Shown here: positions 1-45,520 of the stretch, piece by piece | Layout of the letters: the number at the start of each line of letters is the position of its first letter | Numbering within the stretch: the first letter of the stretch is position 1 | DNA from: Candidatus Magasanikiibacteriota bacterium | GTDB taxonomy: Bacteria > Patescibacteriota > Patescibacteriia > Magasanikbacterales > UBA10003 | Length of the DNA: 45,520 bases | Assembly: GCA_016214465.1 (NCBI GenBank) | Contig: JACROI010000021.1 | Location: 1-45,520 of the forward strand | Reading direction: 5' to 3' | Program-made: the position numbers and the translations under genes | The notes under the pieces: model-generated | Seen by the model: the letters and a program-made list of their open reading frames with translations, nothing else | Told to the model about the DNA's origin: nothing | Database searches by the model: none

Positions 1-17
1 TTTTAAAGAGAGAGAGT

Positions 18-2381
18 ATGAGCTCAAAAAAAATTAACAGACATCCAATCGTTAAAGGACTGGTTTTTTTTGGATTAGTTCTATTTACCATTTCCTTGTT
101 TTCTTTACCGGTAAAAGCCGGAGTTTTTGATGATATTCGCGACAGTGTCTCGCAAGTCGGTTCATATTTTTCCGAAGGCGAAAAAACTTTTAGTGACGCG
201 TCAGGTAAAATTGGCAACAGCGCGTTGAATGTTTGGCAGAAAATTGGTAATGGACTGGGAGAAGCAGCCGGATCGGTTGTTAAAAATACTTCACAGGCTA
301 GTAGCGCTTTTTTGGGTGGTATTAAGAATTTCGGTCAGACCGTTGGTGGTTTGGGCAATCAAGTTTCTAAAGGATATGACGCGACATTGGGTAAGGTGAA
401 ACAGGGGACTGATAAAGTTGCGGAGACGGTGATAAATGTTTTACCCAAGAAAAATGTTGTGAAAATCGCCGTGCCCAAGCAGGCAGTAAAAAAAGATATT
501 CAAAAATCAGAAGTGAAAGAAGACGCGGCGACATCAGCGTCGGCTTTGATTACAGTACAGCCGGAAGAAAATAAAAAACAATCCGCGCCGATCGCGCCAA
601 AAGAAATAATAATTTATTCCAACAAAGCGAATCAAAAAAGTGTTCAACCGTTGGTTGCTACTGTTGCCAAGGCCTCGTCGGCATCCGGCAATTCCGTTTT
701 TGAAACTATAAAATCCAATGGAGATATTTCTGTTGGTAATGATGTAAAGATAGACGCCGCCACGGGCATCGCGACATTGAAAGGTATAAAAATAATTGGC
801 ACCGTTGATTTTACCGGAGCGGATGTAAAAGGATTTAAACAAACAGTTGTTAATAATTATTCCGGCGCTTCCACTCCGTTGGTTGTTTATAATTCTTCAA
901 GCGGAAATTATGAAACCCGCACCAGCGTTTCCGGAAACTATGGCGGTGTGTCTGAACAATTTTCCGTGGGCAAGGATTTAACTGTCGGGCAGAATGCCAC
1001 GGTGGCGAGCGGCTTGACCATTGGCGCTACATCTGCTAATGGTAGTTTGACCGTTAATGGCGCCGCGGCTATCACTGGCGCGACAACTTTGTCCGGCGCC
1101 GCGACATTGAGCAGCAATTTGACTGTCAACGGTAACACGACACTAGGCGACACAGCTGGCGACACCATTACCATCAATGGTCGTCTTTCAACTTTGAATG
1201 TTTCTGATGGTTCCACCACATCTTCATTGGCAAAAAATAGTTTTTATATTGCGGCTGATTCTTCCAATGCTCTGGGGAAATTCTATGTTGACCTTTCCGG
1301 CAATGTCTCGGCTTCCGGCACCATCACTTCTTCCGGTGGTATTACCATGAGTGGACATCTTAATCCGTCATCTGATAATTTATATGATGTCGGTTCGTCT
1401 TCCACTCAATGGCGTTATGGAAATTTTCAGGGCGGTCTGCTGGTGGCGGACGGTTCCACCACTTCCACTTTATTGAATAATTCTTTAACTCTAGGTCAGG
1501 CCAGCGGCTATAATTTGGGCAAATTTTATATTGATTCCTCCGGCAATGTTTCTGCTTCCGGTACTTGGCAAGTGACCAATACCTCTACATTATATAAAGA
1601 TTTACTGGTGGGAGCGGCTTCTGAATCAATTGCCGATGCCGGTTTTATTTTTACCGGCAATGATGCCTATATAGAAGATCAATTAGGCGTTAATGGCACG
1701 GCTTGGTTTGATGGAAGCATTAGAGCTTCTTCTACCTTGTTGGCTACTGGTGCGGTTACTTTTTATGGTAACAGCACTTTTGGCGATGCGGTTGGCGATA
1801 CTATCAGCTTGAATGGCACTATCAATACAACTGTTCGTGCCTCCTCCACTCTCTTGGTTGGCACTGCCGCCGGCACGGATAATTTGTTTGTGAATGGAAA
1901 CAATACTTATGTAGCGACTTCCACTGCCGCCGGAACCGCGTATTCTTTAGTTGTTGGAAATGGAACAACCGGAGCGGTAATTGCCGGCGGACATATCAGC
2001 CCGAGCCATACCGGTTTGTTTGATTTAGGCAGAAATGGATTAGGATGGAATAATTTATTTACTTCATCTACTATTTACACCGGCGCTGGCGGCACATCTC
2101 TTTCAACTTTATCACCAAATATTTTAGCTTTCGCGGACCTTTGCTTCCGGGACTTTGCAAACCACCGGTTCCATGTTGACTTATGGCAATGTAACTTCCA
2201 CCGGAATAATTTATGCTTCTGGCGGATTGATTTCCAGTGCTTCTTCCAGTTTTGGTTCCAATGTCAATGTTTCCGGTGTTTTAAACGCTTCCGGCACTGT
2301 TTATCTTGGTGGCAATCTTTTAACCGGCACCGGCACTGGCAATTCTTTAGACATTGGCGCTCTCAACAATGCTTTCCGTGA
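18..2381 (+). CDS. Giant secreted repeat-rich surface protein, N-terminal segment (sensible reading ends near 2128-2140; the ORF tail is out of frame)
   Basis: ATG at 18 follows purine-rich agagagagag. Signal/anchor segment VFFGLVLFTISLFSLPVKA. G/S/T/N-rich degenerate repeats with recurring GKFY(V/I)D.SGNVSASGT. The last ~80 aa (CFRDFANHRFHVDLWQC...) are C/F/R/H/W-rich and unlike the rest. Confidence 0.7.
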   Translation: MSSKKINRHPIVKGLVFFGLVLFTISLFSLPVKAGVFDDIRDSVSQVGSYFSEGEKTFSDASGKIGNSALNVWQKIGNGLGEAAGSVVKNTSQASSAFLGGIKNFGQTVGGLGNQVSKGYDATLGKVKQGTDKVAETVINVLPKKNVVKIAVPKQAVKKDIQKSEVKEDAATSASALITVQPEENKKQSAPIAPKEIIIYSNKANQKSVQPLVATVAKASSASGNSVFETIKSNGDISVGNDVKIDAATGIATLKGIKIIGTVDFTGADVKGFKQTVVNNYSGASTPLVVYNSSSGNYETRTSVSGNYGGVSEQFSVGKDLTVGQNATVASGLTIGATSANGSLTVNGAAAITGATTLSGAATLSSNLTVNGNTTLGDTAGDTITINGRLSTLNVSDGSTTSSLAKNSFYIAADSSNALGKFYVDLSGNVSASGTITSSGGITMSGHLNPSSDNLYDVGSSSTQWRYGNFQGGLLVADGSTTSTLLNNSLTLGQASGYNLGKFYIDSSGNVSASGTWQVTNTSTLYKDLLVGAASESIADAGFIFTGNDAYIEDQLGVNGTAWFDGSIRASSTLLATGAVTFYGNSTFGDAVGDTISLNGTINTTVRASSTLLVGTAAGTDNLFVNGNNTYVATSTAAGTAYSLVVGNGTTGAVIAGGHISPSHTGLFDLGRNGLGWNNLFTSSTIYTGAGGTSLSTLSPNILAFADLCFRDFANHRFHVDLWQCNFHRNNLCFWRIDFQCFFQFWFQCQCFRCFKRFRHCLSWWQSFNRHRHWQFFRHWRSQQCFP

Positions 2382-4632
2382 TGTTTATGCTTCTTCTTCA
2401 ATCAATGTAGGTAATGGAGCGAATTCCAGCACTTTTAAAGGAAATTATTTAGCATTAACCAATGGGACGAGTTCTACCGTGTTTAATGGCAGTTCTTTGA
2501 CTTTGGGCCAGGGCACAAATTACAATTCCGGAATGTTTAATGTTAATTCTAATGGGAATGTGAACGCGTCAGGGACTATACAACTTGCTAAATTGGGAAC
2601 TTCCAGCGCTGGAGTTACAACTTACAATTCCCCCGATATTAATATCCAATCTTCTGCTTGGGATACCGATGGCTCGGAAGACACCTGGCAGTTTAAAATA
2701 AGGAATGCTCCTTCAAGTGCGGCGACTACAGTCGGAAATTTAAAATTTTTAGTACAAAAAAATGCAAATTCGGAAGCGATGGTGTTTTCTGCAGATAGCG
2801 CTGGAGCTTTTACAGCAGTCACATCATTAAATACTAACACCGGTATAGTCCAATCGAATAATACGTTAATGATAGTAAAGGGATGGGCGGCTGACGGGGG
2901 CACATCCGTCGGTGTGGCTTTGGACGCGGGAACTGCCTTTGTAAATGCTGGCGCAAAATTGGTTTCTATCAGAAACGCAGGAACAGAAAAAGCATATTTT
3001 AATGCCTCCGGCACACCTGCTTTTGGCATTCAGACTGGATATAATGATGGATTATTCAAGATAGATACCTCCGGCAATGTCTCTGCAACCGGCTCCCTCA
3101 AAACCTTTGGTAATGTTACTTCCACCGGCAATCTTTACGCTCTTACCAGCACTGCCAGCACTTCTATTTTAAATGGCAGTTCTTTGACTTTGGGCCAGGG
3201 CACTGCTTACAACTCCGGAATGTTTAATGTTGATTCTAATGGGAATGTGAGAACATCCGGCACTACTTTCCAAATGTATGACCCTAATTCAGGCCAATTG
3301 TCCGCTAACTTTAGTATAATCACTTCTGTGGGCGGCCCACCGGGGCAAAACTATGCATCCACGACTTTTAATTCACTAGTATATGACAGCGTTGGTTCTA
3401 CAGGTTTTGTTTTTAATACTTATGTAGGAGGAGAAGGAGGAGCCATGACTTCGGGCACTACACCCGGAGTGCCTGATACTGCCGCACCTGCTAAAGCTTT
3501 GGCTGTGTTTCAAAATAATGGCACTAACAAAGTTATAATTTCGGCTGGCGGCAATGTCTATGCGAAAAATAGTTTTATTGCTAACAGTACCACTTACAGC
3601 ATCGCTGATATGGCCGAGTACGTTAATTTAACTACTGGCGAAACCGGCGAGCCGGGTGATGTGCTAGTAGTGGATTTAGCCCATCCCAATCAATATAAAA
3701 AATCATCTTCCGCTTATTCCAAAGAGATTGCTGGCGTAATTTCCGATACCGGAGCGTTTTTGATGGGCGCCTCGGGTGAAGGCCGCGCTCCTTTGGCCTT
3801 GGCCGGTTTAGTTAAAACCAAAGTTACGGATGAAAATGGTCCGATTGCTGTTGGCGATTACTTGGTTTCCGCTTCCAAGCCAGGCTATGCTATGAAGTAT
3901 GATTCATCTTCCGGTAAATCGGCCGGGTTGGTTGGTATGGCATTGGAACCATTGGCTAACGGCGATGGCAAAATCACTATTATGGTGAATATGACTGTTG
4001 GTGAAAACGGCGATGGTACTTTGTCCGGTGGAGAGGATTGGGATGTTGGCGGAAAAAATATCTTAAATGTTAAATCAATCAGCGGCGCGAACGGGTTGTG
4101 GTATATTGATGAAAAAGGGTTCTTGATGGCTAAAGAAATCAAAGCCGATAAAGTGCAAGCCAAAAAATTCGTGGTGGAAAAAGAAACTAATTTGAAAAAA
4201 GCCAGCGTGGGCGAAGCCACCATTAGCCAAAATAATTCCAGTATAACGGTGGAGAATGAATTGATTACTTCAAAAGTTAAAATTTTCATTACTTTCCGTT
4301 CCAACCCGCAGTCATTTTGGTGGATTTCAAAACAAGAAGACGGTAAATTTGAAGTGTCTTTGAGCAAAGTGGCGGAAGTGGATTTGACATTTGATTATTG
4401 GATTGTGGGAGTGGAAGACGCGCCTGCATTAGAGACGAAATCCGCTCCAGCCGCGTCTGTTGCTCCGATTGAGACGCCGGTGGTGCCGGTTGTTGAATCT
4501 GCGCCAATTACTCCAATCGTTCCCGACACAGCATCCGCGTCAACAACCGTTGAAACACCGGCACCGGTTGCGCCAGTTGAATTAGCTCCGACAGAGTCAG
4601 CGTCGGTTTCCGATGAAGTTCCCAATCCTTAA
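2155..4632 (+). CDS. Giant surface protein, C-terminal segment in the +1 frame (tail-fibre/adhesin-like repeats, globular C-terminal domain, Pro/Ala/Val-rich tail)
   Basis: This frame is open from 2128 (TAG at 2125-2127) and continues the same repeat type (GNVTSTG, SSLTLGQGT.YNSGMFNV.SNGNV). It includes the block IADMAEYVNL...GEPGDVLVVD...IAGVISD...PLALAGLVKTKV...GPIAVGDYLVSASKPGYAMK. The track start at 2155 is a TTG. Confidence 0.7.
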   Translation: MQTTGSMLTYGNVTSTGIIYASGGLISSASSSFGSNVNVSGVLNASGTVYLGGNLLTGTGTGNSLDIGALNNAFRDVYASSSINVGNGANSSTFKGNYLALTNGTSSTVFNGSSLTLGQGTNYNSGMFNVNSNGNVNASGTIQLAKLGTSSAGVTTYNSPDINIQSSAWDTDGSEDTWQFKIRNAPSSAATTVGNLKFLVQKNANSEAMVFSADSAGAFTAVTSLNTNTGIVQSNNTLMIVKGWAADGGTSVGVALDAGTAFVNAGAKLVSIRNAGTEKAYFNASGTPAFGIQTGYNDGLFKIDTSGNVSATGSLKTFGNVTSTGNLYALTSTASTSILNGSSLTLGQGTAYNSGMFNVDSNGNVRTSGTTFQMYDPNSGQLSANFSIITSVGGPPGQNYASTTFNSLVYDSVGSTGFVFNTYVGGEGGAMTSGTTPGVPDTAAPAKALAVFQNNGTNKVIISAGGNVYAKNSFIANSTTYSIADMAEYVNLTTGETGEPGDVLVVDLAHPNQYKKSSSAYSKEIAGVISDTGAFLMGASGEGRAPLALAGLVKTKVTDENGPIAVGDYLVSASKPGYAMKYDSSSGKSAGLVGMALEPLANGDGKITIMVNMTVGENGDGTLSGGEDWDVGGKNILNVKSISGANGLWYIDEKGFLMAKEIKADKVQAKKFVVEKETNLKKASVGEATISQNNSSITVENELITSKVKIFITFRSNPQSFWWISKQEDGKFEVSLSKVAEVDLTFDYWIVGVEDAPALETKSAPAASVAPIETPVVPVVESAPITPIVPDTASASTTVETPAPVAPVELAPTESASVSDEVPNP

Positions 4633-4653
4633 AATTTAATTTAATCAACTAGC

Positions 4654-6945
4654 ATGGATACATTTACCGCTAGATTACTCAATGGCATTACCAAATTCGG
4701 CCTGTATTTGACTGTTTTTTTAATTCCCATATTTTATCTGCCTTTTACCGATGAAAAATTGGAATTAAATAAATATTTTTTACTTTATTTTTTGATTTTT
4801 GTTTCTCTGTTGTGCTGGCTCGGAAGGTCGTTGATAAAAAAAAGTTTTGAAATCAGGCGCACGCCATTGGATATTCCATTACTCGCCATTTGGTTTTTAT
4901 ATTTTTTGACCGCCCTGCTTTCGCAAGATAAATTTTTAAGTTTTTTCGGCGATTTTAGCTTTTTGGGCTTGTCTTTTTTCGGTCTGACTGTTTTTGCAGT
5001 TTTTTATTTTTTAATCGTTCAAAATTTATTAAAAATCAGTCAAATCTTGGGTGCGGTGTATTTATTTTTGTTCGGCGGAACTTTAAGCGCGGCGTATTGG
5101 TTGCTTTTTACCTTTAAATTATTTGATTGGCCGAGTTTTTTGCCGAAATTCAATCTAGTTAATGGTTCCAACACTTTGTTTGGCGTGTATTTGGCCGTGA
5201 TTTTTGTAATGTATTTAGCTTTTTTAACTGTTAAAAAACGAGAATTGGTTTTGGATGTTTTTTTCTTGTTATGCGCTTTAATAAATTTAGTCGCTTTGGT
5301 TGTTTTGGGTTTTAAATTGATTTGGATTATCACGGCCGCGGCCATATTCTTAATGTTGGTTTTTTTCTTGACTTACGCTGAAAAAGTGCGCACCGTGTGG
5401 ATTTCAATCGCTTTTACGATTTTTGTCATTTCTTTGTTGTTTATATTCTTGGGCGTGCCCAAGTTTTTAACCGCTAATTTGCCTTTGGAGGTTTCTTTAT
5501 CATCAAATATTTCTTGGCAGATTGCCACGGACACTATTACAGCCGGAGCAAAGAATTTTCTTTTTGGCACCGGTCCCGGTACTTTTTTGTTTGATTTTTC
5601 CCAGTTTCGGCCAACTGAATTTAATAATAATTTTGCCTGGAATATCCGTTTTCGCCAGTCATACAACAGTGCGTTTGATTGGTTGATGACCACCGGTCTT
5701 TTGGGTGCCTTGGCTATTCTTTTTTTGATTTTAATGGTATTGGGGTTGATTGTTAGCACCTGGCTAAAACATTTGTCGGAATTGCGCGGCAAGAAAAAAA
5801 CATCGGACACGGAAGAACAGACCGTGGTTGGATTTTTTTATAAATCACCTTTGATTTTTTGGGGATTGGTTGGGTCGTGGCTTACTCTTTTAATCGCTTT
5901 TTTCTTAATGAGTTTTGGTTCGGCTCATTGGTTGGCATTTTGGCTGTTATTGGGATTAATCGTTAGCGCAAGCGCTCATCTGTCTAAAGCGGAATTACCA
6001 ACTTGGAGATTTTCTTTAAAAACCACGCCGCAATACGCCTTGGTTACCTCTTTTGGATTTATTTTAATTTTTACGGCCATTATCGTGGTTGGAATTTATT
6101 TTGGCCGGTATTTTACCGCCGAAGTGATTTTTGTTAAGGCGTTGAATAAGCCGCTGGATCAAAAAATCAGTGATTTAAGTAAAGTAGTTGAATGGAGTCC
6201 GCATCGCGTGCTGTTTCAATTAATTTTGGCTGACACATTTTTGAACAAAGCCGGAGAAATCGCCAATAAAACCAATGATGTAAATCAAGTGGCTCCTTTG
6301 GTGTCCTCGGCTGTGCAAGCGGCCAAAAACGCCACTGACCAATCACCCAATAATGTGGCTACCTGGGAATACCTTTCTAATATGTACGGGAGCGCGCGAG
6401 CTTTCGCTCCCGAAGCCAACAATTGGACCATAGGCGCTTTGGAAAAGGCGTTGGCTTTGGAGCCAACCAATCCGACTTTTTATGTGGCTTTGGGTAATGC
6501 CAAATTATTGGAAAAACGCTACACTGAAGCCAAAGAGGACTATGATAAAGCTATTGCTTTGAAGCCAAATTTACTAATGGCTTATGTGAGGTTGGCTTTT
6601 ATGGAAGAAATGAAGAATAATATAAGTGGCAGTATCGCGGTTTTAGAAAAAGGTTTGAATTATGGAATCCAAGATCCGGGTTATGTTTTTCAGTTGGGCA
6701 GATATTATTTCAATCGTGCGCAAAAAGGCGATTACACTTTGGCCGAAGCGGCGTTTAGAAAAGCCATTATTTTACAGCCAAATTATTCCGATGCCATATT
6801 TTCTCTCGGCCTTTTATACGAGAAAACCGGCAACACTAGCGTAGCCTTGGAAATGTACAGAAAAGTTTTGGATTTGAATCCTGGGAATCTTGATATTAAG
6901 AAGAAAATCAATGCGTTAAGCGGCGGCGGTGAAGATAAGAAATAG
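4654..6945 (+). CDS. O-antigen ligase (Wzy_C)-like polytopic membrane protein fused to C-terminal TPR repeats
   Basis: More than 10 hydrophobic helices. QSYNSAFDWLMTTGLLG resembles the HN..L..L.E.G..G ligase motif. The C-terminal ~250 aa are TPR-like (ALALEPTNPTFYVALGNA, AIALKPNLLMAYVRLA, AIILQPNYSDAIFSLGLLY, VLDLNPGN). Confidence 0.7.
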   Translation: MDTFTARLLNGITKFGLYLTVFLIPIFYLPFTDEKLELNKYFLLYFLIFVSLLCWLGRSLIKKSFEIRRTPLDIPLLAIWFLYFLTALLSQDKFLSFFGDFSFLGLSFFGLTVFAVFYFLIVQNLLKISQILGAVYLFLFGGTLSAAYWLLFTFKLFDWPSFLPKFNLVNGSNTLFGVYLAVIFVMYLAFLTVKKRELVLDVFFLLCALINLVALVVLGFKLIWIITAAAIFLMLVFFLTYAEKVRTVWISIAFTIFVISLLFIFLGVPKFLTANLPLEVSLSSNISWQIATDTITAGAKNFLFGTGPGTFLFDFSQFRPTEFNNNFAWNIRFRQSYNSAFDWLMTTGLLGALAILFLILMVLGLIVSTWLKHLSELRGKKKTSDTEEQTVVGFFYKSPLIFWGLVGSWLTLLIAFFLMSFGSAHWLAFWLLLGLIVSASAHLSKAELPTWRFSLKTTPQYALVTSFGFILIFTAIIVVGIYFGRYFTAEVIFVKALNKPLDQKISDLSKVVEWSPHRVLFQLILADTFLNKAGEIANKTNDVNQVAPLVSSAVQAAKNATDQSPNNVATWEYLSNMYGSARAFAPEANNWTIGALEKALALEPTNPTFYVALGNAKLLEKRYTEAKEDYDKAIALKPNLLMAYVRLAFMEEMKNNISGSIAVLEKGLNYGIQDPGYVFQLGRYYFNRAQKGDYTLAEAAFRKAIILQPNYSDAIFSLGLLYEKTGNTSVALEMYRKVLDLNPGNLDIKKKINALSGGGEDKK

Positions 6946-6950
6946 TTTTT

Positions 6951-6988
6951 AAAAACAGGCCGTTGGTCTAGACCCGCGGCCTGTTTTA
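6951..6988 (+). terminator. Rho-independent terminator after the ligase/TPR gene
   Basis: Stem acaggccg (6955-6962) pairs with cggcctgt (6977-6984) and is followed by tttt. A-rich 5' flank. Confidence 0.6.
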
Positions 6989-6999
6989 GTTTAAAATGT

Positions 7000-8205
7000 T
7001 TGTATATGATATTTAAAAGTAAAAAAGTGCTTGTAGCCATTTCCGGCGGAGTGGATTCAGCGGTTGCCGCGGCTTTATTGCAAAAAGCCGGGTATGAAGT
7101 GACTGGCGCGTTTATGAAGTGCTATAGCGGTTCCATTCCTGGCGGTAAAGCGCCATGCTGGATTGAAGACCGGCGCGAAGCTCTGCGGGTGGCGGCAAAA
7201 CTCGGAATTAAGCTCCTAACTTTTGATTTTGAAAAAGAATATCATCGCGATGTGATTGATTATTTGTATAAAGAATATCGCGCCGGCCGCACGCCCAATC
7301 CTGATGTAATGTGCAATAAGTATGTTAAAATTCCGCTTTTGTTAAAAGCGGCTGAAAAACTGAGTTTTGATTATATCGCCACCGGGCATTATGCGCGTCT
7401 GTCTGTAAATTGTCATTGCGAGGAGCGAAGCGACGAAGCAATCTCGTATAAGCTTTTACAGGCAACAGACAAAAATAAAGATCAGACATATTTTTTACAT
7501 CAATTGGGACAAAAAGAATTGCGACGATTGATTTTTCCAATTGGCGAGTTGTGCAAAAATGAAGTTCGCGCGTTGGCCAAACAATTTGATTTGCCTGTAG
7601 CCGAGAGGGAAGAGAGTATGGGAATTTGTTTTGTGGGCGAGGTTCCGATGAAAGAATTTTTGCAAAAAAAAATCAAGCCGTGTCGCGGATCAGTGATTTT
7701 GAGCAATGGTGGAAAAGTCGGTGGACATGATGGATTGGCATTTTACACTATTGGAGAAAAATTTTCCTGTCATTCTAAGCGCCAGCGAAGAATCTCTGAT
7801 TATTGCACAATGGATTCTTCGGCTTTGCCTCAGAATGACAATAAGCGGGCGTTATATGTGGTAGACAAAGATATAAAACGCAATCGCCTTATCGTCGGCC
7901 TGGCCGATAACCCTCTATTGTTTAAGGAAAAAATACAAGTGAGTATGGTGAATTGGTTGGCTGGACAAGCGCCTAAATTTCCTTTATCATGTGAAGTGAG
8001 GTTGAGGCACCGTCAGTTGCTTCAAAAAGCCATTGTCAGAAATTTAAAGTCAAAAATTTTAGTGGAGTTTGAAGCGCCGCAGAGGGCTGTTACCCCGGGT
8101 CAGTTCGCGGTGTTTTATAAAGACTGTGAGTGTCTGGGGGGCGGAACAATACGAGATTGCCACGCCACGACGGATATTGGGGCTCGCAATGACAAAAACG
8201 ATTGA
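7000..8205 (+). CDS. mnmA: tRNA-specific 2-thiouridylase MnmA, with palindromic-element-derived insertions and C-terminal tail
   Basis: PP-loop VLVAISGGVDSAVAAALL. Also RTPNPDVMCN, IATGHYAR, KDQTYFL and PGQFAVFY..CLGGGTI. Confidence 0.9.
   Translation: MYMIFKSKKVLVAISGGVDSAVAAALLQKAGYEVTGAFMKCYSGSIPGGKAPCWIEDRREALRVAAKLGIKLLTFDFEKEYHRDVIDYLYKEYRAGRTPNPDVMCNKYVKIPLLLKAAEKLSFDYIATGHYARLSVNCHCEERSDEAISYKLLQATDKNKDQTYFLHQLGQKELRRLIFPIGELCKNEVRALAKQFDLPVAEREESMGICFVGEVPMKEFLQKKIKPCRGSVILSNGGKVGGHDGLAFYTIGEKFSCHSKRQRRISDYCTMDSSALPQNDNKRALYVVDKDIKRNRLIVGLADNPLLFKEKIQVSMVNWLAGQAPKFPLSCEVRLRHRQLLQKAIVRNLKSKILVEFEAPQRAVTPGQFAVFYKDCECLGGGTIRDCHATTDIGARNDKND
7411..7446 (+). repeat. P-family palindromic-element arm inserted in frame in mnmA (encodes CHCEERSDEAIS)
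   Basis: tgtcattgcgaggagcgaagcgacgaagcaatctc is the exact 35-nt reverse complement of the right arm of the 118-bp elements at 23762-23796 and 39053-39087. Confidence 0.85.
7768..7840 (+). repeat. P-family complete hairpin element inserted in frame in mnmA (encodes CHSKRQRRISDYCTMDSSALPQNDN)
   Basis: Arms are tgtcattctaagcgccagcgaagaatc (7768-7794) and gattcttcggctttgcctcagaatgaca (7813-7840), with complementary termini. Confidence 0.8.
8153..8194 (+). repeat. Degenerate P-family arm spanning the mnmA 3' end and the alaS start
   Basis: gagattgcc...ggctcgcaatgaca resembles the right-arm consensus gagattgcttcg...ctcgcaatgaca. It encodes the mnmA tail and contains the alaS ATG (8189-8191) within gcaATGaca. 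Confidence 0.65.
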
Positions 8206-10279
8206 AAATATGTTTTCTTATCACGACTTTCGGCAAAAATTTCTTGATTTTTTTCAAAGCAAAGGACATAAGATAATTTCCTCGGCTTCTTTGATTCCGG
8301 AAAATGATCCGACCGTGCTTTTCACCACTGCCGGCATGCACCCCTTGGTGCCGTATCTTTTGGGCGAAAAGCATCCGGAAGGGGCGCGTTTGACTAATGC
8401 GCAAAAGTGCTTGCGCACCGATGACATTGATGAAGTCGGGGACAGATGGCATTTGACCTTTTTTGAAATGCTTGGCAATTGGTCCTTGGGCTATGAAGGT
8501 GGAGAAGTCATTGCCAGCGGGCCTTACTGGAAAAATCAAGCGATTGAGTGGAGTTGGGAATTTTTAACAGATAAAAAATGGCTGGACTTGGATCCGCAGA
8601 AAATTTTTGTTTCTGTTTTTGCCGGAGACGAGCACGCGCCGCGCGATAATGAAGCAATTGAAATTTGGCAAGAAATTTTTGAACGCGCGGGCATTGATGC
8701 AAAAATTGGAGAAGGGGAGAGGATCGGTTTATACGGTCGTGCTAAAAATTGGTGGGGGCCGGCCGGGCAAACCGGGCCGTGCGGGCCTGATACCGAGATA
8801 TTTTATGATACTGGCAAAGAACACGATTCAAAATTCGGTGATAAATGTCATCAGAATTGCGATTGCGGCCGCTTTGCCGAGATTTGGAATAATGTTTTTA
8901 TGCAATATGCCAAAACATTTGACGGCGATTGCATTGAAATGACTTACAAAAATGTGGATACTGGAATGGGGTTGGAGCGGGTTTTGGCGATTTTAAATGA
9001 TAAGCAGAGTGTCTTTGAAATTGAAATTTTTTTACCCATCATTCGCAAGATTGAGGAATTGAGCGGTAAAAATTATACTGCTAATTTTGAAACTACCAAG
9101 GCCATCCGTATTATCGCCGACCATTTGCGCGCTGCCGTATTTATTTTAGGAGATGAGCGCGGCGTGGCGCCATCCAATATTGAGCAGGGATATATTTTAC
9201 GCCGATTGATTCGCCGCGCCATTCGTTTTGGCTATCAAATTGGAGTTAAAAAAGATTTTACAATGGAGATCGCGCGATTGGTAATGCAACTTTTTGGCCA
9301 ATTTTATCCGGAATTGGAAAAAAATCAACAAAGGATTTTTCAAGAATTATCAGCGGAAGAAAAAAAGTTTTCTCAAACGCTTTCCGCCGGTTTGAAAAAG
9401 ATTGAAATAATGGTGCGCAAAATTCATCGTTTGGAAAATGTTCTAACGCAGTTTAATGACGGGGATTTTGATGATGACGATGATCGTCAATTTGCGCAAT
9501 CAATTCTTAAAGATCCTTGGCTTGCTTCCGGAGATTTTTTACGGCGAATGTTGGAATTGAAAAATAAAGAAGAAATTAAGCGATTGGTTGCCGAGTTTGT
9601 TAAATTTTTCAAAATTTCCGGTAGTTTTGTTTTTGATCTTTATACTCAAGAAGGTTTTCCGCCAGAGATGATTAAAGAAGTAATGCTGTCGGTGGAACGG
9701 CCAATATTAAAATTTGAAACAATAAAATTGTCTTTGGATTTGGATTGGGATGGATTTAAAAAATTGTTCAAAGAACATCAGAATATTTCCCGCGCGGGCG
9801 CCGAACAAAAATTTAAAGGCGGTTTGATTGATACAAGCGATTTGGTGGCTAAATTGCACACTGCCACCCATCTTTTGCAAGCGGCTTTGCGCCAGGTCTT
9901 GGGCGTGGGAGTAATGCAAAAAGGCAGTAATATCACTGCCGAACGGTTGCGGTTTGATTTCAGTTGTCCTGAAAAAATGACCGCGGAGCAAATTAAACAA
10001 ACCGAGGACTTGGTTAATAATGTTATTGCTTCGGATTTACCGGTGAGATGTGAAGAAATGACTGTGGAAGAAGCGCAAAAAGCAGGCGCCATGGGTTTGT
10101 TTACAGCCAAGTATGGCGAAAGAGTAAGGGTCTACACTGTTGGTGATGATAAATACTTCAGCCGTGAGATTTGCGGCGGACCGCACGCTTCGCGCACCGG
10201 TGAACTCGGACATTTTATCATTATCAAAGAAGAGGCCTCCAGCGCCGGAGTCAGGCGCGTTAAAGCGATTTTGGAATAA
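8189..10279 (+). CDS. alaS: Alanine--tRNA ligase, short form ending after the editing domain
   Basis: FRQKFLDFFQSKGHKIISSASLIPENDPTVLFTTAGMHP. WGPAGQTGPCGPDTEIFYD. NVDTGMGLERV. Editing motifs HTATHLL and CGGPH. The protein ends ...SSAGVRRVKAILE. The ORF-track N-terminus from 8069 is read-through of mnmA in another frame. Confidence 0.9.
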   Translation: MTKTIENMFSYHDFRQKFLDFFQSKGHKIISSASLIPENDPTVLFTTAGMHPLVPYLLGEKHPEGARLTNAQKCLRTDDIDEVGDRWHLTFFEMLGNWSLGYEGGEVIASGPYWKNQAIEWSWEFLTDKKWLDLDPQKIFVSVFAGDEHAPRDNEAIEIWQEIFERAGIDAKIGEGERIGLYGRAKNWWGPAGQTGPCGPDTEIFYDTGKEHDSKFGDKCHQNCDCGRFAEIWNNVFMQYAKTFDGDCIEMTYKNVDTGMGLERVLAILNDKQSVFEIEIFLPIIRKIEELSGKNYTANFETTKAIRIIADHLRAAVFILGDERGVAPSNIEQGYILRRLIRRAIRFGYQIGVKKDFTMEIARLVMQLFGQFYPELEKNQQRIFQELSAEEKKFSQTLSAGLKKIEIMVRKIHRLENVLTQFNDGDFDDDDDRQFAQSILKDPWLASGDFLRRMLELKNKEEIKRLVAEFVKFFKISGSFVFDLYTQEGFPPEMIKEVMLSVERPILKFETIKLSLDLDWDGFKKLFKEHQNISRAGAEQKFKGGLIDTSDLVAKLHTATHLLQAALRQVLGVGVMQKGSNITAERLRFDFSCPEKMTAEQIKQTEDLVNNVIASDLPVRCEEMTVEEAQKAGAMGLFTAKYGERVRVYTVGDDKYFSREICGGPHASRTGELGHFIIIKEEASSAGVRRVKAILE

Positions 10280-10280
10280 C

Positions 10281-11927
10281 ATGCCACGCAAGTTTTTATT
10301 TTTTATTTTTGTCGTCTATTTGTTCACGGCGATTTTTTTGTATCGCCCGATTTTAAATTCTTTTTTTGTTTCCGATGATTTTGACTGGATCGCTCGCGCG
10401 AAAAATATGCCTTTGGTTTTAGAAAATTTATTTTTGCGCAATGCCGATGGAAAATTAGAAGGCGCGGTTTATAGACCGATAACCAGTTTATCATTTTGGC
10501 TGAATTATCAAGCCAGCGGCTTAAATCCATTTGGTTATCATTTAGTGAATATTTTATTGCATTTAGGCGGCGCGCTATTATTATGTTGGCTGGTGTGGCA
10601 ATTATCAGGTCGCAGTAATTATTGGCTCTCATTTTTGGCCGGTTTGTTTTTTTTGATTTTTCCCAATCACTCCGAGGCCGTGTCTTGGATTTCCGGCCGC
10701 AATGATGCGTTGGCCGTTAGTTTTTTTCTATTGAGTTTTAATTTTTATATTTTATTCAGAACCGGCGGCCGTTATTTATGGTTTGGCGTTTCATCGCTGG
10801 CTTTCGCTTTGGCGATTTTTTCCAAAGAAATGGCCGCTTCTTTGCCAATTATTTTATTGGTTTATGAATTGATTTTACAGAATGGCCTGTTTTGGAAAAA
10901 AAAGATTTTATTTATTTCTCCTTTCGCAATAATTTTAGGGCTTTACATATTGTTAAGACAATTTGCCACCGGTTTATTATTCAGTTCCTATTCCAACATT
11001 CAATCGTCATTTTCCATTTTTTCCGCAATTGCTGTTTTTATCCGCGGTTTGCTAAGTCATTTTATCAGTCCGGCTCAAATTTGGATAACTAACGGATTAG
11101 CCGTCCATTGGATTTTATTTATTTTAATATTGATTGGGGCGGGCTGGCTCGGTTGGCGATTTTGTCAAGAAAAAAAGCTCTATCTTTTTGCCATGTTGTT
11201 TTTTATTATTTCCTTGGGTCCGGTGTATAATCTGCAATTAAGCGGCTTCACCAGCGAAGGAGAAAGGTTTGTTTATCTGTCTTCAATTGGAATGGCTGTG
11301 CTTTTGGCTGTTATTGTCGTGAGTTTGTGGAAAAAGCGGCGCGTGGTTGGCGTTCTAACAGCAACGATTTTAATTGCGTATTTTTCTTTTACTCTTTGGC
11401 AGAGAAATTTGGTTTGGCAAAATGCCGGAATTTTAAGTCAGCAATTAATTTCTGATTTTTCTTCGGAAACAGGTTTAAAATCAGGCGAGGGGACGGTGGT
11501 GTTGGGATTGCCGGATAATATTGATGGCGCTTATGTTTTTAGAAACGGTTGGCTGACCGCTTTAAAACTTTTTTATCCGACATATTCCGTTGATGTTTTA
11601 TCAACAAAAACTCTTTTGAATTTATCAGCCAATAATTTTAATCAAAAAGTGACTGATTGGACTGTTTTGTCAAATGGTTATCGCGCCACAGCTGTCTCTT
11701 CCGCGCGTCTTTTTACCGGCCAGGCCGAGCTTGATTCTTCGGACTATTTGTTAAACATCGTCAATTATGATACAATAATAAAGGCTGGTAATGAGGCGGA
11801 ATGGCGTTTTACACCAATGTTTATCGCCCAATTATCCTCCAAAACAATCAATTTTTTAGTGTTCAATGAGGGTAGATTGAAAAAAATCGACCCGATTGTT
11901 TATGTGTATAAAGAAAAAATTAATTGA
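10281..11927 (+). CDS. GT-C fold membrane glycosyltransferase (PMT/ArnT-like)
   Basis: ATG lies 2 nt after the alaS stop. Polytopic. YRPITSLSFWLNYQASGLNPFGYHLVNILLHLGGALLL is typical of PMT_2/TMTC-like mannosyltransferases. The C-terminal ~170 aa look soluble. Confidence 0.6.
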   Translation: MPRKFLFFIFVVYLFTAIFLYRPILNSFFVSDDFDWIARAKNMPLVLENLFLRNADGKLEGAVYRPITSLSFWLNYQASGLNPFGYHLVNILLHLGGALLLCWLVWQLSGRSNYWLSFLAGLFFLIFPNHSEAVSWISGRNDALAVSFFLLSFNFYILFRTGGRYLWFGVSSLAFALAIFSKEMAASLPIILLVYELILQNGLFWKKKILFISPFAIILGLYILLRQFATGLLFSSYSNIQSSFSIFSAIAVFIRGLLSHFISPAQIWITNGLAVHWILFILILIGAGWLGWRFCQEKKLYLFAMLFFIISLGPVYNLQLSGFTSEGERFVYLSSIGMAVLLAVIVVSLWKKRRVVGVLTATILIAYFSFTLWQRNLVWQNAGILSQQLISDFSSETGLKSGEGTVVLGLPDNIDGAYVFRNGWLTALKLFYPTYSVDVLSTKTLLNLSANNFNQKVTDWTVLSNGYRATAVSSARLFTGQAELDSSDYLLNIVNYDTIIKAGNEAEWRFTPMFIAQLSSKTINFLVFNEGRLKKIDPIVYVYKEKIN

Positions 11928-11965
11928 TATTTTTTGGCTTAATTTAGCCAATTGACCCAAAGTTG

Positions 11966-11994
11966 TTGACAAAAAAAACGACTTGGGATATAAT
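11966..11994 (+). promoter_or_regulatory. Consensus sigma70-type promoter of the infA/alpha ribosomal operon
   Basis: TTGACA (11966-11971), 17-nt spacer, TATAAT (11989-11994). Confidence 0.65.
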
Positions 11995-12042
11995 AGAGCC
12001 ACTTTAAATATAAGCAAAGCTTGTGAATTTCGCGGGCTTCGC

Positions 12043-12064
12043 ATGTCAAAACAAGTTTTGACAT
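12043..12064 (+). promoter_or_regulatory. Perfect leader hairpin 19 nt upstream of the infA start
   Basis: atgtcaaaac aa gttttgacat gives a 9-10 bp stem. Confidence 0.35.
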
Positions 12065-12082
12065 GGCTCACCACTTGAAATT

Positions 12083-12325
12083 ATGGTTCAAAACCAAAGA
12101 ACCACCGAGCCCTCAACAAAAGATGCGTTGGAATTAAGAGGCCGTGTGGAGGAATTGTTGCCTTCGGCGAAATTCAAAATTAAATTGGAAAATGGCCATA
12201 TACTGCTTGGTCATTTGGCGGGAAAGATGCGATTAAACAGAATTAGAATCTTGCCTGGCGATGAAGTGAAAGTGGAGGTAAGTTCATATGATTTGACAAA
12301 AGGCAGGATTGTTTACAGATTTTAG
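12083..12325 (+). CDS. infA: Translation initiation factor IF-1
   Basis: [64 protein letters not shown]. Confidence 0.95.
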
Positions 12326-12364
12326 CCCCTGATTTTATCAGGGTAAAGATTTTTTTTAACAAAC

Positions 12365-12478
12365 ATGAAAGTTCGCGCGTCAGTGAAAAAAATTTGCAAA
12401 GATTGTCAGGTGTTGCGCCGTAAGGGTCGCGTTGTTGTGATTTGCAAGACGCCTAAACATAAACAAAGACAAGGATAA
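12365..12478 (+). CDS. rpmJ: 50S ribosomal protein L36 (37 aa; below the ORF-track length cutoff)
   Basis: My own translation gives [37 protein letters not shown], with a TAA stop at 12476-12478. Confidence 0.9.
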
Positions 12479-12479
12479 T

Positions 12480-12875
12480 ATGGCCGTAGCACGCATCGCC
12501 GGCATTAATCTGCCGCAGAATAAAAGAATTGAAGTTTCTCTTACCTATTTATATGGTATTGGTTTGAGTCAGTCCAAAAAAGTTTTGAAGGGATTAGGCA
12601 TCAATCCAGATACTCGCACCAAAGATTTGGGCGAAGCTGAAACTAATCGCCTGCGCGATTTTATTGAAAAGAATTATAAAGTGGAAGGTGATTTGCGCCG
12701 CGAGGTTTTATCCAATATCAAAAGATTAAAAGAAATCGGTTGTTATCGCGGCACACGCCATTCCCGCGGTCTGCCGACCAGGGGTCAGCGCACCAAAACC
12801 AACAGCCGCACGGTGCGCGGCAATACCCGCCGCACCATGGGCAGTGGCCGTAAGTCAGCTGCTGAAAAGACCTAA
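12480..12875 (+). CDS. rpsM: 30S ribosomal protein S13
   Basis: [36 protein letters not shown]...[21 protein letters not shown]. Confidence 0.95.
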
Positions 12876-12880
12876 AAAAT

Positions 12881-13399
12881 ATGTCTGAAGAAAACAAAAA
12901 AACAGAAGGAATCAAAGAAGTTTCCATTGAAGACATTGTTTTGGATATTGGCGCGCCTGAAAAAGAAGCAAAAGATGAAAAAAGCGAGAAAGAAGAAAAG
13001 GGAAAGAAATCAGCCAATCCGCGCGGCCGCGCCAAAAAGAAAGATGTAAAACAAATTCCAATTGGTTTGGCTTTTGTGCAAGCGACCTATAATAACACTA
13101 TGGTGACTTTGACCGATCCTAACGGCAATGTGTTGGCTTGGTCAAGCGCCGGCAAAATGGGTTTTAAGGGTCCTAAAAAAGCCACTCCATATGCCGCCTC
13201 ACTTATTGTTAAAAATGTGGTTGAAAAAGTTTTCCCTTATGGTTTGAAAGAAGTGAGTGTGTTTGTGAAAGGCGTGGGTTCTGGTCGTGATGGAGCTGTC
13301 CGCGCTTTGCATGCCAACAATATCAATGTCACCTCCATTAAAGATATTACCCCAATTCCTCATAATGGCTGTCGTCCGGCCAAAGTCAGAAGGGTTTAA
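12881..13399 (+). CDS. rpsK: 30S ribosomal protein S11 with a ~60-aa Lys/Glu-rich N-terminal extension
   Basis: Core sequence GLAFVQATYNNTMVTLTDPNGNVLAWSSAG..GFKG.KKATPYAA...ITPIPHNGCRP.K.RRV. Confidence 0.9.
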   Translation: MSEENKKTEGIKEVSIEDIVLDIGAPEKEAKDEKSEKEEKGKKSANPRGRAKKKDVKQIPIGLAFVQATYNNTMVTLTDPNGNVLAWSSAGKMGFKGPKKATPYAASLIVKNVVEKVFPYGLKEVSVFVKGVGSGRDGAVRALHANNINVTSIKDITPIPHNGCRPAKVRRV

Positions 13400-13403
13400 A
13401 ATT

Positions 13404-14039
13404 ATGCCAAAAGCCGATAGAATCACAATTCAATGCGCTCGTTGCCGCAGAGCCGGAGAAAAGCTTTTTCTTAAAGGCGACAGATGTTTTGGCGCCAAGT
13501 GTGCTTTGACTCGCCGTGGTTTTCCACCCGGTCAGCATGGTCCAACGCAAAGAGTCCGTCTGACCAGTTTTGGTGAGCAATTAAAAGAAAAACAAAAGGC
13601 CAAACGGGTTTATGGTTTGCGCGAACGGCAATTCAGCAATTATGTGGCCAAGGCATCAAAAAGAAAAGGCAACACCGCTGAAGGATTTTTGAAATTTTTG
13701 GAAAAACGATTGGATAATGTAGTTTATCGTTTGGGTTTGGCCAAATCGCGCGAAAGCGCCCGCCAGATTGTTTCGCACCGTCATGTTTTGGTTAATAACA
13801 AGCGGGTGAATATCCCGTCTTTTCAAGTTGAACCGGATCAGGTTGTGAGTATCGCGGAAAAAAGCCAATCCAAAAAGATTTTTGAAAATTTGAAGCAGAC
13901 TTTGGCAAAACACGAACTTCCCGCTTGGTTGTCATTGGACGTGGAAAAATTGAGCGGTAAGATTTTGGCTGAACCGAAAATTGAAGGCATGCAATTTAAT
14001 TTTGATCCTAAAAAAATCATCGAATTTTATTCTCGTTAA
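13404..14039 (+). CDS. rpsD: 30S ribosomal protein S4
   Basis: Start chosen at the ATG at 13404 (MPKADRITIQCARCRRAGEKLFLKGDRC...). Also YGLRERQF and LDNVVYRLGLAKSRESARQIVSHRHVLVNNKRVNIPS. The track N-terminus from 13287 overlaps rpsK. Confidence 0.9.
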   Translation: MPKADRITIQCARCRRAGEKLFLKGDRCFGAKCALTRRGFPPGQHGPTQRVRLTSFGEQLKEKQKAKRVYGLRERQFSNYVAKASKRKGNTAEGFLKFLEKRLDNVVYRLGLAKSRESARQIVSHRHVLVNNKRVNIPSFQVEPDQVVSIAEKSQSKKIFENLKQTLAKHELPAWLSLDVEKLSGKILAEPKIEGMQFNFDPKKIIEFYSR

Positions 14040-14056
14040 TTTTAATAAAATGAAGT

Positions 14057-14911
14057 ATGGAAAAACTTCTTTTGCCATCATCTTTTAAAGTGGAGGAGAC
14101 CGGCAAGTCCAATGAGGCGAAAATTGTCATTGAGCCGTGTTATCATGGTTATGGCATTACTTTGGGTAACACTCTCCGTCGCGTGCTGTTGTCGTCTTTG
14201 CCCGGCGCCGCTGTAACTGCTGTGAAGATCAAAGGCGCTCCGCATGAATTCACCACTTTGGAACATGTGCAAGAAGATGTGGTGGAGATTTTATTGAATT
14301 TAAAACAGTTGCGTTTGCGCGTTTTTTCCGCCGAACCGGTCCGTTTGTCTTTGGAAGCCAAAGGCGAGGGCGAAGTGACGGCCGCTCAAATTCAGGTAAC
14401 TTCGGATGTGGAGATTGTTAATCCTAATTTGCACATTGCCGCCTTGACTCATAAAAATGCTAAACTGGAAATGGAGATTTTTGTCTCCCAAGGCCGCGGC
14501 TATGTGCCTGTGGAAGAAAAAGATCGGAAAAAATTGGAAATCGGTATGATCGCGATTGATTCCATTTTTACGCCGGTAATCAATGTCGGATATAAAGTTG
14601 AATTTGTCCGCGTGGGCGAGATCACTGATTTTGAAAAATTGGTTTTGGACATGGAAACCGACGGCACGATTTCGCCGGTTAATGCTTTAATTCAAGCTAC
14701 GGAAATTTTAGTTGACCATTTTAATTTGGTTTTGAGCGAATTTGGCGGCAAGCCTGAAGTAGCTAAAGAAATAGAGGCCTTGTCAGAAGGCGAGACCATG
14801 GAAGAGGCGACGGCGGAGGAAATGGTGAAGGAAGTGGAAGAAGACGAAGAAAAAGAAAAAAAGCCGGCTAAGCGCGGCAGAAAAAAGGGCTCAACCAATA
14901 AAAAAAAATGA
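14057..14911 (+). CDS. rpoA: DNA-directed RNA polymerase alpha subunit: N-terminal domain plus an acidic/basic tail, with no recognisable alpha-CTD
   Basis: IEPCYHGYGITLGNTLRRVLLSSLPGAAVTAVKIKGAPHEFTTLEHVQEDVVEILLNLK. The protein ends EEDEEKEKKPAKRGRKKGSTNKKK, then TGA. Confidence 0.9.
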   Translation: MEKLLLPSSFKVEETGKSNEAKIVIEPCYHGYGITLGNTLRRVLLSSLPGAAVTAVKIKGAPHEFTTLEHVQEDVVEILLNLKQLRLRVFSAEPVRLSLEAKGEGEVTAAQIQVTSDVEIVNPNLHIAALTHKNAKLEMEIFVSQGRGYVPVEEKDRKKLEIGMIAIDSIFTPVINVGYKVEFVRVGEITDFEKLVLDMETDGTISPVNALIQATEILVDHFNLVLSEFGGKPEVAKEIEALSEGETMEEATAEEMVKEVEEDEEKEKKPAKRGRKKGSTNKKK

Positions 14912-14920
14912 TAGTGAAGT

Positions 14921-14950
14921 TGTCATCCTGAGCGATAGCGAAGGATCTCG
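14921..14950 (+). repeat. P-family arm variant in the rpoA-rplQ spacer
   Basis: tgtcatcctgagcgatagcgaaggatctcg has the same TGTCAT...GGATC architecture as 27977-28002 and 27048-27071. Confidence 0.7.
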
Positions 14951-14960
14951 TGCGTATTAT

Positions 14961-15311
14961 ATGCGTCATCAAAAAAATAAAGTTACCTTAGACAGAAAAA
15001 AAGGACCTCGCGTGGCCATGTTGAAAAATTTAGCCATGAGTGTTATTTTATATGAAAAGGTTAAGACCACGCAGGCCAAAGCCAAGGCAGTCGTGCCTTT
15101 GGTTGAGAAAATGATTACATTGGGCAAACGCAATGATTTGCACGCCAATCGCCAGTTGCGTTCGTTTTTTCTAATTGAAAATCCAGTGAAAAAAATTGTA
15201 GAGGACTTGAAAGTTCGTTATGCCGCTCGCAACGGCGGTTTTACCAGAACAACCAAGCTTGGGCCGCGAGTGGGGGACAGCGCGAACATGGTTTTAATTG
15301 AATTGGTTTAA
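14961..15311 (+). CDS. rplQ: 50S ribosomal protein L17
   Basis: MRHQKNKVTLDRKKGPRVAMLKNLAMSVILYEKVKTTQAKAK...GGFTRTTKLGPRVGD.A.MV.IELV. Confidence 0.95.
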   Translation: MRHQKNKVTLDRKKGPRVAMLKNLAMSVILYEKVKTTQAKAKAVVPLVEKMITLGKRNDLHANRQLRSFFLIENPVKKIVEDLKVRYAARNGGFTRTTKLGPRVGDSANMVLIELV

Positions 15312-15313
15312 TT

Positions 15314-15676
15314 ATGACGGAAAAAATTGTAAGAACAACTCACACTATTGATGCCGAAGGTAAAATTTTGGGGCGTTTGGCAACGCAGGTCGTTCGTTTG
15401 CTTCAGGGTAAGCAAAAAAGAGATTATTCTCCGGCCACAGACATGGGGGATGCGGTGGTGATTAAAAATGCTTCCAAAATAAAGGTCTCCGGCAAAAAAG
15501 CCGAACAAAAAATTTATCGGCATCACACTCTGCATCCTGGCGGTTTGAAAGAACGGCCGTTTAAAAAGGTTTTGGCTGATAATCCGGCCGAGGTGATTCA
15601 TTTGGCTATAATTAAAATGTTGCCTAAAAATCGTTTAAGAGATGTGAGGATGAAAAGATTAAAGATTACTTCATAA
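15314..15676 (+). CDS. rplM: 50S ribosomal protein L13
   Basis: IDAEGKILGRLATQVVRLLQGK.K..Y....D.GD.VV..NA.KI.VSG.K...K.Y.RH...PGG and MLPKN.L. Confidence 0.9.
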   Translation: MTEKIVRTTHTIDAEGKILGRLATQVVRLLQGKQKRDYSPATDMGDAVVIKNASKIKVSGKKAEQKIYRHHTLHPGGLKERPFKKVLADNPAEVIHLAIIKMLPKNRLRDVRMKRLKITS

Positions 15677-15679
15677 GGT

Positions 15680-16231
15680 ATGATTAAAAAAACAGAAAAA
15701 ACAGTTGTTAAAAAAGCTCCTGGACGGCCGCGTAAAGTCAAACCTGTGGAAGAAAAAGCGAAAGTTCAGCCAATGGTTGAAAAGATTGAAGTTGAACAAG
15801 CAGTTGCTCCTGTTGTCGCCAGTCCTGTAAAAAGCAAAAAAGGCGAATATATTTCTACTATTGGCCGTCGCAAAGAAGCCACGGCCAAAGTGAGATTTTT
15901 TGACAGTGGCAAGGGTGATATCACGGTCAACGGTCAAGAATTAAAAAAATATTTTTCAATTTTTCAATTGTTTGATTTGGTGTTTGCACCTTTAAAAAAA
16001 GTCGGCGCGATGGAAAAATATGATATTTCAATCAAAGTCGTCGGTGGCGGTAAAAATAGTCAGGCCTTAGCCGCACGACATGGTATTTCCAGGGCTTTGG
16101 TGGAATTTAACGCCGATTTAAAACCTGCTTTGAAAAAAGCCGGTTATATGACTCGCGATTCGCGTGTTAAGGAAAGAAAGAAATTCGGACACAAAAAAGC
16201 TCGTCGTTCCCCGCAATGGGCCAAGCGTTAG
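15680..16231 (+). CDS. rpsI: 30S ribosomal protein S9 with a ~55-aa Lys/Val/Glu-rich N-terminal extension
   Basis: Core sequence TIGRRKEATAKVRF..GKG.ITVNG. C-terminal RDSRVKERKKFGHKKARRSPQWAKR. Confidence 0.9.
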   Translation: MIKKTEKTVVKKAPGRPRKVKPVEEKAKVQPMVEKIEVEQAVAPVVASPVKSKKGEYISTIGRRKEATAKVRFFDSGKGDITVNGQELKKYFSIFQLFDLVFAPLKKVGAMEKYDISIKVVGGGKNSQALAARHGISRALVEFNADLKPALKKAGYMTRDSRVKERKKFGHKKARRSPQWAKR

Positions 16232-16235
16232 TCAC

Positions 16236-16260
16236 AAACCCCTCCGCAAGGAGGGGTTTT
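16236..16260 (+). terminator. Rho-independent terminator of the ribosomal operon
   Basis: cccctcc gcaa ggagggg followed by tttt, flanked by aaa. Confidence 0.75.
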
Positions 16261-16263
16261 AAA

Positions 16264-16292
16264 TTGACCGCGAGGTGATTAAATGGTAAAAT
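16264..16292 (+). promoter_or_regulatory. Promoter of the flippase/glycosyltransferase cluster
   Basis: TTGACC (16264-16269), 17-nt spacer, TAAAAT (16287-16292). The ATG lies only 13 nt downstream, so the leader would be very short. Confidence 0.5.
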
Positions 16293-16304
16293 GCGATTAA
16301 GAAT

Positions 16305-17771
16305 ATGTCTTCAAACATCGCTAAAAATACGATTTTTCTCACCTCCGCGTCTGTGGCGCAGAAGATTTTTTCTTTTATATATTTTACGCTTTTAGCGCGT
16401 TTTATTGGCGTGGAAAATACCGGACTTTATATCACCGCTCTTTCTTTTTCCAGTTTATTTTCGGTTCTGACTGATTTGGGTTTGAATCCGGTTTTAATAC
16501 GCGAAGGAGCAAAAGACAATCAAAACATAGCCAAAGTTTTAGGAAACATTTTGACGATAAAATTGTTTTTAGTCGCGGCGGCTTATGGCGTTTTGAATTT
16601 GGTGGTATATTTAATGGGCTATGGCGCGGACTTGAAAGAATTGATTTTGATTTCCGGCCTGATCATGGTTTTGGATTCTTTCAGTTTAAGTTTTTATGGC
16701 GCTCTGCGCTCTTTGCAAAATCTCCGTTTTGAATCAATCGGCGTGGCTGGAGGGCAACTGATGACAGTGATTGTCGGATTTATTGTGTTATATTTTAAAG
16801 GCGGAGTAATGATTTTACTTTTAGCTTTGGCTTCTGGCAGTTTGTTTAATGCGTTGTGGGGATTATCAGCTCTGATTCGGCGTTATCACATTTGGCCGCG
16901 TTTTTTCTTTACGCCGGCGCTTTTGAAAAGAATTATTTATTATGCCGCGCCGTTTGCTCTTGCAGGGATTTTTGTAAAAGTATATTCATATGTTGATGTC
17001 GTCATGCTTTCCAAAATGCTTGGCAGTCAGGCAGTGGGTTGGTATGGAGTCGCGGCGAAAATTACTTTTGCTTTTCAATTCATACCAATGGCTTTTGCCG
17101 CCTCACTTTATCCTGCCATGAGTAATTTTTTTGTTTATGATAAAGATCGGCTCAAAATGACTTTTGAAAAAGGAATGTTGTATTTGGCCATGCTCGCTCT
17201 CCCGATTGGCGCAGGGCTAATCGCCATTGCCGGAATTTTTGTTACTAATGTCTATGGCGCGTCGTATCAATCATCAGTTTTGCCTTTACAAATCATGGCC
17301 GGCAGTTTGATTTTTTCTTTTTTAGGTTTTCCAATCGGTTCTCTTTTAAACGCCTGTCACCGCCAAAATATCCAAACATCTGCCATGGGCGCGACTATGG
17401 TGATAAATATTGTGATGAATTTAATTTTAATTCCTTGGATTGGAATTATTGGCTCGGCCATCGCGGCTTTGGTTGGAAATTTTTTGTTAATGTTAATTGG
17501 GTTTTTTTGGGTGCCGAAAATCATCACTATGCCTGATAGAATTTTTTGGTTGAATATTTTGAAAGTGCTTCTGTCATCAGCTATTATGGGACTTTTGGTA
17601 TGGATAGCACAGCCGGTGTTATTGAAATATCTTCAGCCGCAGGGTTTGGCTAAGTCCATCGCATATTTGGGAATTTTGATTTTATTCGGCGTAGTGATGT
17701 ATGCCTGCATGCTTTGGGTATGGAAATTAGTAAGCAAAAAAGATTTAATTTTAATTTTTCGTCGTAATTAA
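16305..17771 (+). CDS. Polysaccharide/oligosaccharide flippase (Wzx, MOP superfamily)
   Basis: 488 aa with ~12-14 TM helices. N-terminal NTIFLTSASVAQKIFSFIYFTLLARFIG.E..G.Y is typical of Wzx/polysacc_synt proteins. Confidence 0.7.
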   Translation: MSSNIAKNTIFLTSASVAQKIFSFIYFTLLARFIGVENTGLYITALSFSSLFSVLTDLGLNPVLIREGAKDNQNIAKVLGNILTIKLFLVAAAYGVLNLVVYLMGYGADLKELILISGLIMVLDSFSLSFYGALRSLQNLRFESIGVAGGQLMTVIVGFIVLYFKGGVMILLLALASGSLFNALWGLSALIRRYHIWPRFFFTPALLKRIIYYAAPFALAGIFVKVYSYVDVVMLSKMLGSQAVGWYGVAAKITFAFQFIPMAFAASLYPAMSNFFVYDKDRLKMTFEKGMLYLAMLALPIGAGLIAIAGIFVTNVYGASYQSSVLPLQIMAGSLIFSFLGFPIGSLLNACHRQNIQTSAMGATMVINIVMNLILIPWIGIIGSAIAALVGNFLLMLIGFFWVPKIITMPDRIFWLNILKVLLSSAIMGLLVWIAQPVLLKYLQPQGLAKSIAYLGILILFGVVMYACMLWVWKLVSKKDLILIFRRN

Positions 17772-17785
17772 TAGATAATTTTATA

Positions 17786-17855
17786 GAGAAGCGCCTATAT
17801 CTTTTTTGCAGTCGCGGCGATAGTCCGCAGCAAAAAAAAGATATAGGCGCTTCTC
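17786..17855 (+). repeat. H-family 70-nt hairpin element (copy 1)
   Basis: Stem gagaagcgcctatatc pairs with gatataggcgcttctc. It encloses the conserved core ttttttgcagtcgcggcgatagtccgcagcaaaaaaaa. The left flank is attttatag, as in copy 2. Confidence 0.8.
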
Positions 17856-17866
17856 GTCAGTATTTT

Positions 17867-18925
17867 GTGACTTTAAAAAAAATACCCAAAATCTTTCTAA
17901 TTACACTTGAATTTCCTCCACAAATCGGCGGAGTGAGCCGGTATTATGACGGATTGGTAAAACATTGGAGCGGGGAAATCAAAGTAATGCCTGCCAATTT
18001 AAAATGTCCTTTGTGGCCGCATTGGCTGCCTTTGATTTGGCGTGTCGGCAAAATTGTTAAAAAAGAGAAAATTGAAATGCTTTGGGTCGGGCAAGTGTTA
18101 CCTGTTGGATATGTTGCTTTGTGGTTTAAAAGACGCAAGAAAGTTCCATATACGGTTTTTACGCACGGAATGGATATTTTAGTTCCGCAAAAATCGCGTT
18201 GGAAAAAATATTGGTTGAAAAAGATTTTATTCAACGCTGAATTGGTGGTGGCAAACAGCCAATTTACTCGTGGCGAATTAATTAAATTGGGGGTTGTGGA
18301 GTGGAGAATTATTGTAGTATATCCGTGTCCTGTGGAAATGAAAGATTCTTCACTCGCTTTGCTCCCTCAAAATGACATAGAGAAAATTATCCTCTCTGTC
18401 GGCCGGCTGGTTAAACGCAAAGGTTTTGATAAAGTAATTGATGTCATGCCGCGACTGCTCAAGCGCGTGCCTGATTTGAAATATGTGATTATTGGCAACG
18501 GACCGGAGATAGCGGCGTTGCAAAATCAAATAGCCGAGTTGGGATTGTCGGACAATGTGGAAATCTTGGAAAAAGTATACGATAAAGAATTGCAAGAGTG
18601 GTATAATAAATGCACGCTTTTTGCGCTTCCATGTCGTCAGATTGGGGTTGATGTTGAAGGTTTTGGCCTGGTATTTTTAGAAGCGGCTTTGGCTGGCAAA
18701 CCGGTGGTAGCTGGCAATAGCGGCGGCGCGCCGGAAACAATTCGTCACGGCTATGGCGGATTTGTGATTGAACCTGATTCACCGGACGAACTTTATCAGG
18801 CCTTGTTGAAAATTTTGACTGATGAACCGTTTGCGAATCGTTTGGGCGACTATGGTTGTGATTGGGTCAGTAGGAATTTTCAGTGGGAGAAAGAGATAGA
18901 AAAGTTGAAAGAGAAGATAAATTAA
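17867..18925 (+). CDS. Glycosyltransferase family 4 (GT-B, group 1)
   Basis: GTG start. GG..RY, SVGRLVKRKGFD, EGFGLVFLEAALAGKPVVAGNSGGAPE (E.7E region). Confidence 0.8.
   Translation: MTLKKIPKIFLITLEFPPQIGGVSRYYDGLVKHWSGEIKVMPANLKCPLWPHWLPLIWRVGKIVKKEKIEMLWVGQVLPVGYVALWFKRRKKVPYTVFTHGMDILVPQKSRWKKYWLKKILFNAELVVANSQFTRGELIKLGVVEWRIIVVYPCPVEMKDSSLALLPQNDIEKIILSVGRLVKRKGFDKVIDVMPRLLKRVPDLKYVIIGNGPEIAALQNQIAELGLSDNVEILEKVYDKELQEWYNKCTLFALPCRQIGVDVEGFGLVFLEAALAGKPVVAGNSGGAPETIRHGYGGFVIEPDSPDELYQALLKILTDEPFANRLGDYGCDWVSRNFQWEKEIEKLKEKIN
18343..18377 (+). repeat. P-family arm inserted in frame in the GT4 gene (encodes DSSLALLPQNDI)
   Basis: agattcttcactcgctttgctccctcaaaatgaca resembles gattcttcggctttgcctcagaatgaca (7813-7840). 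Confidence 0.65.
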
Positions 18926-18928
18926 AAT

Positions 18929-19642
18929 ATGTTAAACACCATCTCGGTTATTATTCCTAATTACAATCATGCTTATGTTTTGATGCGTGCATTGGAGAGT
19001 GTGGCAGGACAAAATCGGAAAGATATTGAAATTATTGTAGTTGACGATGGTTCTGACGAAACGCAAAAAGAGCATCTGCGCAAAAAAATCATGCCGCAAT
19101 GGCCACAAGTGAAATTTATTTTTTCCTCGCATGCTGGCGCGGCGACGGCGCGCAATAGTGGATTTAGAGAATCAATCGGCGAGTATGTAATTTTTTGGGA
19201 CGCGGATATTGCAGGCCAGCCGGATATGCTTGCCAAAATGAAAAAAGCCTTGGATGAACATCCAGAGGCCTCTTACGCGTATTCTTCTTTTAAATTTGGT
19301 TGGAAAAAATTTGTTTGCGGGCAATTTGATGCCGAGCGTTTGAAACAAATGAATTTTATCACCACCACTTCGCTCATCCGTCGAGAACATTTTCCCGGAT
19401 TTGACGAATCATTGAAAAAATTTCAGGATTGGGATTTGTGGCTGACCTTGCTGGATCAAAGCCATATTGGCGTTTGGGTGCCGGAAGTTTTATTTCACAT
19501 CGCGCTAAAAGGCACTATGAGCCAGTGGCTTCCGTCTTTTGTGTATCATTTTCCCTGGTTGCCCTTATCCGCGATTAAAAAATATTTTTATTGGAAAACA
19601 ATAGTGCAAAAAAAGCATGGAATTAATGCAAATAGCCATTGA
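18929..19642 (+). CDS. Glycosyltransferase family 2
   Basis: ISVIIPNYNHAYVLMRALESV..Q....IEIIVVDDGSDE, then ARNSGF....GEYV.F.DAD. Confidence 0.8.
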   Translation: MLNTISVIIPNYNHAYVLMRALESVAGQNRKDIEIIVVDDGSDETQKEHLRKKIMPQWPQVKFIFSSHAGAATARNSGFRESIGEYVIFWDADIAGQPDMLAKMKKALDEHPEASYAYSSFKFGWKKFVCGQFDAERLKQMNFITTTSLIRREHFPGFDESLKKFQDWDLWLTLLDQSHIGVWVPEVLFHIALKGTMSQWLPSFVYHFPWLPLSAIKKYFYWKTIVQKKHGINANSH

Positions 19643-20561
19643 TAAATGCTTCGGCAGTCATTATTTTTTTTCCTTCCGGCTGTAATTCGTCAATTATTAA
19701 TGTCTGTCCATCGCCGGCAACAGCGCCGAGCGTTTTTTTGTTTAATTTGATAAATGGAGAGGATAATTTTTTCTCCATTTTTGAAATAACATTGAAATCA
19801 GCGGCCAGGCTCATTTTTAAAATTTTGATTTTCATTTTTTTTCCACCAAACATTGCCTCGGTAAACACACCAGGCCAGGGTTGAAGTGCTCGCCATTGGT
19901 TGTAAATTTTTTCGGCTGATTTACTCCAATCAATTTGTCCATCTTCCCGTTTAAATTCGCGGCAATAAGTGGCTAAATTATTATCTTGCGCTTGGGGCTG
20001 GATTTGACCCGAAACATAGCCACGGACGGCCTCTGTAAGCGTTTCGGAGGCGATTTGAGCGAGTTTTTGAGCGAGTGTGGTATAAGTTTCATTTGGTTCA
20101 ATTTGGGCTTGTTTTTGAAGCAAAATCGGGCCTGTGTCCAGCCCCTCATCCATTTTCATAATCGTGACGCCGGTTTTGTTTTCGCCATTGAGAATTGCCG
20201 ACTGAATTGGTGAAGCGCCGCGATATTTTGGCAGAAGCGAGGGGTGGATGTTGATAATACCATGCGGCAATGATTTTAAAATTTGTTTTGGTATGAGCAA
20301 GCCATATTGCACGGCAATGCCTAAATTCGCACCAGTCTGTAGATTAAAATTTTTAAGTGTGCTTGGTTGCTCCACTTTGAGTCCATTTTTTTTCGCCAAA
20401 ATTTTTATCGGCGGCTGGTGAAGTTTGTGTTCTCGTCCAATCGGTTTATCCGGCCGGGTTACCACCATTTTAATTTCAAAATCATGGCTGTCAATCAGTC
20501 CCTGCAAAATCGTGGCGGCAAAATCCTCGGTGCCAAAAAAAATGATTGAGTTTTTTTTCAT
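19623..20561 (-). CDS. fmt: Methionyl-tRNA formyltransferase
   Basis: IIFFGTEDFAATILQGL, HPSLLPKYRGASPIQSAILNGE..TGVTIM.MDEGLDTGPIL. Confidence 0.9.
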   Translation of the reverse strand: MKKNSIIFFGTEDFAATILQGLIDSHDFEIKMVVTRPDKPIGREHKLHQPPIKILAKKNGLKVEQPSTLKNFNLQTGANLGIAVQYGLLIPKQILKSLPHGIINIHPSLLPKYRGASPIQSAILNGENKTGVTIMKMDEGLDTGPILLQKQAQIEPNETYTTLAQKLAQIASETLTEAVRGYVSGQIQPQAQDNNLATYCREFKREDGQIDWSKSAEKIYNQWRALQPWPGVFTEAMFGGKKMKIKILKMSLAADFNVISKMEKKLSSPFIKLNKKTLGAVAGDGQTLIIDELQPEGKKIMTAEAFINGYLH

Positions 20562-21007
20562 TTGTCAATGATTAAAATTCCGTCCAAGTGGTCAATTTCA
20601 TGTTGGATTACGCGGGCGAATAAATCTTCGGCTTGGAAATTTATTGGTTTGCCTTTGGCATCCAAGGCCTTGATTGTAATTTTGGCAAAACGCGCCACTT
20701 CTTTCCGTACGCCCGGCACAGACAAGCAACCCTCTTCATCTTTTACTCGCTTCCAAGAATGTTTGACTATTTTTGGATTGATCAAAATACAGTCCTTTTT
20801 ATCTGGGGTTCCTTCTTTTCCAATAATCGCCAGTCGGATATTTTGGCCAATTTGCGGCGCTGCCAGGCCAACGCCATCAGCGCAATACATAGTTTCAATC
20901 ATATCCAAAAATAGCGGCTTTAATTTTAAAATTTCCGTTGGCTTCACCGCTACAGATTTTTGCCGCAGAGACGATTCAGGAATTGTCAGAATTGATAATA
21001 TTGGCAT
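20558..21007 (-). CDS. def: Peptide deformylase
   Basis: GVGLAAPQIG, EGCLSVPG, QHEIDHLDG. There is an ATGA overlap with fmt. Confidence 0.9.
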   Translation of the reverse strand: MPILSILTIPESSLRQKSVAVKPTEILKLKPLFLDMIETMYCADGVGLAAPQIGQNIRLAIIGKEGTPDKKDCILINPKIVKHSWKRVKDEEGCLSVPGVRKEVARFAKITIKALDAKGKPINFQAEDLFARVIQHEIDHLDGILIIDK

Positions 21008-21248
21008 TTTTTTTGGTTTTCCAGAAAAATAATTTTATTTTATTATCGCAATCAGCCTGCTTGACTTCGGAAAAAATTCGTTTGGCTTCTTGGACTCCGA
21101 TTCGTTTGATGGCGCCAAGATACATGCCAAAGCGGCCGCGTTCGCCGAAAAATGTGGAAATTTCATCGGCCAGATAATGAATTTCCGAATGAATATTTTT
21201 ATTTTTTTCCGGCAGTTTACTTTTTAGGATCTGGCCGATACCTTGCAT
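20976..21248 (-). CDS. Small hypothetical protein (90 aa)
   Basis: Open frame directly upstream of def, overlapping it by 32 nt. The composition looks coding (YLADEISTFFGERGRFGMYLGAIKRIGVQEAKRIFSEVKQ). I recognise no motif. Confidence 0.4.
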   Translation of the reverse strand: MQGIGQILKSKLPEKNKNIHSEIHYLADEISTFFGERGRFGMYLGAIKRIGVQEAKRIFSEVKQADCDNKIKLFFWKTKKNANIINSDNS

Positions 21249-21255
21249 ATGTTTA

Positions 21256-21405
21256 GCAGGCTCGGCAGATTATTTTTTTAGCTAGGATAAACTCGCCTGG
21301 CCTTTCAGGCCACCGGACTCGGCGTTCTCTACCTTAGCCATCGCAGAACGCCTCGTCCTGGCTCAAACATATCCTAGCTTCAAAAAATTATCTGCCTCCG
21401 CCTGC
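21256..21405. repeat. SE-family ~150-nt GC-rich structured palindromic element (copy 1)
   Basis: A long outer stem (gcaggc..ggcagat..agctaggata with tatcctagct..atctgcc..gcctgc) encloses hairpins ggcc-tttca-ggcc and ggcgttct-N16-agaacgcc. About 90% identical to the reverse complement of 37305-37455. Confidence 0.8.
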
Positions 21406-21412
21406 TTTAAAT

Positions 21413-22207
21413 TTATTCTAATACAAACTCCGCCACCAAATACCCGACTCCCAACGGCCCTTCGTAAGATAATATTTTTAATTTGTAATTTACTCTTTGT
21501 AAAATTCCCAATAAAATCAGGAAGGAACGTCGTCCGCACTCGGCCGCTGATTCGCAAATTTGCGGTTCCAAATTCAACAGGGCGGTGGTGTTGTGATTTT
21601 TCAGATTTTCCATCAAGTTTTCGTCAAATTTTTTGCCCTCTAATGAAAATCCTGCTGGAGCGTCTGAAGTAAGGGCATGAGACAGGTCGCCGGAAGCAAT
21701 CACAGCCACGCGGCGATTGGTGGACATAATTTCCTCTTTGAGCAAATAGCCGAAATTCAAATGCTGTTTCGGCTCTAACAGCGAATAGCTCAAAGGAATA
21801 ATTTTAACCTCCGGCAGATGTTTTGTCAAGTAGTGCAGAGGCACGGCCGAACCATAATCAAGAGCATGGTCGGTATAAAGAGCTAGTGGAATTTCTTTTA
21901 ATTTTGCTTCATTGGAAATCCTCGCAATCATGGTCATGTCTGATTGGTATTGTGTTTGGGTGGTCAGATCGCCGAATTCGCGCAAATCCACAGTGTAGGT
22001 CGGGTTTGTGTTAATGGAAAAAGCGTCTGGCAAAATGCGGCCATGCGGAGAAATAATTAAAATAGTGTCGGGCTTGGCAACGTACAAATTCTCCTCCATT
22101 TTTTCCAAGGCATTTTTGGTGGCTTGGATTTTGATAATGTTGTCTTTGCCAATATCCGGAATCAAAATCGGCGGATGCGGAGTAATGGCGGCGAAAACTA
22201 ATGGCAT
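21413..22207 (-). CDS. Class III extradiol dioxygenase (LigB) family protein
   Basis: AAITPHPPILIP, ILIISPHG, DHALDYGSAVPLHYL, VAVIASGDLSHAL. Confidence 0.6.
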   Translation of the reverse strand: MPLVFAAITPHPPILIPDIGKDNIIKIQATKNALEKMEENLYVAKPDTILIISPHGRILPDAFSINTNPTYTVDLREFGDLTTQTQYQSDMTMIARISNEAKLKEIPLALYTDHALDYGSAVPLHYLTKHLPEVKIIPLSYSLLEPKQHLNFGYLLKEEIMSTNRRVAVIASGDLSHALTSDAPAGFSLEGKKFDENLMENLKNHNTTALLNLEPQICESAAECGRRSFLILLGILQRVNYKLKILSYEGPLGVGYLVAEFVLE

Positions 22208-22229
22208 ACAAGTATATTATAGTATTTTA

Positions 22230-23654
22230 TTAATTTTTAGCCAATGGTTCGGCTGGCGGAGCGATTGCAATGGGGGAGCCGAGTGCGTGCAATTCCAGCG
22301 CTGGTTGTGCGACAGTGATAATATTCGTCCAATTTAATCCAAGAGTATTGAATGTCGCTTCATCGGCAATAGGTCGGCGTTCAGCATTGGAAATCAAGAA
22401 AATTTCCGGCGAGTCGGCAATTTTAAGTAAGGCGCCGTCATTAAATTTAATCGGTTCGCCATCAGAATATTTTTTTAGCTCCGTGGCTGCGGCCAATCGC
22501 GCTTTTTTATTTGGCCAATTTGTTTGCGCGATTTTTTTATCCAAAATCGCGTGTTTGATACTGTTTTCCACAAAAAATAATTCTTTGGTTTTTGAATTTT
22601 GCATCAATGCGCCCAAAGGAAATTTTTTGTCTTTAACAATCGGCTCGCCCAAAGTATAGACAGCCAGTTCTTCATCGCTGACTTTGACAACTTCATCAGG
22701 ATCAAAACCAAAATAGCGGAAAGCGGTTTTGTCAATCATGCGTCGAACACTCCCTGACAGCAAGTAAATTTCTCCAGCCGGATTTTTGAGTAATGAAAAA
22801 TCAGGATATTTTATTTTTGCGCCGACTTCATATTGTTCCAATAAATCAGCAATGGTTATCAAAACTTCATTGGCTTTCCAGCGAGAATTAAATGCGGCCG
22901 TGGATAGTGGATATCTTCGTCCATTTTTTATCAGCCAGATTTGTGAATCATCGCTGGCGCGAACAATCACGCCATCAGGAAAAATTTGCGTTCCGCCAAA
23001 CCATCTCTGCCAAATTTTCCAAAAATTGTAATTTCCACGAAAATGCGGAGTGTAGGTGTAAAGCAAGGCTGTGGCGCGATTGGCCGGAATCACGGGAATG
23101 GAATCAATGCTATAAAGCAAGCCGGGTTTTTTCAGCCAGATCTCGGGCGGATTGTCCAGAAAATAGCGGAAAGAAGCGGCGGCGGAATCAATTTGTTTGA
23201 CCAGTCCTTTGAATTTGATAATTGACGGATCATTTTGGTCGCAAGCGTCACAGCGAGCATAGCCGGTAGCCCAATCAAAATTGTATTGACTGGGAGTGGA
23301 ATTTTCAATCAAGCTTTGTTCTTTTTGCAATAACACCAATAGCACGCGCGGATTGATTTGATAATTTTGCGCTGCTTGAAAAATTATCTCCGTGGCTGTT
23401 TTATTCAGTCCTGTGGCAGGGTCAATTATTTCGTAATTGGACAAGGCACCGGATTTGTTTTTCAAAAAGGCCGCGATGTCTTCGTGGCTCATCGTATTGG
23501 CATTGGTCAATTCATCATCAGTGATAATCATGTTGGGATTAAAGTCAGGATCAACCGCGCTGTCCATAGCCGGAATTTGCGCCAAAGCAGGTGAGGCGAA
23601 TAAAACAAAATTAGCTAAAAATGCCCAAATTATAGTTTTTTTGGATGTGGTCAT
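22230..23654 (-). CDS. Secreted protein with a putative cell-wall-hydrolase-like N-domain and repeated C-terminal modules
   Basis: Signal peptide IIWAFLANFVLFASPALAQ. NPRVLLVLLQKEQSLIEN resembles a motif I recall from peptidoglycan-hydrolase-associated domains. Confidence 0.5.
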   Translation of the reverse strand: MTTSKKTIIWAFLANFVLFASPALAQIPAMDSAVDPDFNPNMIITDDELTNANTMSHEDIAAFLKNKSGALSNYEIIDPATGLNKTATEIIFQAAQNYQINPRVLLVLLQKEQSLIENSTPSQYNFDWATGYARCDACDQNDPSIIKFKGLVKQIDSAAASFRYFLDNPPEIWLKKPGLLYSIDSIPVIPANRATALLYTYTPHFRGNYNFWKIWQRWFGGTQIFPDGVIVRASDDSQIWLIKNGRRYPLSTAAFNSRWKANEVLITIADLLEQYEVGAKIKYPDFSLLKNPAGEIYLLSGSVRRMIDKTAFRYFGFDPDEVVKVSDEELAVYTLGEPIVKDKKFPLGALMQNSKTKELFFVENSIKHAILDKKIAQTNWPNKKARLAAATELKKYSDGEPIKFNDGALLKIADSPEIFLISNAERRPIADEATFNTLGLNWTNIITVAQPALELHALGSPIAIAPPAEPLAKN

Positions 23655-23695
23655 GAGAAGATTATATCAAATAAATTGCGTATTAACAAAAACCA

Positions 23696-23813
23696 AGACC
23701 GTCCAACAACTCGTTTTTTGTCATTGCGAGCGAAGCGAAGCAATCTCTTTTGGCTTAAAACGAGATTGCTTCGTCGCTTCGCTCCTCGCAATGACAGTTG
23801 TTGGACAGTCTGG
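23696..23813. repeat. 118-bp composite palindromic element (copy 1), in the spacer between two minus-strand genes
   Basis: Outer inverted repeat: gaccgtccaacaact with agttgttggacagtc. Inner P-family arms: tgtcattgcgagcgaagcgaagcaatctc and gagattgcttcgtcgcttcgctcctcgcaatgaca. Identical over 118 nt to 38987-39104. Confidence 0.9.
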
Positions 23814-23824
23814 GTTTGATTATT

Positions 23825-24343
23825 TTATTCTCTAATCGGCATTATTTTTTTTCTCGCCATCCAATATCTCACTCCTTCATAGCACCCAAATAACACGGCC
23901 ACATAAAAAATATCACCCAAAAGCATATTGCGCCAGAATGGAATGGCGGCGATGTAGCTGGCTAAAAGTCCGTCGCTTGTAAATGGATAGAGTGTGCCAA
24001 ACTGCCAAACCGCCAAATTAGTCACTAGAAAAAAAATAGTTGAGCTGGCCAGAGTGGCGCCAAAAGTGGTGACGACTCCGCGGTGTTTGCCTAGCCACCA
24101 GCCCAAGAAACCGGACACGGCAAAGCTCCCGTACACGGAAATCATAATTGGCGCGCTGTAAAAGCCGATGAATAAATCACTCAAAAACATGGCGGCCATT
24201 GGCAGAAGAATGCTCAATCTTTTGTTTAAATAAACGCCGGAAAAAAGCGCCACGGCGGCAATAGGCGTGAAATTGGCCGGATGCGGCAGAAACCGCGCCG
24301 CAATGGCCAGAAGCACGAGAAAATATGGAAAGAATTTTTGCAT
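23825..24343 (-). CDS. Small ~6-TM membrane protein, last gene of the riboswitch-controlled operon (candidate corrinoid transporter or S-component)
   Basis: 172 aa and almost entirely hydrophobic. LPHPANFTPIAAVALFSGVYL. The start lies 2 nt after the stop of the upstream gene. Confidence 0.6.
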   Translation of the reverse strand: MQKFFPYFLVLLAIAARFLPHPANFTPIAAVALFSGVYLNKRLSILLPMAAMFLSDLFIGFYSAPIMISVYGSFAVSGFLGWWLGKHRGVVTTFGATLASSTIFFLVTNLAVWQFGTLYPFTSDGLLASYIAAIPFWRNMLLGDIFYVAVLFGCYEGVRYWMARKKIMPIRE

Positions 24344-24345
24344 AT

Positions 24346-26634
24346 TTAGATAAATGTTAATAATAATCTTCCAAATAAAAATATGGTGGCTCCGGCAAAC
24401 AGAATCGCGCTACCGGTGGCAGTGGTTGTGGCGACTTTTTTCTCCAGAGGGGCGATGGGCGATGGTGTTTCAGGAGGACTGTTAGTGATGTTTGCCATGG
24501 CTGGAGTTTCCGGTTGGCTTATTATTGTAGATTGCGCGGGTGCTGTCGGCGTGGGAGAAAGTTTTAATGGTTTAATTATATCAGGAACGGAACTTGAAGG
24601 CAAGGCGTTTTTTACAATTTCCTCTGCTGATGAAGTTGGCGTCAGCGCGATTATTTCAATCGGTTCTGAAATAACAGGCAAGGTTGACGATGTCATTGCC
24701 AGAGTAGAAGTCGCGGTAATTGGCAAAGTTGATGTGGCAGTTGAAGATGCTGTTTCAATAGGGGTAGATAAAATACTGCCCACACTCCCACCCACGCCGC
24801 CAGAATTCGCTGGAGCAGGTGTTGGTTGCGGTTTTGGAGTTAAAATTATCGGCCACGATTTTCCCAGTAACGCAGGCACGGCGTGTTTTGTGCCAAACCA
24901 ATCAACTATGCCCGGTGCCCAAGCCGACTCGTAATAACCGTCGGTTTTTAATTGCTCGGTCAAAACCGACCATGGATTCTTGTTTTGACTGTTAGTCCAA
25001 TCAGTTTGTCCTTCATTTAAAGAATTTACGCCCATCATGGCCCAGCCTGTGGTAAGCGGGTCAGAAACGCCAAAGCCCCAGCCGCCGTCAGCTAGTTGTT
25101 GTGATTTTAAATAGGCCTTGGCTTTGGTAAAGATATTTTGGTCAATTGTCGCGCCTTTATTTTTGGCATATTGCAGAGCGTTCACAGCCGCGCCGGTAAT
25201 ATCAGCTGAAGCCCAGCCGGCCCAAGTAAAAGCGCCGTCCGCGGTTTGGTCTGCAATAATTGTGGCCAAAATATCATTGGCAATCAATTCGTTCGCCGGC
25301 GTATCAGTCGCAAGTAAAGCGAAGAGCGCAAAAACATCATCATTAATTCCATTCAATCCGTATTTGTTGTTTTTATAGCACTCTGCGCTTTTGATTTTTG
25401 AGATTAAATTTTGGACGGTGTTATCCGAGCCGGCCATGCCCGAAGCAAGAAATGCCAAAGTATGCCGTGGATAACTGGCGCATAGATTTAGCAAATCGCT
25501 TTCATCAGTAAAATTATATCCTTTGGCAAAATTTAATAATGATGTACTGCTGGCGGCGATTTCGTCGGCGTATTGATTATTGGCGCCAAAAGACATTATT
25601 GCCCAGTCGGTAATACTGGCATCAATTATTTTTCCATCCGCGCTTTGTTGTGTTTTTAAAAAATTAAGAATTGATTGGGTTTTGGCCGCGATATCCGCTG
25701 ATGAAATTGTCGGAGTGGGAGTTAATGAACCACCGCCTCCGCCACCACCTGTATTGGTGTCGGTTTCAGGTGTGCTCGTGGCCGTGGAGGTTGGAGTTTC
25801 AGGAGCCGGGAGCACTGTGAGAGTTATGGGCCAGCTCCATTTGGAATAATCTGTCGAGGTGATTTTTGCAAAATAGGTGCCAGTGGCGGAAAAAGCGTAT
25901 TCAACAGTGCCAGAGGCATTGGTGGCGAGGGTTGTTGTGGTGATAGTCGTGTCCCACCAGCCAGTTTGGTTTGGATTGGGGATGCTGATGTCAACAGTGT
26001 CATTGCGGTCAAGTGTCCATTCATCGTCCAGATTGTCGTAATTGTATCGCCAAGTTTGCAAAGTGGTGGTAGTGTTTATTGGAAAAGTACTGGTAGTTGC
26101 GGTGATTTTCCAAGAATCGTCAAAGTAAATGTAAACAGTGTCGTTATTTTGCAAACCGTATGAATCCATGCCGATGCTTGGGTATGATCCATTAACAGAA
26201 TAATTCCAATTGCCGCAGGCCGAAGTGCTCGTTGGCGCGGTAATGACAAGGCAGTTAAGGTAGAAACTTTGATAGGCGTCGTAGTAATCAAGTTGGGAGA
26301 TTGAAAAATTGTCCGAAAGCGCGTCAGCCTCTGTTAGAATTGTGAGCGGGCTGGATGAGGCGTTGACAGAGTGGCTTCCGGCAGTGTCCATAAGTGAGCT
26401 GGTGGCAGTGGAGGTTACTGCGCCGGAAAACAGAAAAGAATCTTGGTAGCGGAGAAAAAAGTTGATAGAGAGGCCCGGTGTACTCGTGGCAGTTGAAGTT
26501 GCTATTTCTTGTGTCGGGATTGTAATTTCAGGCGTGCTGGTAGTTTCTTCGGCCTGAACCGGTCTGGCGGAGAAGAATATTAAGACAATTGTCATTCCAA
26601 TGAAAATTGGAATCTTAAAATTTCGCATTTTCAT
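24346..26634 (-). CDS. Surface-anchored multidomain protein: signal peptide, DUF4430-like domain, beta-rich module, prenyltransferase/terpene-cyclase-like alpha/alpha toroid, Pro/Thr stalk, C-terminal TM anchor
   Basis: Signal peptide IFIGMTIVLIFFSARPVQA. DUF4430 signature ACGNWNYSVNGSYPSIGMDSYGLQNNDTVYIYF. A Gly7 linker. Toroid repeats QQSADGKI, DQTADGAFTW, QQLADGGWGF. C-terminal anchor GSAILFAGATIFLFGRLLLTFI. Confidence 0.7.
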   Translation of the reverse strand: MKMRNFKIPIFIGMTIVLIFFSARPVQAEETTSTPEITIPTQEIATSTATSTPGLSINFFLRYQDSFLFSGAVTSTATSSLMDTAGSHSVNASSSPLTILTEADALSDNFSISQLDYYDAYQSFYLNCLVITAPTSTSACGNWNYSVNGSYPSIGMDSYGLQNNDTVYIYFDDSWKITATTSTFPINTTTTLQTWRYNYDNLDDEWTLDRNDTVDISIPNPNQTGWWDTTITTTTLATNASGTVEYAFSATGTYFAKITSTDYSKWSWPITLTVLPAPETPTSTATSTPETDTNTGGGGGGGSLTPTPTISSADIAAKTQSILNFLKTQQSADGKIIDASITDWAIMSFGANNQYADEIAASSTSLLNFAKGYNFTDESDLLNLCASYPRHTLAFLASGMAGSDNTVQNLISKIKSAECYKNNKYGLNGINDDVFALFALLATDTPANELIANDILATIIADQTADGAFTWAGWASADITGAAVNALQYAKNKGATIDQNIFTKAKAYLKSQQLADGGWGFGVSDPLTTGWAMMGVNSLNEGQTDWTNSQNKNPWSVLTEQLKTDGYYESAWAPGIVDWFGTKHAVPALLGKSWPIILTPKPQPTPAPANSGGVGGSVGSILSTPIETASSTATSTLPITATSTLAMTSSTLPVISEPIEIIALTPTSSAEEIVKNALPSSSVPDIIKPLKLSPTPTAPAQSTIISQPETPAMANITNSPPETPSPIAPLEKKVATTTATGSAILFAGATIFLFGRLLLTFI
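26590..26614. repeat. Short hairpin with P-family-like termini at the junction of two operon genes
   Basis: tgtcattccaatgaaaattggaatc has the same TGTCATTCC-hairpin-GGAATC frame as 27262-27287. It encodes part of the signal peptide (KIPIFIGMT). Confidence 0.45.
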
Positions 26635-27253
26635 AGCGCCAAGTGATTATATCGTTATGATTAAGTTTAATGTAGGAGACGCCTAATTTGGCCGCTTGAC
26701 CATTGATGTAGTAAATCCAGTAAAGATTTGATTTGGAATCGTTGGTTAAGTTGTCAATCGTTTCCACAAACGCGCCCAAGCTACTGAATTGGGAGAATTT
26801 AATGGGGATTTGCTCTTGCAGTTGTTGCATGGCTTCGTAAACTGTGCTTTGTGGTGCAACTTTGATTGGAAATTCTTTATTGAACGTGGGCGCGATGAAT
26901 TTGAAAGTGACAGAGATACTATTTTCATCAGGTTTTTCAATTGGTGTTACATTGGAAATTGCGTCAGCCACAAAAGAAGTCGCGGAAATTGGTTGTTTAT
27001 TTTTTTCAGAGTCATTGCGAGGCGCAGCCGAAGCAATCTCGTTTTTATCATCCCGAGCGGAGCGAAGGATATTTTGCGAAATTGTCCCAGTAGCAAAAGA
27101 ATCCGTGGATTTCATCTCCGCTGTTTTTGTTGATGTGTTTTGAATCGTCTGTTTATCCAGATTATTCAGCCAAATCATACTCCAAATCAAAAGCAGGCCG
27201 GACAGCGCCCATAGGCCAAAGTGGTGGGTATGTTTTTTAACAAAATGTTTCAT
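26615..27253 (-). CDS. Membrane-anchored DUF4430 (transcobalamin beta-domain-like) protein, first gene after the riboswitch
   Basis: Start chosen at ATG 27253 (MKHFVKK...); the track start at 27292 is a TTG inside a repeat hairpin. TM anchor FGLWALSGLLLIWSMIWL. C-terminus SNLYWIYYINGQAAKLGVSYIKLNHNDIITWRYE. Confidence 0.7.
   Translation of the reverse strand: MKHFVKKHTHHFGLWALSGLLLIWSMIWLNNLDKQTIQNTSTKTAEMKSTDSFATGTISQNILRSARDDKNEIASAAPRNDSEKNKQPISATSFVADAISNVTPIEKPDENSISVTFKFIAPTFNKEFPIKVAPQSTVYEAMQQLQEQIPIKFSQFSSLGAFVETIDNLTNDSKSNLYWIYYINGQAAKLGVSYIKLNHNDIITWRYENAKF
27011..27071. repeat. Two tandem P-family arms inserted in frame in the DUF4430 gene (encode SARDDKNEIASAAPRNDS on the minus strand)
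   Basis: gtcattgcgaggcgcagccgaagcaatctcg followed by tcatcccgagcggagcgaaggata. Confidence 0.7.
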
Positions 27254-27261
27254 AGTTTTTT

Positions 27262-27287
27262 TGTCATTCCCGCGAAAGCGGGAATCC
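27262..27287. repeat. P-family-related short hairpin in the 5' UTR of the operon
   Basis: tgtcattcccgcgaaagcgggaatcc, with stem attcccgc / gcgggaat. Confidence 0.6.
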
Positions 27288-27300
27288 AGCAATATATTTA

Positions 27301-27333
27301 AAAACTCTTTTCCGGCAAAAAGAAAAGAGTTGT
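27301..27333 (-). terminator. Intrinsic terminator forming the riboswitch expression platform
   Basis: Minus-strand RNA AACUCUUUUC-uuuuugccg-GAAAAGAGUU followed by UUAAAU. Confidence 0.6.
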
Positions 27334-27367
27334 CCTTTTCTCCTGCTCGGGAGTTGGTGTATGTGGA

Positions 27368-27464
27368 TAACTTTTAAACAAAGTTCCGGCTGGCCCCTGT
27401 GTGTGGGGGTTCACGGTTGCGGCACAGTGGGGGATTTGCGCCCCTCTTCCATGCTTAAAAGTTA
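27368..27464 (-). promoter_or_regulatory. Cobalamin riboswitch aptamer (compact, class-II-like)
   Basis: Minus-strand RNA: UAACUUUUAAGCAUGGAAGAGGGGCGCAAAUCCCCCACUGUGCCGCAACCGUGAACCCCCACACACAGGGGCCAGCCGGAACUUUGUUUAAAAGUUA. It has a GGAAG + GGGG-CGCAAAU-CCCC hairpin, a C.G..CCGC.AC.GU.A junction, a B12-box-like GCCAGCCGGAAC and a 10-bp P1. Confidence 0.75.
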
Positions 27465-27492
27465 GGTGTGGATAAGTTTTAATGGTGATTTT

Positions 27493-27522
27493 AGAATAGC
27501 AGAAAAAGGTAGTAGTTGTCAA
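27493..27522 (-). promoter_or_regulatory. Promoter of the riboswitch operon
   Basis: On the minus strand: TTGACA (27522-27517), 18-nt spacer, TATTCT (27498-27493). Confidence 0.4.
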
Positions 27523-27525
27523 ATT

Positions 27526-27554
27526 TTGTCAAGTGCAAGCCAATCTGTTAGAAT
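27526..27554 (+). promoter_or_regulatory. Divergent promoter for the GT26-Nudix gene
   Basis: TTGTCA (27526-27531), 17-nt spacer, TAGAAT (27549-27554). The ATG is at 27566. Confidence 0.4.
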
Positions 27555-27565
27555 AAAGGTATCTT

Positions 27566-28885
27566 ATGGTAATTTTAGGAATAAAAATTGACAATTTTTC
27601 AAAATCGGAAATTTTAGCTAAAATTAGCGAATTTTTGCGTTTGGGTGCCGGACATTTTATTACCACTCCAAATCCGGAAATGCTGGTTGATGTGGAATAT
27701 GATTGGTTTTTCAAGCAGGCCTTGAATAAGGCGGAAATGGCAGTGGCAGATGGGTTTGGTTTGCCTCTTGCAGCGCGATATTTATATGGCGAAAAACTAA
27801 CTCGTTGGGCCGGTATTGATTTGATGGAGAAAATTTGTGAAATTGCCGCCGAGCAGAAAAAAAGCGTGTATTTGATTGGCGGAAAAGAGGGGATTGCGGC
27901 CAAAGCGGCCGAAAAATTGCAAAAAAAATTTTTTGGGTTGAAAGTTGTTGGAGCGGAGAGTGGGATTGTGTTTGAATGTCATCCCGAGCGAAGCGAGGGA
28001 TCTTTGCATACCAATATTCTCAAAGATTCTTCGCCACGTTTGGACTGGGCTCAGAATGACAACGGCGAGTATCTTACAGGTTTAAATTTTAATGTTGCTG
28101 AGAATAATAAATTATTGGAACGCATCCGCGCCGCTACTCCAGATATTCTTTTTGTGGCTTTTGGTCATGGCAAACAGGAAAAATGGTTGGCGGAATTTTT
28201 ATCACAATTGCCATTAGTAAAAATTGGCATGGGAGTGGGCGGGGCTTTTGATTATATTTCCGGCCAAGTTTTGCGCGCGCCGAAATTTGTGCGTCAGCTC
28301 GGATTTGAATGGTTGTGGCGTTTGTTGAATCAGCCATGGCGGATAAAACGAATTTGGAAAGCAGTTGTGTCTTTTGGTTTGTTGGTGAAAGATTACAAAA
28401 TACAAATTGCCATGCCTTATCGCCAAGGAGTAATCGGATTTATTGTAAATAGGGAAGGAAAATTTTTTATCGCCAAACGTTGTCCAATGCCAACTGATTC
28501 ATATTTTTTTAATATTGAGCACTGGCAGCCGCCGCAAGGTGGAATCAGCGTTGACGAAACGGCCGAACAGGCGATTTTGAAAGAAGTGCGAGAGGAAACC
28601 GGAATGACAGCCGAGATTGTGGCGCGTTGTGTTGATGTTTGTAAATATGACTGGAGTATTGCCTTTATGAAGAAGAAAGGCAAGGGTTATCATTTCAGGG
28701 GTCAACAAAAATCAGTTTTTCTGCTAAAATACAATGGTGACGGCAGTGACATCAAAGTGGATAAAATTGAGCTGTGCGGTTACCGTTGGGTGGATTTGGA
28801 AGAACTGAAAAAAATAATTCATCCGATGCGCCGGCCGTCTTTAGAAATTTTATTAAATGAAATTAAATTTCGAGATATTTTATAG
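27566..28885 (+). CDS. WecG/TagA/CpsF-family (GT26) glycosyltransferase fused in frame to an RppH-like Nudix hydrolase
   Basis: N-terminal ILGIKIDNFSKSEILAKI, TPNPEMLV, IGGKEGIA, PDILFVAFGHGKQEKW, APKF....GFEWLWRL..P.R. From M283 (28412): YRQGVIGFIV, WQPPQGGISVDETAEQAILKEVREETGM (Nudix box). Confidence 0.75.
   Translation: MVILGIKIDNFSKSEILAKISEFLRLGAGHFITTPNPEMLVDVEYDWFFKQALNKAEMAVADGFGLPLAARYLYGEKLTRWAGIDLMEKICEIAAEQKKSVYLIGGKEGIAAKAAEKLQKKFFGLKVVGAESGIVFECHPERSEGSLHTNILKDSSPRLDWAQNDNGEYLTGLNFNVAENNKLLERIRAATPDILFVAFGHGKQEKWLAEFLSQLPLVKIGMGVGGAFDYISGQVLRAPKFVRQLGFEWLWRLLNQPWRIKRIWKAVVSFGLLVKDYKIQIAMPYRQGVIGFIVNREGKFFIAKRCPMPTDSYFFNIEHWQPPQGGISVDETAEQAILKEVREETGMTAEIVARCVDVCKYDWSIAFMKKKGKGYHFRGQQKSVFLLKYNGDGSDIKVDKIELCGYRWVDLEELKKIIHPMRRPSLEILLNEIKFRDIL
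27977..28061 (+). repeat. P-family element (two arms plus spacer) inserted in frame in the GT26 domain (encodes CHPERSEGSLHTNILKDSSPRLDWAQNDN)
   Basis: Arms tgtcatcccgagcgaagcgagggatc (27977-28002) and gattcttcgccacgtttggactgggctcagaatgaca (28025-28061). Confidence 0.75.
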
Positions 28886-28954
28886 GGACGTTCTAATTTC
28901 TTTTTTGCAGTCGTGGCGACAGTCCGCAGCAAGAAAAAGAAATTGGAACGTCCC
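28885..28954 (+). repeat. H-family 70-nt hairpin element (copy 2)
   Basis: Stem gggacgttctaatttc pairs with gaaattggaacgtccc and encloses ttttttgcagtcgtggcgacagtccgcagcaagaaaaa. The left flank is attttatag. Confidence 0.8.
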
Positions 28955-28962
28955 AACCTGAT

Positions 28963-30459
28963 ATGCCCAAAAATAAAAAAGCTTGTCCCCGAACGCTATC
29001 GGGGATTCGCGTTCGTTTTGCGCCATCGCCGACCGGCTTTTTGCATGTTGGCAGTTTACGCACCGCGCTTTATAATTATTTGTTCGCTCGGCAAAATAAT
29101 GGCGATTTTATTTTACGCATTGAAGATACTGACCGCACGCGCTATGTTGAGGGCGCGGTGGAAAGTTTATTGAAAATTTTAACTACTGTTGGATTGAGAT
29201 GGGACGAGGGGCCGATGCTAGATGGCAAAGAAAAAGGCAAGTTCGGCCCGTATGTGCAATCAGAAAGAACAAAAATTTATAAAAAACATGCCGAGGAATT
29301 GATTGAAAAAGGCCATGCTTATCATTGTTTTTGTTCAGCCGATCGATTGGAAAAATTGCGCGAAACACAGCAAGCGAATAAATTACCAACTATGTATGAT
29401 GGTCTGTGTCGCGGGCTGGACAAATCAATTATTGCTGAAAAATTAAAAAACAATCAACCGCATGTCATACGACTAGCTGTGCCCAAAGAGGGGAGTACAA
29501 ATTTTAACGATGTAGTCCGCGGCGCGGCGGCGTTTGAAAATAAATTGATTGATGATCAGGTACTTGTAAAATCCGATGGTTTCCCAACTTATCATTTGGC
29601 CAATGTCGTGGATGATCATTTAATGGAAATAACCGATGTAATTCGCGGGGATGAATGGCTTTCTTCAACTCCAAAACACATTTTATTATATAAGGCCTTT
29701 GGCTGGACACCACCGCGATTCGCGCACATTCCATTGCTTTTAAATCCTGATAAATCCAAATTATCCAAGCGGCAAGGCGATGTGGCCGTGGAGGACTACT
29801 TGAAAAAAGGATATTTGCCCGAGGTACTGATAAATTTTGTGGCTTTGTTGGGCTGGAATCCTGGCACGGAACAAGAAATTTTTTCTTTGCCGGAATTGAT
29901 CAAGGTGTTTGATATTACCAAAGTGCACCAAGCCGGCGCGGTTTTTAATTTGGAAAAACTGGATTGGATGAACTGTGAATACATTAAGAAAATGCCATTG
30001 AATGAATTGGTAAAAATTTGTCAGCCATTTTTGGTTGGCGCCTGTTTGGAAGTTGCCGGACAAAAATTAGAAAATATTATCGGTTTGGAAAGAGAACGAT
30101 TGAAAAAATTAATTGATTTTCCGGCCGCGGTGGAATTTTTTTTCAAAGAGCCGCGATACGACGCCAAGATTTTGATTTGGAAAAAAAGCGATCAAAAAAC
30201 GATTTGCAGTCGTTTAAAAACCTTGATTAAATTTTACGACACATTCACATGGGATTGGTCAGAGCAGTGGATAGAACAGGCAACTTTGGATTTAATTATC
30301 AAAGAAAAATTGGAAAATGGGACAACTCTTTGGCCGATGCGCGTGGCTTTGTCCGGCCGCGAGGCCTCGCCAGGGCCGTTTGCCATTGCCGAAATTTTAG
30401 GGAAAGAGGAAACAATCAAACGGTTGAAAGCAGCCTTAGCTCTGTTATGCGGAAAATAG
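28963..30459 (+). CDS. gltX: Glutamate--tRNA ligase
   Basis: RVRFAPSPTGFLHVGSLRTALYNYLFAR, ILRIEDTD, KLSKRQG. Confidence 0.9.
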   Translation: MPKNKKACPRTLSGIRVRFAPSPTGFLHVGSLRTALYNYLFARQNNGDFILRIEDTDRTRYVEGAVESLLKILTTVGLRWDEGPMLDGKEKGKFGPYVQSERTKIYKKHAEELIEKGHAYHCFCSADRLEKLRETQQANKLPTMYDGLCRGLDKSIIAEKLKNNQPHVIRLAVPKEGSTNFNDVVRGAAAFENKLIDDQVLVKSDGFPTYHLANVVDDHLMEITDVIRGDEWLSSTPKHILLYKAFGWTPPRFAHIPLLLNPDKSKLSKRQGDVAVEDYLKKGYLPEVLINFVALLGWNPGTEQEIFSLPELIKVFDITKVHQAGAVFNLEKLDWMNCEYIKKMPLNELVKICQPFLVGACLEVAGQKLENIIGLERERLKKLIDFPAAVEFFFKEPRYDAKILIWKKSDQKTICSRLKTLIKFYDTFTWDWSEQWIEQATLDLIIKEKLENGTTLWPMRVALSGREASPGPFAIAEILGKEETIKRLKAALALLCGK

Positions 30460-31637
30460 TTTTTTATTTTTTCATTTTCATTATTTTTTTAGCGCCAATT
30501 TCAGCGGCGCTGTCTTCGGAAGTGGATGAAATAAATCAGCAAATCATCCAAAAGCAGGAGGTCATGAAAAAATTGGAAGCGCAGATTGAAATTTACAAGC
30601 AAAATATCCAGCAAAAGCAGGGTGAATCAATCACTTTATCAAATCAACTGGCAATTTTAAACAGTCAAATGGAAAAAATCACTTTGGATATTCAGGTGAC
30701 GGAAATTCAAATTTCGCAATTGAATTTAGAAGTTGAATCACTCGGAATTTTAATAAAAGAAAAAGAGGATAAAATCAATAAAGAGCGGCAATTGTTGGCG
30801 CATTTGATCGGTTCAATACATTTGAGCGACCAAAGTAATTATTTGAGCGTTTTTTTGAGCTATAAATCATTTTCGGTCTATTTTGATCAGATAAAAAATC
30901 TGGAAAGTATCAGTGAGGAGTTGGGTCAGGCCTTGAAACAAATCAAAACCGATCGCGCGGAGTTGCAGGGCAAGCGGGATATTGCCTTGAAGAAAAAAGA
31001 AACAGTGGAAAAGTTACAAGCAACTTTGACTGATCGTCAGGCGCATTTGGAAGATCAAAAAGAGGCCAAAGATTATTTGTTTGTCCAAACTAAATCCTCG
31101 GAAAATAAATTTAAATTATTGTTGGCGCAATTACGGCAAGAATACAGTCAATTTGATCAAGAATTGGCTAATTTGCAAAAACAGGCGGAAAAGAAACTAG
31201 CGGAAAATGATAAAATGGAAAGCGGTCCGACATCATTATCTTGGCCCATTGACCCTGTGAAAGGTATTTCCGTGTATTTTAACGACCCAACTTACCCTTT
31301 TCGTTATTTGTTTGAACATACCGGCGTGGACATTCGCGTTTCGCAGGGCACGCAAGTTGGCGCCGCGGCTTCCGGTTATGTGGCTTGGGTGCGAACCAGT
31401 CGTTTATATGGCAATAATATTATGATTATTCACAGTAACGGCATTGCCACGCTTTACGCGCATCTTTCCAGTTTTAATGTTAAAGAAGACAGTTTTGTGA
31501 AAAGAGGGGATATTATCGGCAATAGCGGCGGTATGCCCGGCACTCAAGGAGCCGGACTTTCCACTGGCCCGCATTTGCATTTTGAAGTCCGCGACAATGG
31601 CATTCCAGTTGATCCTATGAATTATTTAACAAGGTAA
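30447..31637 (+). CDS. Coiled-coil M23-family metallopeptidase (EnvC-like)
   Basis: Start chosen at ATG 30447 (MRKIVFYFFIFIIFLAPISAA signal). ~230 aa of heptad-like coiled coil. HTGVDI, LYAHLS, GPHLHFEV. The track N-terminus from 30249 overlaps gltX. Confidence 0.8.
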   Translation: MRKIVFYFFIFIIFLAPISAALSSEVDEINQQIIQKQEVMKKLEAQIEIYKQNIQQKQGESITLSNQLAILNSQMEKITLDIQVTEIQISQLNLEVESLGILIKEKEDKINKERQLLAHLIGSIHLSDQSNYLSVFLSYKSFSVYFDQIKNLESISEELGQALKQIKTDRAELQGKRDIALKKKETVEKLQATLTDRQAHLEDQKEAKDYLFVQTKSSENKFKLLLAQLRQEYSQFDQELANLQKQAEKKLAENDKMESGPTSLSWPIDPVKGISVYFNDPTYPFRYLFEHTGVDIRVSQGTQVGAAASGYVAWVRTSRLYGNNIMIIHSNGIATLYAHLSSFNVKEDSFVKRGDIIGNSGGMPGTQGAGLSTGPHLHFEVRDNGIPVDPMNYLTR

Positions 31638-31716
31638 AATCACCCGTCGTTCAAATTAGGACATTTATTTTACGACACTAGAAGAAATTGAATAAAAAAT
31701 TTATTTTTTAATTTAG

Positions 31717-31748
31717 AAACAGAGTTTTAATAGCGTGCTCTGTTTTTT
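31717..31748 (+). terminator. Putative terminator after the M23 peptidase gene
   Basis: aaacagag-N13-ctctgttt followed by ttt. Confidence 0.45.
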
Positions 31749-32083
31749 ATTTTAAAAATAAAAAAGTAGGGGATGCAAATAAGATTTTTTTTGAATGAAA
31801 TTATTAAAAATCGAATTTTTATTATTTTTTTGATATAGTTGGTGGTCGCAGGCATCGACCAAAATGAAATTTATGATATGTGTCCAAATAGAGAGGAAAA
31901 GTGGCAAAAAATAACAAAAAAGGTGGTACATACTACCACCCAATGATTAAAAAATGAAAAGAAAGGCGGTTTTTGGCCTGTTGATAAGTAGTATTTTGTT
32001 TTTTATTAAATAGTGATATAATTGAGTATAATAATCCTTACACTCAGTTTGACTTTAATTTTTTAACTCGGTTTAATATTATT

Positions 32084-33022
32084 ATGAATACTCTACCGCT
32101 GAAAGAAGAATTTTTATTAAATATTCAAATCAACAACTACTCCCCCGAAACGGTTTATAATTATGAACGAGATTTGTCAGTGTTCGAAGATTTTTTGAAT
32201 TCGGAAATTAAAACAGATTTTAGGAAAGTCACAAAGAAAGATTTGCTTTTATATAAGGCCTACCTAGCTTCAATCGATCGTCTCACTCCACTGCGACAGA
32301 AAGGCAATAAACGATTATCCAGTTTTTCGCTAAACCATGCTCTTTCCGCTCTGCGATCATATTTGAAATTTTTAATTGATATGGATTTTGTTTCACCAAT
32401 CGCTCCCAACTCCGTCACTTTAATTAAAACTGAGCGTCGCCATACTCAGATCGCGGAAATGCCCGAATTTATAAAATTAATTGAATTTCCAACTAAAATT
32501 GAAAAAAATAAAATTATTGGTTTGCGCAATCGGGCTATGTTAGAAACATTATTTGCCACCGGCATGCGCATTTCCGAACTCCTGTCTTTAAAAAGATCGC
32601 AAATTGATCATACTGGCAGGATATTTATTACTGGCAAGGGTAAAAAACAACGGTTTGTTTACTTAACCCCTCGCGCCATGTGGATTATTAAAGAATATTT
32701 AAAAACTCGCAAGGATACATTTGCCGCTCTTTTTGTGCCTTACCGCGGTAGAAACAGCGGAGAGAAAGATAAACACATTTCGTGTAATTATTTGCAATAT
32801 AAGATTAAAAAATATCGTGAGTTGCTTAAAATTAATCTGCCTGTTAGTGCTCATTCTTTGCGGCATGCCTTTGCGACTTATTTAGCGGAAGAAGGGGCGA
32901 ATCCGGCAGCTTTGCAACATTTGTTGGGGCATGAATCACTGACAACCACAACGCGTTATGTGCATGCTTCTGATCGATACGCGGAGGAAACACATCGGAA
33001 ATTTCATCCGTTAAAAGATTAA
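32084..33022 (+). CDS. Tyrosine site-specific recombinase (XerC/XerD-like integrase)
   Basis: NRAMLETLFATGMRISEL, HSLRHAFATYLAEEGANPAALQHLLGHESLTTTTRYVH. Confidence 0.85.
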   Translation: MNTLPLKEEFLLNIQINNYSPETVYNYERDLSVFEDFLNSEIKTDFRKVTKKDLLLYKAYLASIDRLTPLRQKGNKRLSSFSLNHALSALRSYLKFLIDMDFVSPIAPNSVTLIKTERRHTQIAEMPEFIKLIEFPTKIEKNKIIGLRNRAMLETLFATGMRISELLSLKRSQIDHTGRIFITGKGKKQRFVYLTPRAMWIIKEYLKTRKDTFAALFVPYRGRNSGEKDKHISCNYLQYKIKKYRELLKINLPVSAHSLRHAFATYLAEEGANPAALQHLLGHESLTTTTRYVHASDRYAEETHRKFHPLKD

Positions 33023-33028
33023 TTTTTT

Positions 33029-33583
33029 ATGGAGCTACAAGAGTTGATTGATACTTTTTATTCTAATTATAATGCCAGTATTGATTATGAGGCATTAGAG
33101 AATATTTGCCAGTCGATGTCCGATGGGTATTTAAAAGTAATCAAGATCGAGATTTGTTCTTTGAATGTATTTCAAAACACGCTGGATAAAGTTTTGAACG
33201 GCAAAACCCCCATTTTTGAATATGATGGCGGGGGCAAGAAACACATTGCTCTTAAGATAGCCGCCGGCAAATATATTTTAAAAAAATTTGGTCAAAAATG
33301 CGATTACGAAGAGAATTATTGCGGCCAGCGACCCGATGTTATTTCTAAAGATAAAGATATTATTTTTGAATGTGGCGATACTGATCCAAGAAAAATTTTG
33401 GAATATCTTGGAGAAAATGAAAATTTAAAAATTTTTGTGATGCCATATCACCGTATTGAAGATGGCAAATTAATCTGCGGCTTTCTTTTTATAAAAAATA
33501 AAAACGGTTTAGCCACCAATTTATATAAAAGAAAAATTGATTCTTTAGCCGATGTGAGAAAAATTATTGCTTCGCGGAAATAA
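33029..33583 (+). CDS. Hypothetical protein (184 aa), with a weak PD-(D/E)xK-nuclease-like pattern
   Basis: Starts 6 nt after the recombinase stop. RPDVISKDKDIIFECGDT loosely resembles a D...E.K nuclease core, but the Lys is absent. Confidence 0.4.
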   Translation: MELQELIDTFYSNYNASIDYEALENICQSMSDGYLKVIKIEICSLNVFQNTLDKVLNGKTPIFEYDGGGKKHIALKIAAGKYILKKFGQKCDYEENYCGQRPDVISKDKDIIFECGDTDPRKILEYLGENENLKIFVMPYHRIEDGKLICGFLFIKNKNGLATNLYKRKIDSLADVRKIIASRK

Positions 33584-33591
33584 TATTTTCC

Positions 33592-34545
33592 CTATTGATA
33601 ATAAGACCTATTTTCATATCGCACATCAATATAGTTTAAATTATTTCTTTTGTCTTTTATTTTATCGCGTAAAAATATCGTCAACACCTGTATTTGTTTT
33701 TCCCAATCATTCTGCCTGTCCGTTATAATCCTCCATCCCTCGGTAGTGGTTAAATTCACCACTCCCCCATCCTTGTTCAATTCCACGAAAGAAATATTGA
33801 CGTTTGTTTTGGCCGGAATTTTTTCTTGCAAAAATAATAAAAATTGCACCGCTGCCGGCGCCACAGCCGACTCATTTATCGTTAAATTTTCCATTTCTTG
33901 CGTTTTGAGCATTAACAGGTTCAAATAAGCCGCGCTGTTGATATCAGCCGCGTCAACTTCTTGAATTATTTTACCTTCCCCGTCAATTAAATAATAATGA
34001 TTTTTCGGTTCGCCATTGAGTTGGGCCAAAGAATTTTCCAAAAGTAATTTGGCCCGTTTTTCTTTTACGGATATTTCAATTTTATTTGGAAATGAGCTTT
34101 TTATTTTTAAATCTTCCAGAGCGTAGGTTGTTTTGATTTCTTTTTCAATTTTATTTGTGTTGGCGATGAAATAGTTGCGGCCGTTAAAAAACCATAATCT
34201 TTTTGCGTCTAAAATCCTGTTTGTCAGATTATTTAACTCGTTATAAGATATTCTTTCCAAGCCGGCAATTGAAACTCGTTTGATATTAAAATAAGGATGG
34301 AGCGTCAATATGCCGATAATAGTTAATAATGATATTATCCCAATGGTGATTTTTATTCTCGGCGCTTTGGTGCGCGTTGGTAAATGTTTTTTATTAAGAT
34401 ATGGGTTATGAAACATCTTGCCCGATACATCGCGAGGCAGATTCCACTTGCGGCCGCGGCCAATTTTAAGCCAAGCAAAAAAATTTTTCCAATTGTTGGT
34501 TTTTTTGGGCCTGTGATATGTTTTATACCCACGATGCCTTAGCAT
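33592..34545 (-). CDS. ftsQ: Cell division protein FtsQ-like (TM anchor plus POTRA)
   Basis: Basic N-terminus, TM segment ITIGIISLLTIIGILTL, then POTRA-like FNIKRVSIAGLERISYNELNNL. Confidence 0.6.
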   Translation of the reverse strand: MLRHRGYKTYHRPKKTNNWKNFFAWLKIGRGRKWNLPRDVSGKMFHNPYLNKKHLPTRTKAPRIKITIGIISLLTIIGILTLHPYFNIKRVSIAGLERISYNELNNLTNRILDAKRLWFFNGRNYFIANTNKIEKEIKTTYALEDLKIKSSFPNKIEISVKEKRAKLLLENSLAQLNGEPKNHYYLIDGEGKIIQEVDAADINSAAYLNLLMLKTQEMENLTINESAVAPAAVQFLLFLQEKIPAKTNVNISFVELNKDGGVVNLTTTEGWRIITDRQNDWEKQIQVLTIFLRDKIKDKRNNLNYIDVRYENRSYYQ

Positions 34546-35651
34546 ATTATTCTTTTTATTTGCGGATTGATGCGTGTTACCACTTCATAATTGATGGTGT
34601 TAAGTTTTTGGGCTAAATCATCAGTCGTAATTTCGGTTTTTCCTTGTCGGCCAATCAAAGTGACTTTATCCCCAGTTTTGGCGTTTAGACCGGTCAAATC
34701 AATCATTGTCAAGTTCATGCAAATTCGGCCAAGAATAGCGCATTTTTTATCTTTAAATAAAACTTGTCCACAGTTGGAAAAATGGCGGTCTAGGCCGTCC
34801 CAATACCCCACCGGAATTATCCCCAGCTGTGTTTGGTGGTGTGTTCTGTGCGTGCCGCCGTAACCTACTAGTGTTCCTTTGTGGATATTTTTCACTTGTA
34901 TCAGCCGAGTATGCCAACTTAATACCGGTTTTAGTTTTATTATTTTTTTGATTTGCGCTGACGGATATAACCCATACAGACCGATACCAAGCCGAATGGC
35001 ATTGTGGCGGCCTTCTGGCACGGTTAACGCCGCGGCGGTGCAGGCAATGTGAATCATCGGCGGATTAATCCCGTTGGTTTTTAATTTAACTATTATTTTA
35101 TCAAAAATGCGTAATTGTTTTTGTGTGTATTTTTTGTCTTCTTCTGACGAGGCAAAATGACTAAAAATACCTTCAATTGTCAGGTTGTTTAGTTTTTTCA
35201 ATAAGGCAATGTTTTGTATCATTTCTTTTGGCAAAAAGCCGATTCTAGAGGCACCCGTATCTATTTTTAGATTAATTTTTATCTTTATTCCTCTTTTTTT
35301 AACAAAATTATTTAGTTTTACGGCAGTTGCCGTGTCATAGACTGGCAATGAGATATTTTTCAACTCTGACTCTTTCAACCCGTTTAATTCCTTAAAATCA
35401 AAAAAACTTAACACAATAATCTGTTTTTTGATTTTATTTTTTCGCAATTCCAACGCTTCAGCCAGATTTACAACAGCGATTTTATTTATCAATTTAGATG
35501 TGTCGCAAAATCTGGCAATTTCCAAAAAGCCATGACCATAGGCATTGCTTTTAATAACCGGAATGATATCTGTCCAATGCTCAATTTTTTGGCGAAATTG
35601 CCGTAAATTAAAAGTCAGGGCTTTTTTGTTTATTTCAACCCAAGTAAGCAT
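34539..35651 (-). CDS. alr: Alanine racemase
   Basis: PVIKSNAYGHG (PLP lysine motif). GIGLYGLYPS. C-terminal YEVVTRI. Confidence 0.85.
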   Translation of the reverse strand: MLTWVEINKKALTFNLRQFRQKIEHWTDIIPVIKSNAYGHGFLEIARFCDTSKLINKIAVVNLAEALELRKNKIKKQIIVLSFFDFKELNGLKESELKNISLPVYDTATAVKLNNFVKKRGIKIKINLKIDTGASRIGFLPKEMIQNIALLKKLNNLTIEGIFSHFASSEEDKKYTQKQLRIFDKIIVKLKTNGINPPMIHIACTAAALTVPEGRHNAIRLGIGLYGLYPSAQIKKIIKLKPVLSWHTRLIQVKNIHKGTLVGYGGTHRTHHQTQLGIIPVGYWDGLDRHFSNCGQVLFKDKKCAILGRICMNLTMIDLTGLNAKTGDKVTLIGRQGKTEITTDDLAQKLNTINYEVVTRINPQIKRIIC

Positions 35652-35662
35652 GAGGATTTTTG

Positions 35663-36910
35663 TTAAATTTTGTCAAAGCTAGTGAGTTTTTGCAAAACTT
35701 TGGGTATTGCAATATATCCGTCTTCCTGCTGATAATTTTCAATAATGGCGATCATGGCGCGGTCAGTCACCATTGTGCCGTTAAGGGTATGTACCAGCGC
35801 GTTGCATTCTTTACCGTCAGTTGTTTTTTTGTATTTGATATTCAGACGGCGCGATTGAAAGTCAGTGGTATTGGAAGTTGACGTCATTTCGCGATATTTT
35901 TTTTGTCCGGGCAACCAGGCCTCCAAATCATATTTTTTCGCAGCCGAAAAGCCCAAATCGCCACTGCAGATATTCACAACCTGATAAGGCAAATCAAAAT
36001 CGTTGAATAAGTCTTTTTCAATGGCCAGAATTTCTTCATGCATTTCCCAAGATTTTTCAGGTTCAGCAAAGGCCACCATTTCCACTTTATAAAATTGATG
36101 CACGCGCAAAATTCCGCTTTGGTCTTTGCCATAAGAGCCAGCTTCGCGGCGGAAGCACGGAGTAACAGCGCAATATTTTTTAGGTAAATCCTTTTTATTG
36201 AAAATATGTCCGTCGTGCATGGTGATGAGTGGCACCTCGGCCGTGCCGATTAGAAATAGATCGTCTTCACCCGGATTCACTTTGTAAATCTCGTTTTTGT
36301 CAGCCGGAAAAAATCCGGTGCCAAACATAGCTCGTTCGCGCACCAAAATTGGCGGCAAAATCAGCTCAAAACCGCGCTTAACAGCCTTTTGTAGGCCATA
36401 TTCAATGATAGCTCGCTCCAAAAGCGCGAGCTTACCTTTTAAATAGTAAAAACGCGACCCGGACACTTTGGCTCCCGCCTCGCAATCAATCAATTCTTTT
36501 GCTGCGACCACTTCAAAATGTTGTTTGAGTTCAAAAGAAAATTTTGGTATCTCCCCCACTGTTTCCATCACTTTGTTTTCCGTTTCATCTTTGCCAATAG
36601 GTATGGTCTCGTGATTAAGATTGGGAATTTGGTAAAGCATTTTTGTAATTTGATTTTCCAAAGGACGCAGACGATCTTCCATTTGTTGCAATTTATCCCC
36701 TAATTTGCGCATCTCAATAATTTCCACTTCGGTCGGCTTAGTTTTGGAGATTTTTTTCCTTTCATTGCGCAGGCCTTCGGTTTCCGTTTGCAAGGTTTTT
36801 CTTTGTCCGTCCAAATCCACCAGTTTTGGCAAATTAACTTTGACATTGCGGCTCGCGTTATTTTTTTCAACTAAATCCAAGTTTTCTTTAATGAATTTTA
36901 TATCCAACAT
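35663..36910 (-). CDS. serS: Serine--tRNA ligase
   Basis: MLDIKFIKENLDLV, GSRFYYLKG, LIGTAEVPL, FRREAGS.GKD..G..RVHQF.KVE, TLNGT. Confidence 0.9.
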   Translation of the reverse strand: MLDIKFIKENLDLVEKNNASRNVKVNLPKLVDLDGQRKTLQTETEGLRNERKKISKTKPTEVEIIEMRKLGDKLQQMEDRLRPLENQITKMLYQIPNLNHETIPIGKDETENKVMETVGEIPKFSFELKQHFEVVAAKELIDCEAGAKVSGSRFYYLKGKLALLERAIIEYGLQKAVKRGFELILPPILVRERAMFGTGFFPADKNEIYKVNPGEDDLFLIGTAEVPLITMHDGHIFNKKDLPKKYCAVTPCFRREAGSYGKDQSGILRVHQFYKVEMVAFAEPEKSWEMHEEILAIEKDLFNDFDLPYQVVNICSGDLGFSAAKKYDLEAWLPGQKKYREMTSTSNTTDFQSRRLNIKYKKTTDGKECNALVHTLNGTMVTDRAMIAIIENYQQEDGYIAIPKVLQKLTSFDKI

Positions 36911-37319
36911 ATTTTGATGATTTATATTTTTTCGGCTGAAATGATTTTAATTTTATAATCTTAATTTTTAATCCCCACTCCACTATTTGCCGTTTTAATT
37001 TTTTAATGAAAAATTTTTGATCATAGCCAAGGCAAATAATGTCAGGTTTTATTTTCTTAATAATTTTAAAATAATCTTTTTTATCTCCTAAAAATACTTT
37101 ATCCACCCAGCCGGTCTGGCGCAGATTTTTTTGCCGCTGTTCGGCCGTAAAATATGGCGCGTGTTTTTTAAGTTTTTCAACTGTGCTGTCGCGGGCAATC
37201 ACAGCGATGACTGTCTCCCCGTAGCGGCGCGCTTGCTGAAACAGCGACTGATGACCAGGATGAAGAATATCAAATGTTCCGAAGAGTAGGATTGTTAGAT
37301 TTGAGGCAGGCGGAGGCAT
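36888..37319 (-). CDS. Cytidylyltransferase-family nucleotidyltransferase (HxGH motif; TagD/RibL-like)
   Basis: Start chosen at ATG 37319 (MPPPASNLTILLFGTFDILHPGH). The first six codons lie inside the SE element arm. Confidence 0.65.
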   Translation of the reverse strand: MPPPASNLTILLFGTFDILHPGHQSLFQQARRYGETVIAVIARDSTVEKLKKHAPYFTAEQRQKNLRQTGWVDKVFLGDKKDYFKIIKKIKPDIICLGYDQKFFIKKLKRQIVEWGLKIKIIKLKSFQPKKYKSSKYVGYKIH

Positions 37320-37455
37320 ATAATTTTTGAATGAGGATATGTTTGAGCCAGGACGAGGCATTCTGCGATGGCTAAGGCCGTGAATGCCGAGTCCGGTGGC
37401 CTGAAAGGCCAGGCGAGTTTATCCGAGTGAAAAAAATTTATATGCCGAGCCTGCC
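37305..37455. repeat. SE-family ~150-nt structured element (copy 2, inverted relative to copy 1)
   Basis: Its reverse complement matches 21256-21405 with compensatory differences in two stems. Its arms supply the last 6 codons and stop of lysS, and the ATG plus 5 codons of the downstream gene. Confidence 0.8.
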
Positions 37456-38955
37456 AGATTCAGGTTTCAGTGTTGGAAACAAAATCACTTCTTTGATATT
37501 ATGCGAATCAGTCAAAAGAGCGGCCAAGCGATCAATGCCCATGCCCAATCCAGCAGTTGGCGGCAGGCCGTGTTTCAGAGCTGTAACAAAATCCTCGTCA
37601 AATTGATGCGCTTCTTCATCTCCTTTGTCGCGTAATTTTTCCTGCTCTTTAAAACGGGTTTCTTGGTCCAGAGGGTCATTTAATTCGGAAAATCCATTGC
37701 ATAATTCAAATCCGCCGGCCACGAGCAATTGCATTCGTTCGGTATAAGCCGGATTGTCAGCTCGGCGTTTGGCCAAAGGCGATAATTCCACAGGGTGGTC
37801 AATCATAAAGGTCGGTTGAATTATTTTCGGCCGAGCCAGAGTTTTGAAAATTTCATCCATAATTTTGCCGAGGCCGTCTTTTGGCGAGATCTCAATTTTT
37901 AATTTTTTGGCTTGGTCATACAAGGATGGTTGATCCGGATATTCTTCAATATCCAGTTTGGCATATTCAATTAAAATTTCGCGAAATGTTTTGCGCGGAT
38001 ATGGCGGCGCCAGATTTATTTTTTGTCCACCATATTCAAATGACTTATCCATTCCAAGGCGCGACAAAAGATATGGGAAAAATTTTTCCATCAGTTTCAT
38101 CAAGTCCTCATAATTGGCATAGGCCAAATAAAATTCAATTTGCGTAAATTCCGGATTGTGGCTGAAATCAATTCCTTCATTGCGAAAACAGCGCGCGATT
38201 TCATAAATTTTTTCAAAACCGCCGACAATCAGTCGTTTCAAATACAATTCAGGAGCGACGCGCAAAAATAAATCAATATTGAGGGCGTTGTGATGAGTAA
38301 CAAACGGCTTGGCCGTTGCGCCGCCGGCGATTGGCTGCAAAATAGGCGTTTCCACTTCCAAAAAATTTTCGGCATTGAAAAATTCACGAATGGCTTGAAT
38401 TATTTGAATCCGTTTGAGCGCTATTTCTTTGGCTTCCGGATTCGCGATTAAATCAAGATAGCGCTTGCGAAAACGGGTTTCCACATCAGAGAGGCCGTGA
38501 AATTTTTCCGGCATTGGCAAAAGCGACTTGGATAGCAATTGCCATTTTTTTACCAGCAGTGTTTTTTCACCGCGTTTTGTAATGAAAAGCGAGCCAGTGA
38601 CGCTTACAAAATCTCCTAAATCAATAATTTCGGAAAAAAGTTGATAGGCCTCATCGCCCACTTCATCTTTTTTAAAATAGATTTGGATTTTGCCGCTGGC
38701 GTCTTCAAGATTGGCAAAGGTTGAGCCGCCGTGTCCGCGGATACTGCGCAAACGGCCGGCCAGACAAATTTGTTCTTCCCGTTGCGCCAGCCGTTCAAAA
38801 TCAGTCAAAACAGCCGCAATGCTTTGGCGATTGGTGTTTTGCCAAGAAGGATAGGCCGCTAGACCGAGTTCTTTGATTTTTTCCAGTTTTTGCAAACGCG
38901 CTTGCGTTTCATCGGTTAAGGACGGCGCTGATGTTTGAGCTGTATTTTTAGGCAT
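37438..38955 (-). CDS. lysS: Lysine--tRNA ligase (class II)
   Basis: RLRSIRGHGGSTFANLEDASGKIQIY, LEVETPILQ, FRNEGID..HNPEFT..E.Y.AY, GLGMGIDRL. Confidence 0.9.
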   Translation of the reverse strand: MPKNTAQTSAPSLTDETQARLQKLEKIKELGLAAYPSWQNTNRQSIAAVLTDFERLAQREEQICLAGRLRSIRGHGGSTFANLEDASGKIQIYFKKDEVGDEAYQLFSEIIDLGDFVSVTGSLFITKRGEKTLLVKKWQLLSKSLLPMPEKFHGLSDVETRFRKRYLDLIANPEAKEIALKRIQIIQAIREFFNAENFLEVETPILQPIAGGATAKPFVTHHNALNIDLFLRVAPELYLKRLIVGGFEKIYEIARCFRNEGIDFSHNPEFTQIEFYLAYANYEDLMKLMEKFFPYLLSRLGMDKSFEYGGQKINLAPPYPRKTFREILIEYAKLDIEEYPDQPSLYDQAKKLKIEISPKDGLGKIMDEIFKTLARPKIIQPTFMIDHPVELSPLAKRRADNPAYTERMQLLVAGGFELCNGFSELNDPLDQETRFKEQEKLRDKGDEEAHQFDEDFVTALKHGLPPTAGLGMGIDRLAALLTDSHNIKEVILFPTLKPESGRLGI

Positions 38956-38986
38956 AGAAAATGATTTGTTAGCTTGTCATTGCGAC

Positions 38987-39104
38987 AGACCGTCCAACAA
39001 CTCGTTTTTTGTCATTGCGAGCGAAGCGAAGCAATCTCTTTTGGCTTAAAACGAGATTGCTTCGTCGCTTCGCTCCTCGCAATGACAGTTGTTGGACAGT
39101 CTGG
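38987..39104. repeat. 118-bp composite palindromic element (copy 2), nested inside a short P-type hairpin
   Basis: 100% identical to 23696-23813. Flanked by tgtcattgcga (38975-38985) and ggcaatctcg (39106-39115). Confidence 0.9.
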
Positions 39105-39164
39105 TGGCAATCTCGTGTTTGACGATGCTCTCAATTATACCAAACCCGCTTAAAAATGTCCAAA

Positions 39165-39194
39165 TAAAAAACCACAGTGGCGATAGCACTGTGG
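39165..39194 (-). terminator. Rho-independent terminator of the OPT gene
   Basis: Minus-strand ccacagtg-ctatcgc-cactgtgg followed by tttttt. Confidence 0.7.
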
Positions 39195-39241
39195 CATGGT
39201 TACTGAATGTCCAGCGTCTCCTCTGTTACGCTGGAGTTGAG

Positions 39242-40890
39242 CTATTCCATTGGGAAGATGCCAGCGACTTTTAGAGCGCCATTTAGCAGCCCGCCAGCCG
39301 CTTCGCCAAGAATGCCGGCCGCCGCTATGCTACTGATTGTCTCTTCGCCCATCTTGAATTTTTTGGCGAGGATGAGGAATATCACCGCGCCCACGAAGAA
39401 ATCCAATGAGTAAGCAATGGGTAGGATGAGCCCGATGCCAATGCCAGTGGTAGATGGCATGAATCGTTTGAGATTAAGATTGCCCTCCAACACTGCTAGA
39501 ATCGCGCCCCCGATTCCGAAGATGTACATCAGATTGAGGGCGTTGTTTGGCAGTTTATCACCACTGAGAATCAGAGAGAATCCAGCCCAGGCCTTGGCCA
39601 CTGGTGCCGACAGCTTGTCGTTTTCCAATGATATCTCGGTGGTGGACGACAAGAAGTAGAAGATGCCGACGCTGACGATGGCAATGACCGGCAGAACCAT
39701 TGCCTGCAAAGCCACCTGCAGTTTCGGATTCACCTTGAGCCGCCAGCCAGAGTAAAGATCCTGACACAGGATGCCGGTTTGATTGTTGCTACCGGCCATC
39801 ACGCCTGCGCCAGTCAGATTGACCAGCTTATCTACAGCGCCGGTCAAAGCGCCGATGCCCTGGGTGACTATACCCATAGCGCGCACCGGGTTAAAAGTAG
39901 TTTCTCCAGCCGCTCGAATGGCAACCAGATTCAGGAATACTCCTCCCACCACGACATAGATAATGCCGAGGTAGATTGGCACCCCGAACCAGTATTTCAA
40001 GATCACGACGATGGTTGCGGCTGTGACTATGCTAAGTCCGGCCAACCACTTGAGCGGGAGAATTCCACCATCATCGCTACCGATGTTCTTCAGAGCGCGC
40101 AGGGCAGCCACCATGGTCTGCCACTTCAACACGAGCGTGGTCAGGCCGGAGGTGATCAGGAAGGCAACGCCTGGGTAGAAGAATTTGTGGGGAGTGGCTG
40201 GTTTGTCTGTGTATGGGGAAACAAGCACCAGTAGCAGCGCTCCAACCACAAATCCCCAACCGGTGCGCAGGCCCAACAGTCCTCCGGCGCTCAAGAAGAA
40301 TGGACTCCAAGCCAGGCCAACTCCCACCATTCCTAAGGTGTAGAAGTCAGTCATCTCCGGCATCCACATCTTGCCTTGCAGCATCAGGATGCCGAAGAAC
40401 AGAATGGTGAAACATAGAATGATTTTGCCTTGCTTGGTGTCTTTTGAAGCCACCGTATTCTTGATGACGTTGGCGCAGGCCTCACCCACGACCCAAGGCA
40501 GAGTTTCCTTCACGATGAAGAGGTAGTGGCCATCAGGACGCTGAAAACGCCAGTAGAAAGCGTGAGCAGCATCATCTGGCCGGTGGTGAGCGTAATACCC
40601 ACCATTTGGAAGGCTGCGAAGATGTTGGTGACGAATCCGAAGCTTCCGCCGGCCGACCCCATAGTGGCCGCGATCATGGCCTCGGTAGTCGTCACCTTCT
40701 GCTTCATCGCGAAGAAGATGCCGGTGAAGATCAATGCCGCGATGATCGGCCCTTCCTCGATGACGCCCGCCTTGAGCGTGAGGTAGGAGTTGGCGGCGCA
40801 CATGATGACCGCCAGGATGAAACCGGAAATCACACTCTTCAGCGTGACCCCATCCCAAATACCTGATCTTTCGGCCACAGAGCTACTCAT
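39242..40890 (-). pseudogene. OPT-family oligopeptide transporter, interrupted by a 1-nt frameshift near 40515-40535; GC-rich
   Basis: The N-terminal 115-120 aa lie in the frame of 40890 (SGFILAVIMCAANSYLTLKAGVIEEGPIIAA...). The rest lies in the frame ending at 39242, from ...YLFIVKETLPWVVGEACANVI onward. The track N-terminus of the 39242-40858 ORF is Arg/His/Gly-rich junk. Confidence 0.7.
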
Positions 40891-41027
40891 GATTTACCTC
40901 TCTTCCCACGCCATGGCGTGGTACTCTTGATTGTCAAGAACCAGAAACCAACTAGTAACTATATAAAACCAACACGCGTTTTGCCCCAAACGCGTGAATT
41001 GCTTTTGAGTTTGAAAGAACCGAGTGT

Positions 41028-41056
41028 ATTTAAGCAAAAAAATAAAACAATGTCAA
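41028..41056 (-). promoter_or_regulatory. Promoter of the OPT cassette
   Basis: On the minus strand: TTGACA (41056-41051), 17-nt spacer, TTAAAT (41033-41028). Confidence 0.45.
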
Positions 41057-41072
41057 TAACTTGATACACAAC

Positions 41073-41097
41073 AAAAAATCCGCCCAAACGGACGGAC
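41073..41097 (-). terminator. Rho-independent terminator after the coiled-coil protein gene
   Basis: Minus-strand UCCGUCC-GUUU-GGGCGGA followed by UUUUUU. Confidence 0.65.
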
Positions 41098-41147
41098 TGA
41101 TAATTAAAAATTTTAGAGTTTAAATTTTAGAGTTAGGAATTATAATT

Positions 41148-41549
41148 TTATGCCGGCTGCATCTGCCTTGCTTTTACCAATTCTCGCTCCAAAACAGCCA
41201 CCCGCTTCTTTAATTCTTCTATTTCAAAAATCATCGCGTTGTCATCTTCCTGTGTTTTGTTCTCCAATTTTTTCAAACTCAACTTAATATCATCCAATTC
41301 TCTTCTCATGCCCGCCAACTCCATTCTTATCGCAGATAGTTGACTTTCCACCTCTTTAAACCCATTTTTCATTTCCTCTTTTGTCGCAAATGCCTTCAAA
41401 TCATCTTTCGTGACCATTGTCGTCCCCATTGTCTCGCAAATAAAATGCAGAATCTCTTCATGCTCATCAAATTTTTTTCCGTGCTCCTCAAGCACTTTCC
41501 CTTGCGCCTCCAGTAACTTAATTATTTTTTGCGTATCTTGATTTTTCAT
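41148..41549 (-). CDS. Coiled-coil hypothetical protein (133 aa)
   Basis: Start chosen at MKNQDTQKIIKLLEAQ. Heptad-rich sequence LSAIRMELAGMRRELDDIKLSLKKLENK...IEELKKRVAVLERELVKA. Confidence 0.5.
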   Translation of the reverse strand: MKNQDTQKIIKLLEAQGKVLEEHGKKFDEHEEILHFICETMGTTMVTKDDLKAFATKEEMKNGFKEVESQLSAIRMELAGMRRELDDIKLSLKKLENKTQEDDNAMIFEIEELKKRVAVLERELVKARQMQPA

Positions 41550-41624
41550 AGTTTTTATATTATACCACCAAACTAAAACCCACGTCAACAATCAAAACTT
41601 AGCAAACTTAGTTACTTAGTAAAC

Positions 41625-43046
41625 TTAGCTAACTTCAAAATATTTCCTCGCTAACTCCCCCACTCTCTCATTCATCTGCTCAACCCTCAGTGGCGGTGTT
41701 TCGCCGGATTTTTCTATTAACTCAATCACCACTTTCAAAATATATTTCATGCCGGGAATAATGTGGCGGTTTCGGTCTTCGGCGTAAGAAAAACGAATAT
41801 AGCCCGCGCCCATTTTGCCGAAATCAGACCCAGAAAGGGTGGCTATTCCCTTTTCGTACAACAACCAATTACGCAATTCAACATCACTTGTTATTTTTAA
41901 TTCTTCGTGCACATATTTCAAATTCAAAACTCTCTGAAAACTAGGAAACAGATAAAACGCGCCTTCGGCTTCGTTGCAAACTATATACGATTTTAACAAA
42001 TTTAAACATTCGGAAACAAATCCGCCTTTTTTTTCATATTCAATAAAATCTTTGTTAATAATCGCCTGCACTTCATCTTTCACGCTTTTATATTCAAAAC
42101 CGTCCAAAGTTACGTCGCCGAAAATCGCGCCGGCGACAATCTGTTCCATCCGATTGACATTGCTCCATTTGTTAATTGCCAGCCGGCCGAAAATTTCTAT
42201 CACCCATTCCGGCGCGATGATAAATCCCAACCGCCAGCCGGTCATCGCGTAATTTTTTGAATAACCGTTCAAATTAATCGTCCAATCCAGCATGCCCGGA
42301 ATGGAAAGAAAACTGTATTGTTTCTTGCCGCCAAAAACAATCTGGTCGTAAATATCATCAAATATCACAAAGAATTTATATTTTTTAACTAATTCAGCGA
42401 TGGCTTCCAATTTTTCTTTGCCAACAATCATTCCGGTTGGATTTTGCGGCGTGTTCAAACACAAAATCTTGATTTGATTGTTCTCCGCCAATAATTTTTC
42501 CAAATCCCCAACTCTAAATTCTAAAGTTTTACCCTGAGCGATAGCCGAAGGGCTTTCATCCTTATGCGCTTGCCAGCGCAATACCCCGTCGTGATTGTTA
42601 AACTCTGCCAAAGATTCGTAAACCGGATACCCAGGATCCTGCACAATAATTTTATCGCCCGGAGCAACCAATGCCTGTAACATCAGCTCAATCACCGGCT
42701 TGCCGCCTGGTTGGAGCAAAACATTTTCTTTTTTAATTTCCACGCCTCTGGTTTCGCTCCAGTATTTCGCGATGTTCTCCCGAACCTGCGGATAACCGGC
42801 AAAGTGGCCGTATTTTGTCTGTTTGTTTTTCAAGGCCTGAATCGCAACTTCAATAATCGGCTCCGGCGTGGTCGGCCCAGTATCGCCGACATGAAACTTG
42901 AAAATCTGCGGAAACTTTTTTGAATTCTCAACCGCAAGCACTTCCGCCCCAAAACCAAAAGCCGTCTCGGTGCCGAGGTAGTTTAGGTTGGGATTGATGG
43001 TAATGTTAGGAATGAAATTTTTGTCAGTGAGAAATTTTGGGAGCAT
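41625..43046 (-). CDS. Class I/II PLP-dependent aminotransferase
   Basis: Start chosen at MLPKFLTDK. NTPQNPTG and YSKNYAMTGWRLGF (PLP-lysine motif). Confidence 0.75.
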   Translation of the reverse strand: MLPKFLTDKNFIPNITINPNLNYLGTETAFGFGAEVLAVENSKKFPQIFKFHVGDTGPTTPEPIIEVAIQALKNKQTKYGHFAGYPQVRENIAKYWSETRGVEIKKENVLLQPGGKPVIELMLQALVAPGDKIIVQDPGYPVYESLAEFNNHDGVLRWQAHKDESPSAIAQGKTLEFRVGDLEKLLAENNQIKILCLNTPQNPTGMIVGKEKLEAIAELVKKYKFFVIFDDIYDQIVFGGKKQYSFLSIPGMLDWTINLNGYSKNYAMTGWRLGFIIAPEWVIEIFGRLAINKWSNVNRMEQIVAGAIFGDVTLDGFEYKSVKDEVQAIINKDFIEYEKKGGFVSECLNLLKSYIVCNEAEGAFYLFPSFQRVLNLKYVHEELKITSDVELRNWLLYEKGIATLSGSDFGKMGAGYIRFSYAEDRNRHIIPGMKYILKVVIELIEKSGETPPLRVEQMNERVGELARKYFEVS

Positions 43047-43133
43047 AAAAAAACACCAAACTCTAAACACTAAACTCTAAATAAACCCAAATGTACAAAA
43101 TACAAAATTTGAATTTTTAAATTTTGAACTTGT

Positions 43134-45317
43134 TTAGGATTTAGGGTTTAGGATTTTATTAATGATATCTCCTGGCGTTAACTTTGCAAGTTCATATACT
43201 TCCTTCGGATTTCCTGACTTCAAATAAGTATCAATCGCGATTGTCCGGCTGACATAATCTTTCGGCAATAAAAACGGATACAAAAATCCTTTCCAGCCGT
43301 TGTGAATCGTAATCGCCCGTTCGCGATCTTCATCTGAAAAAATCGCGTTGGCTTTTTCCGGATTATTTTTTCTCAATTCTTCAAACAGCTCCGGCGAAGT
43401 TACAGCAACGACTTTAACACTCAAACCCTGTTTCTCCAGCTCCGGCACCGCTTCCATCGTGTTTATCAAAGTTTGACTGCCGCACACCACCAACACAATC
43501 CGTTTGTCCGTAGTCCGTAGTCCGTAGTCCGTAGTCCGATAAAACACATAAGCGCCATCAGTAGCGTCTGACGCTTTTGAATTCCCAACTTTTCTATCAA
43601 ATACAACCGTGTCCGGCCGCGTTACTGACAACGCGATCGGCTCGCCCTTTTCCAGCGCGTAAAACAACATTTCAATTGTTTCGTTGGCATCCATTGGTTT
43701 ATAAACTTTAATTCCCGGGTAAGCGTTGTATATGCTCATCCAATACAAACCCTGATGCGTTGGACCATCCTCGCCGGTTTCCGGCCCATCATGCGCCGCG
43801 AGCAAAATAAAAAAACCTTTGGTTTTTGGATTCAAATGATTGCCGATCAAACCCAACCGCACGCAATTAGTCATCATGGAAGTGAACACGCCGTAAGATG
43901 AAAAAACCGAAATCGGCGCGCACCCGCCGGGCAATCTATCCATAGTCATGCCAACACTCATCATCGCCATATTTTGCTCGGCAATGCCGAAACGGATGCC
44001 GCGGCCGAGCGGATTATCGCGATTGATGTCGCCAAAAACATTTTCCGCTTTTTGCGTCAAAATTGATTTACTTAAATCCCCGCAGCCGGCCCAAAAAAAC
44101 GCGGTCTGCTTCATCAGCCATTCAAACCACGCTTGCGTGGCTTTTCTGGTAGCCACTTTCGTCCCCGCTTCAAAAACTAATTCTTCCGGCAGTTCTTTTG
44201 GCCGTTTAATTTCTATCGGATTAACGAATTTCCTGTCAACCAAAACTTTTTTCATCTGTTCAACTAATTCACTCTCCGGTTTAATTTTTAATTTTGCCTT
44301 TTCCAATCTTTCAACTATATATTCCGCCAATTCCGGCGTTAACGCTTGCGAAACTATTTCAATATCTTTTTTGACCTCGCCGGTAATAATAAAACCTAAA
44401 TTTTTCATCAATTCAACGTACTCTTCAGTCTTGGCCGGATTGCCATGCGAATCAGCGGTGTTTTCTTTGGCGCCATAAAACTTGCCCTTAATCGCGTGCG
44501 CTAAAATAACCGTCGGGCTTCCATTGTTAAATCCCTGCGCGGCTTTTTGATAAGCGTGAACCAGTTCCAAAATATTATGCCCGTCAACTTCAATTACATT
44601 CCAACCCATTCCCAGCCAGTGATTAATATATGGGGATAAAATAACTTCATTAATATTTCCGTCAATGCCAAAATGATTGTAATCAAGACTGACAATCAAA
44701 TTTGACGCGCCAACGGTATTTATAATATTGCGCGCTTCATAGCTCATGCCTTCCTCGCTTTCCGCGTCGCCCATAAATACAAAAACTTTCGTGTCCAAAC
44801 CGGACGAACGGTGCGCGATGGCCATCCCGCCCGCGGCTGATAAGCCATGTCCTGACGGACCTGTGGAAATATCTGACAGCGGATAATGATTTTCAATGTG
44901 ACCTTGCGGGCCATCAGGCCGGCGAAAACGAATTAAATCTTCGGGTAAAACCGCGCCCAATTTTTTCGCGTCAAATTTTTTTCCGGCCTTGCGCAGAGCG
45001 CCATATAATAAAGAAAGACCACCATACAAGCCCGGCGAACAATGTCCGGCCGACCACACCACTCTATCCCGCCCGGGATTTTTTGGGTCTAACGCGTCAA
45101 ACGCCATTACCCCGCCCAAAACTTTCGCCAAAAATATTTCTGTCTTTGAACTTGAACCGCCCGGGTGCCCGGACTTTGCCGCTTCAACCGCGCAAAACAT
45201 CAACCCGCGCATTATCCGCGCCGCCTCGCTGAATTTTTCCACGTCAATGCCTGGGATATTTTCCAATTGGGAACCTTGCAAATTTAAATATTCGCCACCC
45301 TGCATGTTATATGACAT
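43134..45317 (-). CDS. tkt: Transketolase (long form with linker insertion)
   Basis: SGHPGGS, GHGLSAAGGMA, FMGDAESEEG, FGIAEQNM, TGEDGPTHQ. Confidence 0.9.
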   Translation of the reverse strand: MSYNMQGGEYLNLQGSQLENIPGIDVEKFSEAARIMRGLMFCAVEAAKSGHPGGSSSKTEIFLAKVLGGVMAFDALDPKNPGRDRVVWSAGHCSPGLYGGLSLLYGALRKAGKKFDAKKLGAVLPEDLIRFRRPDGPQGHIENHYPLSDISTGPSGHGLSAAGGMAIAHRSSGLDTKVFVFMGDAESEEGMSYEARNIINTVGASNLIVSLDYNHFGIDGNINEVILSPYINHWLGMGWNVIEVDGHNILELVHAYQKAAQGFNNGSPTVILAHAIKGKFYGAKENTADSHGNPAKTEEYVELMKNLGFIITGEVKKDIEIVSQALTPELAEYIVERLEKAKLKIKPESELVEQMKKVLVDRKFVNPIEIKRPKELPEELVFEAGTKVATRKATQAWFEWLMKQTAFFWAGCGDLSKSILTQKAENVFGDINRDNPLGRGIRFGIAEQNMAMMSVGMTMDRLPGGCAPISVFSSYGVFTSMMTNCVRLGLIGNHLNPKTKGFFILLAAHDGPETGEDGPTHQGLYWMSIYNAYPGIKVYKPMDANETIEMLFYALEKGEPIALSVTRPDTVVFDRKVGNSKASDATDGAYVFYRTTDYGLRTTDKRIVLVVCGSQTLINTMEAVPELEKQGLSVKVVAVTSPELFEELRKNNPEKANAIFSDEDRERAITIHNGWKGFLYPFLLPKDYVSRTIAIDTYLKSGNPKEVYELAKLTPGDIINKILNPKS
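43506..43538. repeat. Heptanucleotide microsatellite (TCCGTAG) x ~4.6 inside tkt
   Basis: g tccgtag tccgtag tccgtag tccgtag tccg. It encodes RTTDYGLRTTD on the minus strand. Confidence 0.9.
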
Positions 45318-45342
45318 ATGACTAAATTTATAGATTGGATAT

Positions 45343-45371
45343 ATTATAAATTAGAGAGGAGAAAATTGCAA
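45343..45371 (-). promoter_or_regulatory. Putative tkt promoter
   Basis: On the minus strand: TTGCAA (45371-45366), 17-nt spacer, TATAAT (45348-45343). Confidence 0.45.
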
Positions 45372-45425
45372 CCACTCCATGTCAAGTACCCCTTTTCGTA
45401 GACATCTGTGGATAGGTGTTCTTTG

Positions 45426-45520
45426 TTATCTGGATGTGACTTTTAGGTAGAAGTTCTGGGGTGTCGTTTTGAGTCGGCTGTGTATTCTTTTGGTGTTGTA
45501 GTAGTGAATTTGGCGGTAAA
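45426..45520 (-). mobile_element. 3' end of a DDE (rve/integrase-core) transposase gene, truncated by the window edge
   Basis: The minus-strand frame reads YRQIHYYNTKRIHSRLKTTPQNFYLKVTSR*. This matches the typical C-terminal ..YYN..R.HS.L...TP..F motif of IS3/IS481-type transposases. Confidence 0.6.

Follow-up and report, generated by a model that had tools for sequence, protein, structure and literature searches.

What two closely similar, GC-rich and strongly folding stretches of about 150 bp are doing between the genes of one small contig, and whether they act as RNA or as mobile DNA, is the question raised by this locus. The analysis reported here covers the whole contig of 45,520 nt (the window) together with copies and empty sites collected from other genomes and metagenomes. 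Both sequences are probably copies of a lineage-specific, non-autonomous, structured MITE-like palindromic repeat of ~150–160 bp. The element encodes nothing, and its insertions, found in both orientations, occupy the tiny gaps that separate the stop codon of a housekeeping gene from the start codon of the gene that follows.

Two copies of a branched palindrome

The two copies, and for copy 1 the parts of its fold, are located as follows.

21256..21405, plus strand: copy 1, F orientation (GCAGGCTCGGCA...TGCCTCCGCCTGC), covariance-model score 177 bits
37305..37455, minus strand: copy 2, F orientation on this strand, flanked by lysS and a cytidylyltransferase-like gene, covariance-model score 165 bits
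21256..21289, plus strand: 5' arm of the outer stem of copy 1, GCAGGC-TC-GGCAGAT-T-ATTTTTT-T-AGCTAGGATA
21370..21405, plus strand: 3' arm of the outer stem of copy 1, TATCCTAGCT..AAAAAAT.ATCTGCC-TCC-GCCTGC
21298..21312, plus strand: hairpin 1 of copy 1, TGGCC-TTTCA-GGCCA
21315..21358, plus strand: hairpin 2 of copy 1, consisting of P4 (GGAC/GTCC), a 2x2 internal loop (TC/CT) and P5 (GGCGTTCT/AGAACGCC)
21332..21341, plus strand: CCTTAGCCAT, contained in the 16-nt apical loop of hairpin 2 of copy 1
21252..21255, plus strand: TTTA on the left side of copy 1, repeated directly after the element at 21406–21409; a possible 4-bp target-site duplication

The original prediction, which was made from the letters of the window, had described 21256–21405 and the reverse complement of 37305–37455 as about 90% identical and as folding into an outer stem of ~35 bp that encloses two hairpins, and this description is confirmed. 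A global alignment of the two elements gave 135 identical positions out of 153 (88%), and the mean column identity is 90% once short flanks are added. One core sequence of 28 nt is found exactly twice in the window, for an expectation of 0 from shuffles. Folding of both copies, on either strand, returns the long, imperfect outer stem of ~35 bp, which carries the two hairpins as a Y-shaped tip, with z-scores between about -6 and -10.5 (-10.5 and -9.5 for the two strands of copy 1, -6.2 and -7.1 for those of copy 2) and no shuffle that folds equally well. The two compensatory differences between the copies are likewise real, as all eight heptamers named for them were found at their positions: the inner stem pairs GGCGTTC (21321–27) with GAACGCC (21346–52) in copy 1 and GGCATTC (37357–63) with GAATGCC (37382–88) in copy 2, and the outer stem pairs GGCAGAT (21264–70) with ATCTGCC (21390–96) in copy 1 and GGCATAT (37315–21) with ATATGCC (37440–46) in copy 2. 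The copies had also been called GC-rich islands in AT-rich spacers. Their G+C content is indeed 52%, compared with 42% for the whole window, but there is hardly any spacer beyond the element itself.

The flanking genes of both copies are encoded on the minus strand and the two copies are therefore opposite in orientation relative to transcription, as had been noted. Copy 1 is antisense to its neighbours, so that their mRNA would carry its reverse complement, and copy 2 is sense. The element is 150–161 bp long, contains stop codons in all frames inside its arms and has no conserved open reading frame. No tRNA or tmRNA was found by a dedicated scan. A scan of the whole window against Rfam 15 gave no match at the gathering threshold, in agreement with the view that the element belongs to no known RNA family, and the best match of copy 1 in a permissive scan was RtT with 20.9 bits (cutoff 45, E = 0.066). 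Likenesses to a hammerhead-like core, a K-turn, an SRP-like fold and IHF or DnaA boxes were rejected by eye.

Distribution and abundance

Pattern and covariance-model searches brought the collection of further copies, which had been proposed as a check, to 13–15 distinct copies, all of them within one narrow clade of groundwater Ca. Magasanikbacteria (CPR). The DNA of the window likewise originates from a groundwater metagenome. Among 185,579 species-representative genomes, the pattern scans identified two carriers, the MAGs UBA10142 (DOQH01) with 7 copies and CAYIOJ01 with 4 copies, and the LysS of the window is 91–92% identical to the LysS of these two. CAYIOJ01 is labelled 'Gammaproteobacteria', yet it clearly belongs to the same clade as the window and UBA10142. 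The pattern scan of metagenomes added further copies from groundwater contigs, and a covariance model built from 13 distinct copies detected one more, which is partly decayed; the scores of the copies range from 141 to 184 bits. Most copies were found by patterns that fix three conserved segments, and the sample is therefore biased towards close relatives. The exact 28-nt core has no match in the species-representative genomes because the P4 stem covaries. One pattern, that of the termini, gave one true copy and one chance match (L026), and two matches of the metagenome pattern (L038, L042) were also due to chance. No match to the element was obtained in viral contigs, phage records or plasmid records. 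The covariance model detected no copy in stretches from more distant relatives with 45–61% LysS identity (L003–L008, L023), and the stretches from relatives with 71–89% LigB identity (L049–L055) contain none either.

When contigs of four groundwater metagenomes from three studies were placed on copy 1, the depth of the element was 23–60 times that of its unique flanks. The depth rises at 21255/6 and falls at 21406/7, and in all four metagenomes many different sequences adjoin both ends. Together with the presence of two copies in a window of 45.5 kb, this ratio points to tens of copies per ~1-Mb genome, which is a rough estimate, the depth being summed over all carriers in each community.

Assemblies break or carry N-gaps at the element (L001, L029) and Logan contigs end inside it, which might raise the suspicion that the similarity is an assembly artefact or a chance likeness of two spacers. 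The probability of such an explanation is practically nil: it is refuted by the recovery of intact, uniquely flanked copies in independent assemblies, which come from several assemblers and at least three studies, and by the covariance-model scores given above.

Filled and empty sites

The element is mobile, as it is present in some and absent from other genomes at orthologous sites and occurs there in either orientation. The original prediction had held that an orientation-independent, MITE-like element fits at least as well as a classical sRNA and had suggested looking for presence/absence differences among strains; the additional copies, the covariation of the larger alignment, the lack of an Rfam match and the polymorphism of the lysS and LigB spacers in relatives all support the prediction.

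At the lysS site, UBA10142 (L002) carries no element and reads ...LKPER* TAG AAT ATG, followed by MRVLLFGTFD, whereas the site is filled in the window, in CAYIOJ01 (L001, with an N-gap in the assembly) and in a contig from Hainich groundwater (L040). With respect to a target-site duplication, the length difference at this site is 0–2 nt. The spacer between LigB and the 90-aa ORF is empty in five related lineages (L049, L050/51, L052, L053, L055), where it measures 5–11 nt or the genes overlap; the window and UBA10142 (L028) carry the element there, in opposite orientations. In-situ inversion by recombination between the arms does not account for this pair, because L028 also has the asymmetric bulges of its outermost arms in inverted arrangement relative to copy 1, and because the distance from the stop codon to the element is 7 nt in the window but 2 nt in UBA10142. 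Both observations point to separate insertions, or to excision and re-insertion, and not to an internal flip. In addition, one locus carries different subfamilies of the element in two species (L027 and L034), and the spacer upstream of gltX contains this element in UBA10142 and a different palindrome of ~110 nt in the window. The recurrent use of the same spacers could reflect site-specific targeting instead of random insertion followed by selection.

The TTTA on both sides of copy 1, which had been taken as a weak sign of a target-site duplication, is present, and the lengths agree with it: copy 1 is flanked by 7+7 = 14 nt of unique spacer compared with 10 nt in the empty site of L049, as expected for a 4-bp duplication. 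However, the other 13 copies show no consistent direct repeat or flanking motif, so that the duplication stays a hint; a TA duplication was seen at none of the copies. Neither the 45-kb window nor the immediate surroundings of any copy encode a transposase, a reverse transcriptase, an HUH/Y1 enzyme or a RAYT, and no autonomous element of greater length was seen to share its ends. The only recombinase gene in the window codes for a XerC/D-like tyrosine recombinase (32084–33022). The outermost 6 bp of the element vary and covary, contrary to what is predicted for a DDE transposase acting on fixed terminal repeats. Covarying ends together with an equivocal duplication make classical DDE cut-and-paste transposition less attractive.

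Gene context and effects on neighbouring genes

All 14 copies are located at junctions of housekeeping genes, in either orientation, with a stop codon on one side and the next start codon on the other. These junctions include prfA–prmC, lysS–cytidylyltransferase, LigB–..def-fmt and the regions upstream of mreB, of a Mur ligase family gene and of gltX; some copies are placed between genes for surface proteins. Copy 1 is situated between a LigB/Memo-like gene and a 90-aa ORF, which is followed by def and fmt, and only 7–8 nt of unique DNA separate it from each adjoining gene. Copy 2 overlaps both of its neighbours, namely lysS and the cytidylyltransferase-like gene, after which serS, alr and ftsQ follow. 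In general, the upstream stop codon is found 0–17 nt from the element or within it and the next start codon 5–23 nt from it, with larger distances of 36–55 nt at L027, L034 and the second L029/L035 copy.

No sigma-70-like promoter exists within copy 1, and neither a promoter nor a terminator of the element's own was found by the promoter scan of copy 1 and in the sense 3' flank. As this flank lacks a U-tract in the sense direction, the element should not terminate transcription, and the 5–23 nt to the next start codon, together with the lack of a promoter in copy 1, suggest that it is read through in polycistronic mRNAs. Judging from this context, the element is probably co-transcribed within operon mRNAs. 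With respect to strand, the reverse complement is on the G-rich strand of the flanks at 9 of the 11 informative loci (two-sided binomial test ~0.07, not significant), the copies of the window being exceptions. This placement is suggestive of a replication-related bias.

At the copy 2 locus the element has become part of the adjacent genes.

37438..37440, minus strand: stop codon of lysS, inside the 5' arm of copy 2
37317..37319, minus strand: ATG of the element, in the 3' arm of copy 2 and in frame with the cytidylyltransferase-like gene (MPPPASNLTILLFGTFD...)

Copy 2 encodes the six C-terminal residues of LysS (SGRLGI), so that the protein ends with ...KPE-SGRLGI*. The ancestral ATG of the cytidylyltransferase-like gene, which is seen in the empty site, is gone, and it is the 'ATAT' variant of the arm that creates the ATG at 37317–37319. 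The reading frame from copy 2 into the downstream gene is kept in three genomes (the window, L001 and L040) with 3 synonymous and 2 non-synonymous differences. From these reading frames we infer that copy 2 has been domesticated and that it supplies both the stop codon of lysS and a new in-frame start codon for the downstream gene.

Covariation and conservation of the fold

Selection on the structure had been postulated from the two compensatory differences within the window. The larger alignment shows strong covariation: compensatory changes that preserve the fold occur in all helices and extend to the six outermost pairs. Across 43 pairs and 13 distinct copies, 97.5% of the cells form standard pairs. 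Double changes were found in 19 of the 43 pairs compared with 8.1 +/- 1.7 in column shuffles, none of 500 shuffles reaching 19, and in 1–3 pairs when the register was slid as a control. The outermost six pairs alone occur as GCAGGC/GCCTGC, GCGGGC/GCCCGC, ACGAGC/GCTCGT, GTGGGC/GCCCAC, GCAAGC/GCTTGC and GCAGGT/ACCTGC. Three copies have an unrelated and longer hairpin, CCCCGAC-loop-GTCGGGG, in the place of hairpin 1 (GGCC-TTTCA-GGCC), and the asymmetric internal loops TC/TCC and TC/CT as well as the 5x7 junction are retained in all copies. Among the 559 cells there are 4 G:U, 10 A:C and 4 other mismatches. Pairing is thus almost exclusively of the Watson-Crick type, and the fold holds on both strands.

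Two apparent regularities did not survive closer inspection. In 13 of 13 copies the folding energy is lower for the reverse-complement strand, but shuffles of this strand are lower by the same ~8 kcal/mol; the difference is therefore an effect of composition and was rejected as evidence for a functional strand. Similarly, the search patterns fixed the segments GGATAAACTCGCC, CCTTAGCCAT and GGCTCAAACATATCC, and the invariance of these segments in the alignment is partly due to this construction. Outside of them, 66% of the unpaired columns vary compared with 54% of the paired ones, and a general claim that loops are more conserved than stems was dropped for this reason. In the contig survey of the four metagenomes, which used no patterns, no variant of 10% or more was present within CTTAGCCAT (21333–21341) or in the 3' junction.

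Relationship to known repeats

The element has three of the properties by which MITEs are recognised: it is small (below ~600 bp) and non-coding, its imperfect ~35-bp arms form terminal inverted repeats that pair in all copies, with the outermost 6 bp covarying, and its copies are dispersed and polymorphic in presence among relatives. By analogy of size, fold and placement, its closest counterpart is bcr1, the group A repeat of Bacillus cereus (Okstad 2004, Klevan 2007 and Kristoffersen 2011, as summarised in PMC3184786, PMC6542083 and PMC3446304). As outlined there, bcr1 is ~155 bp long, is flanked by 5-bp direct repeats, is transcribed and adopts a cruciform-like fold with two stem-loops kept by compensatory changes (PMC3184786), and it is frequent in UTRs and in intergenic regions of operons (PMC3446304). 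Compared with these summaries, our element is similar in several respects. [quoted passage not shown] In contrast to bcr1, the host is a CPR bacterium and not a member of the B. cereus group, and blastn gave no match in plasmids, including the B. cereus plasmids that bear bcr1. Furthermore, the 5-bp direct repeat that is summarised as present 'in each case' for bcr1 is not consistently seen here, and the transcription that these sources report as experimentally shown for bcr1 is deduced from gene context for the present element. On grounds of host and plasmid comparison, the element may be called bcr1-like in its workings but is not a member of that family.

Other families share part of these properties. 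Like the Correia/NEMIS elements of Neisseria, which measure 100–157 bp, have long terminal inverted repeats, form a long hairpin in mRNA and are gene-adjacent and co-transcribed, the element is palindromic and next to genes, and the cleavage of paired Correia repeats by RNase III offers a plausible model for what could happen to it in operon transcripts (PMC10969869). Correia elements, however, end in conserved repeats of 26 bp, are flanked by a TA duplication and carry an IHF site as well as outward promoters, while our element has covarying ends and a branched core; variable terminal bases, the lack of a TA duplication and the lack of a promoter-like site in copy 1 speak against membership. 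ERIC/IRU of the Enterobacteriaceae is an imperfect palindrome of ~127 bp that is transcribed, intergenic, found in both orientations and affects mRNA stability depending on orientation (PMC10969869), and it resembles our element in these general terms; there is no sequence relation, the fold is different and the ends of ERIC are flanked by TA. Rickettsia palindromic elements (RPE) are palindromes of ~105–150 bp in a small reduced genome that fuse in frame with host genes (PMC10969869), much as copy 2 extends LysS by six residues and gives the downstream gene a new N-terminus. RPE, however, typically reside inside ORFs and encode a conserved peptide, whereas 14 of 14 copies of the present element are at junctions and coding use was found at one locus.

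As in REP/BIME-RAYT systems and IS200/IS605 PATEs, whose mobility is thought to run through folded single-stranded DNA, it is the stem structure and not the sequence that is conserved, and no target duplication is consistently seen. REPs are simple hairpins of 20–40 nt with a conserved 5' tetranucleotide, whereas this element is branched, has 150 nt and lacks a flanking tetranucleotide; REP/BIME membership was rejected for these reasons, and no RAYT was found in the window or the flanks of the copies. In PATEs the hairpins at the left and right ends differ, and the target tetranucleotide is fixed. Here the two ends pair with each other and no fixed motif adjoins either side in either orientation, so that an IS200/IS605-type PATE was rejected as well. 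An integron attC site was dismissed because the ends read GCAGGC/GCCTGC and not RYYYAAC/GTTRRRY, the flanks are syntenic housekeeping genes and both orientations occur. A TR/VR pair of a DGR was likewise dismissed, as the differences are of all types, include compensatory ones and are not confined to adenines, and as no reverse transcriptase gene exists in the window. In summary, no sequence relation to bcr1, Correia, ERIC or RPE was detected, and the element belongs to none of these families.

Why is the fold conserved?

If the element is a MITE-like repeat, those copies would be tolerated that fold back on themselves; the compact rod might hold the stop codon and the next start codon near each other. 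Within mRNA the element might also represent a site for RNase III or a determinant of stability in the manner of Correia and ERIC elements. In single-stranded DNA or RNA, this fold may in addition be the recognition target of a putative trans-acting mobility enzyme, and recognition of the fold would explain why the outermost bases covary and are not conserved.

Compensatory changes can also be generated mechanically, that is by template switching in a quasi-palindrome or by gene conversion between arms or copies, in an insertion that is otherwise neutral. The nearly pure Watson-Crick pairing with very few G:U intermediates agrees with such an origin, as does the observation that copies 1 and 2 both have GGAC/GTCC and CATCGC, features which L040 lacks at the copy 2 locus and which therefore indicate exchange between copies. 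Template-switch correction, on the other hand, should have erased the bulges and loops that all copies keep (TC/TCC, TC/CT and the 5x7 junction). The persistence of these bulges, the replacement of hairpin 1 by an unrelated hairpin of different length and the distance of 80–140 nt between the two outer-stem arms, a long way for switching within one strand, argue for a selected fold, and we consider a purely mechanical origin quite improbable. In a different reading, the selected fold is that of a functional structured RNA, which could act in trans as an sRNA or in cis as a regulatory or processing module; the reverse complement 5'-GCAGGCGGAGGCA...UGCCGAGCCUGC-3' would be its active strand, and its copies would reflect function and not selfish spread. 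The covariation of all helices and the substitution of hairpin 1 by a variable hairpin in some copies would suit such an RNA, and so would the apical loop (CCUUAGCCAU; AUGGCUAAGG on the other strand) and the 3' junction, both invariant in the pattern-free contig survey, and the internal loops GA/GA and GGA/GA of this strand, which are purine-rich motifs. The reverse complement is also the sense strand at 8 of 12 insertion events and has more wobble pairs (10 versus 4). The other orientation, however, is sense at the remaining 4 events, copy 2 among them, and a ratio of 8 to 4 is not significant; the lower folding energy of the reverse complement is compositional, as explained above. A dedicated RNA function of one strand is not supported by the orientation and wobble statistics. 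Moreover, the corresponding loci of close relatives are empty and show no sign of compensation, the genes flanking the copies share no common functional theme, and the element has no promoter or terminator of its own and matches no known RNA family, all of which makes this reading improbable in our opinion.

Selection might, finally, act at the level of DNA and not of RNA, on a folded single strand that is mobilised by a structure-specific enzyme, such as an HUH/Y1 transposase as in IS200/IS605 and PATEs, a RAYT as in REP systems, or a tyrosine recombinase in an attC-like manner. This possibility concerns the mechanism and does not dispute that the element is a mobile repeat. It would be in accordance with the near-absence of pairs other than Watson-Crick, with the asymmetric bulges (TC opposite TCC) that persist in all copies, with outermost bases that covary instead of being conserved and with the inconsistent target-site duplication; the preference for the G-rich strand hints at the direction of replication, and a tyrosine recombinase gene is at hand in the window. 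Nevertheless, the window and the surroundings of the copies encode no Y1/HUH transposase or RAYT, and the conserved tetra- or pentanucleotide that IS200/IS605 elements need at one end is missing. The strand bias is not significant and has the window copies as exceptions, the flanking genes are syntenic housekeeping genes and not integron cassettes, and the XerC/D-like gene is most simply a housekeeping dif recombinase. We therefore regard mobilisation as folded single-stranded DNA as possible but rather unlikely.

Returning to the MITE-like repeat, a more far-reaching speculation, which we hold with considerable doubt, would see in the branched fold the working part of a so far undescribed CPR mobile element that is guided by structure. 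A putative non-DDE enzyme would read the folded single strand of DNA or RNA, the element would home to stop–start junctions, and its rod-plus-Y RNA would act as an insulator or processing site by which it is tolerated in the essential operons of a ~1-Mb genome. In that case the reuse of the same tiny spacers by variants, by opposite orientations and by another hairpin family would be due to targeting and not to survivorship.

Conclusion

The element constitutes a new family of a known kind of bacterial repeat. CPR/Patescibacteria have tiny, gene-dense genomes that are usually thought to be poor in mobile DNA, and no description of MITE-like repeats in this group was found in the literature collection that was searched. 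In practical terms, the element fragments short-read assemblies, as contig ends and N-gaps show, it can mislead gene callers at the ends of genes, and it is a potential marker for strain typing. It also provides a compact natural test case for the tolerance of stable hairpins in polycistronic mRNAs. For the biology of these bacteria, the family indicates that a selfish repeat can reach tens of copies, by a rough estimate, between the stop and start codons of genes in essential operons, and that a repeat whose structure is conserved by covariation can be co-opted as a source of stop and start codons.

Further hairpin elements

Besides the mobile 150-nt element, the window contains a second family of palindromic repeats. 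Its two copies, both intergenic, are 100% identical, and each folds into a single long rod with a z-score of about -10 on both strands. Searched against Rfam, the repeat gave just generic miRNA-hairpin matches, all of them below threshold. This family and two further hairpins in the spacers of the window are:

23696-23813 and 38986-39103, plus strand: palindromic repeat of ~118 nt, AGACCGTCCAACAACT...GTCATTGCGAGCGAAGCGAAGCAATCTC...AGTTGTTGGACAGTCTGG
28863-28976: imperfect palindrome of about 110 nt between the WecG/NUDIX gene and gltX, GGGACGTTC.AATTTCTTTTT...AAAAAGAAATT.GAACGTCCC
17786-17855: perfect 22-bp inverted repeat with a 26-nt loop, GAGAAGCGCCTATATCTTTTTT / AAAAAAGATATAGGCGCTTCTC

The imperfect palindrome occupies the exact spacer in which the close relative UBA10142 carries the 150-nt element (contig L031, 2836-2986), so that sister genomes fill one and the same spacer with different hairpin elements. 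The 22-bp inverted repeat resembles a bidirectional terminator or a further hairpin element; its neighbours are one gene for polysaccharide biosynthesis and one for a glycosyltransferase.

One relative (contig L054, 3310-3361) has neither the 150-nt element nor the short spacer after the stop codon of LigB, but an unrelated sequence of 52 nt that runs to the contig end; this stretch may be one more insertion at that spacer.

Other features of the window

An AdoCbl (B12) riboswitch precedes three genes which probably form an operon for cobalamin uptake or binding. Several large or conserved ORFs had no match in Pfam; for the 825-aa protein the sole signal was Peptidase_G2, below threshold.

27330-27477, minus strand: AdoCbl riboswitch (54 bits, cutoff 50)
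26615-27292 and 24346-26634, minus strand: DUF4430 proteins
23825-24343, minus strand: DUF6580 protein
18-2381 and 2155-4632, left end: 787-aa and 825-aa proteins, no Pfam match
22230-23654: 474-aa protein, synteny kept in relatives, no Pfam match
33029-33583: 184-aa protein adjoining the recombinase gene, no Pfam match
32084-33022, plus strand: XerC/D-like tyrosine recombinase

The cumulative GC skew climbs until ~31 kb, stays level between 32 and 40 kb and declines past 41 kb; genes converge at 33583/33592, and the XerC/D-like recombinase gene lies at 32084-33022. Around ~31000-41000, the window may span the replication terminus (dif region).

Assembly breaks and taxonomic assignment

Assembly breaks or runs of N fall exactly at the 150-nt repeat in several sequences (L001, 5494-5530; L029, ~4625; the metagenomic Logan contigs L048 and L049-L055), and many contigs of the related genomes are just 1-3 kb long. 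The repeat thus systematically fragments these MAGs, and counts of its copies in MAGs come out too low.

The MAG CAYIOJ01 (contigs L001, L027, L030 and L032) is titled 'uncultured Gammaproteobacteria bacterium' in its record. Its LysS is 91% identical to that of the window, with which it also has the CPR-specific 150-nt repeat in common, and the gammaproteobacterial label is almost certainly wrong.

Follow-up and report, generated by a model that had tools for sequence, protein, structure and literature searches.

The window analysed here, a stretch of 45,520 nucleotides from a Candidatus Magasanikiibacteriota bacterium (contig JACROI010000021.1), contains an operon of three tightly packed minus-strand genes behind an AdoCbl riboswitch. 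The host, a Patescibacteria (CPR) bacterium with a tiny genome, appears to lack an outer membrane. The open reading frames occupy positions 26615-27253 (gene 1), 24346-26634 (gene 2) and 23825-24343 (gene 3), and their coordinates give a 20-nt overlap between genes 1 and 2 (26615-26634) and a 2-nt gap between genes 2 and 3 (24344-24345). The original prediction, which was made from the sequence alone, had described this layout exactly, and every peptide motif that it quoted was found in the ORF translations. Pfam searches detected DUF4430, as it had proposed, in genes 1 and 2 and DUF6580 in gene 3.

The riboswitch aptamer (27330..27477, minus strand) was a full-length match to Rfam RF01482; at 54.1 bits it exceeds the gathering score of 50 by a thin margin of about 4 bits. 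A covariance model (R1) built from this riboswitch and three orthologous leaders recovered the element, similarly placed, in dozens of related loci. Directly 5' of the aptamer lies a promoter-like site (27493..27522, minus strand; TTGACA, an 18-nt spacer and TATTCT, with TG), which scored 10/12 in a consensus scan and is a pattern match only. The 11-bp hairpin AACUCUUUUCU/GGAAAAGAGUU followed by UUU (27300..27331, minus strand; RNA fold z=-3.5) may serve as an intrinsic-terminator-like expression platform; the consensus terminator scan missed it because its stem is A/U-rich. A second small leader hairpin, UUCCCGCG/CGCGGGAA (27266..27285, minus strand), was predicted by RNA folding 12 nt 5' of the gene 1 ATG. 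At the opposite end, a giant REP-like palindrome that folds into a hairpin with a U-tract behind it (23685..23817, minus strand; RNA fold -75.7 kcal/mol, z=-9.7) is the probable operon terminator, and the dispersed GTCATTGCGAG/GAGATTGCTTCG motif is present inside it.

Gene 1 encodes a membrane-anchored DUF4430 protein of 212 aa. It starts with ATG, and an alternative TTG at 27292 falls within the leader hairpins. The DUF4430 match (PF14478, E=1.7e-15) spans aa 136-208 (26630-26848), and judged by its sequence the domain is an SLBB domain resembling the beta domain of transcobalamin. The anchor lies around 27146-27214; the segment FGLWALSGLLLIWSMIWLN is anchor-like, but its Kyte-Doolittle mean of about 1.56 (hand calculation) is slightly below the threshold of 1.6 for hydrophobic segments, and the script passed it over. 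In the linker of this protein there is an in-frame, REP-like insert (27011-27040).

The 762-aa surface protein encoded by gene 2 was modelled by AlphaFold2 with a pLDDT of 90. Its minus-strand reading frame comprises a signal peptide (26551-26634), an SLBB/DUF4430 domain (about 26119-26472), a beta-sandwich (about 25810-26112), a Gly/Thr linker (25726-25797), an alpha/alpha toroid (about 24868-25701) and, behind a Pro/Thr stalk, a C-terminal TM anchor (24358-24414); hydrophobic segments were found at aa 3-21 and 741-759. The Pfam match to DUF4430 (E=3.6e-6, aa 142-172) covers the C-terminal half of the domain only. The model as a whole has a pTM of 0.59 and a disordered linker, and an SLBB-toroid clamp is not established by it. 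The toroid had been proposed as the alpha half of a transcobalamin. What held of this proposal is the fold superfamily common to both, with a Foldseek match to cobalamin-bound bovine transcobalamin (2bb6, E=6.6e-6). The sequence, however, is nearer to toroids of the squalene-hopene-cyclase type: a toroid profile found squalene-hopene cyclase as its best sequence match in the PDB (E=7.7e-17) and did not reach transcobalamin at all, and PF01122 was matched by only 7 of 41 homologues and not by gene 2 itself.

Gene 3 encodes a 172-aa DUF6580 membrane protein (minus strand; PF20221, E=3e-48), a putative corrinoid translocator according to Pfam, AlphaFold2, Foldseek, hhalign and genomic context. 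Its AlphaFold2 model has six helices (pLDDT 89, pTM 0.82) and the fold of an ECF S-component, with Foldseek matches to RibU, FolT, PanT and ThiT (TM-score 0.5-0.58, probability 0.87-0.99), which bears out the suggested resemblance to ECF S-components or BtuM. The sole sequence match of the DUF6580 profile in the PDB was CbrT (6fnp_A), the small six-helix S-component of Lactobacillus delbrueckii ECF-CbrT (PDB 6FNP), which is dedicated to cobalamin and binds it with nanomolar affinity (PMC5997447). In hhalign the two families were aligned over 141 columns (90% probability, E=1.6e-6), with motifs in register in loop 1 (R...P-N-x-x-P), helix 3 (S-(D/N)-x-x-x-G-F) and helix 6 (G-(D/N)). DUF6580 is thus a remote homologue of CbrT, contrary to the claim that the machinery is unlike ECF-CbrT. 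The families are nevertheless separate in Pfam (PF20221 versus PF12822 for CbrT), and the lineages with DUF6580 are CPR, DPANN-labelled or Gram-negative, whereas CbrT occurs in Lactobacillales. The near-invariant residues R17, P20, H21, N24, P27, D56, G60 and Y71 of DUF6580, located in loop 1 and helix 3, are predicted to be the likeliest binding site; His21, which is absent from CbrT, is a candidate cobalt ligand. In BtuM the cobalt ligand is the invariant Cys80, which has no counterpart in DUF6580, where Cys accounts for at most 30% in every alignment column; sequence similarity to BtuM was undetectable in the PDB profile search at E up to 10. Our literature search found no publication on DUF6580, a large family in which the comparative evidence points to a widespread but uncharacterised putative B12 importer.

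Using the DUF6580 profile, we collected 80 GTDB loci, which come from several phyla. A cobalamin-clan riboswitch lies 5' of the DUF6580 gene, and on its strand, in at least 46 of them, and all 39 matches of model R1 lie on the strand of that gene. ORFs for DUF4430 and/or the toroid precede DUF6580 in 65/80 loci, and each of these upstream ORFs is co-directional with it (121/121). The arrangement is thus conserved in related loci, which excludes chance. Orthologous small anchored DUF4430 genes were found 5' of DUF6580 in 62/80 loci, an N-terminal hydrophobic anchor was present in 60 of 63 small DUF4430 proteins, and one protein (P0406) is a natural fusion of DUF6580, a TM segment and DUF4430. 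The toroid gene is present in 33/80 loci, 27 of which have the riboswitch. Conservation shows the DUF4430-DUF6580 pair to be the core of the system and the toroid protein to be an accessory, mainly of Magasanikbacteria-like lineages. The expected B12 demand is likewise seen in relatives: B12-dependent NrdJ neighbours the system in 18/80 loci (4/4 examples examined were above the TIGR02504 curated cut-off) and MetH lies directly 3' in two loci of the Ignavibacteria/Bacteroidota type, while within the 45-kb window no B12-dependent enzyme was found. NrdR is a neighbour in 13/80 loci, and a PduO-type adenosyltransferase adjoins DUF6580 in 8/80 (the single example examined exceeded the TIGR00636 cut-off). 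In addition, TonB-dependent receptor genes are found near DUF6580 in 10/80 loci, in the order riboswitch, receptor, DUF6580 in Ignavibacteria and Bacteroidota; one examined locus (L010) encodes a BtuF-like protein between receptor and DUF6580.

We consider it probable that the three genes form an operon scavenging vitamin B12 (corrinoids) and shut off by B12. Corrinoid uptake is strongly supported by genomic context, and the conserved surroundings strongly back the proposed riboswitch-controlled scavenging by surface proteins and an S-component-like protein. The leader anatomy suggests that high intracellular AdoCbl would favour the terminator-like hairpin, leaving the genes untranscribed. When B12 is scarce, the products of genes 1 and 2 would be displayed on the cell surface, the former contributing an SLBB domain, whose homologue in transcobalamin is the beta domain that contacts B12, and the latter an SLBB domain, a spacer beta-sandwich and, borne on a long Pro/Thr stalk, the toroid. 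The analogy with transcobalamin suggests that the corrinoid could be held between toroid and SLBB domain. The tethered SLBB protein would pass it to the DUF6580 protein, which would move it across the membrane. As no ABC/ECF-module gene was detected next to DUF6580, this protein most likely operates on its own, like BtuM, or through a shared ECF module whose genes lie elsewhere. S-components normally bind their substrates directly, without extracellular binding proteins, and the hand-off step would therefore be without tested precedent. The neighbours seen in relatives suggest that a PduO-type enzyme would then adenosylate the vitamin for use by NrdJ, a class II ribonucleotide reductase.

Toroid and beta-grasp SLBB blocks are also those of transcobalamin, intrinsic factor and haptocorrin (PF01122 alpha plus DUF4430/SLBB beta), and in the animal transcobalamin-type proteins they sandwich one cobalamin. 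In domain layout, gene 2 differs in its reversed order (SLBB first, toroid last) and in the beta-sandwich and disordered linker that separate the two; moreover, the second SLBB of the operon resides on a separate anchored protein, and both proteins are membrane-tethered. The Bacteroides lipoproteins BtuG and BtuH share the role of surface B12 capture feeding a transporter, but their folds are generally known to be unrelated, BtuG being a beta-propeller, and the transporter they supply is BtuB in the outer membrane. Similar in composition are the CbiO/CbiQ operons of Burroughs et al. (PMC1796856) and Lactobacillus sakei lsa1836-1840, where alpha-like and beta-like transcobalamin proteins adjoin an ECF transporter (bioRxiv 10.1101/864751). 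These encode SLBB-toroid fusions that are secreted or anchored and have their two domains in either order; a further SLBB paralogue is part of each operon, and the hosts do not synthesise B12. Scavenging of B12 by the surface module was predicted as early as 2007 (Burroughs et al.). The claim of an undescribed system was overstated in two respects, as the surface module was known and DUF6580 is related to CbrT. At the same time, those operons have an ECF module (CbiO/CbiQ) and an ECF_trnsprt-type S-component, whereas here DUF6580 is the sole membrane partner; riboswitch control and NrdJ/PduO linkage, found here, are not described for them. What is new is a DUF6580 protein without a detected adjacent ABC/ECF-module gene, without the BtuM cysteine and, in nearly every case, with a tethered DUF4430 protein as its partner, a pairing that also sets it apart from CbrT.

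It is possible, if rather unlikely, that DUF6580 is simply a divergent CbrT, which like any group-II ECF S-component docks onto a shared EcfAA'T module encoded elsewhere in the genome. The system would then amount to ECF-CbrT in a CPR form, to which surface proteins for capture are added as they are in the Firmicute operons, which do contain CbiO/CbiQ (PMC1796856). The remote CbrT homology and the S-component fold are in line with docking, and some Lactobacillales CbrT homologues match PF20221 and PF12822 alike. Group-II S-components are, furthermore, typically encoded apart from their ECF module. However, an ORF with Walker A plus LSGGQ was found in 0/80 loci within 6 kb on each side of DUF6580, no EcfAA'T gene was detected nearby in these loci, ABC_tran and CbiQ were outside the 25 most recurrent families among downstream neighbours, and gene 3 had no ECF_trnsprt match in Pfam at E up to 0.1. 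ECF modules are also uncommon in Ignavibacteria, Bacteroidota and Opitutaceae, in all of which DUF6580 is encoded behind TonB-dependent receptors. This mirrors solitary BtuM of Thiobacillus denitrificans, a small S-component-fold protein found beside BtuB-type TonB-dependent receptors in Gram-negatives with no ECF module encoded alongside (PMC6072759), although the BtuM system lacks extracellular partner proteins. Like BtuM, DUF6580 plausibly works alone.

That the substrate is another tetrapyrrole or an incomplete corrinoid (haem, cobinamide) and not complete cobalamin appears improbable. Haem import has been claimed for the homologous L. sakei arrangement (bioRxiv 10.1101/864751), Staphylococcus lugdunensis has an ECF transporter for haem (PMC7299338), and cobinamide is accepted by CbrT (PMC5997447) and BtuM (PMC6072759); yet the cobalamin-clan riboswitches and the neighbouring NrdJ, PduO-type cobalamin adenosyltransferase and MetH point to cobamides, and cobinamide alone would require a nucleotide-loop assembly pathway, none of which was seen among the neighbour families. 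More improbable still is that gene 2 encodes an extracellular terpene cyclase, prenyltransferase or complement-like TED (thioester-type) protein, with an incidental riboswitch linkage and an unrelated function of DUF6580. NCBI names homologues "terpene cyclase/mutase family protein", the best PDB profile match is the squalene-hopene cyclase noted above, and complement TED domains, alpha-2-macroglobulins and small cyclases lead the Foldseek matches of the toroid. The cyclase models nevertheless score far under their curated cut-offs (SQHop_cyclase_C, PF13243, 19.5 versus 26.1 bits; TIGR01787, 17 versus 323), and the cyclase DxDD region aligns with GWASADIT, which has a single Asp. Moreover, the protein is exported and held by its anchor on the outside of the cell, away from isoprenoid substrates; its toroid forms one polypeptide with DUF4430 and is in every case encoded in the same direction as DUF4430, DUF6580 and the riboswitch.

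The three minus-strand ORFs were recovered by ORF calling exactly as originally predicted: gene 1 (26615-27253; a 212-aa anchored DUF4430 protein), gene 2 (24346-26634; a 762-aa surface protein) and gene 3 (23825-24343; a 172-aa DUF6580 membrane protein), with a 20-nt overlap between genes 1 and 2 and a 2-nt gap between genes 2 and 3. On the same strand, an AdoCbl riboswitch aptamer was located at 27330-27477, where the Rfam model RF01482 (cobalamin clan CL00101) matched over positions 1-149 of 149 with 54.1 bits, above the gathering threshold of 50 bits. Leaders orthologous to it were recovered with R1, the covariance model that we built from the window riboswitch and three orthologous leaders. 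A promoter-like site, TTGACA-18-TATTCT (27493-27522, pattern match), lies just 5' of the riboswitch, and 3' of the aptamer sequence inspection and RNA folding revealed an 11-bp hairpin, rich in A/U, with a U-tract behind it (about 27300-27331), which by its sequence resembles an expression platform acting through transcription termination. Another small hairpin is located between this one and the ATG of gene 1 (27253); this ATG is the more plausible start, since the alternative TTG at 27292 sits within the leader hairpins. The leader hairpin CGCGGGAATGAC was also considered as a dispersed repeat and rejected, as it was unenriched (5 matches versus about 3 expected). At the other end of the gene cluster, RNA folding as well as a regex search detected a palindromic hairpin of about 55 bp 3' of gene 3, followed by a U-tract (-75.7 kcal/mol, z=-9.7). 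The leader elements upstream and the hairpin with its U-tract downstream therefore delimit a discrete three-gene operon, whose leader would switch in response to AdoCbl.

Gene 3 belongs to the family DUF6580 (PF20221; E=3e-48, 164.5 bits against a cut-off of 27, profile positions 11-156 of 162), which NCBI labels "DUF6580 family putative transport protein" and which comprises 6,358 cluster representatives (50% identity) at E<=1e-3 and 4,565 at E<=1e-10. Its AlphaFold2 model has six helices (pLDDT 89, pTM 0.82), and the structurally meaningful Foldseek matches of this model were the ECF S-components RibU, FolT, PanT and ThiT (TM-score 0.5-0.58, probability 0.87-0.99), so that the likeness of the six-TM protein to S-components, proposed earlier, was borne out by the fold. 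When the DUF6580 profile was searched against all PDB sequences at E up to 10, the sole match was 6fnp_A (E=0.18), a chain of the vitamin B12 ECF transporter ECF-CbrT (6FNP; PMC5997447). This 182-aa chain can be identified as the S-component CbrT, because it falls in Pfam ECF_trnsprt and the Lactobacillus homologues of the chain bear the name "ECF transporter S component". Moreover, when DUF6580 was compared, profile against profile, with an alignment of 19 CbrT members, the match had 90% probability and E=1.6e-6 over 141 columns, with several motifs in register (R17-R26, N24-N35 and P27-P38; S55-D56 with S66-N67; G60-F61 with G71-F72; G143-D144 with G153-N154), and some Lactobacillales CbrT homologues have precomputed matches to both PF20221 and PF12822. 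The profile match, the aligned motifs and the dual-match homologues together argue that DUF6580 and CbrT, the S-component specific for B12, are remote sisters. As judged from sequence profiles the relation is one of remote homology, short of membership in the PF12822/CbrT family, and gene 3 had no Pfam match to ECF_trnsprt (PF12822). The system had been described as unlike ECF-CbrT, a view that the S-component fold and this remote kinship contradict. Among 199 DUF6580 sequences, the positions conserved to at least 97% include R17, P20, H21, N24, P27, D56, G60, Y71, F104, T108, N109, Y119, P135 and F136. No NCBIfam model matched gene 1 or gene 3.

BtuM was considered as another possible relative. 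This family is defined by an invariant cobalt-ligating cysteine, Cys80 (PMC6072759). None of the columns in the 199 DUF6580 sequences contained more than 30% Cys, and BtuM was not among the PDB sequences that the DUF6580 profile reached at E up to 10. Membership of DUF6580 in the BtuM family was rejected on the absence of the invariant Cys and of detectable sequence similarity. Some conserved DUF6580 residues (His, Asp, Tyr, Arg) occur in an order similar to that in BtuM. The two are also alike in that BtuM is solitary and DUF6580 has no detected ECF module beside its gene.

The two surface proteins carry the domain named in the original prediction. In gene 1, DUF4430 (PF14478) was matched nearly over its full length at aa 136-208 (E=1.7e-15, 57.7 bits against a cut-off of 23.8), and the N-terminal segment is anchor-like by hydrophobicity. 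In gene 2, only the C-terminal half of the profile (positions 41-71) was matched, at aa 142-172 (E=3.6e-6, 27.8 versus 23.8 bits); DUF4430 matches were present in 29 of 41 gene 2 homologues. Modelled with AlphaFold2 (pLDDT 90), aa 50-620 of gene 2 form, in this order, a beta-rich N-terminal domain, a beta-sandwich, a Gly/Thr linker that is disordered, and an alpha/alpha toroid; the N-terminal domain, beta-rich with one helix, is the SLBB domain. The hydrophobicity of gene 2 fits a signal peptide and a C-terminal anchor. Used as lone sequence queries against the PDB, genes 1 and 2 gave nothing significant. The surface domains of both proteins would bind corrinoids, in the case of DUF4430 through the clade-specific beta-hairpin insert.

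The toroid of gene 2 had been put forward as the alpha half of a transcobalamin-type clamp. Foldseek matched it to many proteins with an alpha/alpha toroid (complement TED domains, alpha-2-macroglobulins, drimenyl-diphosphate synthase and small proteins like squalene-hopene cyclase), and cobalamin-bound bovine transcobalamin (2bb6_A) was found at rank 41, behind the TED domains and small cyclases (E=6.6e-6, 325 columns, target TM-score 0.45). Since Foldseek cannot separate transcobalamin, complement TED domains and cyclases, the toroid fold alone was not counted as evidence of family. In the PDB profile search the toroid family was nearest to squalene-hopene cyclase (E=7.7e-17), and the toroid profile did not reach transcobalamin among PDB sequences. 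Pfam gave no match of gene 2 to PF01122 (eukaryotic cobalamin-binding, alpha domain) at E up to 0.1. Among the 41 homologues, SQHop_cyclase_C was matched in 40 (weakly), PF01122 in 7 and TED in 4; the homologue P0205 scored 31.1 bits against PF01122, above the cut-off of 25, but over 44 residues only. Thus, the part of the claim that stood is that the gene 2 toroid shares a superfamily with the transcobalamin alpha domain, whereas PF01122 was unmatched by gene 2, the sequence is nearer to squalene-hopene cyclase, and membership in the PF01122 family remains putative. Gene 2 fell short of the squalene-hopene/terpene cyclase models, scoring 19.5 versus 26.1 bits with PF13243 and 17 versus 322.7 bits with TIGR01787. 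Furthermore, the cyclase DxDD motif (DVDD) aligns with a gene 2 stretch holding a single Asp. An enzymatic role of the toroid is unlikely, because the cyclase cut-offs were failed, the DxDD region has a single Asp and the protein is displayed outside the cell; the QW-type repeats common to the gene 2 toroid and the cyclases reflect superfamily kinship only.

Scanning GTDB species representatives with the DUF6580 profile yielded at least 591 confirmed relatives, from which 80 loci were kept; these are mostly from Patescibacteria, the others being labelled Ignavibacteria, Bacteroidota, Actinomycetes, Opitutaceae and Nanoarchaeia. By Rfam scans and our own covariance model, at least 46 of the 80 loci have a cobalamin-clan riboswitch 5' of the DUF6580 gene and on its strand, many of the loci without a riboswitch match ending short upstream. 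R1 was built from AdoCbl-type leaders only and misses the AdoCbl-II and classical Cobalamin types, for which the Rfam scans were added; all of its 39 matches were on the strand of the DUF6580 gene. Iterative searches found DUF4430 and/or toroid ORFs upstream of DUF6580 in 65 loci (DUF4430 in 62, toroid in 33), and each of these 121 ORFs pointed the same way as the DUF6580 gene. In 38 loci DUF6580 was directly adjoined by a small DUF4430 gene, an N-terminal hydrophobic anchor was present in 60 of 63 small DUF4430 proteins, and 27 of the 33 toroid-containing loci had a riboswitch. These counts imply that the riboswitch, the anchored DUF4430 protein and DUF6580 form the conserved core and that the toroid protein is an accessory. 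The association of the riboswitch with the genes of the trio, suggested earlier as a check, is seen in related loci. In addition, the 337-aa protein P0406 from the protein-representative search is a natural single-chain fusion in which DUF6580 (aa 5-165) is joined through one extra TM helix to DUF4430 (aa 255-329); this fits a physical partnership of the two, with DUF4430 outside the membrane. Compared with the usual arrangement of the genes, the two domains are swapped. Another protein, P0379, in which 200 additional N-terminal residues, similar to the end of a toroid protein, precede DUF6580, was set aside as it may be a gene-calling artefact.

The genes adjoining DUF6580 in these loci include several that use B12. 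NrdJ homologues were found in 18 loci, and the four checked passed TIGR02504 (559-647 against a cut-off of 400); NrdR adjoined in 13 loci, the typical order being NrdR, NrdJ, riboswitch, DUF4430, DUF6580. A PduO-type cobalamin adenosyltransferase was encoded beside DUF6580 in 8 loci (the one checked passed the TIGR00636 cut-off). Operons of the Ignavibacteria or Bacteroidota type consist of a riboswitch, a TonB-dependent receptor, sometimes a PP-loop ATPase, and then DUF6580, which in L030 and L042 has MetH directly 3' of it. In locus L010, a BtuF-like periplasmic binding protein (4965-5963; Peripla_BP_2, weak BtuF NCBIfam match) is encoded directly 5' of DUF6580, with neither BtuC nor BtuD near that gene, a hint that classical substrate-binding proteins, too, can supply DUF6580.

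Other neighbours were recorded as well. A PP-loop ATP-pyrophosphatase-like gene (Diphthami_syn_2, PF01902) stands beside DUF6580 in four loci from Ignavibacteria, Bacteroidota and Opitutaceae (L010:4213-4905, L012:2842-3630, L045:5252-5944, L066:6519-7247), in three of the four inside a B12-riboswitch operon. The order is reversed in L066 (Opitutaceae), where DUF6580 and the PP-loop ATPase come first, followed by a Cobalamin riboswitch (7469-7720) and a TonB-dependent receptor (7775-9703). A riboswitch-controlled Ignavibacteriaceae operon has a DUF5074 gene (L038:4870-5931) after that of the TonB-dependent receptor and before that of DUF6580; the DUF5074 protein may likewise handle B12 at the surface or in the periplasm. 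There is a second cobalamin riboswitch 3' of DUF6580-PduO at L029:7157-7234 (AdoCbl-II match), before an ORF at 7306-8391, and another at L051:7048-7109 (weak match of our own model, E=0.087), before an ORF at 7160-8476. These ORFs encode soluble Cys-rich proteins of 361-438 aa, to which Pfam had no match, and relatives of them are encoded at L016:7144-8538 and L068:7021-8214. Since a riboswitch precedes them and Pfam does not match them, the ORFs of L029 and L051 are uncharacterised candidates for B12-regulated genes.

How DUF6580 would be energised was addressed in the same neighbourhoods. By a motif-based proxy, ORFs with Walker A and LSGGQ were absent from the 6 kb flanking DUF6580 on each side in all 80 loci; ABC_tran and CbiQ were not among the 25 most recurrent families of 135 downstream neighbours, and neither was found within the window. 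The Firmicute SLBB operons, in contrast, contain CbiO/CbiQ (PMC1796856), while the DUF6580 loci have no detected module beside the gene. As these searches covered the neighbourhoods of the gene, a shared ECF module encoded elsewhere in the genome may energise DUF6580. Our tentative proposal, which we hold with some reservation, is that DUF6580 is a large corrinoid transporter family, a solitary S-component free of the ECF module, which would take its substrate from a tethered DUF4430/SLBB protein homologous to the transcobalamin beta domain, unlike every characterised S-component. The toroid protein would complete a transcobalamin-like clamp in some lineages. The system would be the main B12 route of Patescibacteria and some DPANN-labelled genomes, feeding NrdJ, and in Ignavibacteria, Bacteroidota and Verrucomicrobia it would give BtuB an alternative partner at the inner membrane. 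Within this proposal, we infer both the transport mechanism of DUF6580 and the hand-off from the surface protein.

The capture module itself has a precedent. Burroughs, Balaji, Iyer and Aravind defined the SLBB superfamily in 2007 (PMC1796856), including transcobalamin-like SLBB domains of bacteria, secreted or anchored, which may precede or follow an alpha/alpha toroid in one protein, often with a second paralogous SLBB protein in the same operon, in hosts without B12 synthesis, and predicted B12 scavenging. Thus, the claim of an entirely undescribed machinery finds no support, the capture module having been predicted in that study and the membrane protein being a remote CbrT relative. A Lactobacillus sakei preprint describes proteins resembling the alpha and beta parts of transcobalamin next to an ECF transporter, at a locus credited with haem uptake (bioRxiv 10.1101/864751). 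The searchable literature yielded no paper on DUF6580 and none linking cobalamin riboswitches or B12 transport to Patescibacteria/CPR. The identities of the domains, the fold, the remote homology and the associations in genomes were directly observed, and the reading of the operon as a corrinoid capture and uptake system is well supported by conserved regulation and gene context, binding and transport being its predicted elements. The new aspects are that the uncharacterised transporter family DUF6580 can now be assigned to B12, and that it is almost always paired with a tethered SLBB protein, no ECF module being detected beside the gene.

CPR bacteria (Patescibacteria) have reduced genomes and draw nutrients from other organisms, and the DUF6580 system is the prevalent B12-linked system in CPR genomes. 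The B12 importers of many B12-dependent prokaryotes have not yet been identified (PMC6072759). Our results provide a testable role for a Pfam family of about 6,400 sequence clusters and wire it to vitamin use through NrdR, NrdJ, riboswitch, DUF4430, DUF6580 and PduO, and DUF6580 could serve as a marker gene to predict B12 dependence in metagenomes. If a tethered binding protein does supply a module-free DUF6580, this would be a new operating mode for the S-component class and would offer a bacterial setting from which the transcobalamin architecture of animals could have arisen.

A regex search also uncovered a dispersed REP-like palindrome (GTCATTGCGAG ... GAGATTGCTTCG) at window positions 7412-7445, 8183-8193, 23720-23795, 27011-27040 and 38976-39086, and a related variant at 27971-28060. 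The giant hairpin 3' of gene 3 is made of this element. It also occurs in frame within the linker of gene 1, where it is translated as EIASAAPRNDS, and within an MnmA-like ORF (7000-8205), and a variant is in frame in a WecG/TagA glycosyltransferase-NUDIX fusion (27566-28885, plus strand) that is divergent from the riboswitch promoter region. Pfam had no significant match to four large window ORFs of 474-825 aa (18-2381, 2155-4632, 10140-11927 and 22230-23654); the 474-aa ORF, directly 3' of the operon, begins with a hydrophobic, signal-like N-terminal stretch.

What the first reader, a model, noticed from the sequence alone, without database searches (positions are those of the whole stretch)
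27301..27522. Compact cobalamin riboswitch with a terminator, upstream of an operon lacking any canonical B12 gene
Reverse-complementing 27464..27368 gives UAACUUUUAA-GCAU-GGAAGA-GGGG-CGCAAAU-CCCC-CACUGUGCCGCAACCGUGA-ACCCC-CACACACA-GGGG-CCAGCCGGAACUUUG-UUUAAAAGUUA. This carries the hallmarks of the cobalamin riboswitch family. GGAAG is followed by a GG.G-..AAAU-CC.C hairpin. The C.G..CCGC.AC.GU.A junction string is present. A second GC hairpin and a B12-box-like GCCAGCCGGAAC follow. A 10-bp P1 helix (UAACUUUUAA with UUAAAAGUUA) closes the aptamer. At about 97 nt it lacks the large peripheral extension of AdoCbl-type members and resembles the compact class-II type. About 35 nt downstream lies AACUCUUUUC-N9-GAAAAGAGUU followed by U-rich sequence, a probable intrinsic terminator. 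The 3' P1 strand is partly complementary to the terminator 5' arm (AACU and UUUU blocks), which is the usual antiterminator logic. A TTGACA-18-TATTCT promoter precedes the aptamer. The genes that follow are not btuB, btuFCD, cob, metE or nrd.
Basis: partly seen in the sequence, partly recalled or inferred. Interest (0 to 1): 0.75.

Follow-up and report, generated by a model that had tools for sequence, protein, structure and literature searches.

The report
B12 riboswitch controlling putative B12-uptake operon
This is a genuine vitamin-B12-sensing RNA switch in a Patescibacteria (CPR) genome, and the three uncharacterised genes it controls look like a system for capturing and importing B12, so the missing "classical" B12 genes are not a paradox.

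Summary
The sequence features are all present as described. Rfam's AdoCbl model (RF01482, cobalamin clan) matches window 27477-27330 (-) at 54.1 bits (cut-off 50), the only Rfam match in the window. A model built from relatives finds the same RNA in 39 of 80 related loci. All six helices covary.

Two points need correcting. First, the switch logic is probably not P1 against the terminator (-1.5 kcal/mol). It is more likely the known L5-L13 kissing-loop design: a conserved hairpin, P13 (CUCC-CGAGCA-GGAG, 27353-27340), whose 3' side can instead pair with the terminator's 5' arm.

Second, the operon is B12-related:
- ORF1 is an anchored DUF4430 domain, homologous to the B12-binding beta domain of haptocorrin, intrinsic factor and transcobalamin.
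- ORF2 is DUF4430 plus an alpha/alpha toroid, and looks surface-anchored.
- ORF3 is DUF6580, a membrane protein with an ECF S-component fold. Its only PDB sequence match is the B12 component CbrT, and that match is marginal.

Cobalamin riboswitches of three Rfam families precede DUF6580 genes in 49 of 80 loci, some of which also carry a TonB-dependent receptor.

Verdict: the riboswitch is ordinary and the cargo is interesting. No binding or transport was tested.

The parts
27493..27522 (-). Promoter-like site TTGACA (27522-27517), 18-nt spacer, TG-TATTCT (27498-27493)
   Evidence: 10 of 12 matches, TG present. Both hexamers are conserved in relative L084 although the spacer differs. Transcription was not tested.
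27368..27464 (-). Cobalamin aptamer, P1 to P1. Closing helix 27464-27453 with 27379-27368. P4 hairpin 27446-27429. P5 27426-27418 with L5 UGCCG at 27424-27420. P6 27416-27386 with a short hairpin CCCC/GGGG. B12-box/J6-3 at 27391-27380.
   Evidence: Rfam RF01482 54.1 bits, cut-off 50. Own model R1 91 bits. Helices covary in 49 aligned relatives.
27340..27353 (-). P13 hairpin CUCC-CGAGCA-GGAG. The L13 loop CGAGCA (27349-27344) is the proposed kissing partner of L5.
   Evidence: Part of the RF01482 model. The loop is nearly invariant, and the stem covaries CC/GG to UU/AA in relatives. L5 CCG can pair with L13 CG(A)G. That L5-L13 kissing loops exist in cobalamin riboswitches comes from PMC10327014 and PMC7367189.
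27319..27343 (-). Proposed antiterminator: GGAGAAAAG (27343-27335) pairs with CUUUUCUUU (27327-27319), which consumes the 3' side of P13 and most of the terminator 5' arm.
   Evidence: It is part of the minimum-energy fold. Duplex -13.0 kcal/mol against -10.2 for the terminator arms. The same logic appears in relatives. Inferred, not tested.
27298..27331 (-). Terminator-like hairpin AACUCUUUUC (27331-27322), loop UUUUUGCCG, GAAAAGAGUU (27312-27303), then UUUAAAU
   Evidence: -9.5 to -10.5 kcal/mol. 32 of the 35 relatives' leaders in which the P13 motif was located have a hairpin plus U-run after P13. Not listed by the consensus scan.
27263..27289 (-). Small palindromic repeat CUGGAUUCCCGCUUUCGCGGGAAUGAC lying between the terminator and the start codon. 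Probably not part of the switch.
   Evidence: The same element occurs in reverse orientation at L085:1-27. It is absent from the otherwise near-identical leader of L084.
26615..27253 (-). ORF1, 212 aa: N-terminal hydrophobic anchor, low-complexity linker, C-terminal DUF4430 domain. Start ATG at 27253.
   Evidence: Pfam DUF4430 E 1.7e-15. The family profile hits haptocorrin 4KKI (1.2e-5), intrinsic factor (1.6e-4) and transcobalamin 2BB6 (2.9e-3). The MKHF start is conserved in relatives.
24346..26634 (-). ORF2, 762 aa: signal-like N-terminus, beta-rich region with a partial DUF4430 match, Gly/Ser/Thr linker, alpha/alpha toroid, long S/T/P-rich linker, C-terminal hydrophobic anchor. Overlaps ORF1 by 20 nt.
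   Evidence: DUF4430; SQHop_cyclase_C below its cut-off. AlphaFold model pLDDT 88. Foldseek matches to squalene-hopene cyclase and complement TED. Hydropathy. 3 of 35 homologues match Pfam Cobalamin_bind.
23825..24343 (-). ORF3, 172 aa, DUF6580 membrane protein and putative corrinoid transporter. Starts 2 nt after the ORF2 stop codon.
   Evidence: Pfam DUF6580 3e-48. Model pLDDT 89 with S-component matches RibU, FolT, PanT and ThiT. The only PDB sequence hit is CbrT, 6FNP_A, E 0.096. Riboswitch linkage in 49 of 80 loci.

Best explanation
This is a compact cobalamin (corrinoid) riboswitch of the Rfam AdoCbl family RF01482, with Cbl-IIb-like architecture. It lies in the 5' leader of a three-gene operon, ORF1-ORF2-ORF3 on the minus strand, of a Patescibacteria (CPR) genome.

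Proposed mechanism (inferred): when a corrinoid is bound, loop L5 (UGCCG) kisses loop L13 (CGAGCA) and holds the short P13 hairpin closed. The downstream sequence then folds into the terminator hairpin, and transcription stops before ORF1. Without ligand, P13 opens and its 3' side (GGAGAAAAG) pairs with the terminator's 5' arm (CUUUUCUUU), so transcription reads through.

Proposed role of the operon (inferred): corrinoid capture and import. It encodes two membrane-anchored extracellular proteins carrying DUF4430 domains, which are homologues of the B12-binding beta domain of transcobalamin, intrinsic factor and haptocorrin. One of them also has an alpha/alpha toroid. The third gene encodes a small DUF6580 membrane protein with an ECF S-component-like fold, which would move the corrinoid across the membrane. 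The whole is therefore ordinary feedback repression of uptake when B12 is plentiful.

Shown here: the RNA family match, covariation, gene linkage and domain homologies. Inferred: ligand binding, the kissing loop, termination control and transport.
For: RNA identity.
- RF01482 scores 54.1 bits against a cut-off of 50 and is the only Rfam match in the window.
- The two closest relatives' leaders also pass: L084 at 50.8 bits and L085 at 59.8 bits.
- Model R1, built from 13 leaders, finds 41 further copies at E<1e-3 in 39 of 80 DUF6580 loci, all on the gene's strand.
- In the 49-sequence alignment, 90.3% of cells are paired against 37-47% for slid controls. 28 of 30 pairs show changes on both sides, including all three P13 pairs. 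That alignment was fitted to the model's own structure, so it leans towards it.
- L084 has a compensated P6 hairpin, CCGCG/CGCGG in place of CCCC/GGGG.

Mechanism.
- An L5-L13 kissing loop is common to the Cbl-I and Cbl-II classes (PMC7367189).
- Here L5 CCG can pair with L13 CG(A)G.
- The P13 segment against the terminator's 5' half gives -13.0 kcal/mol.
- With the aptamer enforced, the platform folds into the alternative hairpin. With P13 also enforced, the terminator forms.
- In 32 of the 35 relatives' leaders where the P13 motif was located, a hairpin plus U-run follows P13. In 22 of those 32, the P13 segment is complementary to the terminator's 5' half with z < -2 against shuffles.

Cargo.
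- ORF1 matches DUF4430 at 1.7e-15. Its family profile hits haptocorrin, intrinsic factor and transcobalamin beta domains.
- ORF2 carries DUF4430 plus a toroid. 3 of 35 homologues match Pfam Cobalamin_bind, best E 1.5e-7.
- ORF3 has an S-component fold, and its single PDB sequence hit is CbrT.
- Cobalamin-clan riboswitches of three Rfam families precede DUF6580 in 49 of 80 loci.
- In two Ignavibacteria loci that were examined, the order is riboswitch, TonB-dependent receptor, DUF6580. One of them has metH next door.
- The DUF4430, large protein, DUF6580 gene order recurs in about 25 CPR loci.
Against: - No ligand binding, termination or transport was measured.
- L5 and L13 are nearly invariant, so the kissing loop has no covariation support.
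- The terminator is AU-rich with three G-C pairs. Only three U follow the stem, and the consensus scan did not list it.
- In the window, the ligand-free alternative is a long nested hairpin (-19.0 kcal/mol) that also ends at the U-run. It might itself terminate.
- The window's own complementarity z-score is only -1.35, because both strands are low-complexity A- or U-rich.
- ORF2's toroid resembles terpene cyclases and complement TED domains more than transcobalamin in the fold search. The window's ORF2 does not itself match Pfam Cobalamin_bind.
- The DUF6580-CbrT match is marginal, at E 0.096.
- No ECF energising module and no B12-dependent enzyme is encoded in the 45-kb window.
- Most of the two-gene DUF4430-DUF6580 loci show no detectable riboswitch.
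Confidence: 0.7

Rival explanations
1. The riboswitch works through P1: without ligand, the 3' strand of P1 pairs with the terminator's 5' arm as the antiterminator, and the hairpin between them plays no role.
For: AACU and UUUU blocks are shared between the P1 5' strand and the terminator 5' arm. P1-based switching is the common design in many other riboswitch classes (general knowledge).
Against: The best duplex between the P1 3' strand and the terminator 5' arm is 4 bp at -1.5 kcal/mol. No such pairing appears in the minimum-energy or constrained folds. This model leaves the near-invariant P13/L13 hairpin and its complementarity to the terminators of relatives unexplained.
Confidence: 0.08
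2. The aptamer is real, but control is not simple termination. Control could be translational, or could act through mRNA stability. Alternatively, both conformations could terminate to different degrees, since the ligand-free hairpin also abuts the U-run.
For: The alternative hairpin (-19.0 kcal/mol) ends with the same AACUC/GAGUU pairs next to the U-run. The U-run is short. Many compact cobalamin riboswitches, such as env8, act on translation (PMC10327014).
Against: P13 and the hairpin lie 45 to 100 nt upstream of the ATG, and no Shine-Dalgarno-like sequence is sequestered. In 32 of the 35 relatives' leaders where the P13 motif was located, a hairpin plus U-run follows P13, often with 6-8 U. 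In several relatives the alternative pairing is not nested and leaves the terminator 3' arm unpaired.
Confidence: 0.15
3. The operon is not an uptake system. It could encode surface proteins with another role, for example a B12-independent function that is switched off when B12 is available, or host attachment. On this reading, DUF6580 transports a precursor or another molecule.
For: ORF2's toroid matches terpene cyclases and complement TED domains best. No function has been tested for DUF4430 in bacteria or for DUF6580, and the paper library holds nothing on DUF6580. B12 riboswitches do repress B12-independent isozymes such as metE (PMC10327014).
Against: The DUF4430 profile specifically hits the cobalamin-binding domains of three eukaryotic carriers. 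DUF6580 lies with TonB-dependent receptors behind riboswitches, and next to metH. Its only PDB sequence match is the B12-specific S-component. Three different riboswitch families are linked to the gene.
Confidence: 0.12
4. It is a chance match or a decayed, non-functional relic.
For: The Rfam score is only 4 bits above the cut-off, and the model's 3' hairpin aligns poorly.
Against: R1 scores it at 91 bits. The element is conserved in the same gene context in dozens of genomes, with compensatory changes.
Confidence: 0.02

Closest known systems
Rfam RF01482 'AdoCbl riboswitch' (clan CL00101), equivalent to the Cbl-IIb architectural class (PMC7367189)
   Same: Same core: GGAA junction, P4 hairpin, P5 with a GCC-containing loop, CCGCAAC, B12 box and a closing helix. 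No P2 module, a short hairpin on P6, and a 3' P13 hairpin with a CGAG-containing loop. It passes the gathering score.
   Different: It scores only just above the cut-off. P13 has 4 bp here, against about 12 bp in the model. Several CPR relatives fall below Rfam's cut-off (L002, L006, L007, L015). Ligand preference is unknown.
Priestia megaterium metE corrinoid riboswitch (Kennedy et al. 2023, PMC10327014)
   Same: Same proposed logic: an L5-L13 kissing loop stabilises P13. [quoted passage not shown]
   Different: That riboswitch belongs to a larger class, with L5 UCCCG and five contiguous kissing pairs. Here L5 is UGCCG, and the pairing needs a bulged A in L13. That one was tested by mutagenesis and this one was not.
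env8 hydroxocobalamin riboswitch (Cbl-IIa, PDB 4FRN)
   Same: Compact, with no large P6 extension, and a kissing loop that contains a bulge.
   Different: env8 belongs to the other compact family (RF01689 type), has a bulged J1/3, and controls translation. The window matches RF01482 better and carries a terminator.
ECF-CbrT of Lactobacillus delbrueckii (PDB 6FNP; nrdJ-cbrS-cbrT-pduO cluster, PMC5997447)
   Same: A small six-helix S-component-type membrane protein for B12. CbrT is the only PDB sequence that the DUF6580 profile finds.
   Different: CbrT belongs to Pfam ECF_trnsprt, whereas ORF3 matches only DUF6580. The match has E 0.096. CbrT needs an ECF module, and none is seen in the window.
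BtuM of Thiobacillus denitrificans (PMC6072759)
   Same: A solitary small membrane protein with an S-component-like fold, predicted as a B12 transporter from its co-location with btuB. That is the same kind of evidence found here for DUF6580.
   Different: BtuM has an invariant cobalt-ligating cysteine. DUF6580 has no invariant cysteine. BtuM was not among the 50 fold matches listed.
Transcobalamin, intrinsic factor and haptocorrin (eukaryotic B12 carriers)
   Same: The DUF4430 domain of ORF1 is homologous to their cobalamin-binding beta domain. ORF2 adds an alpha/alpha toroid, which is the general fold type of their alpha domain (my recollection of the fold classification; not tested here). 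3 of 35 ORF2 homologues match Pfam Cobalamin_bind.
   Different: The domain order is reversed in ORF2, and ORF1 has only the beta domain. Both proteins are membrane-anchored. The toroid is closer to terpene cyclase and TED domains in the fold search.

Membership tests
Cobalamin riboswitch, Rfam RF01482 (clan CL00101) | Covariance-model score at or above the curated gathering score | tested here: met
   54.1 bits against 50, E 2.7e-07 for the whole window.
Cobalamin riboswitch, Rfam RF01482 (clan CL00101) | Conserved core sequence: GGAA junction, P4 hairpin, P5 with CCGC.AC, and a B12 box AGYCMGG | tested here: met
   GGAAG, GGGG-CGCAAAU-CCCC, CUGUGCCGCAACCGU and AGCCGGAAC are all present. The same columns are invariant in 13 relatives.
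Cobalamin riboswitch, Rfam RF01482 (clan CL00101) | Helices P1, P4, P5, P6 and P13 maintained by compensatory changes in homologues | tested here: met
   28 of 30 pairs show changes on both sides. 90.3% of cells are paired against 37-47% for slid controls. The alignment was fitted to the model, so it leans towards the structure.
Cobalamin riboswitch, Rfam RF01482 (clan CL00101) | L5-L13 kissing-loop complementarity | tested here: inconclusive
   L5 CCG (27422-27420) can pair with L13 C-G-(A)-G (27349-27346). Both loops are nearly invariant in relatives, so there is no covariation.
Cobalamin riboswitch, Rfam RF01482 (clan CL00101) | Binds a corrinoid and changes gene expression in response | not testable with these tools
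   Needs in-line probing or ITC, and transcription or reporter assays.
Cbl-IIb architectural subclass (PMC7367189) | No P2 loop-stem-loop; J1/3 short and paired or mismatched; P6 carries only a short hairpin | tested here: met
   A continuous 12-bp closing helix, then AUGGAA. The P6 extension is CCCC-CACACACA-GGGG.
Cbl-IIb architectural subclass (PMC7367189) | Selective for adenosylcobalamin | not testable with these tools
Intrinsic terminator | G+C-rich stem directly followed by a U-run | tested here: inconclusive
   A 10-11 bp stem with 3 G-C pairs at -9.5 to -10.5 kcal/mol. The run of 5 U is partly inside the stem. Not listed by the consensus scan. Relatives have clearer U-runs.
Eukaryotic-type cobalamin carriers (transcobalamin, intrinsic factor, haptocorrin) | C-terminal beta domain (Pfam DUF4430) | tested here: met
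   ORF1 1.7e-15; ORF2 partial match 3.6e-06. The profile hits 4KKI, 3KQ4, 2PMV and 2BB6.
Eukaryotic-type cobalamin carriers (transcobalamin, intrinsic factor, haptocorrin) | N-terminal alpha domain (Pfam Cobalamin_bind, PF01122), followed by the beta domain in one chain | tested here: not met
   The window's ORF2 does not match PF01122; only 3 of 35 homologues do. The domain order in ORF2 is beta-like first, then toroid. ORF1 has no toroid.
ECF transporter S-components (CbrT type) | Small six-helix S-component fold | tested here: met
   The model has pLDDT 89.4. Foldseek gives RibU 5KC0 (prob 1.00, TM 0.54), 4HUQ_S, PanT 6ZG3_C and ThiT 3RLB.
ECF transporter S-components (CbrT type) | Sequence membership in an S-component family (Pfam ECF_trnsprt or an NCBIfam model) | tested here: not met
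   ORF3 matches only DUF6580 and no NCBIfam model. CbrT itself is ECF_trnsprt. The profile-to-CbrT match has E 0.096.
ECF transporter S-components (CbrT type) | An ECF module (EcfA, EcfA', EcfT) encoded in the genome | not testable with these tools
   None is seen in the 45.5-kb window. The rest of the genome is not available.
BtuM family | Invariant cobalt-ligating cysteine (Cys80 in BtuM of T. denitrificans) | tested here: not met
   No cysteine is among the invariant or nearly invariant columns of 26 DUF6580 proteins. The definition is from PMC6072759.

The most novel reading that the evidence does not exclude
The riboswitch marks a previously undescribed corrinoid-scavenging system. DUF6580 would be a new and large family of B12 transporters, with 6,424 clusters at 50% identity and no characterised member. 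It would be distinct from BtuCDF, ECF-CbrT and BtuM. In CPR bacteria it would be fed by membrane-anchored, transcobalamin-like capture proteins built from DUF4430 and an alpha/alpha toroid. In Gram-negative Ignavibacteria it would sit behind a TonB-dependent receptor.
Probability: 0.55. Interest if true: 0.65.

Novelty: new member of a known kind. Interest (0 to 1): 0.5.

Why it matters
The riboswitch itself adds little. It is one more member of a well-known family, although it shows that Rfam's cut-offs miss many CPR copies.

Its value is as a pointer. How bacteria that lack BtuCDF, ECF-CbrT and BtuM take up B12 is still largely unknown (stated in PMC6072759). CPR bacteria have small genomes (general knowledge, not tested here), so they presumably depend on scavenged cofactors.

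The linkage found here nominates DUF6580 as a candidate B12 transporter that can be tested directly. The family has thousands of clusters, across CPR, Ignavibacteria/Bacteroidota, Verrucomicrobia and DPANN-labelled archaea. The linkage also nominates bacterial DUF4430 proteins as relatives of the human B12 carriers. All three proteins are small enough for standard complementation and binding assays.

Tried and rejected
- Single-sequence searches of ORF1, ORF2 and ORF3 against PDB sequences gave nothing significant. Only family profiles worked.
- NCBIfam has no model for ORF1 or ORF3.
- Literature searches found nothing useful: DUF6580 gave 0 papers; 'cobalamin riboswitch' with Patescibacteria gave 0; transcobalamin-like with bacteria and riboswitch gave 0; the single CPR/cobalamin/riboswitch paper was irrelevant.
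- RNAalifold run de novo on 13 leaders mispaired the P5 region. I imposed the Rfam-like structure instead and tested it by pair counts.
- I considered that L13 might pair with the UGCCG in the window's terminator loop. This was rejected because the closest relative has UAUCG there.
- BtuM membership was rejected, because there is no invariant cysteine.
- A transcobalamin-like fold for ORF2's toroid was not established. The fold search returned complement TED and squalene-hopene cyclase, with no transcobalamin in the 50 matches listed.
- ORF4 (23654-22230) and ORF5 (LigB/Memo) were rejected as part of the operon. They are not syntenic with the cassette. In the closest relatives, two opposite-strand genes separate them from DUF6580.
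- The closest relative's contigs, L081-L083, are cut off before the leader.
- No B12-dependent enzyme or ECF module was found among the window's other genes.
Full report
**1. The observation**

It has:
- GGAAG;
- a GGGG-CGCAAAU-CCCC hairpin;
- CACUGUGCCGCAACCGU;
- a CCCC-CACACACA-GGGG hairpin;
- AGCCGGAAC;
- a closing helix UAACUUUUAAGC/GUUUAAAAGUUA.

The hairpin AACUCUUUUC-N9-GAAAAGAGUU lies at 27331..27303, followed by UUUAAAU. TTGACA-18-TATTCT lies at 27522..27493.

Rfam RF01482 (AdoCbl, cobalamin clan CL00101) matches 27477..27330 (-) at 54.1 bits against a gathering score of 50, with E 2.7e-07. It is the only Rfam match in the 45.5-kb window.

**2. Relatives and covariation**

The window is from a Patescibacteria (CPR) genome. 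The closest homologues of its proteins come from Patescibacteria and Magasanikbacteria metagenome bins.

I used the most conserved downstream protein, ORF3, to fetch 80 loci from species-representative genomes. Rfam on a first batch of 14 loci found cobalamin-clan riboswitches upstream of the gene, on the same strand, in six of them. Those six came from three different families: RF00174, RF01482 and RF01689.

I aligned 13 compact leaders, imposed the Rfam-like structure, and built model R1. R1 scores the window at 91 bits. It finds 41 further copies at E<1e-3 in 39 loci, all on the gene's strand.

Pair counts on the 49-sequence structural alignment:
- 90.3% of cells form standard pairs, against 37-47% when partners are slid by 1-3 columns.
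- 28 of 30 pairs show changes on both sides.
- All six helices covary, including the three P13 pairs (CG to UA).
- Caveat: this alignment was fitted to the model structure, so it leans towards it.

Other points from the relatives:
- The closest relative with a leader, L084, has the same RNA with a compensated P6 hairpin (CCGCG/CGCGG in place of CCCC/GGGG) and the same promoter hexamers. Rfam scores it at 50.8 bits.
- Rfam's cut-offs missed L002, L006, L007 and L015, which R1 finds at 43-109 bits. This CPR group is therefore under-called by standard annotation.

**3. Architecture and class**

There is no P2 module between the closing helix and the junction, and P6 carries only a short hairpin. 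Under the definitions in PMC7367189, this is the Cbl-II type.

A continuous closing helix plus a short P6 hairpin fits Cbl-IIb, which is described as adenosylcobalamin-selective. It fits less well with Cbl-IIa (env8 type, hydroxo- or methylcobalamin). This agrees with RF01482 outscoring RF01689. The same paper warns that small peripheral changes shift selectivity, so I treat the ligand form as open.

**4. Expression platform**

It corresponds to P13/L13 of the RF01482 model.

In relatives, the loop CGAGCA is almost invariant and the stem covaries, CC/GG to UU/AA.

What the literature says:
- L5-L13 kissing loops are common to all cobalamin riboswitch classes (PMC7367189).
- In the mutationally dissected P. 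megaterium metE riboswitch, the kissing loop stabilises P13. [quoted passage not shown] The functional pairs there are L5 CCG with L13 CGG (PMC10327014).

In the window, L5 is UGCCG (27424..27420). Its CCG can pair with L13 C-G-(A)-G with one bulged A, which resembles the bulged env8 kissing loop mentioned in the same paper.

Energies:

| Structure | kcal/mol |
|---|---|
| P13 alone | -4.5 |
| Terminator alone | -9.5 |
| P13 segment against the terminator 5' arm plus loop | -13.0 |
| Terminator arms | -10.2 |

With the aptamer helices enforced, the platform folds into the alternative hairpin (-45.7 kcal/mol in total). With P13 also enforced, the terminator forms (-42.4). A kissing loop plus ligand therefore needs to contribute only about 3 kcal/mol.

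Of 38 relatives' leaders analysed, the P13 motif was located in 35. In 32 of those 35, a hairpin plus U-run follows P13. In 22 of those 32, the P13 segment is more complementary to the terminator's 5' half than to shuffles, with z < -2 and a median of -2.7.

Caveats:
- The window's own z-score is -1.35, because the strands are A-rich and U-rich.
- Its U-run is short.
- The consensus scan did not list the hairpin.
- The ligand-free alternative in the window is a nested hairpin (-19.0 kcal/mol) that also abuts the U-run.

I therefore put about 0.6 on termination control by this route.

**5. The operon**

ORF1 (27253..26615), ORF2 (26634..24346) and ORF3 (24343..23825) overlap or abut: there is a 20-nt overlap, then a 2-nt gap.

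ORF4 and ORF5 downstream are not part of it, for three reasons:
- A 170-nt gap holds a 118-nt repeat and a promoter-like site.
- They are not syntenic with the cassette.
- In the closest relatives, two opposite-strand genes intervene.

*ORF1 (212 aa)* has an N-terminal hydrophobic segment, a low-complexity linker, and a C-terminal DUF4430 domain (E 1.7e-15). A profile of 28 ORF1-like proteins matches the beta domains of haptocorrin (4KKI, 1.2e-5), intrinsic factor (3KQ4 and 2PMV, 1.6e-4) and transcobalamin (2BB6, 2.9e-3). PMC4350170 confirms that DUF4430 is the C-terminal domain of these carriers.

*ORF2 (762 aa)* has, in order:
- a signal-like N-terminus;
- a beta-rich region with a partial DUF4430 match;
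- a glycine-rich linker;
- an alpha/alpha toroid;
- a long Ser/Thr/Pro-rich linker;
- a C-terminal hydrophobic anchor.

The fold search puts the toroid with squalene-hopene cyclases and complement TED domains. The window's ORF2 itself does not match Pfam Cobalamin_bind, although 3 of 35 homologues do, with best E 1.5e-7.

*ORF3 (172 aa)* matches DUF6580 (3e-48):
- The AlphaFold model (pLDDT 89) matches ECF S-components RibU, FolT, PanT and ThiT at TM 0.52-0.56.
- The family profile finds exactly one PDB sequence, 6FNP chain A, at E 0.096. The entry 6FNP is ECF-CbrT, the B12 transporter of L. delbrueckii (PMC5997447). The chain is labelled only 'Membrane protein'. I take it to be CbrT from its 182-residue length and its match to Pfam ECF_trnsprt.
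- DUF6580 has no invariant cysteine, so it is not BtuM.

**6. Linkage across genomes**

I combined R1 hits at E<1e-3 with Rfam matches at the gathering threshold. On that count, 49 of the 80 DUF6580 loci carry a cobalamin-clan riboswitch upstream on the same strand. Several of the remaining loci are cut off too close to the gene to tell.

Gene orders seen:
- About 25 CPR loci: riboswitch, DUF4430 protein, large ORF2-like protein, DUF6580.
- About 20 loci: a two-gene DUF4430-DUF6580 form, mostly without a detectable riboswitch.
- Ignavibacteria L014 and L033: RF00174 riboswitch, TonB-dependent receptor, DUF6580. L033 has metH immediately downstream.
- L011, labelled Nanoarchaeia: RF01689 riboswitch, DUF4430, DUF6580.

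This is the same kind of evidence that led to BtuM (PMC6072759).

The family is large: 6,424 cluster representatives at E<=1e-3. The paper library holds nothing on it. NCBI calls it only a 'putative transport protein'.

**7. Conclusion**

The finding is a real cobalamin riboswitch of a known family. Its most likely behaviour is as an OFF switch, acting through a kissing-loop / P13 / antiterminator / terminator platform.

The operon is not B12-unrelated. It is best read as a corrinoid capture-and-import cassette. The riboswitch is ordinary. The cassette is a good lead to an uncharacterised B12 transporter family and to bacterial relatives of the human B12 carriers.

Nothing about ligand binding, termination or transport was measured here.

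Noticed in passing
window 27263-27289 (-); L085:1-27: A 27-nt palindromic repeat, CTGGATTCCCGCTTTCGCGGGAATGAC, lies between the riboswitch terminator and the ORF1 start codon. The same element occurs in reverse orientation in another CPR contig, and it is absent from the near-identical leader of L084. It creates a spurious TTG-start extension of ORF1 (MLDSRFRGNDKKT). It looks like a small mobile repeat.
   Followed up: partly
window 27048-27074 and 27979-28005: Copies of a GC-rich palindromic repeat (TCATCCCGAGCG(G/A)AGCGA(A/G)GGAT) lie inside coding regions and in frame. One is in the ORF1 linker, where it encodes ILRSARDDK. The other is in the WecG/NUDIX gene, where it encodes HPERSEGS. Related copies lie at 23721-23747 and 39012-39038.
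   Followed up: no
window 23696-23813 and 38987-39104; also 7399-7447 inverted: A 118-nt perfect direct repeat made of nested palindromes. One copy fills the gap right after ORF3 (DUF6580) and so marks the end of the operon. A partial inverted copy lies at 7399-7447.
   Followed up: no
window 21272-21375 and 37334-37437: A 104-nt inverted repeat, 92% complementary, with a further 33-nt pair beside it. It flanks a 16-kb segment that contains the riboswitch operon and a tyrosine recombinase gene (32084-33022; Phage_integrase). It could be an invertible or mobile segment, or just repeated intergenic elements.
   Followed up: no
window 17778-17847 and 28877-28946; L084:780-870: A 70-nt palindromic intergenic repeat (…CTATATCTTTTTTGCAGTCGCGGCGATAGTCCGCAGCAAAAAAAAGATATAGG) lies downstream of two genes. 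In relative L084, a related element sits directly after the riboswitch terminator.
   Followed up: no
L002, L006, L007, L015 (leaders upstream of DUF6580): Rfam at gathering thresholds reports no riboswitch in these loci. The model built here scores them at 43-109 bits, in the same gene context. CPR cobalamin riboswitches are under-called by the curated cut-offs.
   Followed up: partly
L046:5122-5225; L018:5339-5452: Very small variants of the aptamer, about 93-114 nt including P13. They lack the P6 hairpin altogether but keep the L5 sequence, L13 CGAGCA and a terminator with strong complementarity to P13 (z -5.8 and -4.3).
   Followed up: no
L020 (3994-4098 and 5805-5925), L054 (5420-5508 and 7031-7138), L032:7156-7284, L065:7469-7720: Some loci carry a second cobalamin riboswitch just downstream of DUF6580, or only a downstream one. 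This implies that further B12-regulated genes lie next to it. Those genes were not examined.
   Followed up: no
window 27566-28885 (+): The divergently transcribed neighbour is a fusion of a WecG/TagA-type glycosyltransferase and a NUDIX hydrolase domain. The glycosyltransferase match is split in two by the in-frame repeat insertion.
   Followed up: no
window 18-2381 and 2155-4632 (+): Two large ORFs (787 and 825 aa) have no Pfam match and contain internal repeats of 50-150 nt (repeat families D1, D2, D10 and D14). They are probably repetitive surface proteins.
   Followed up: no
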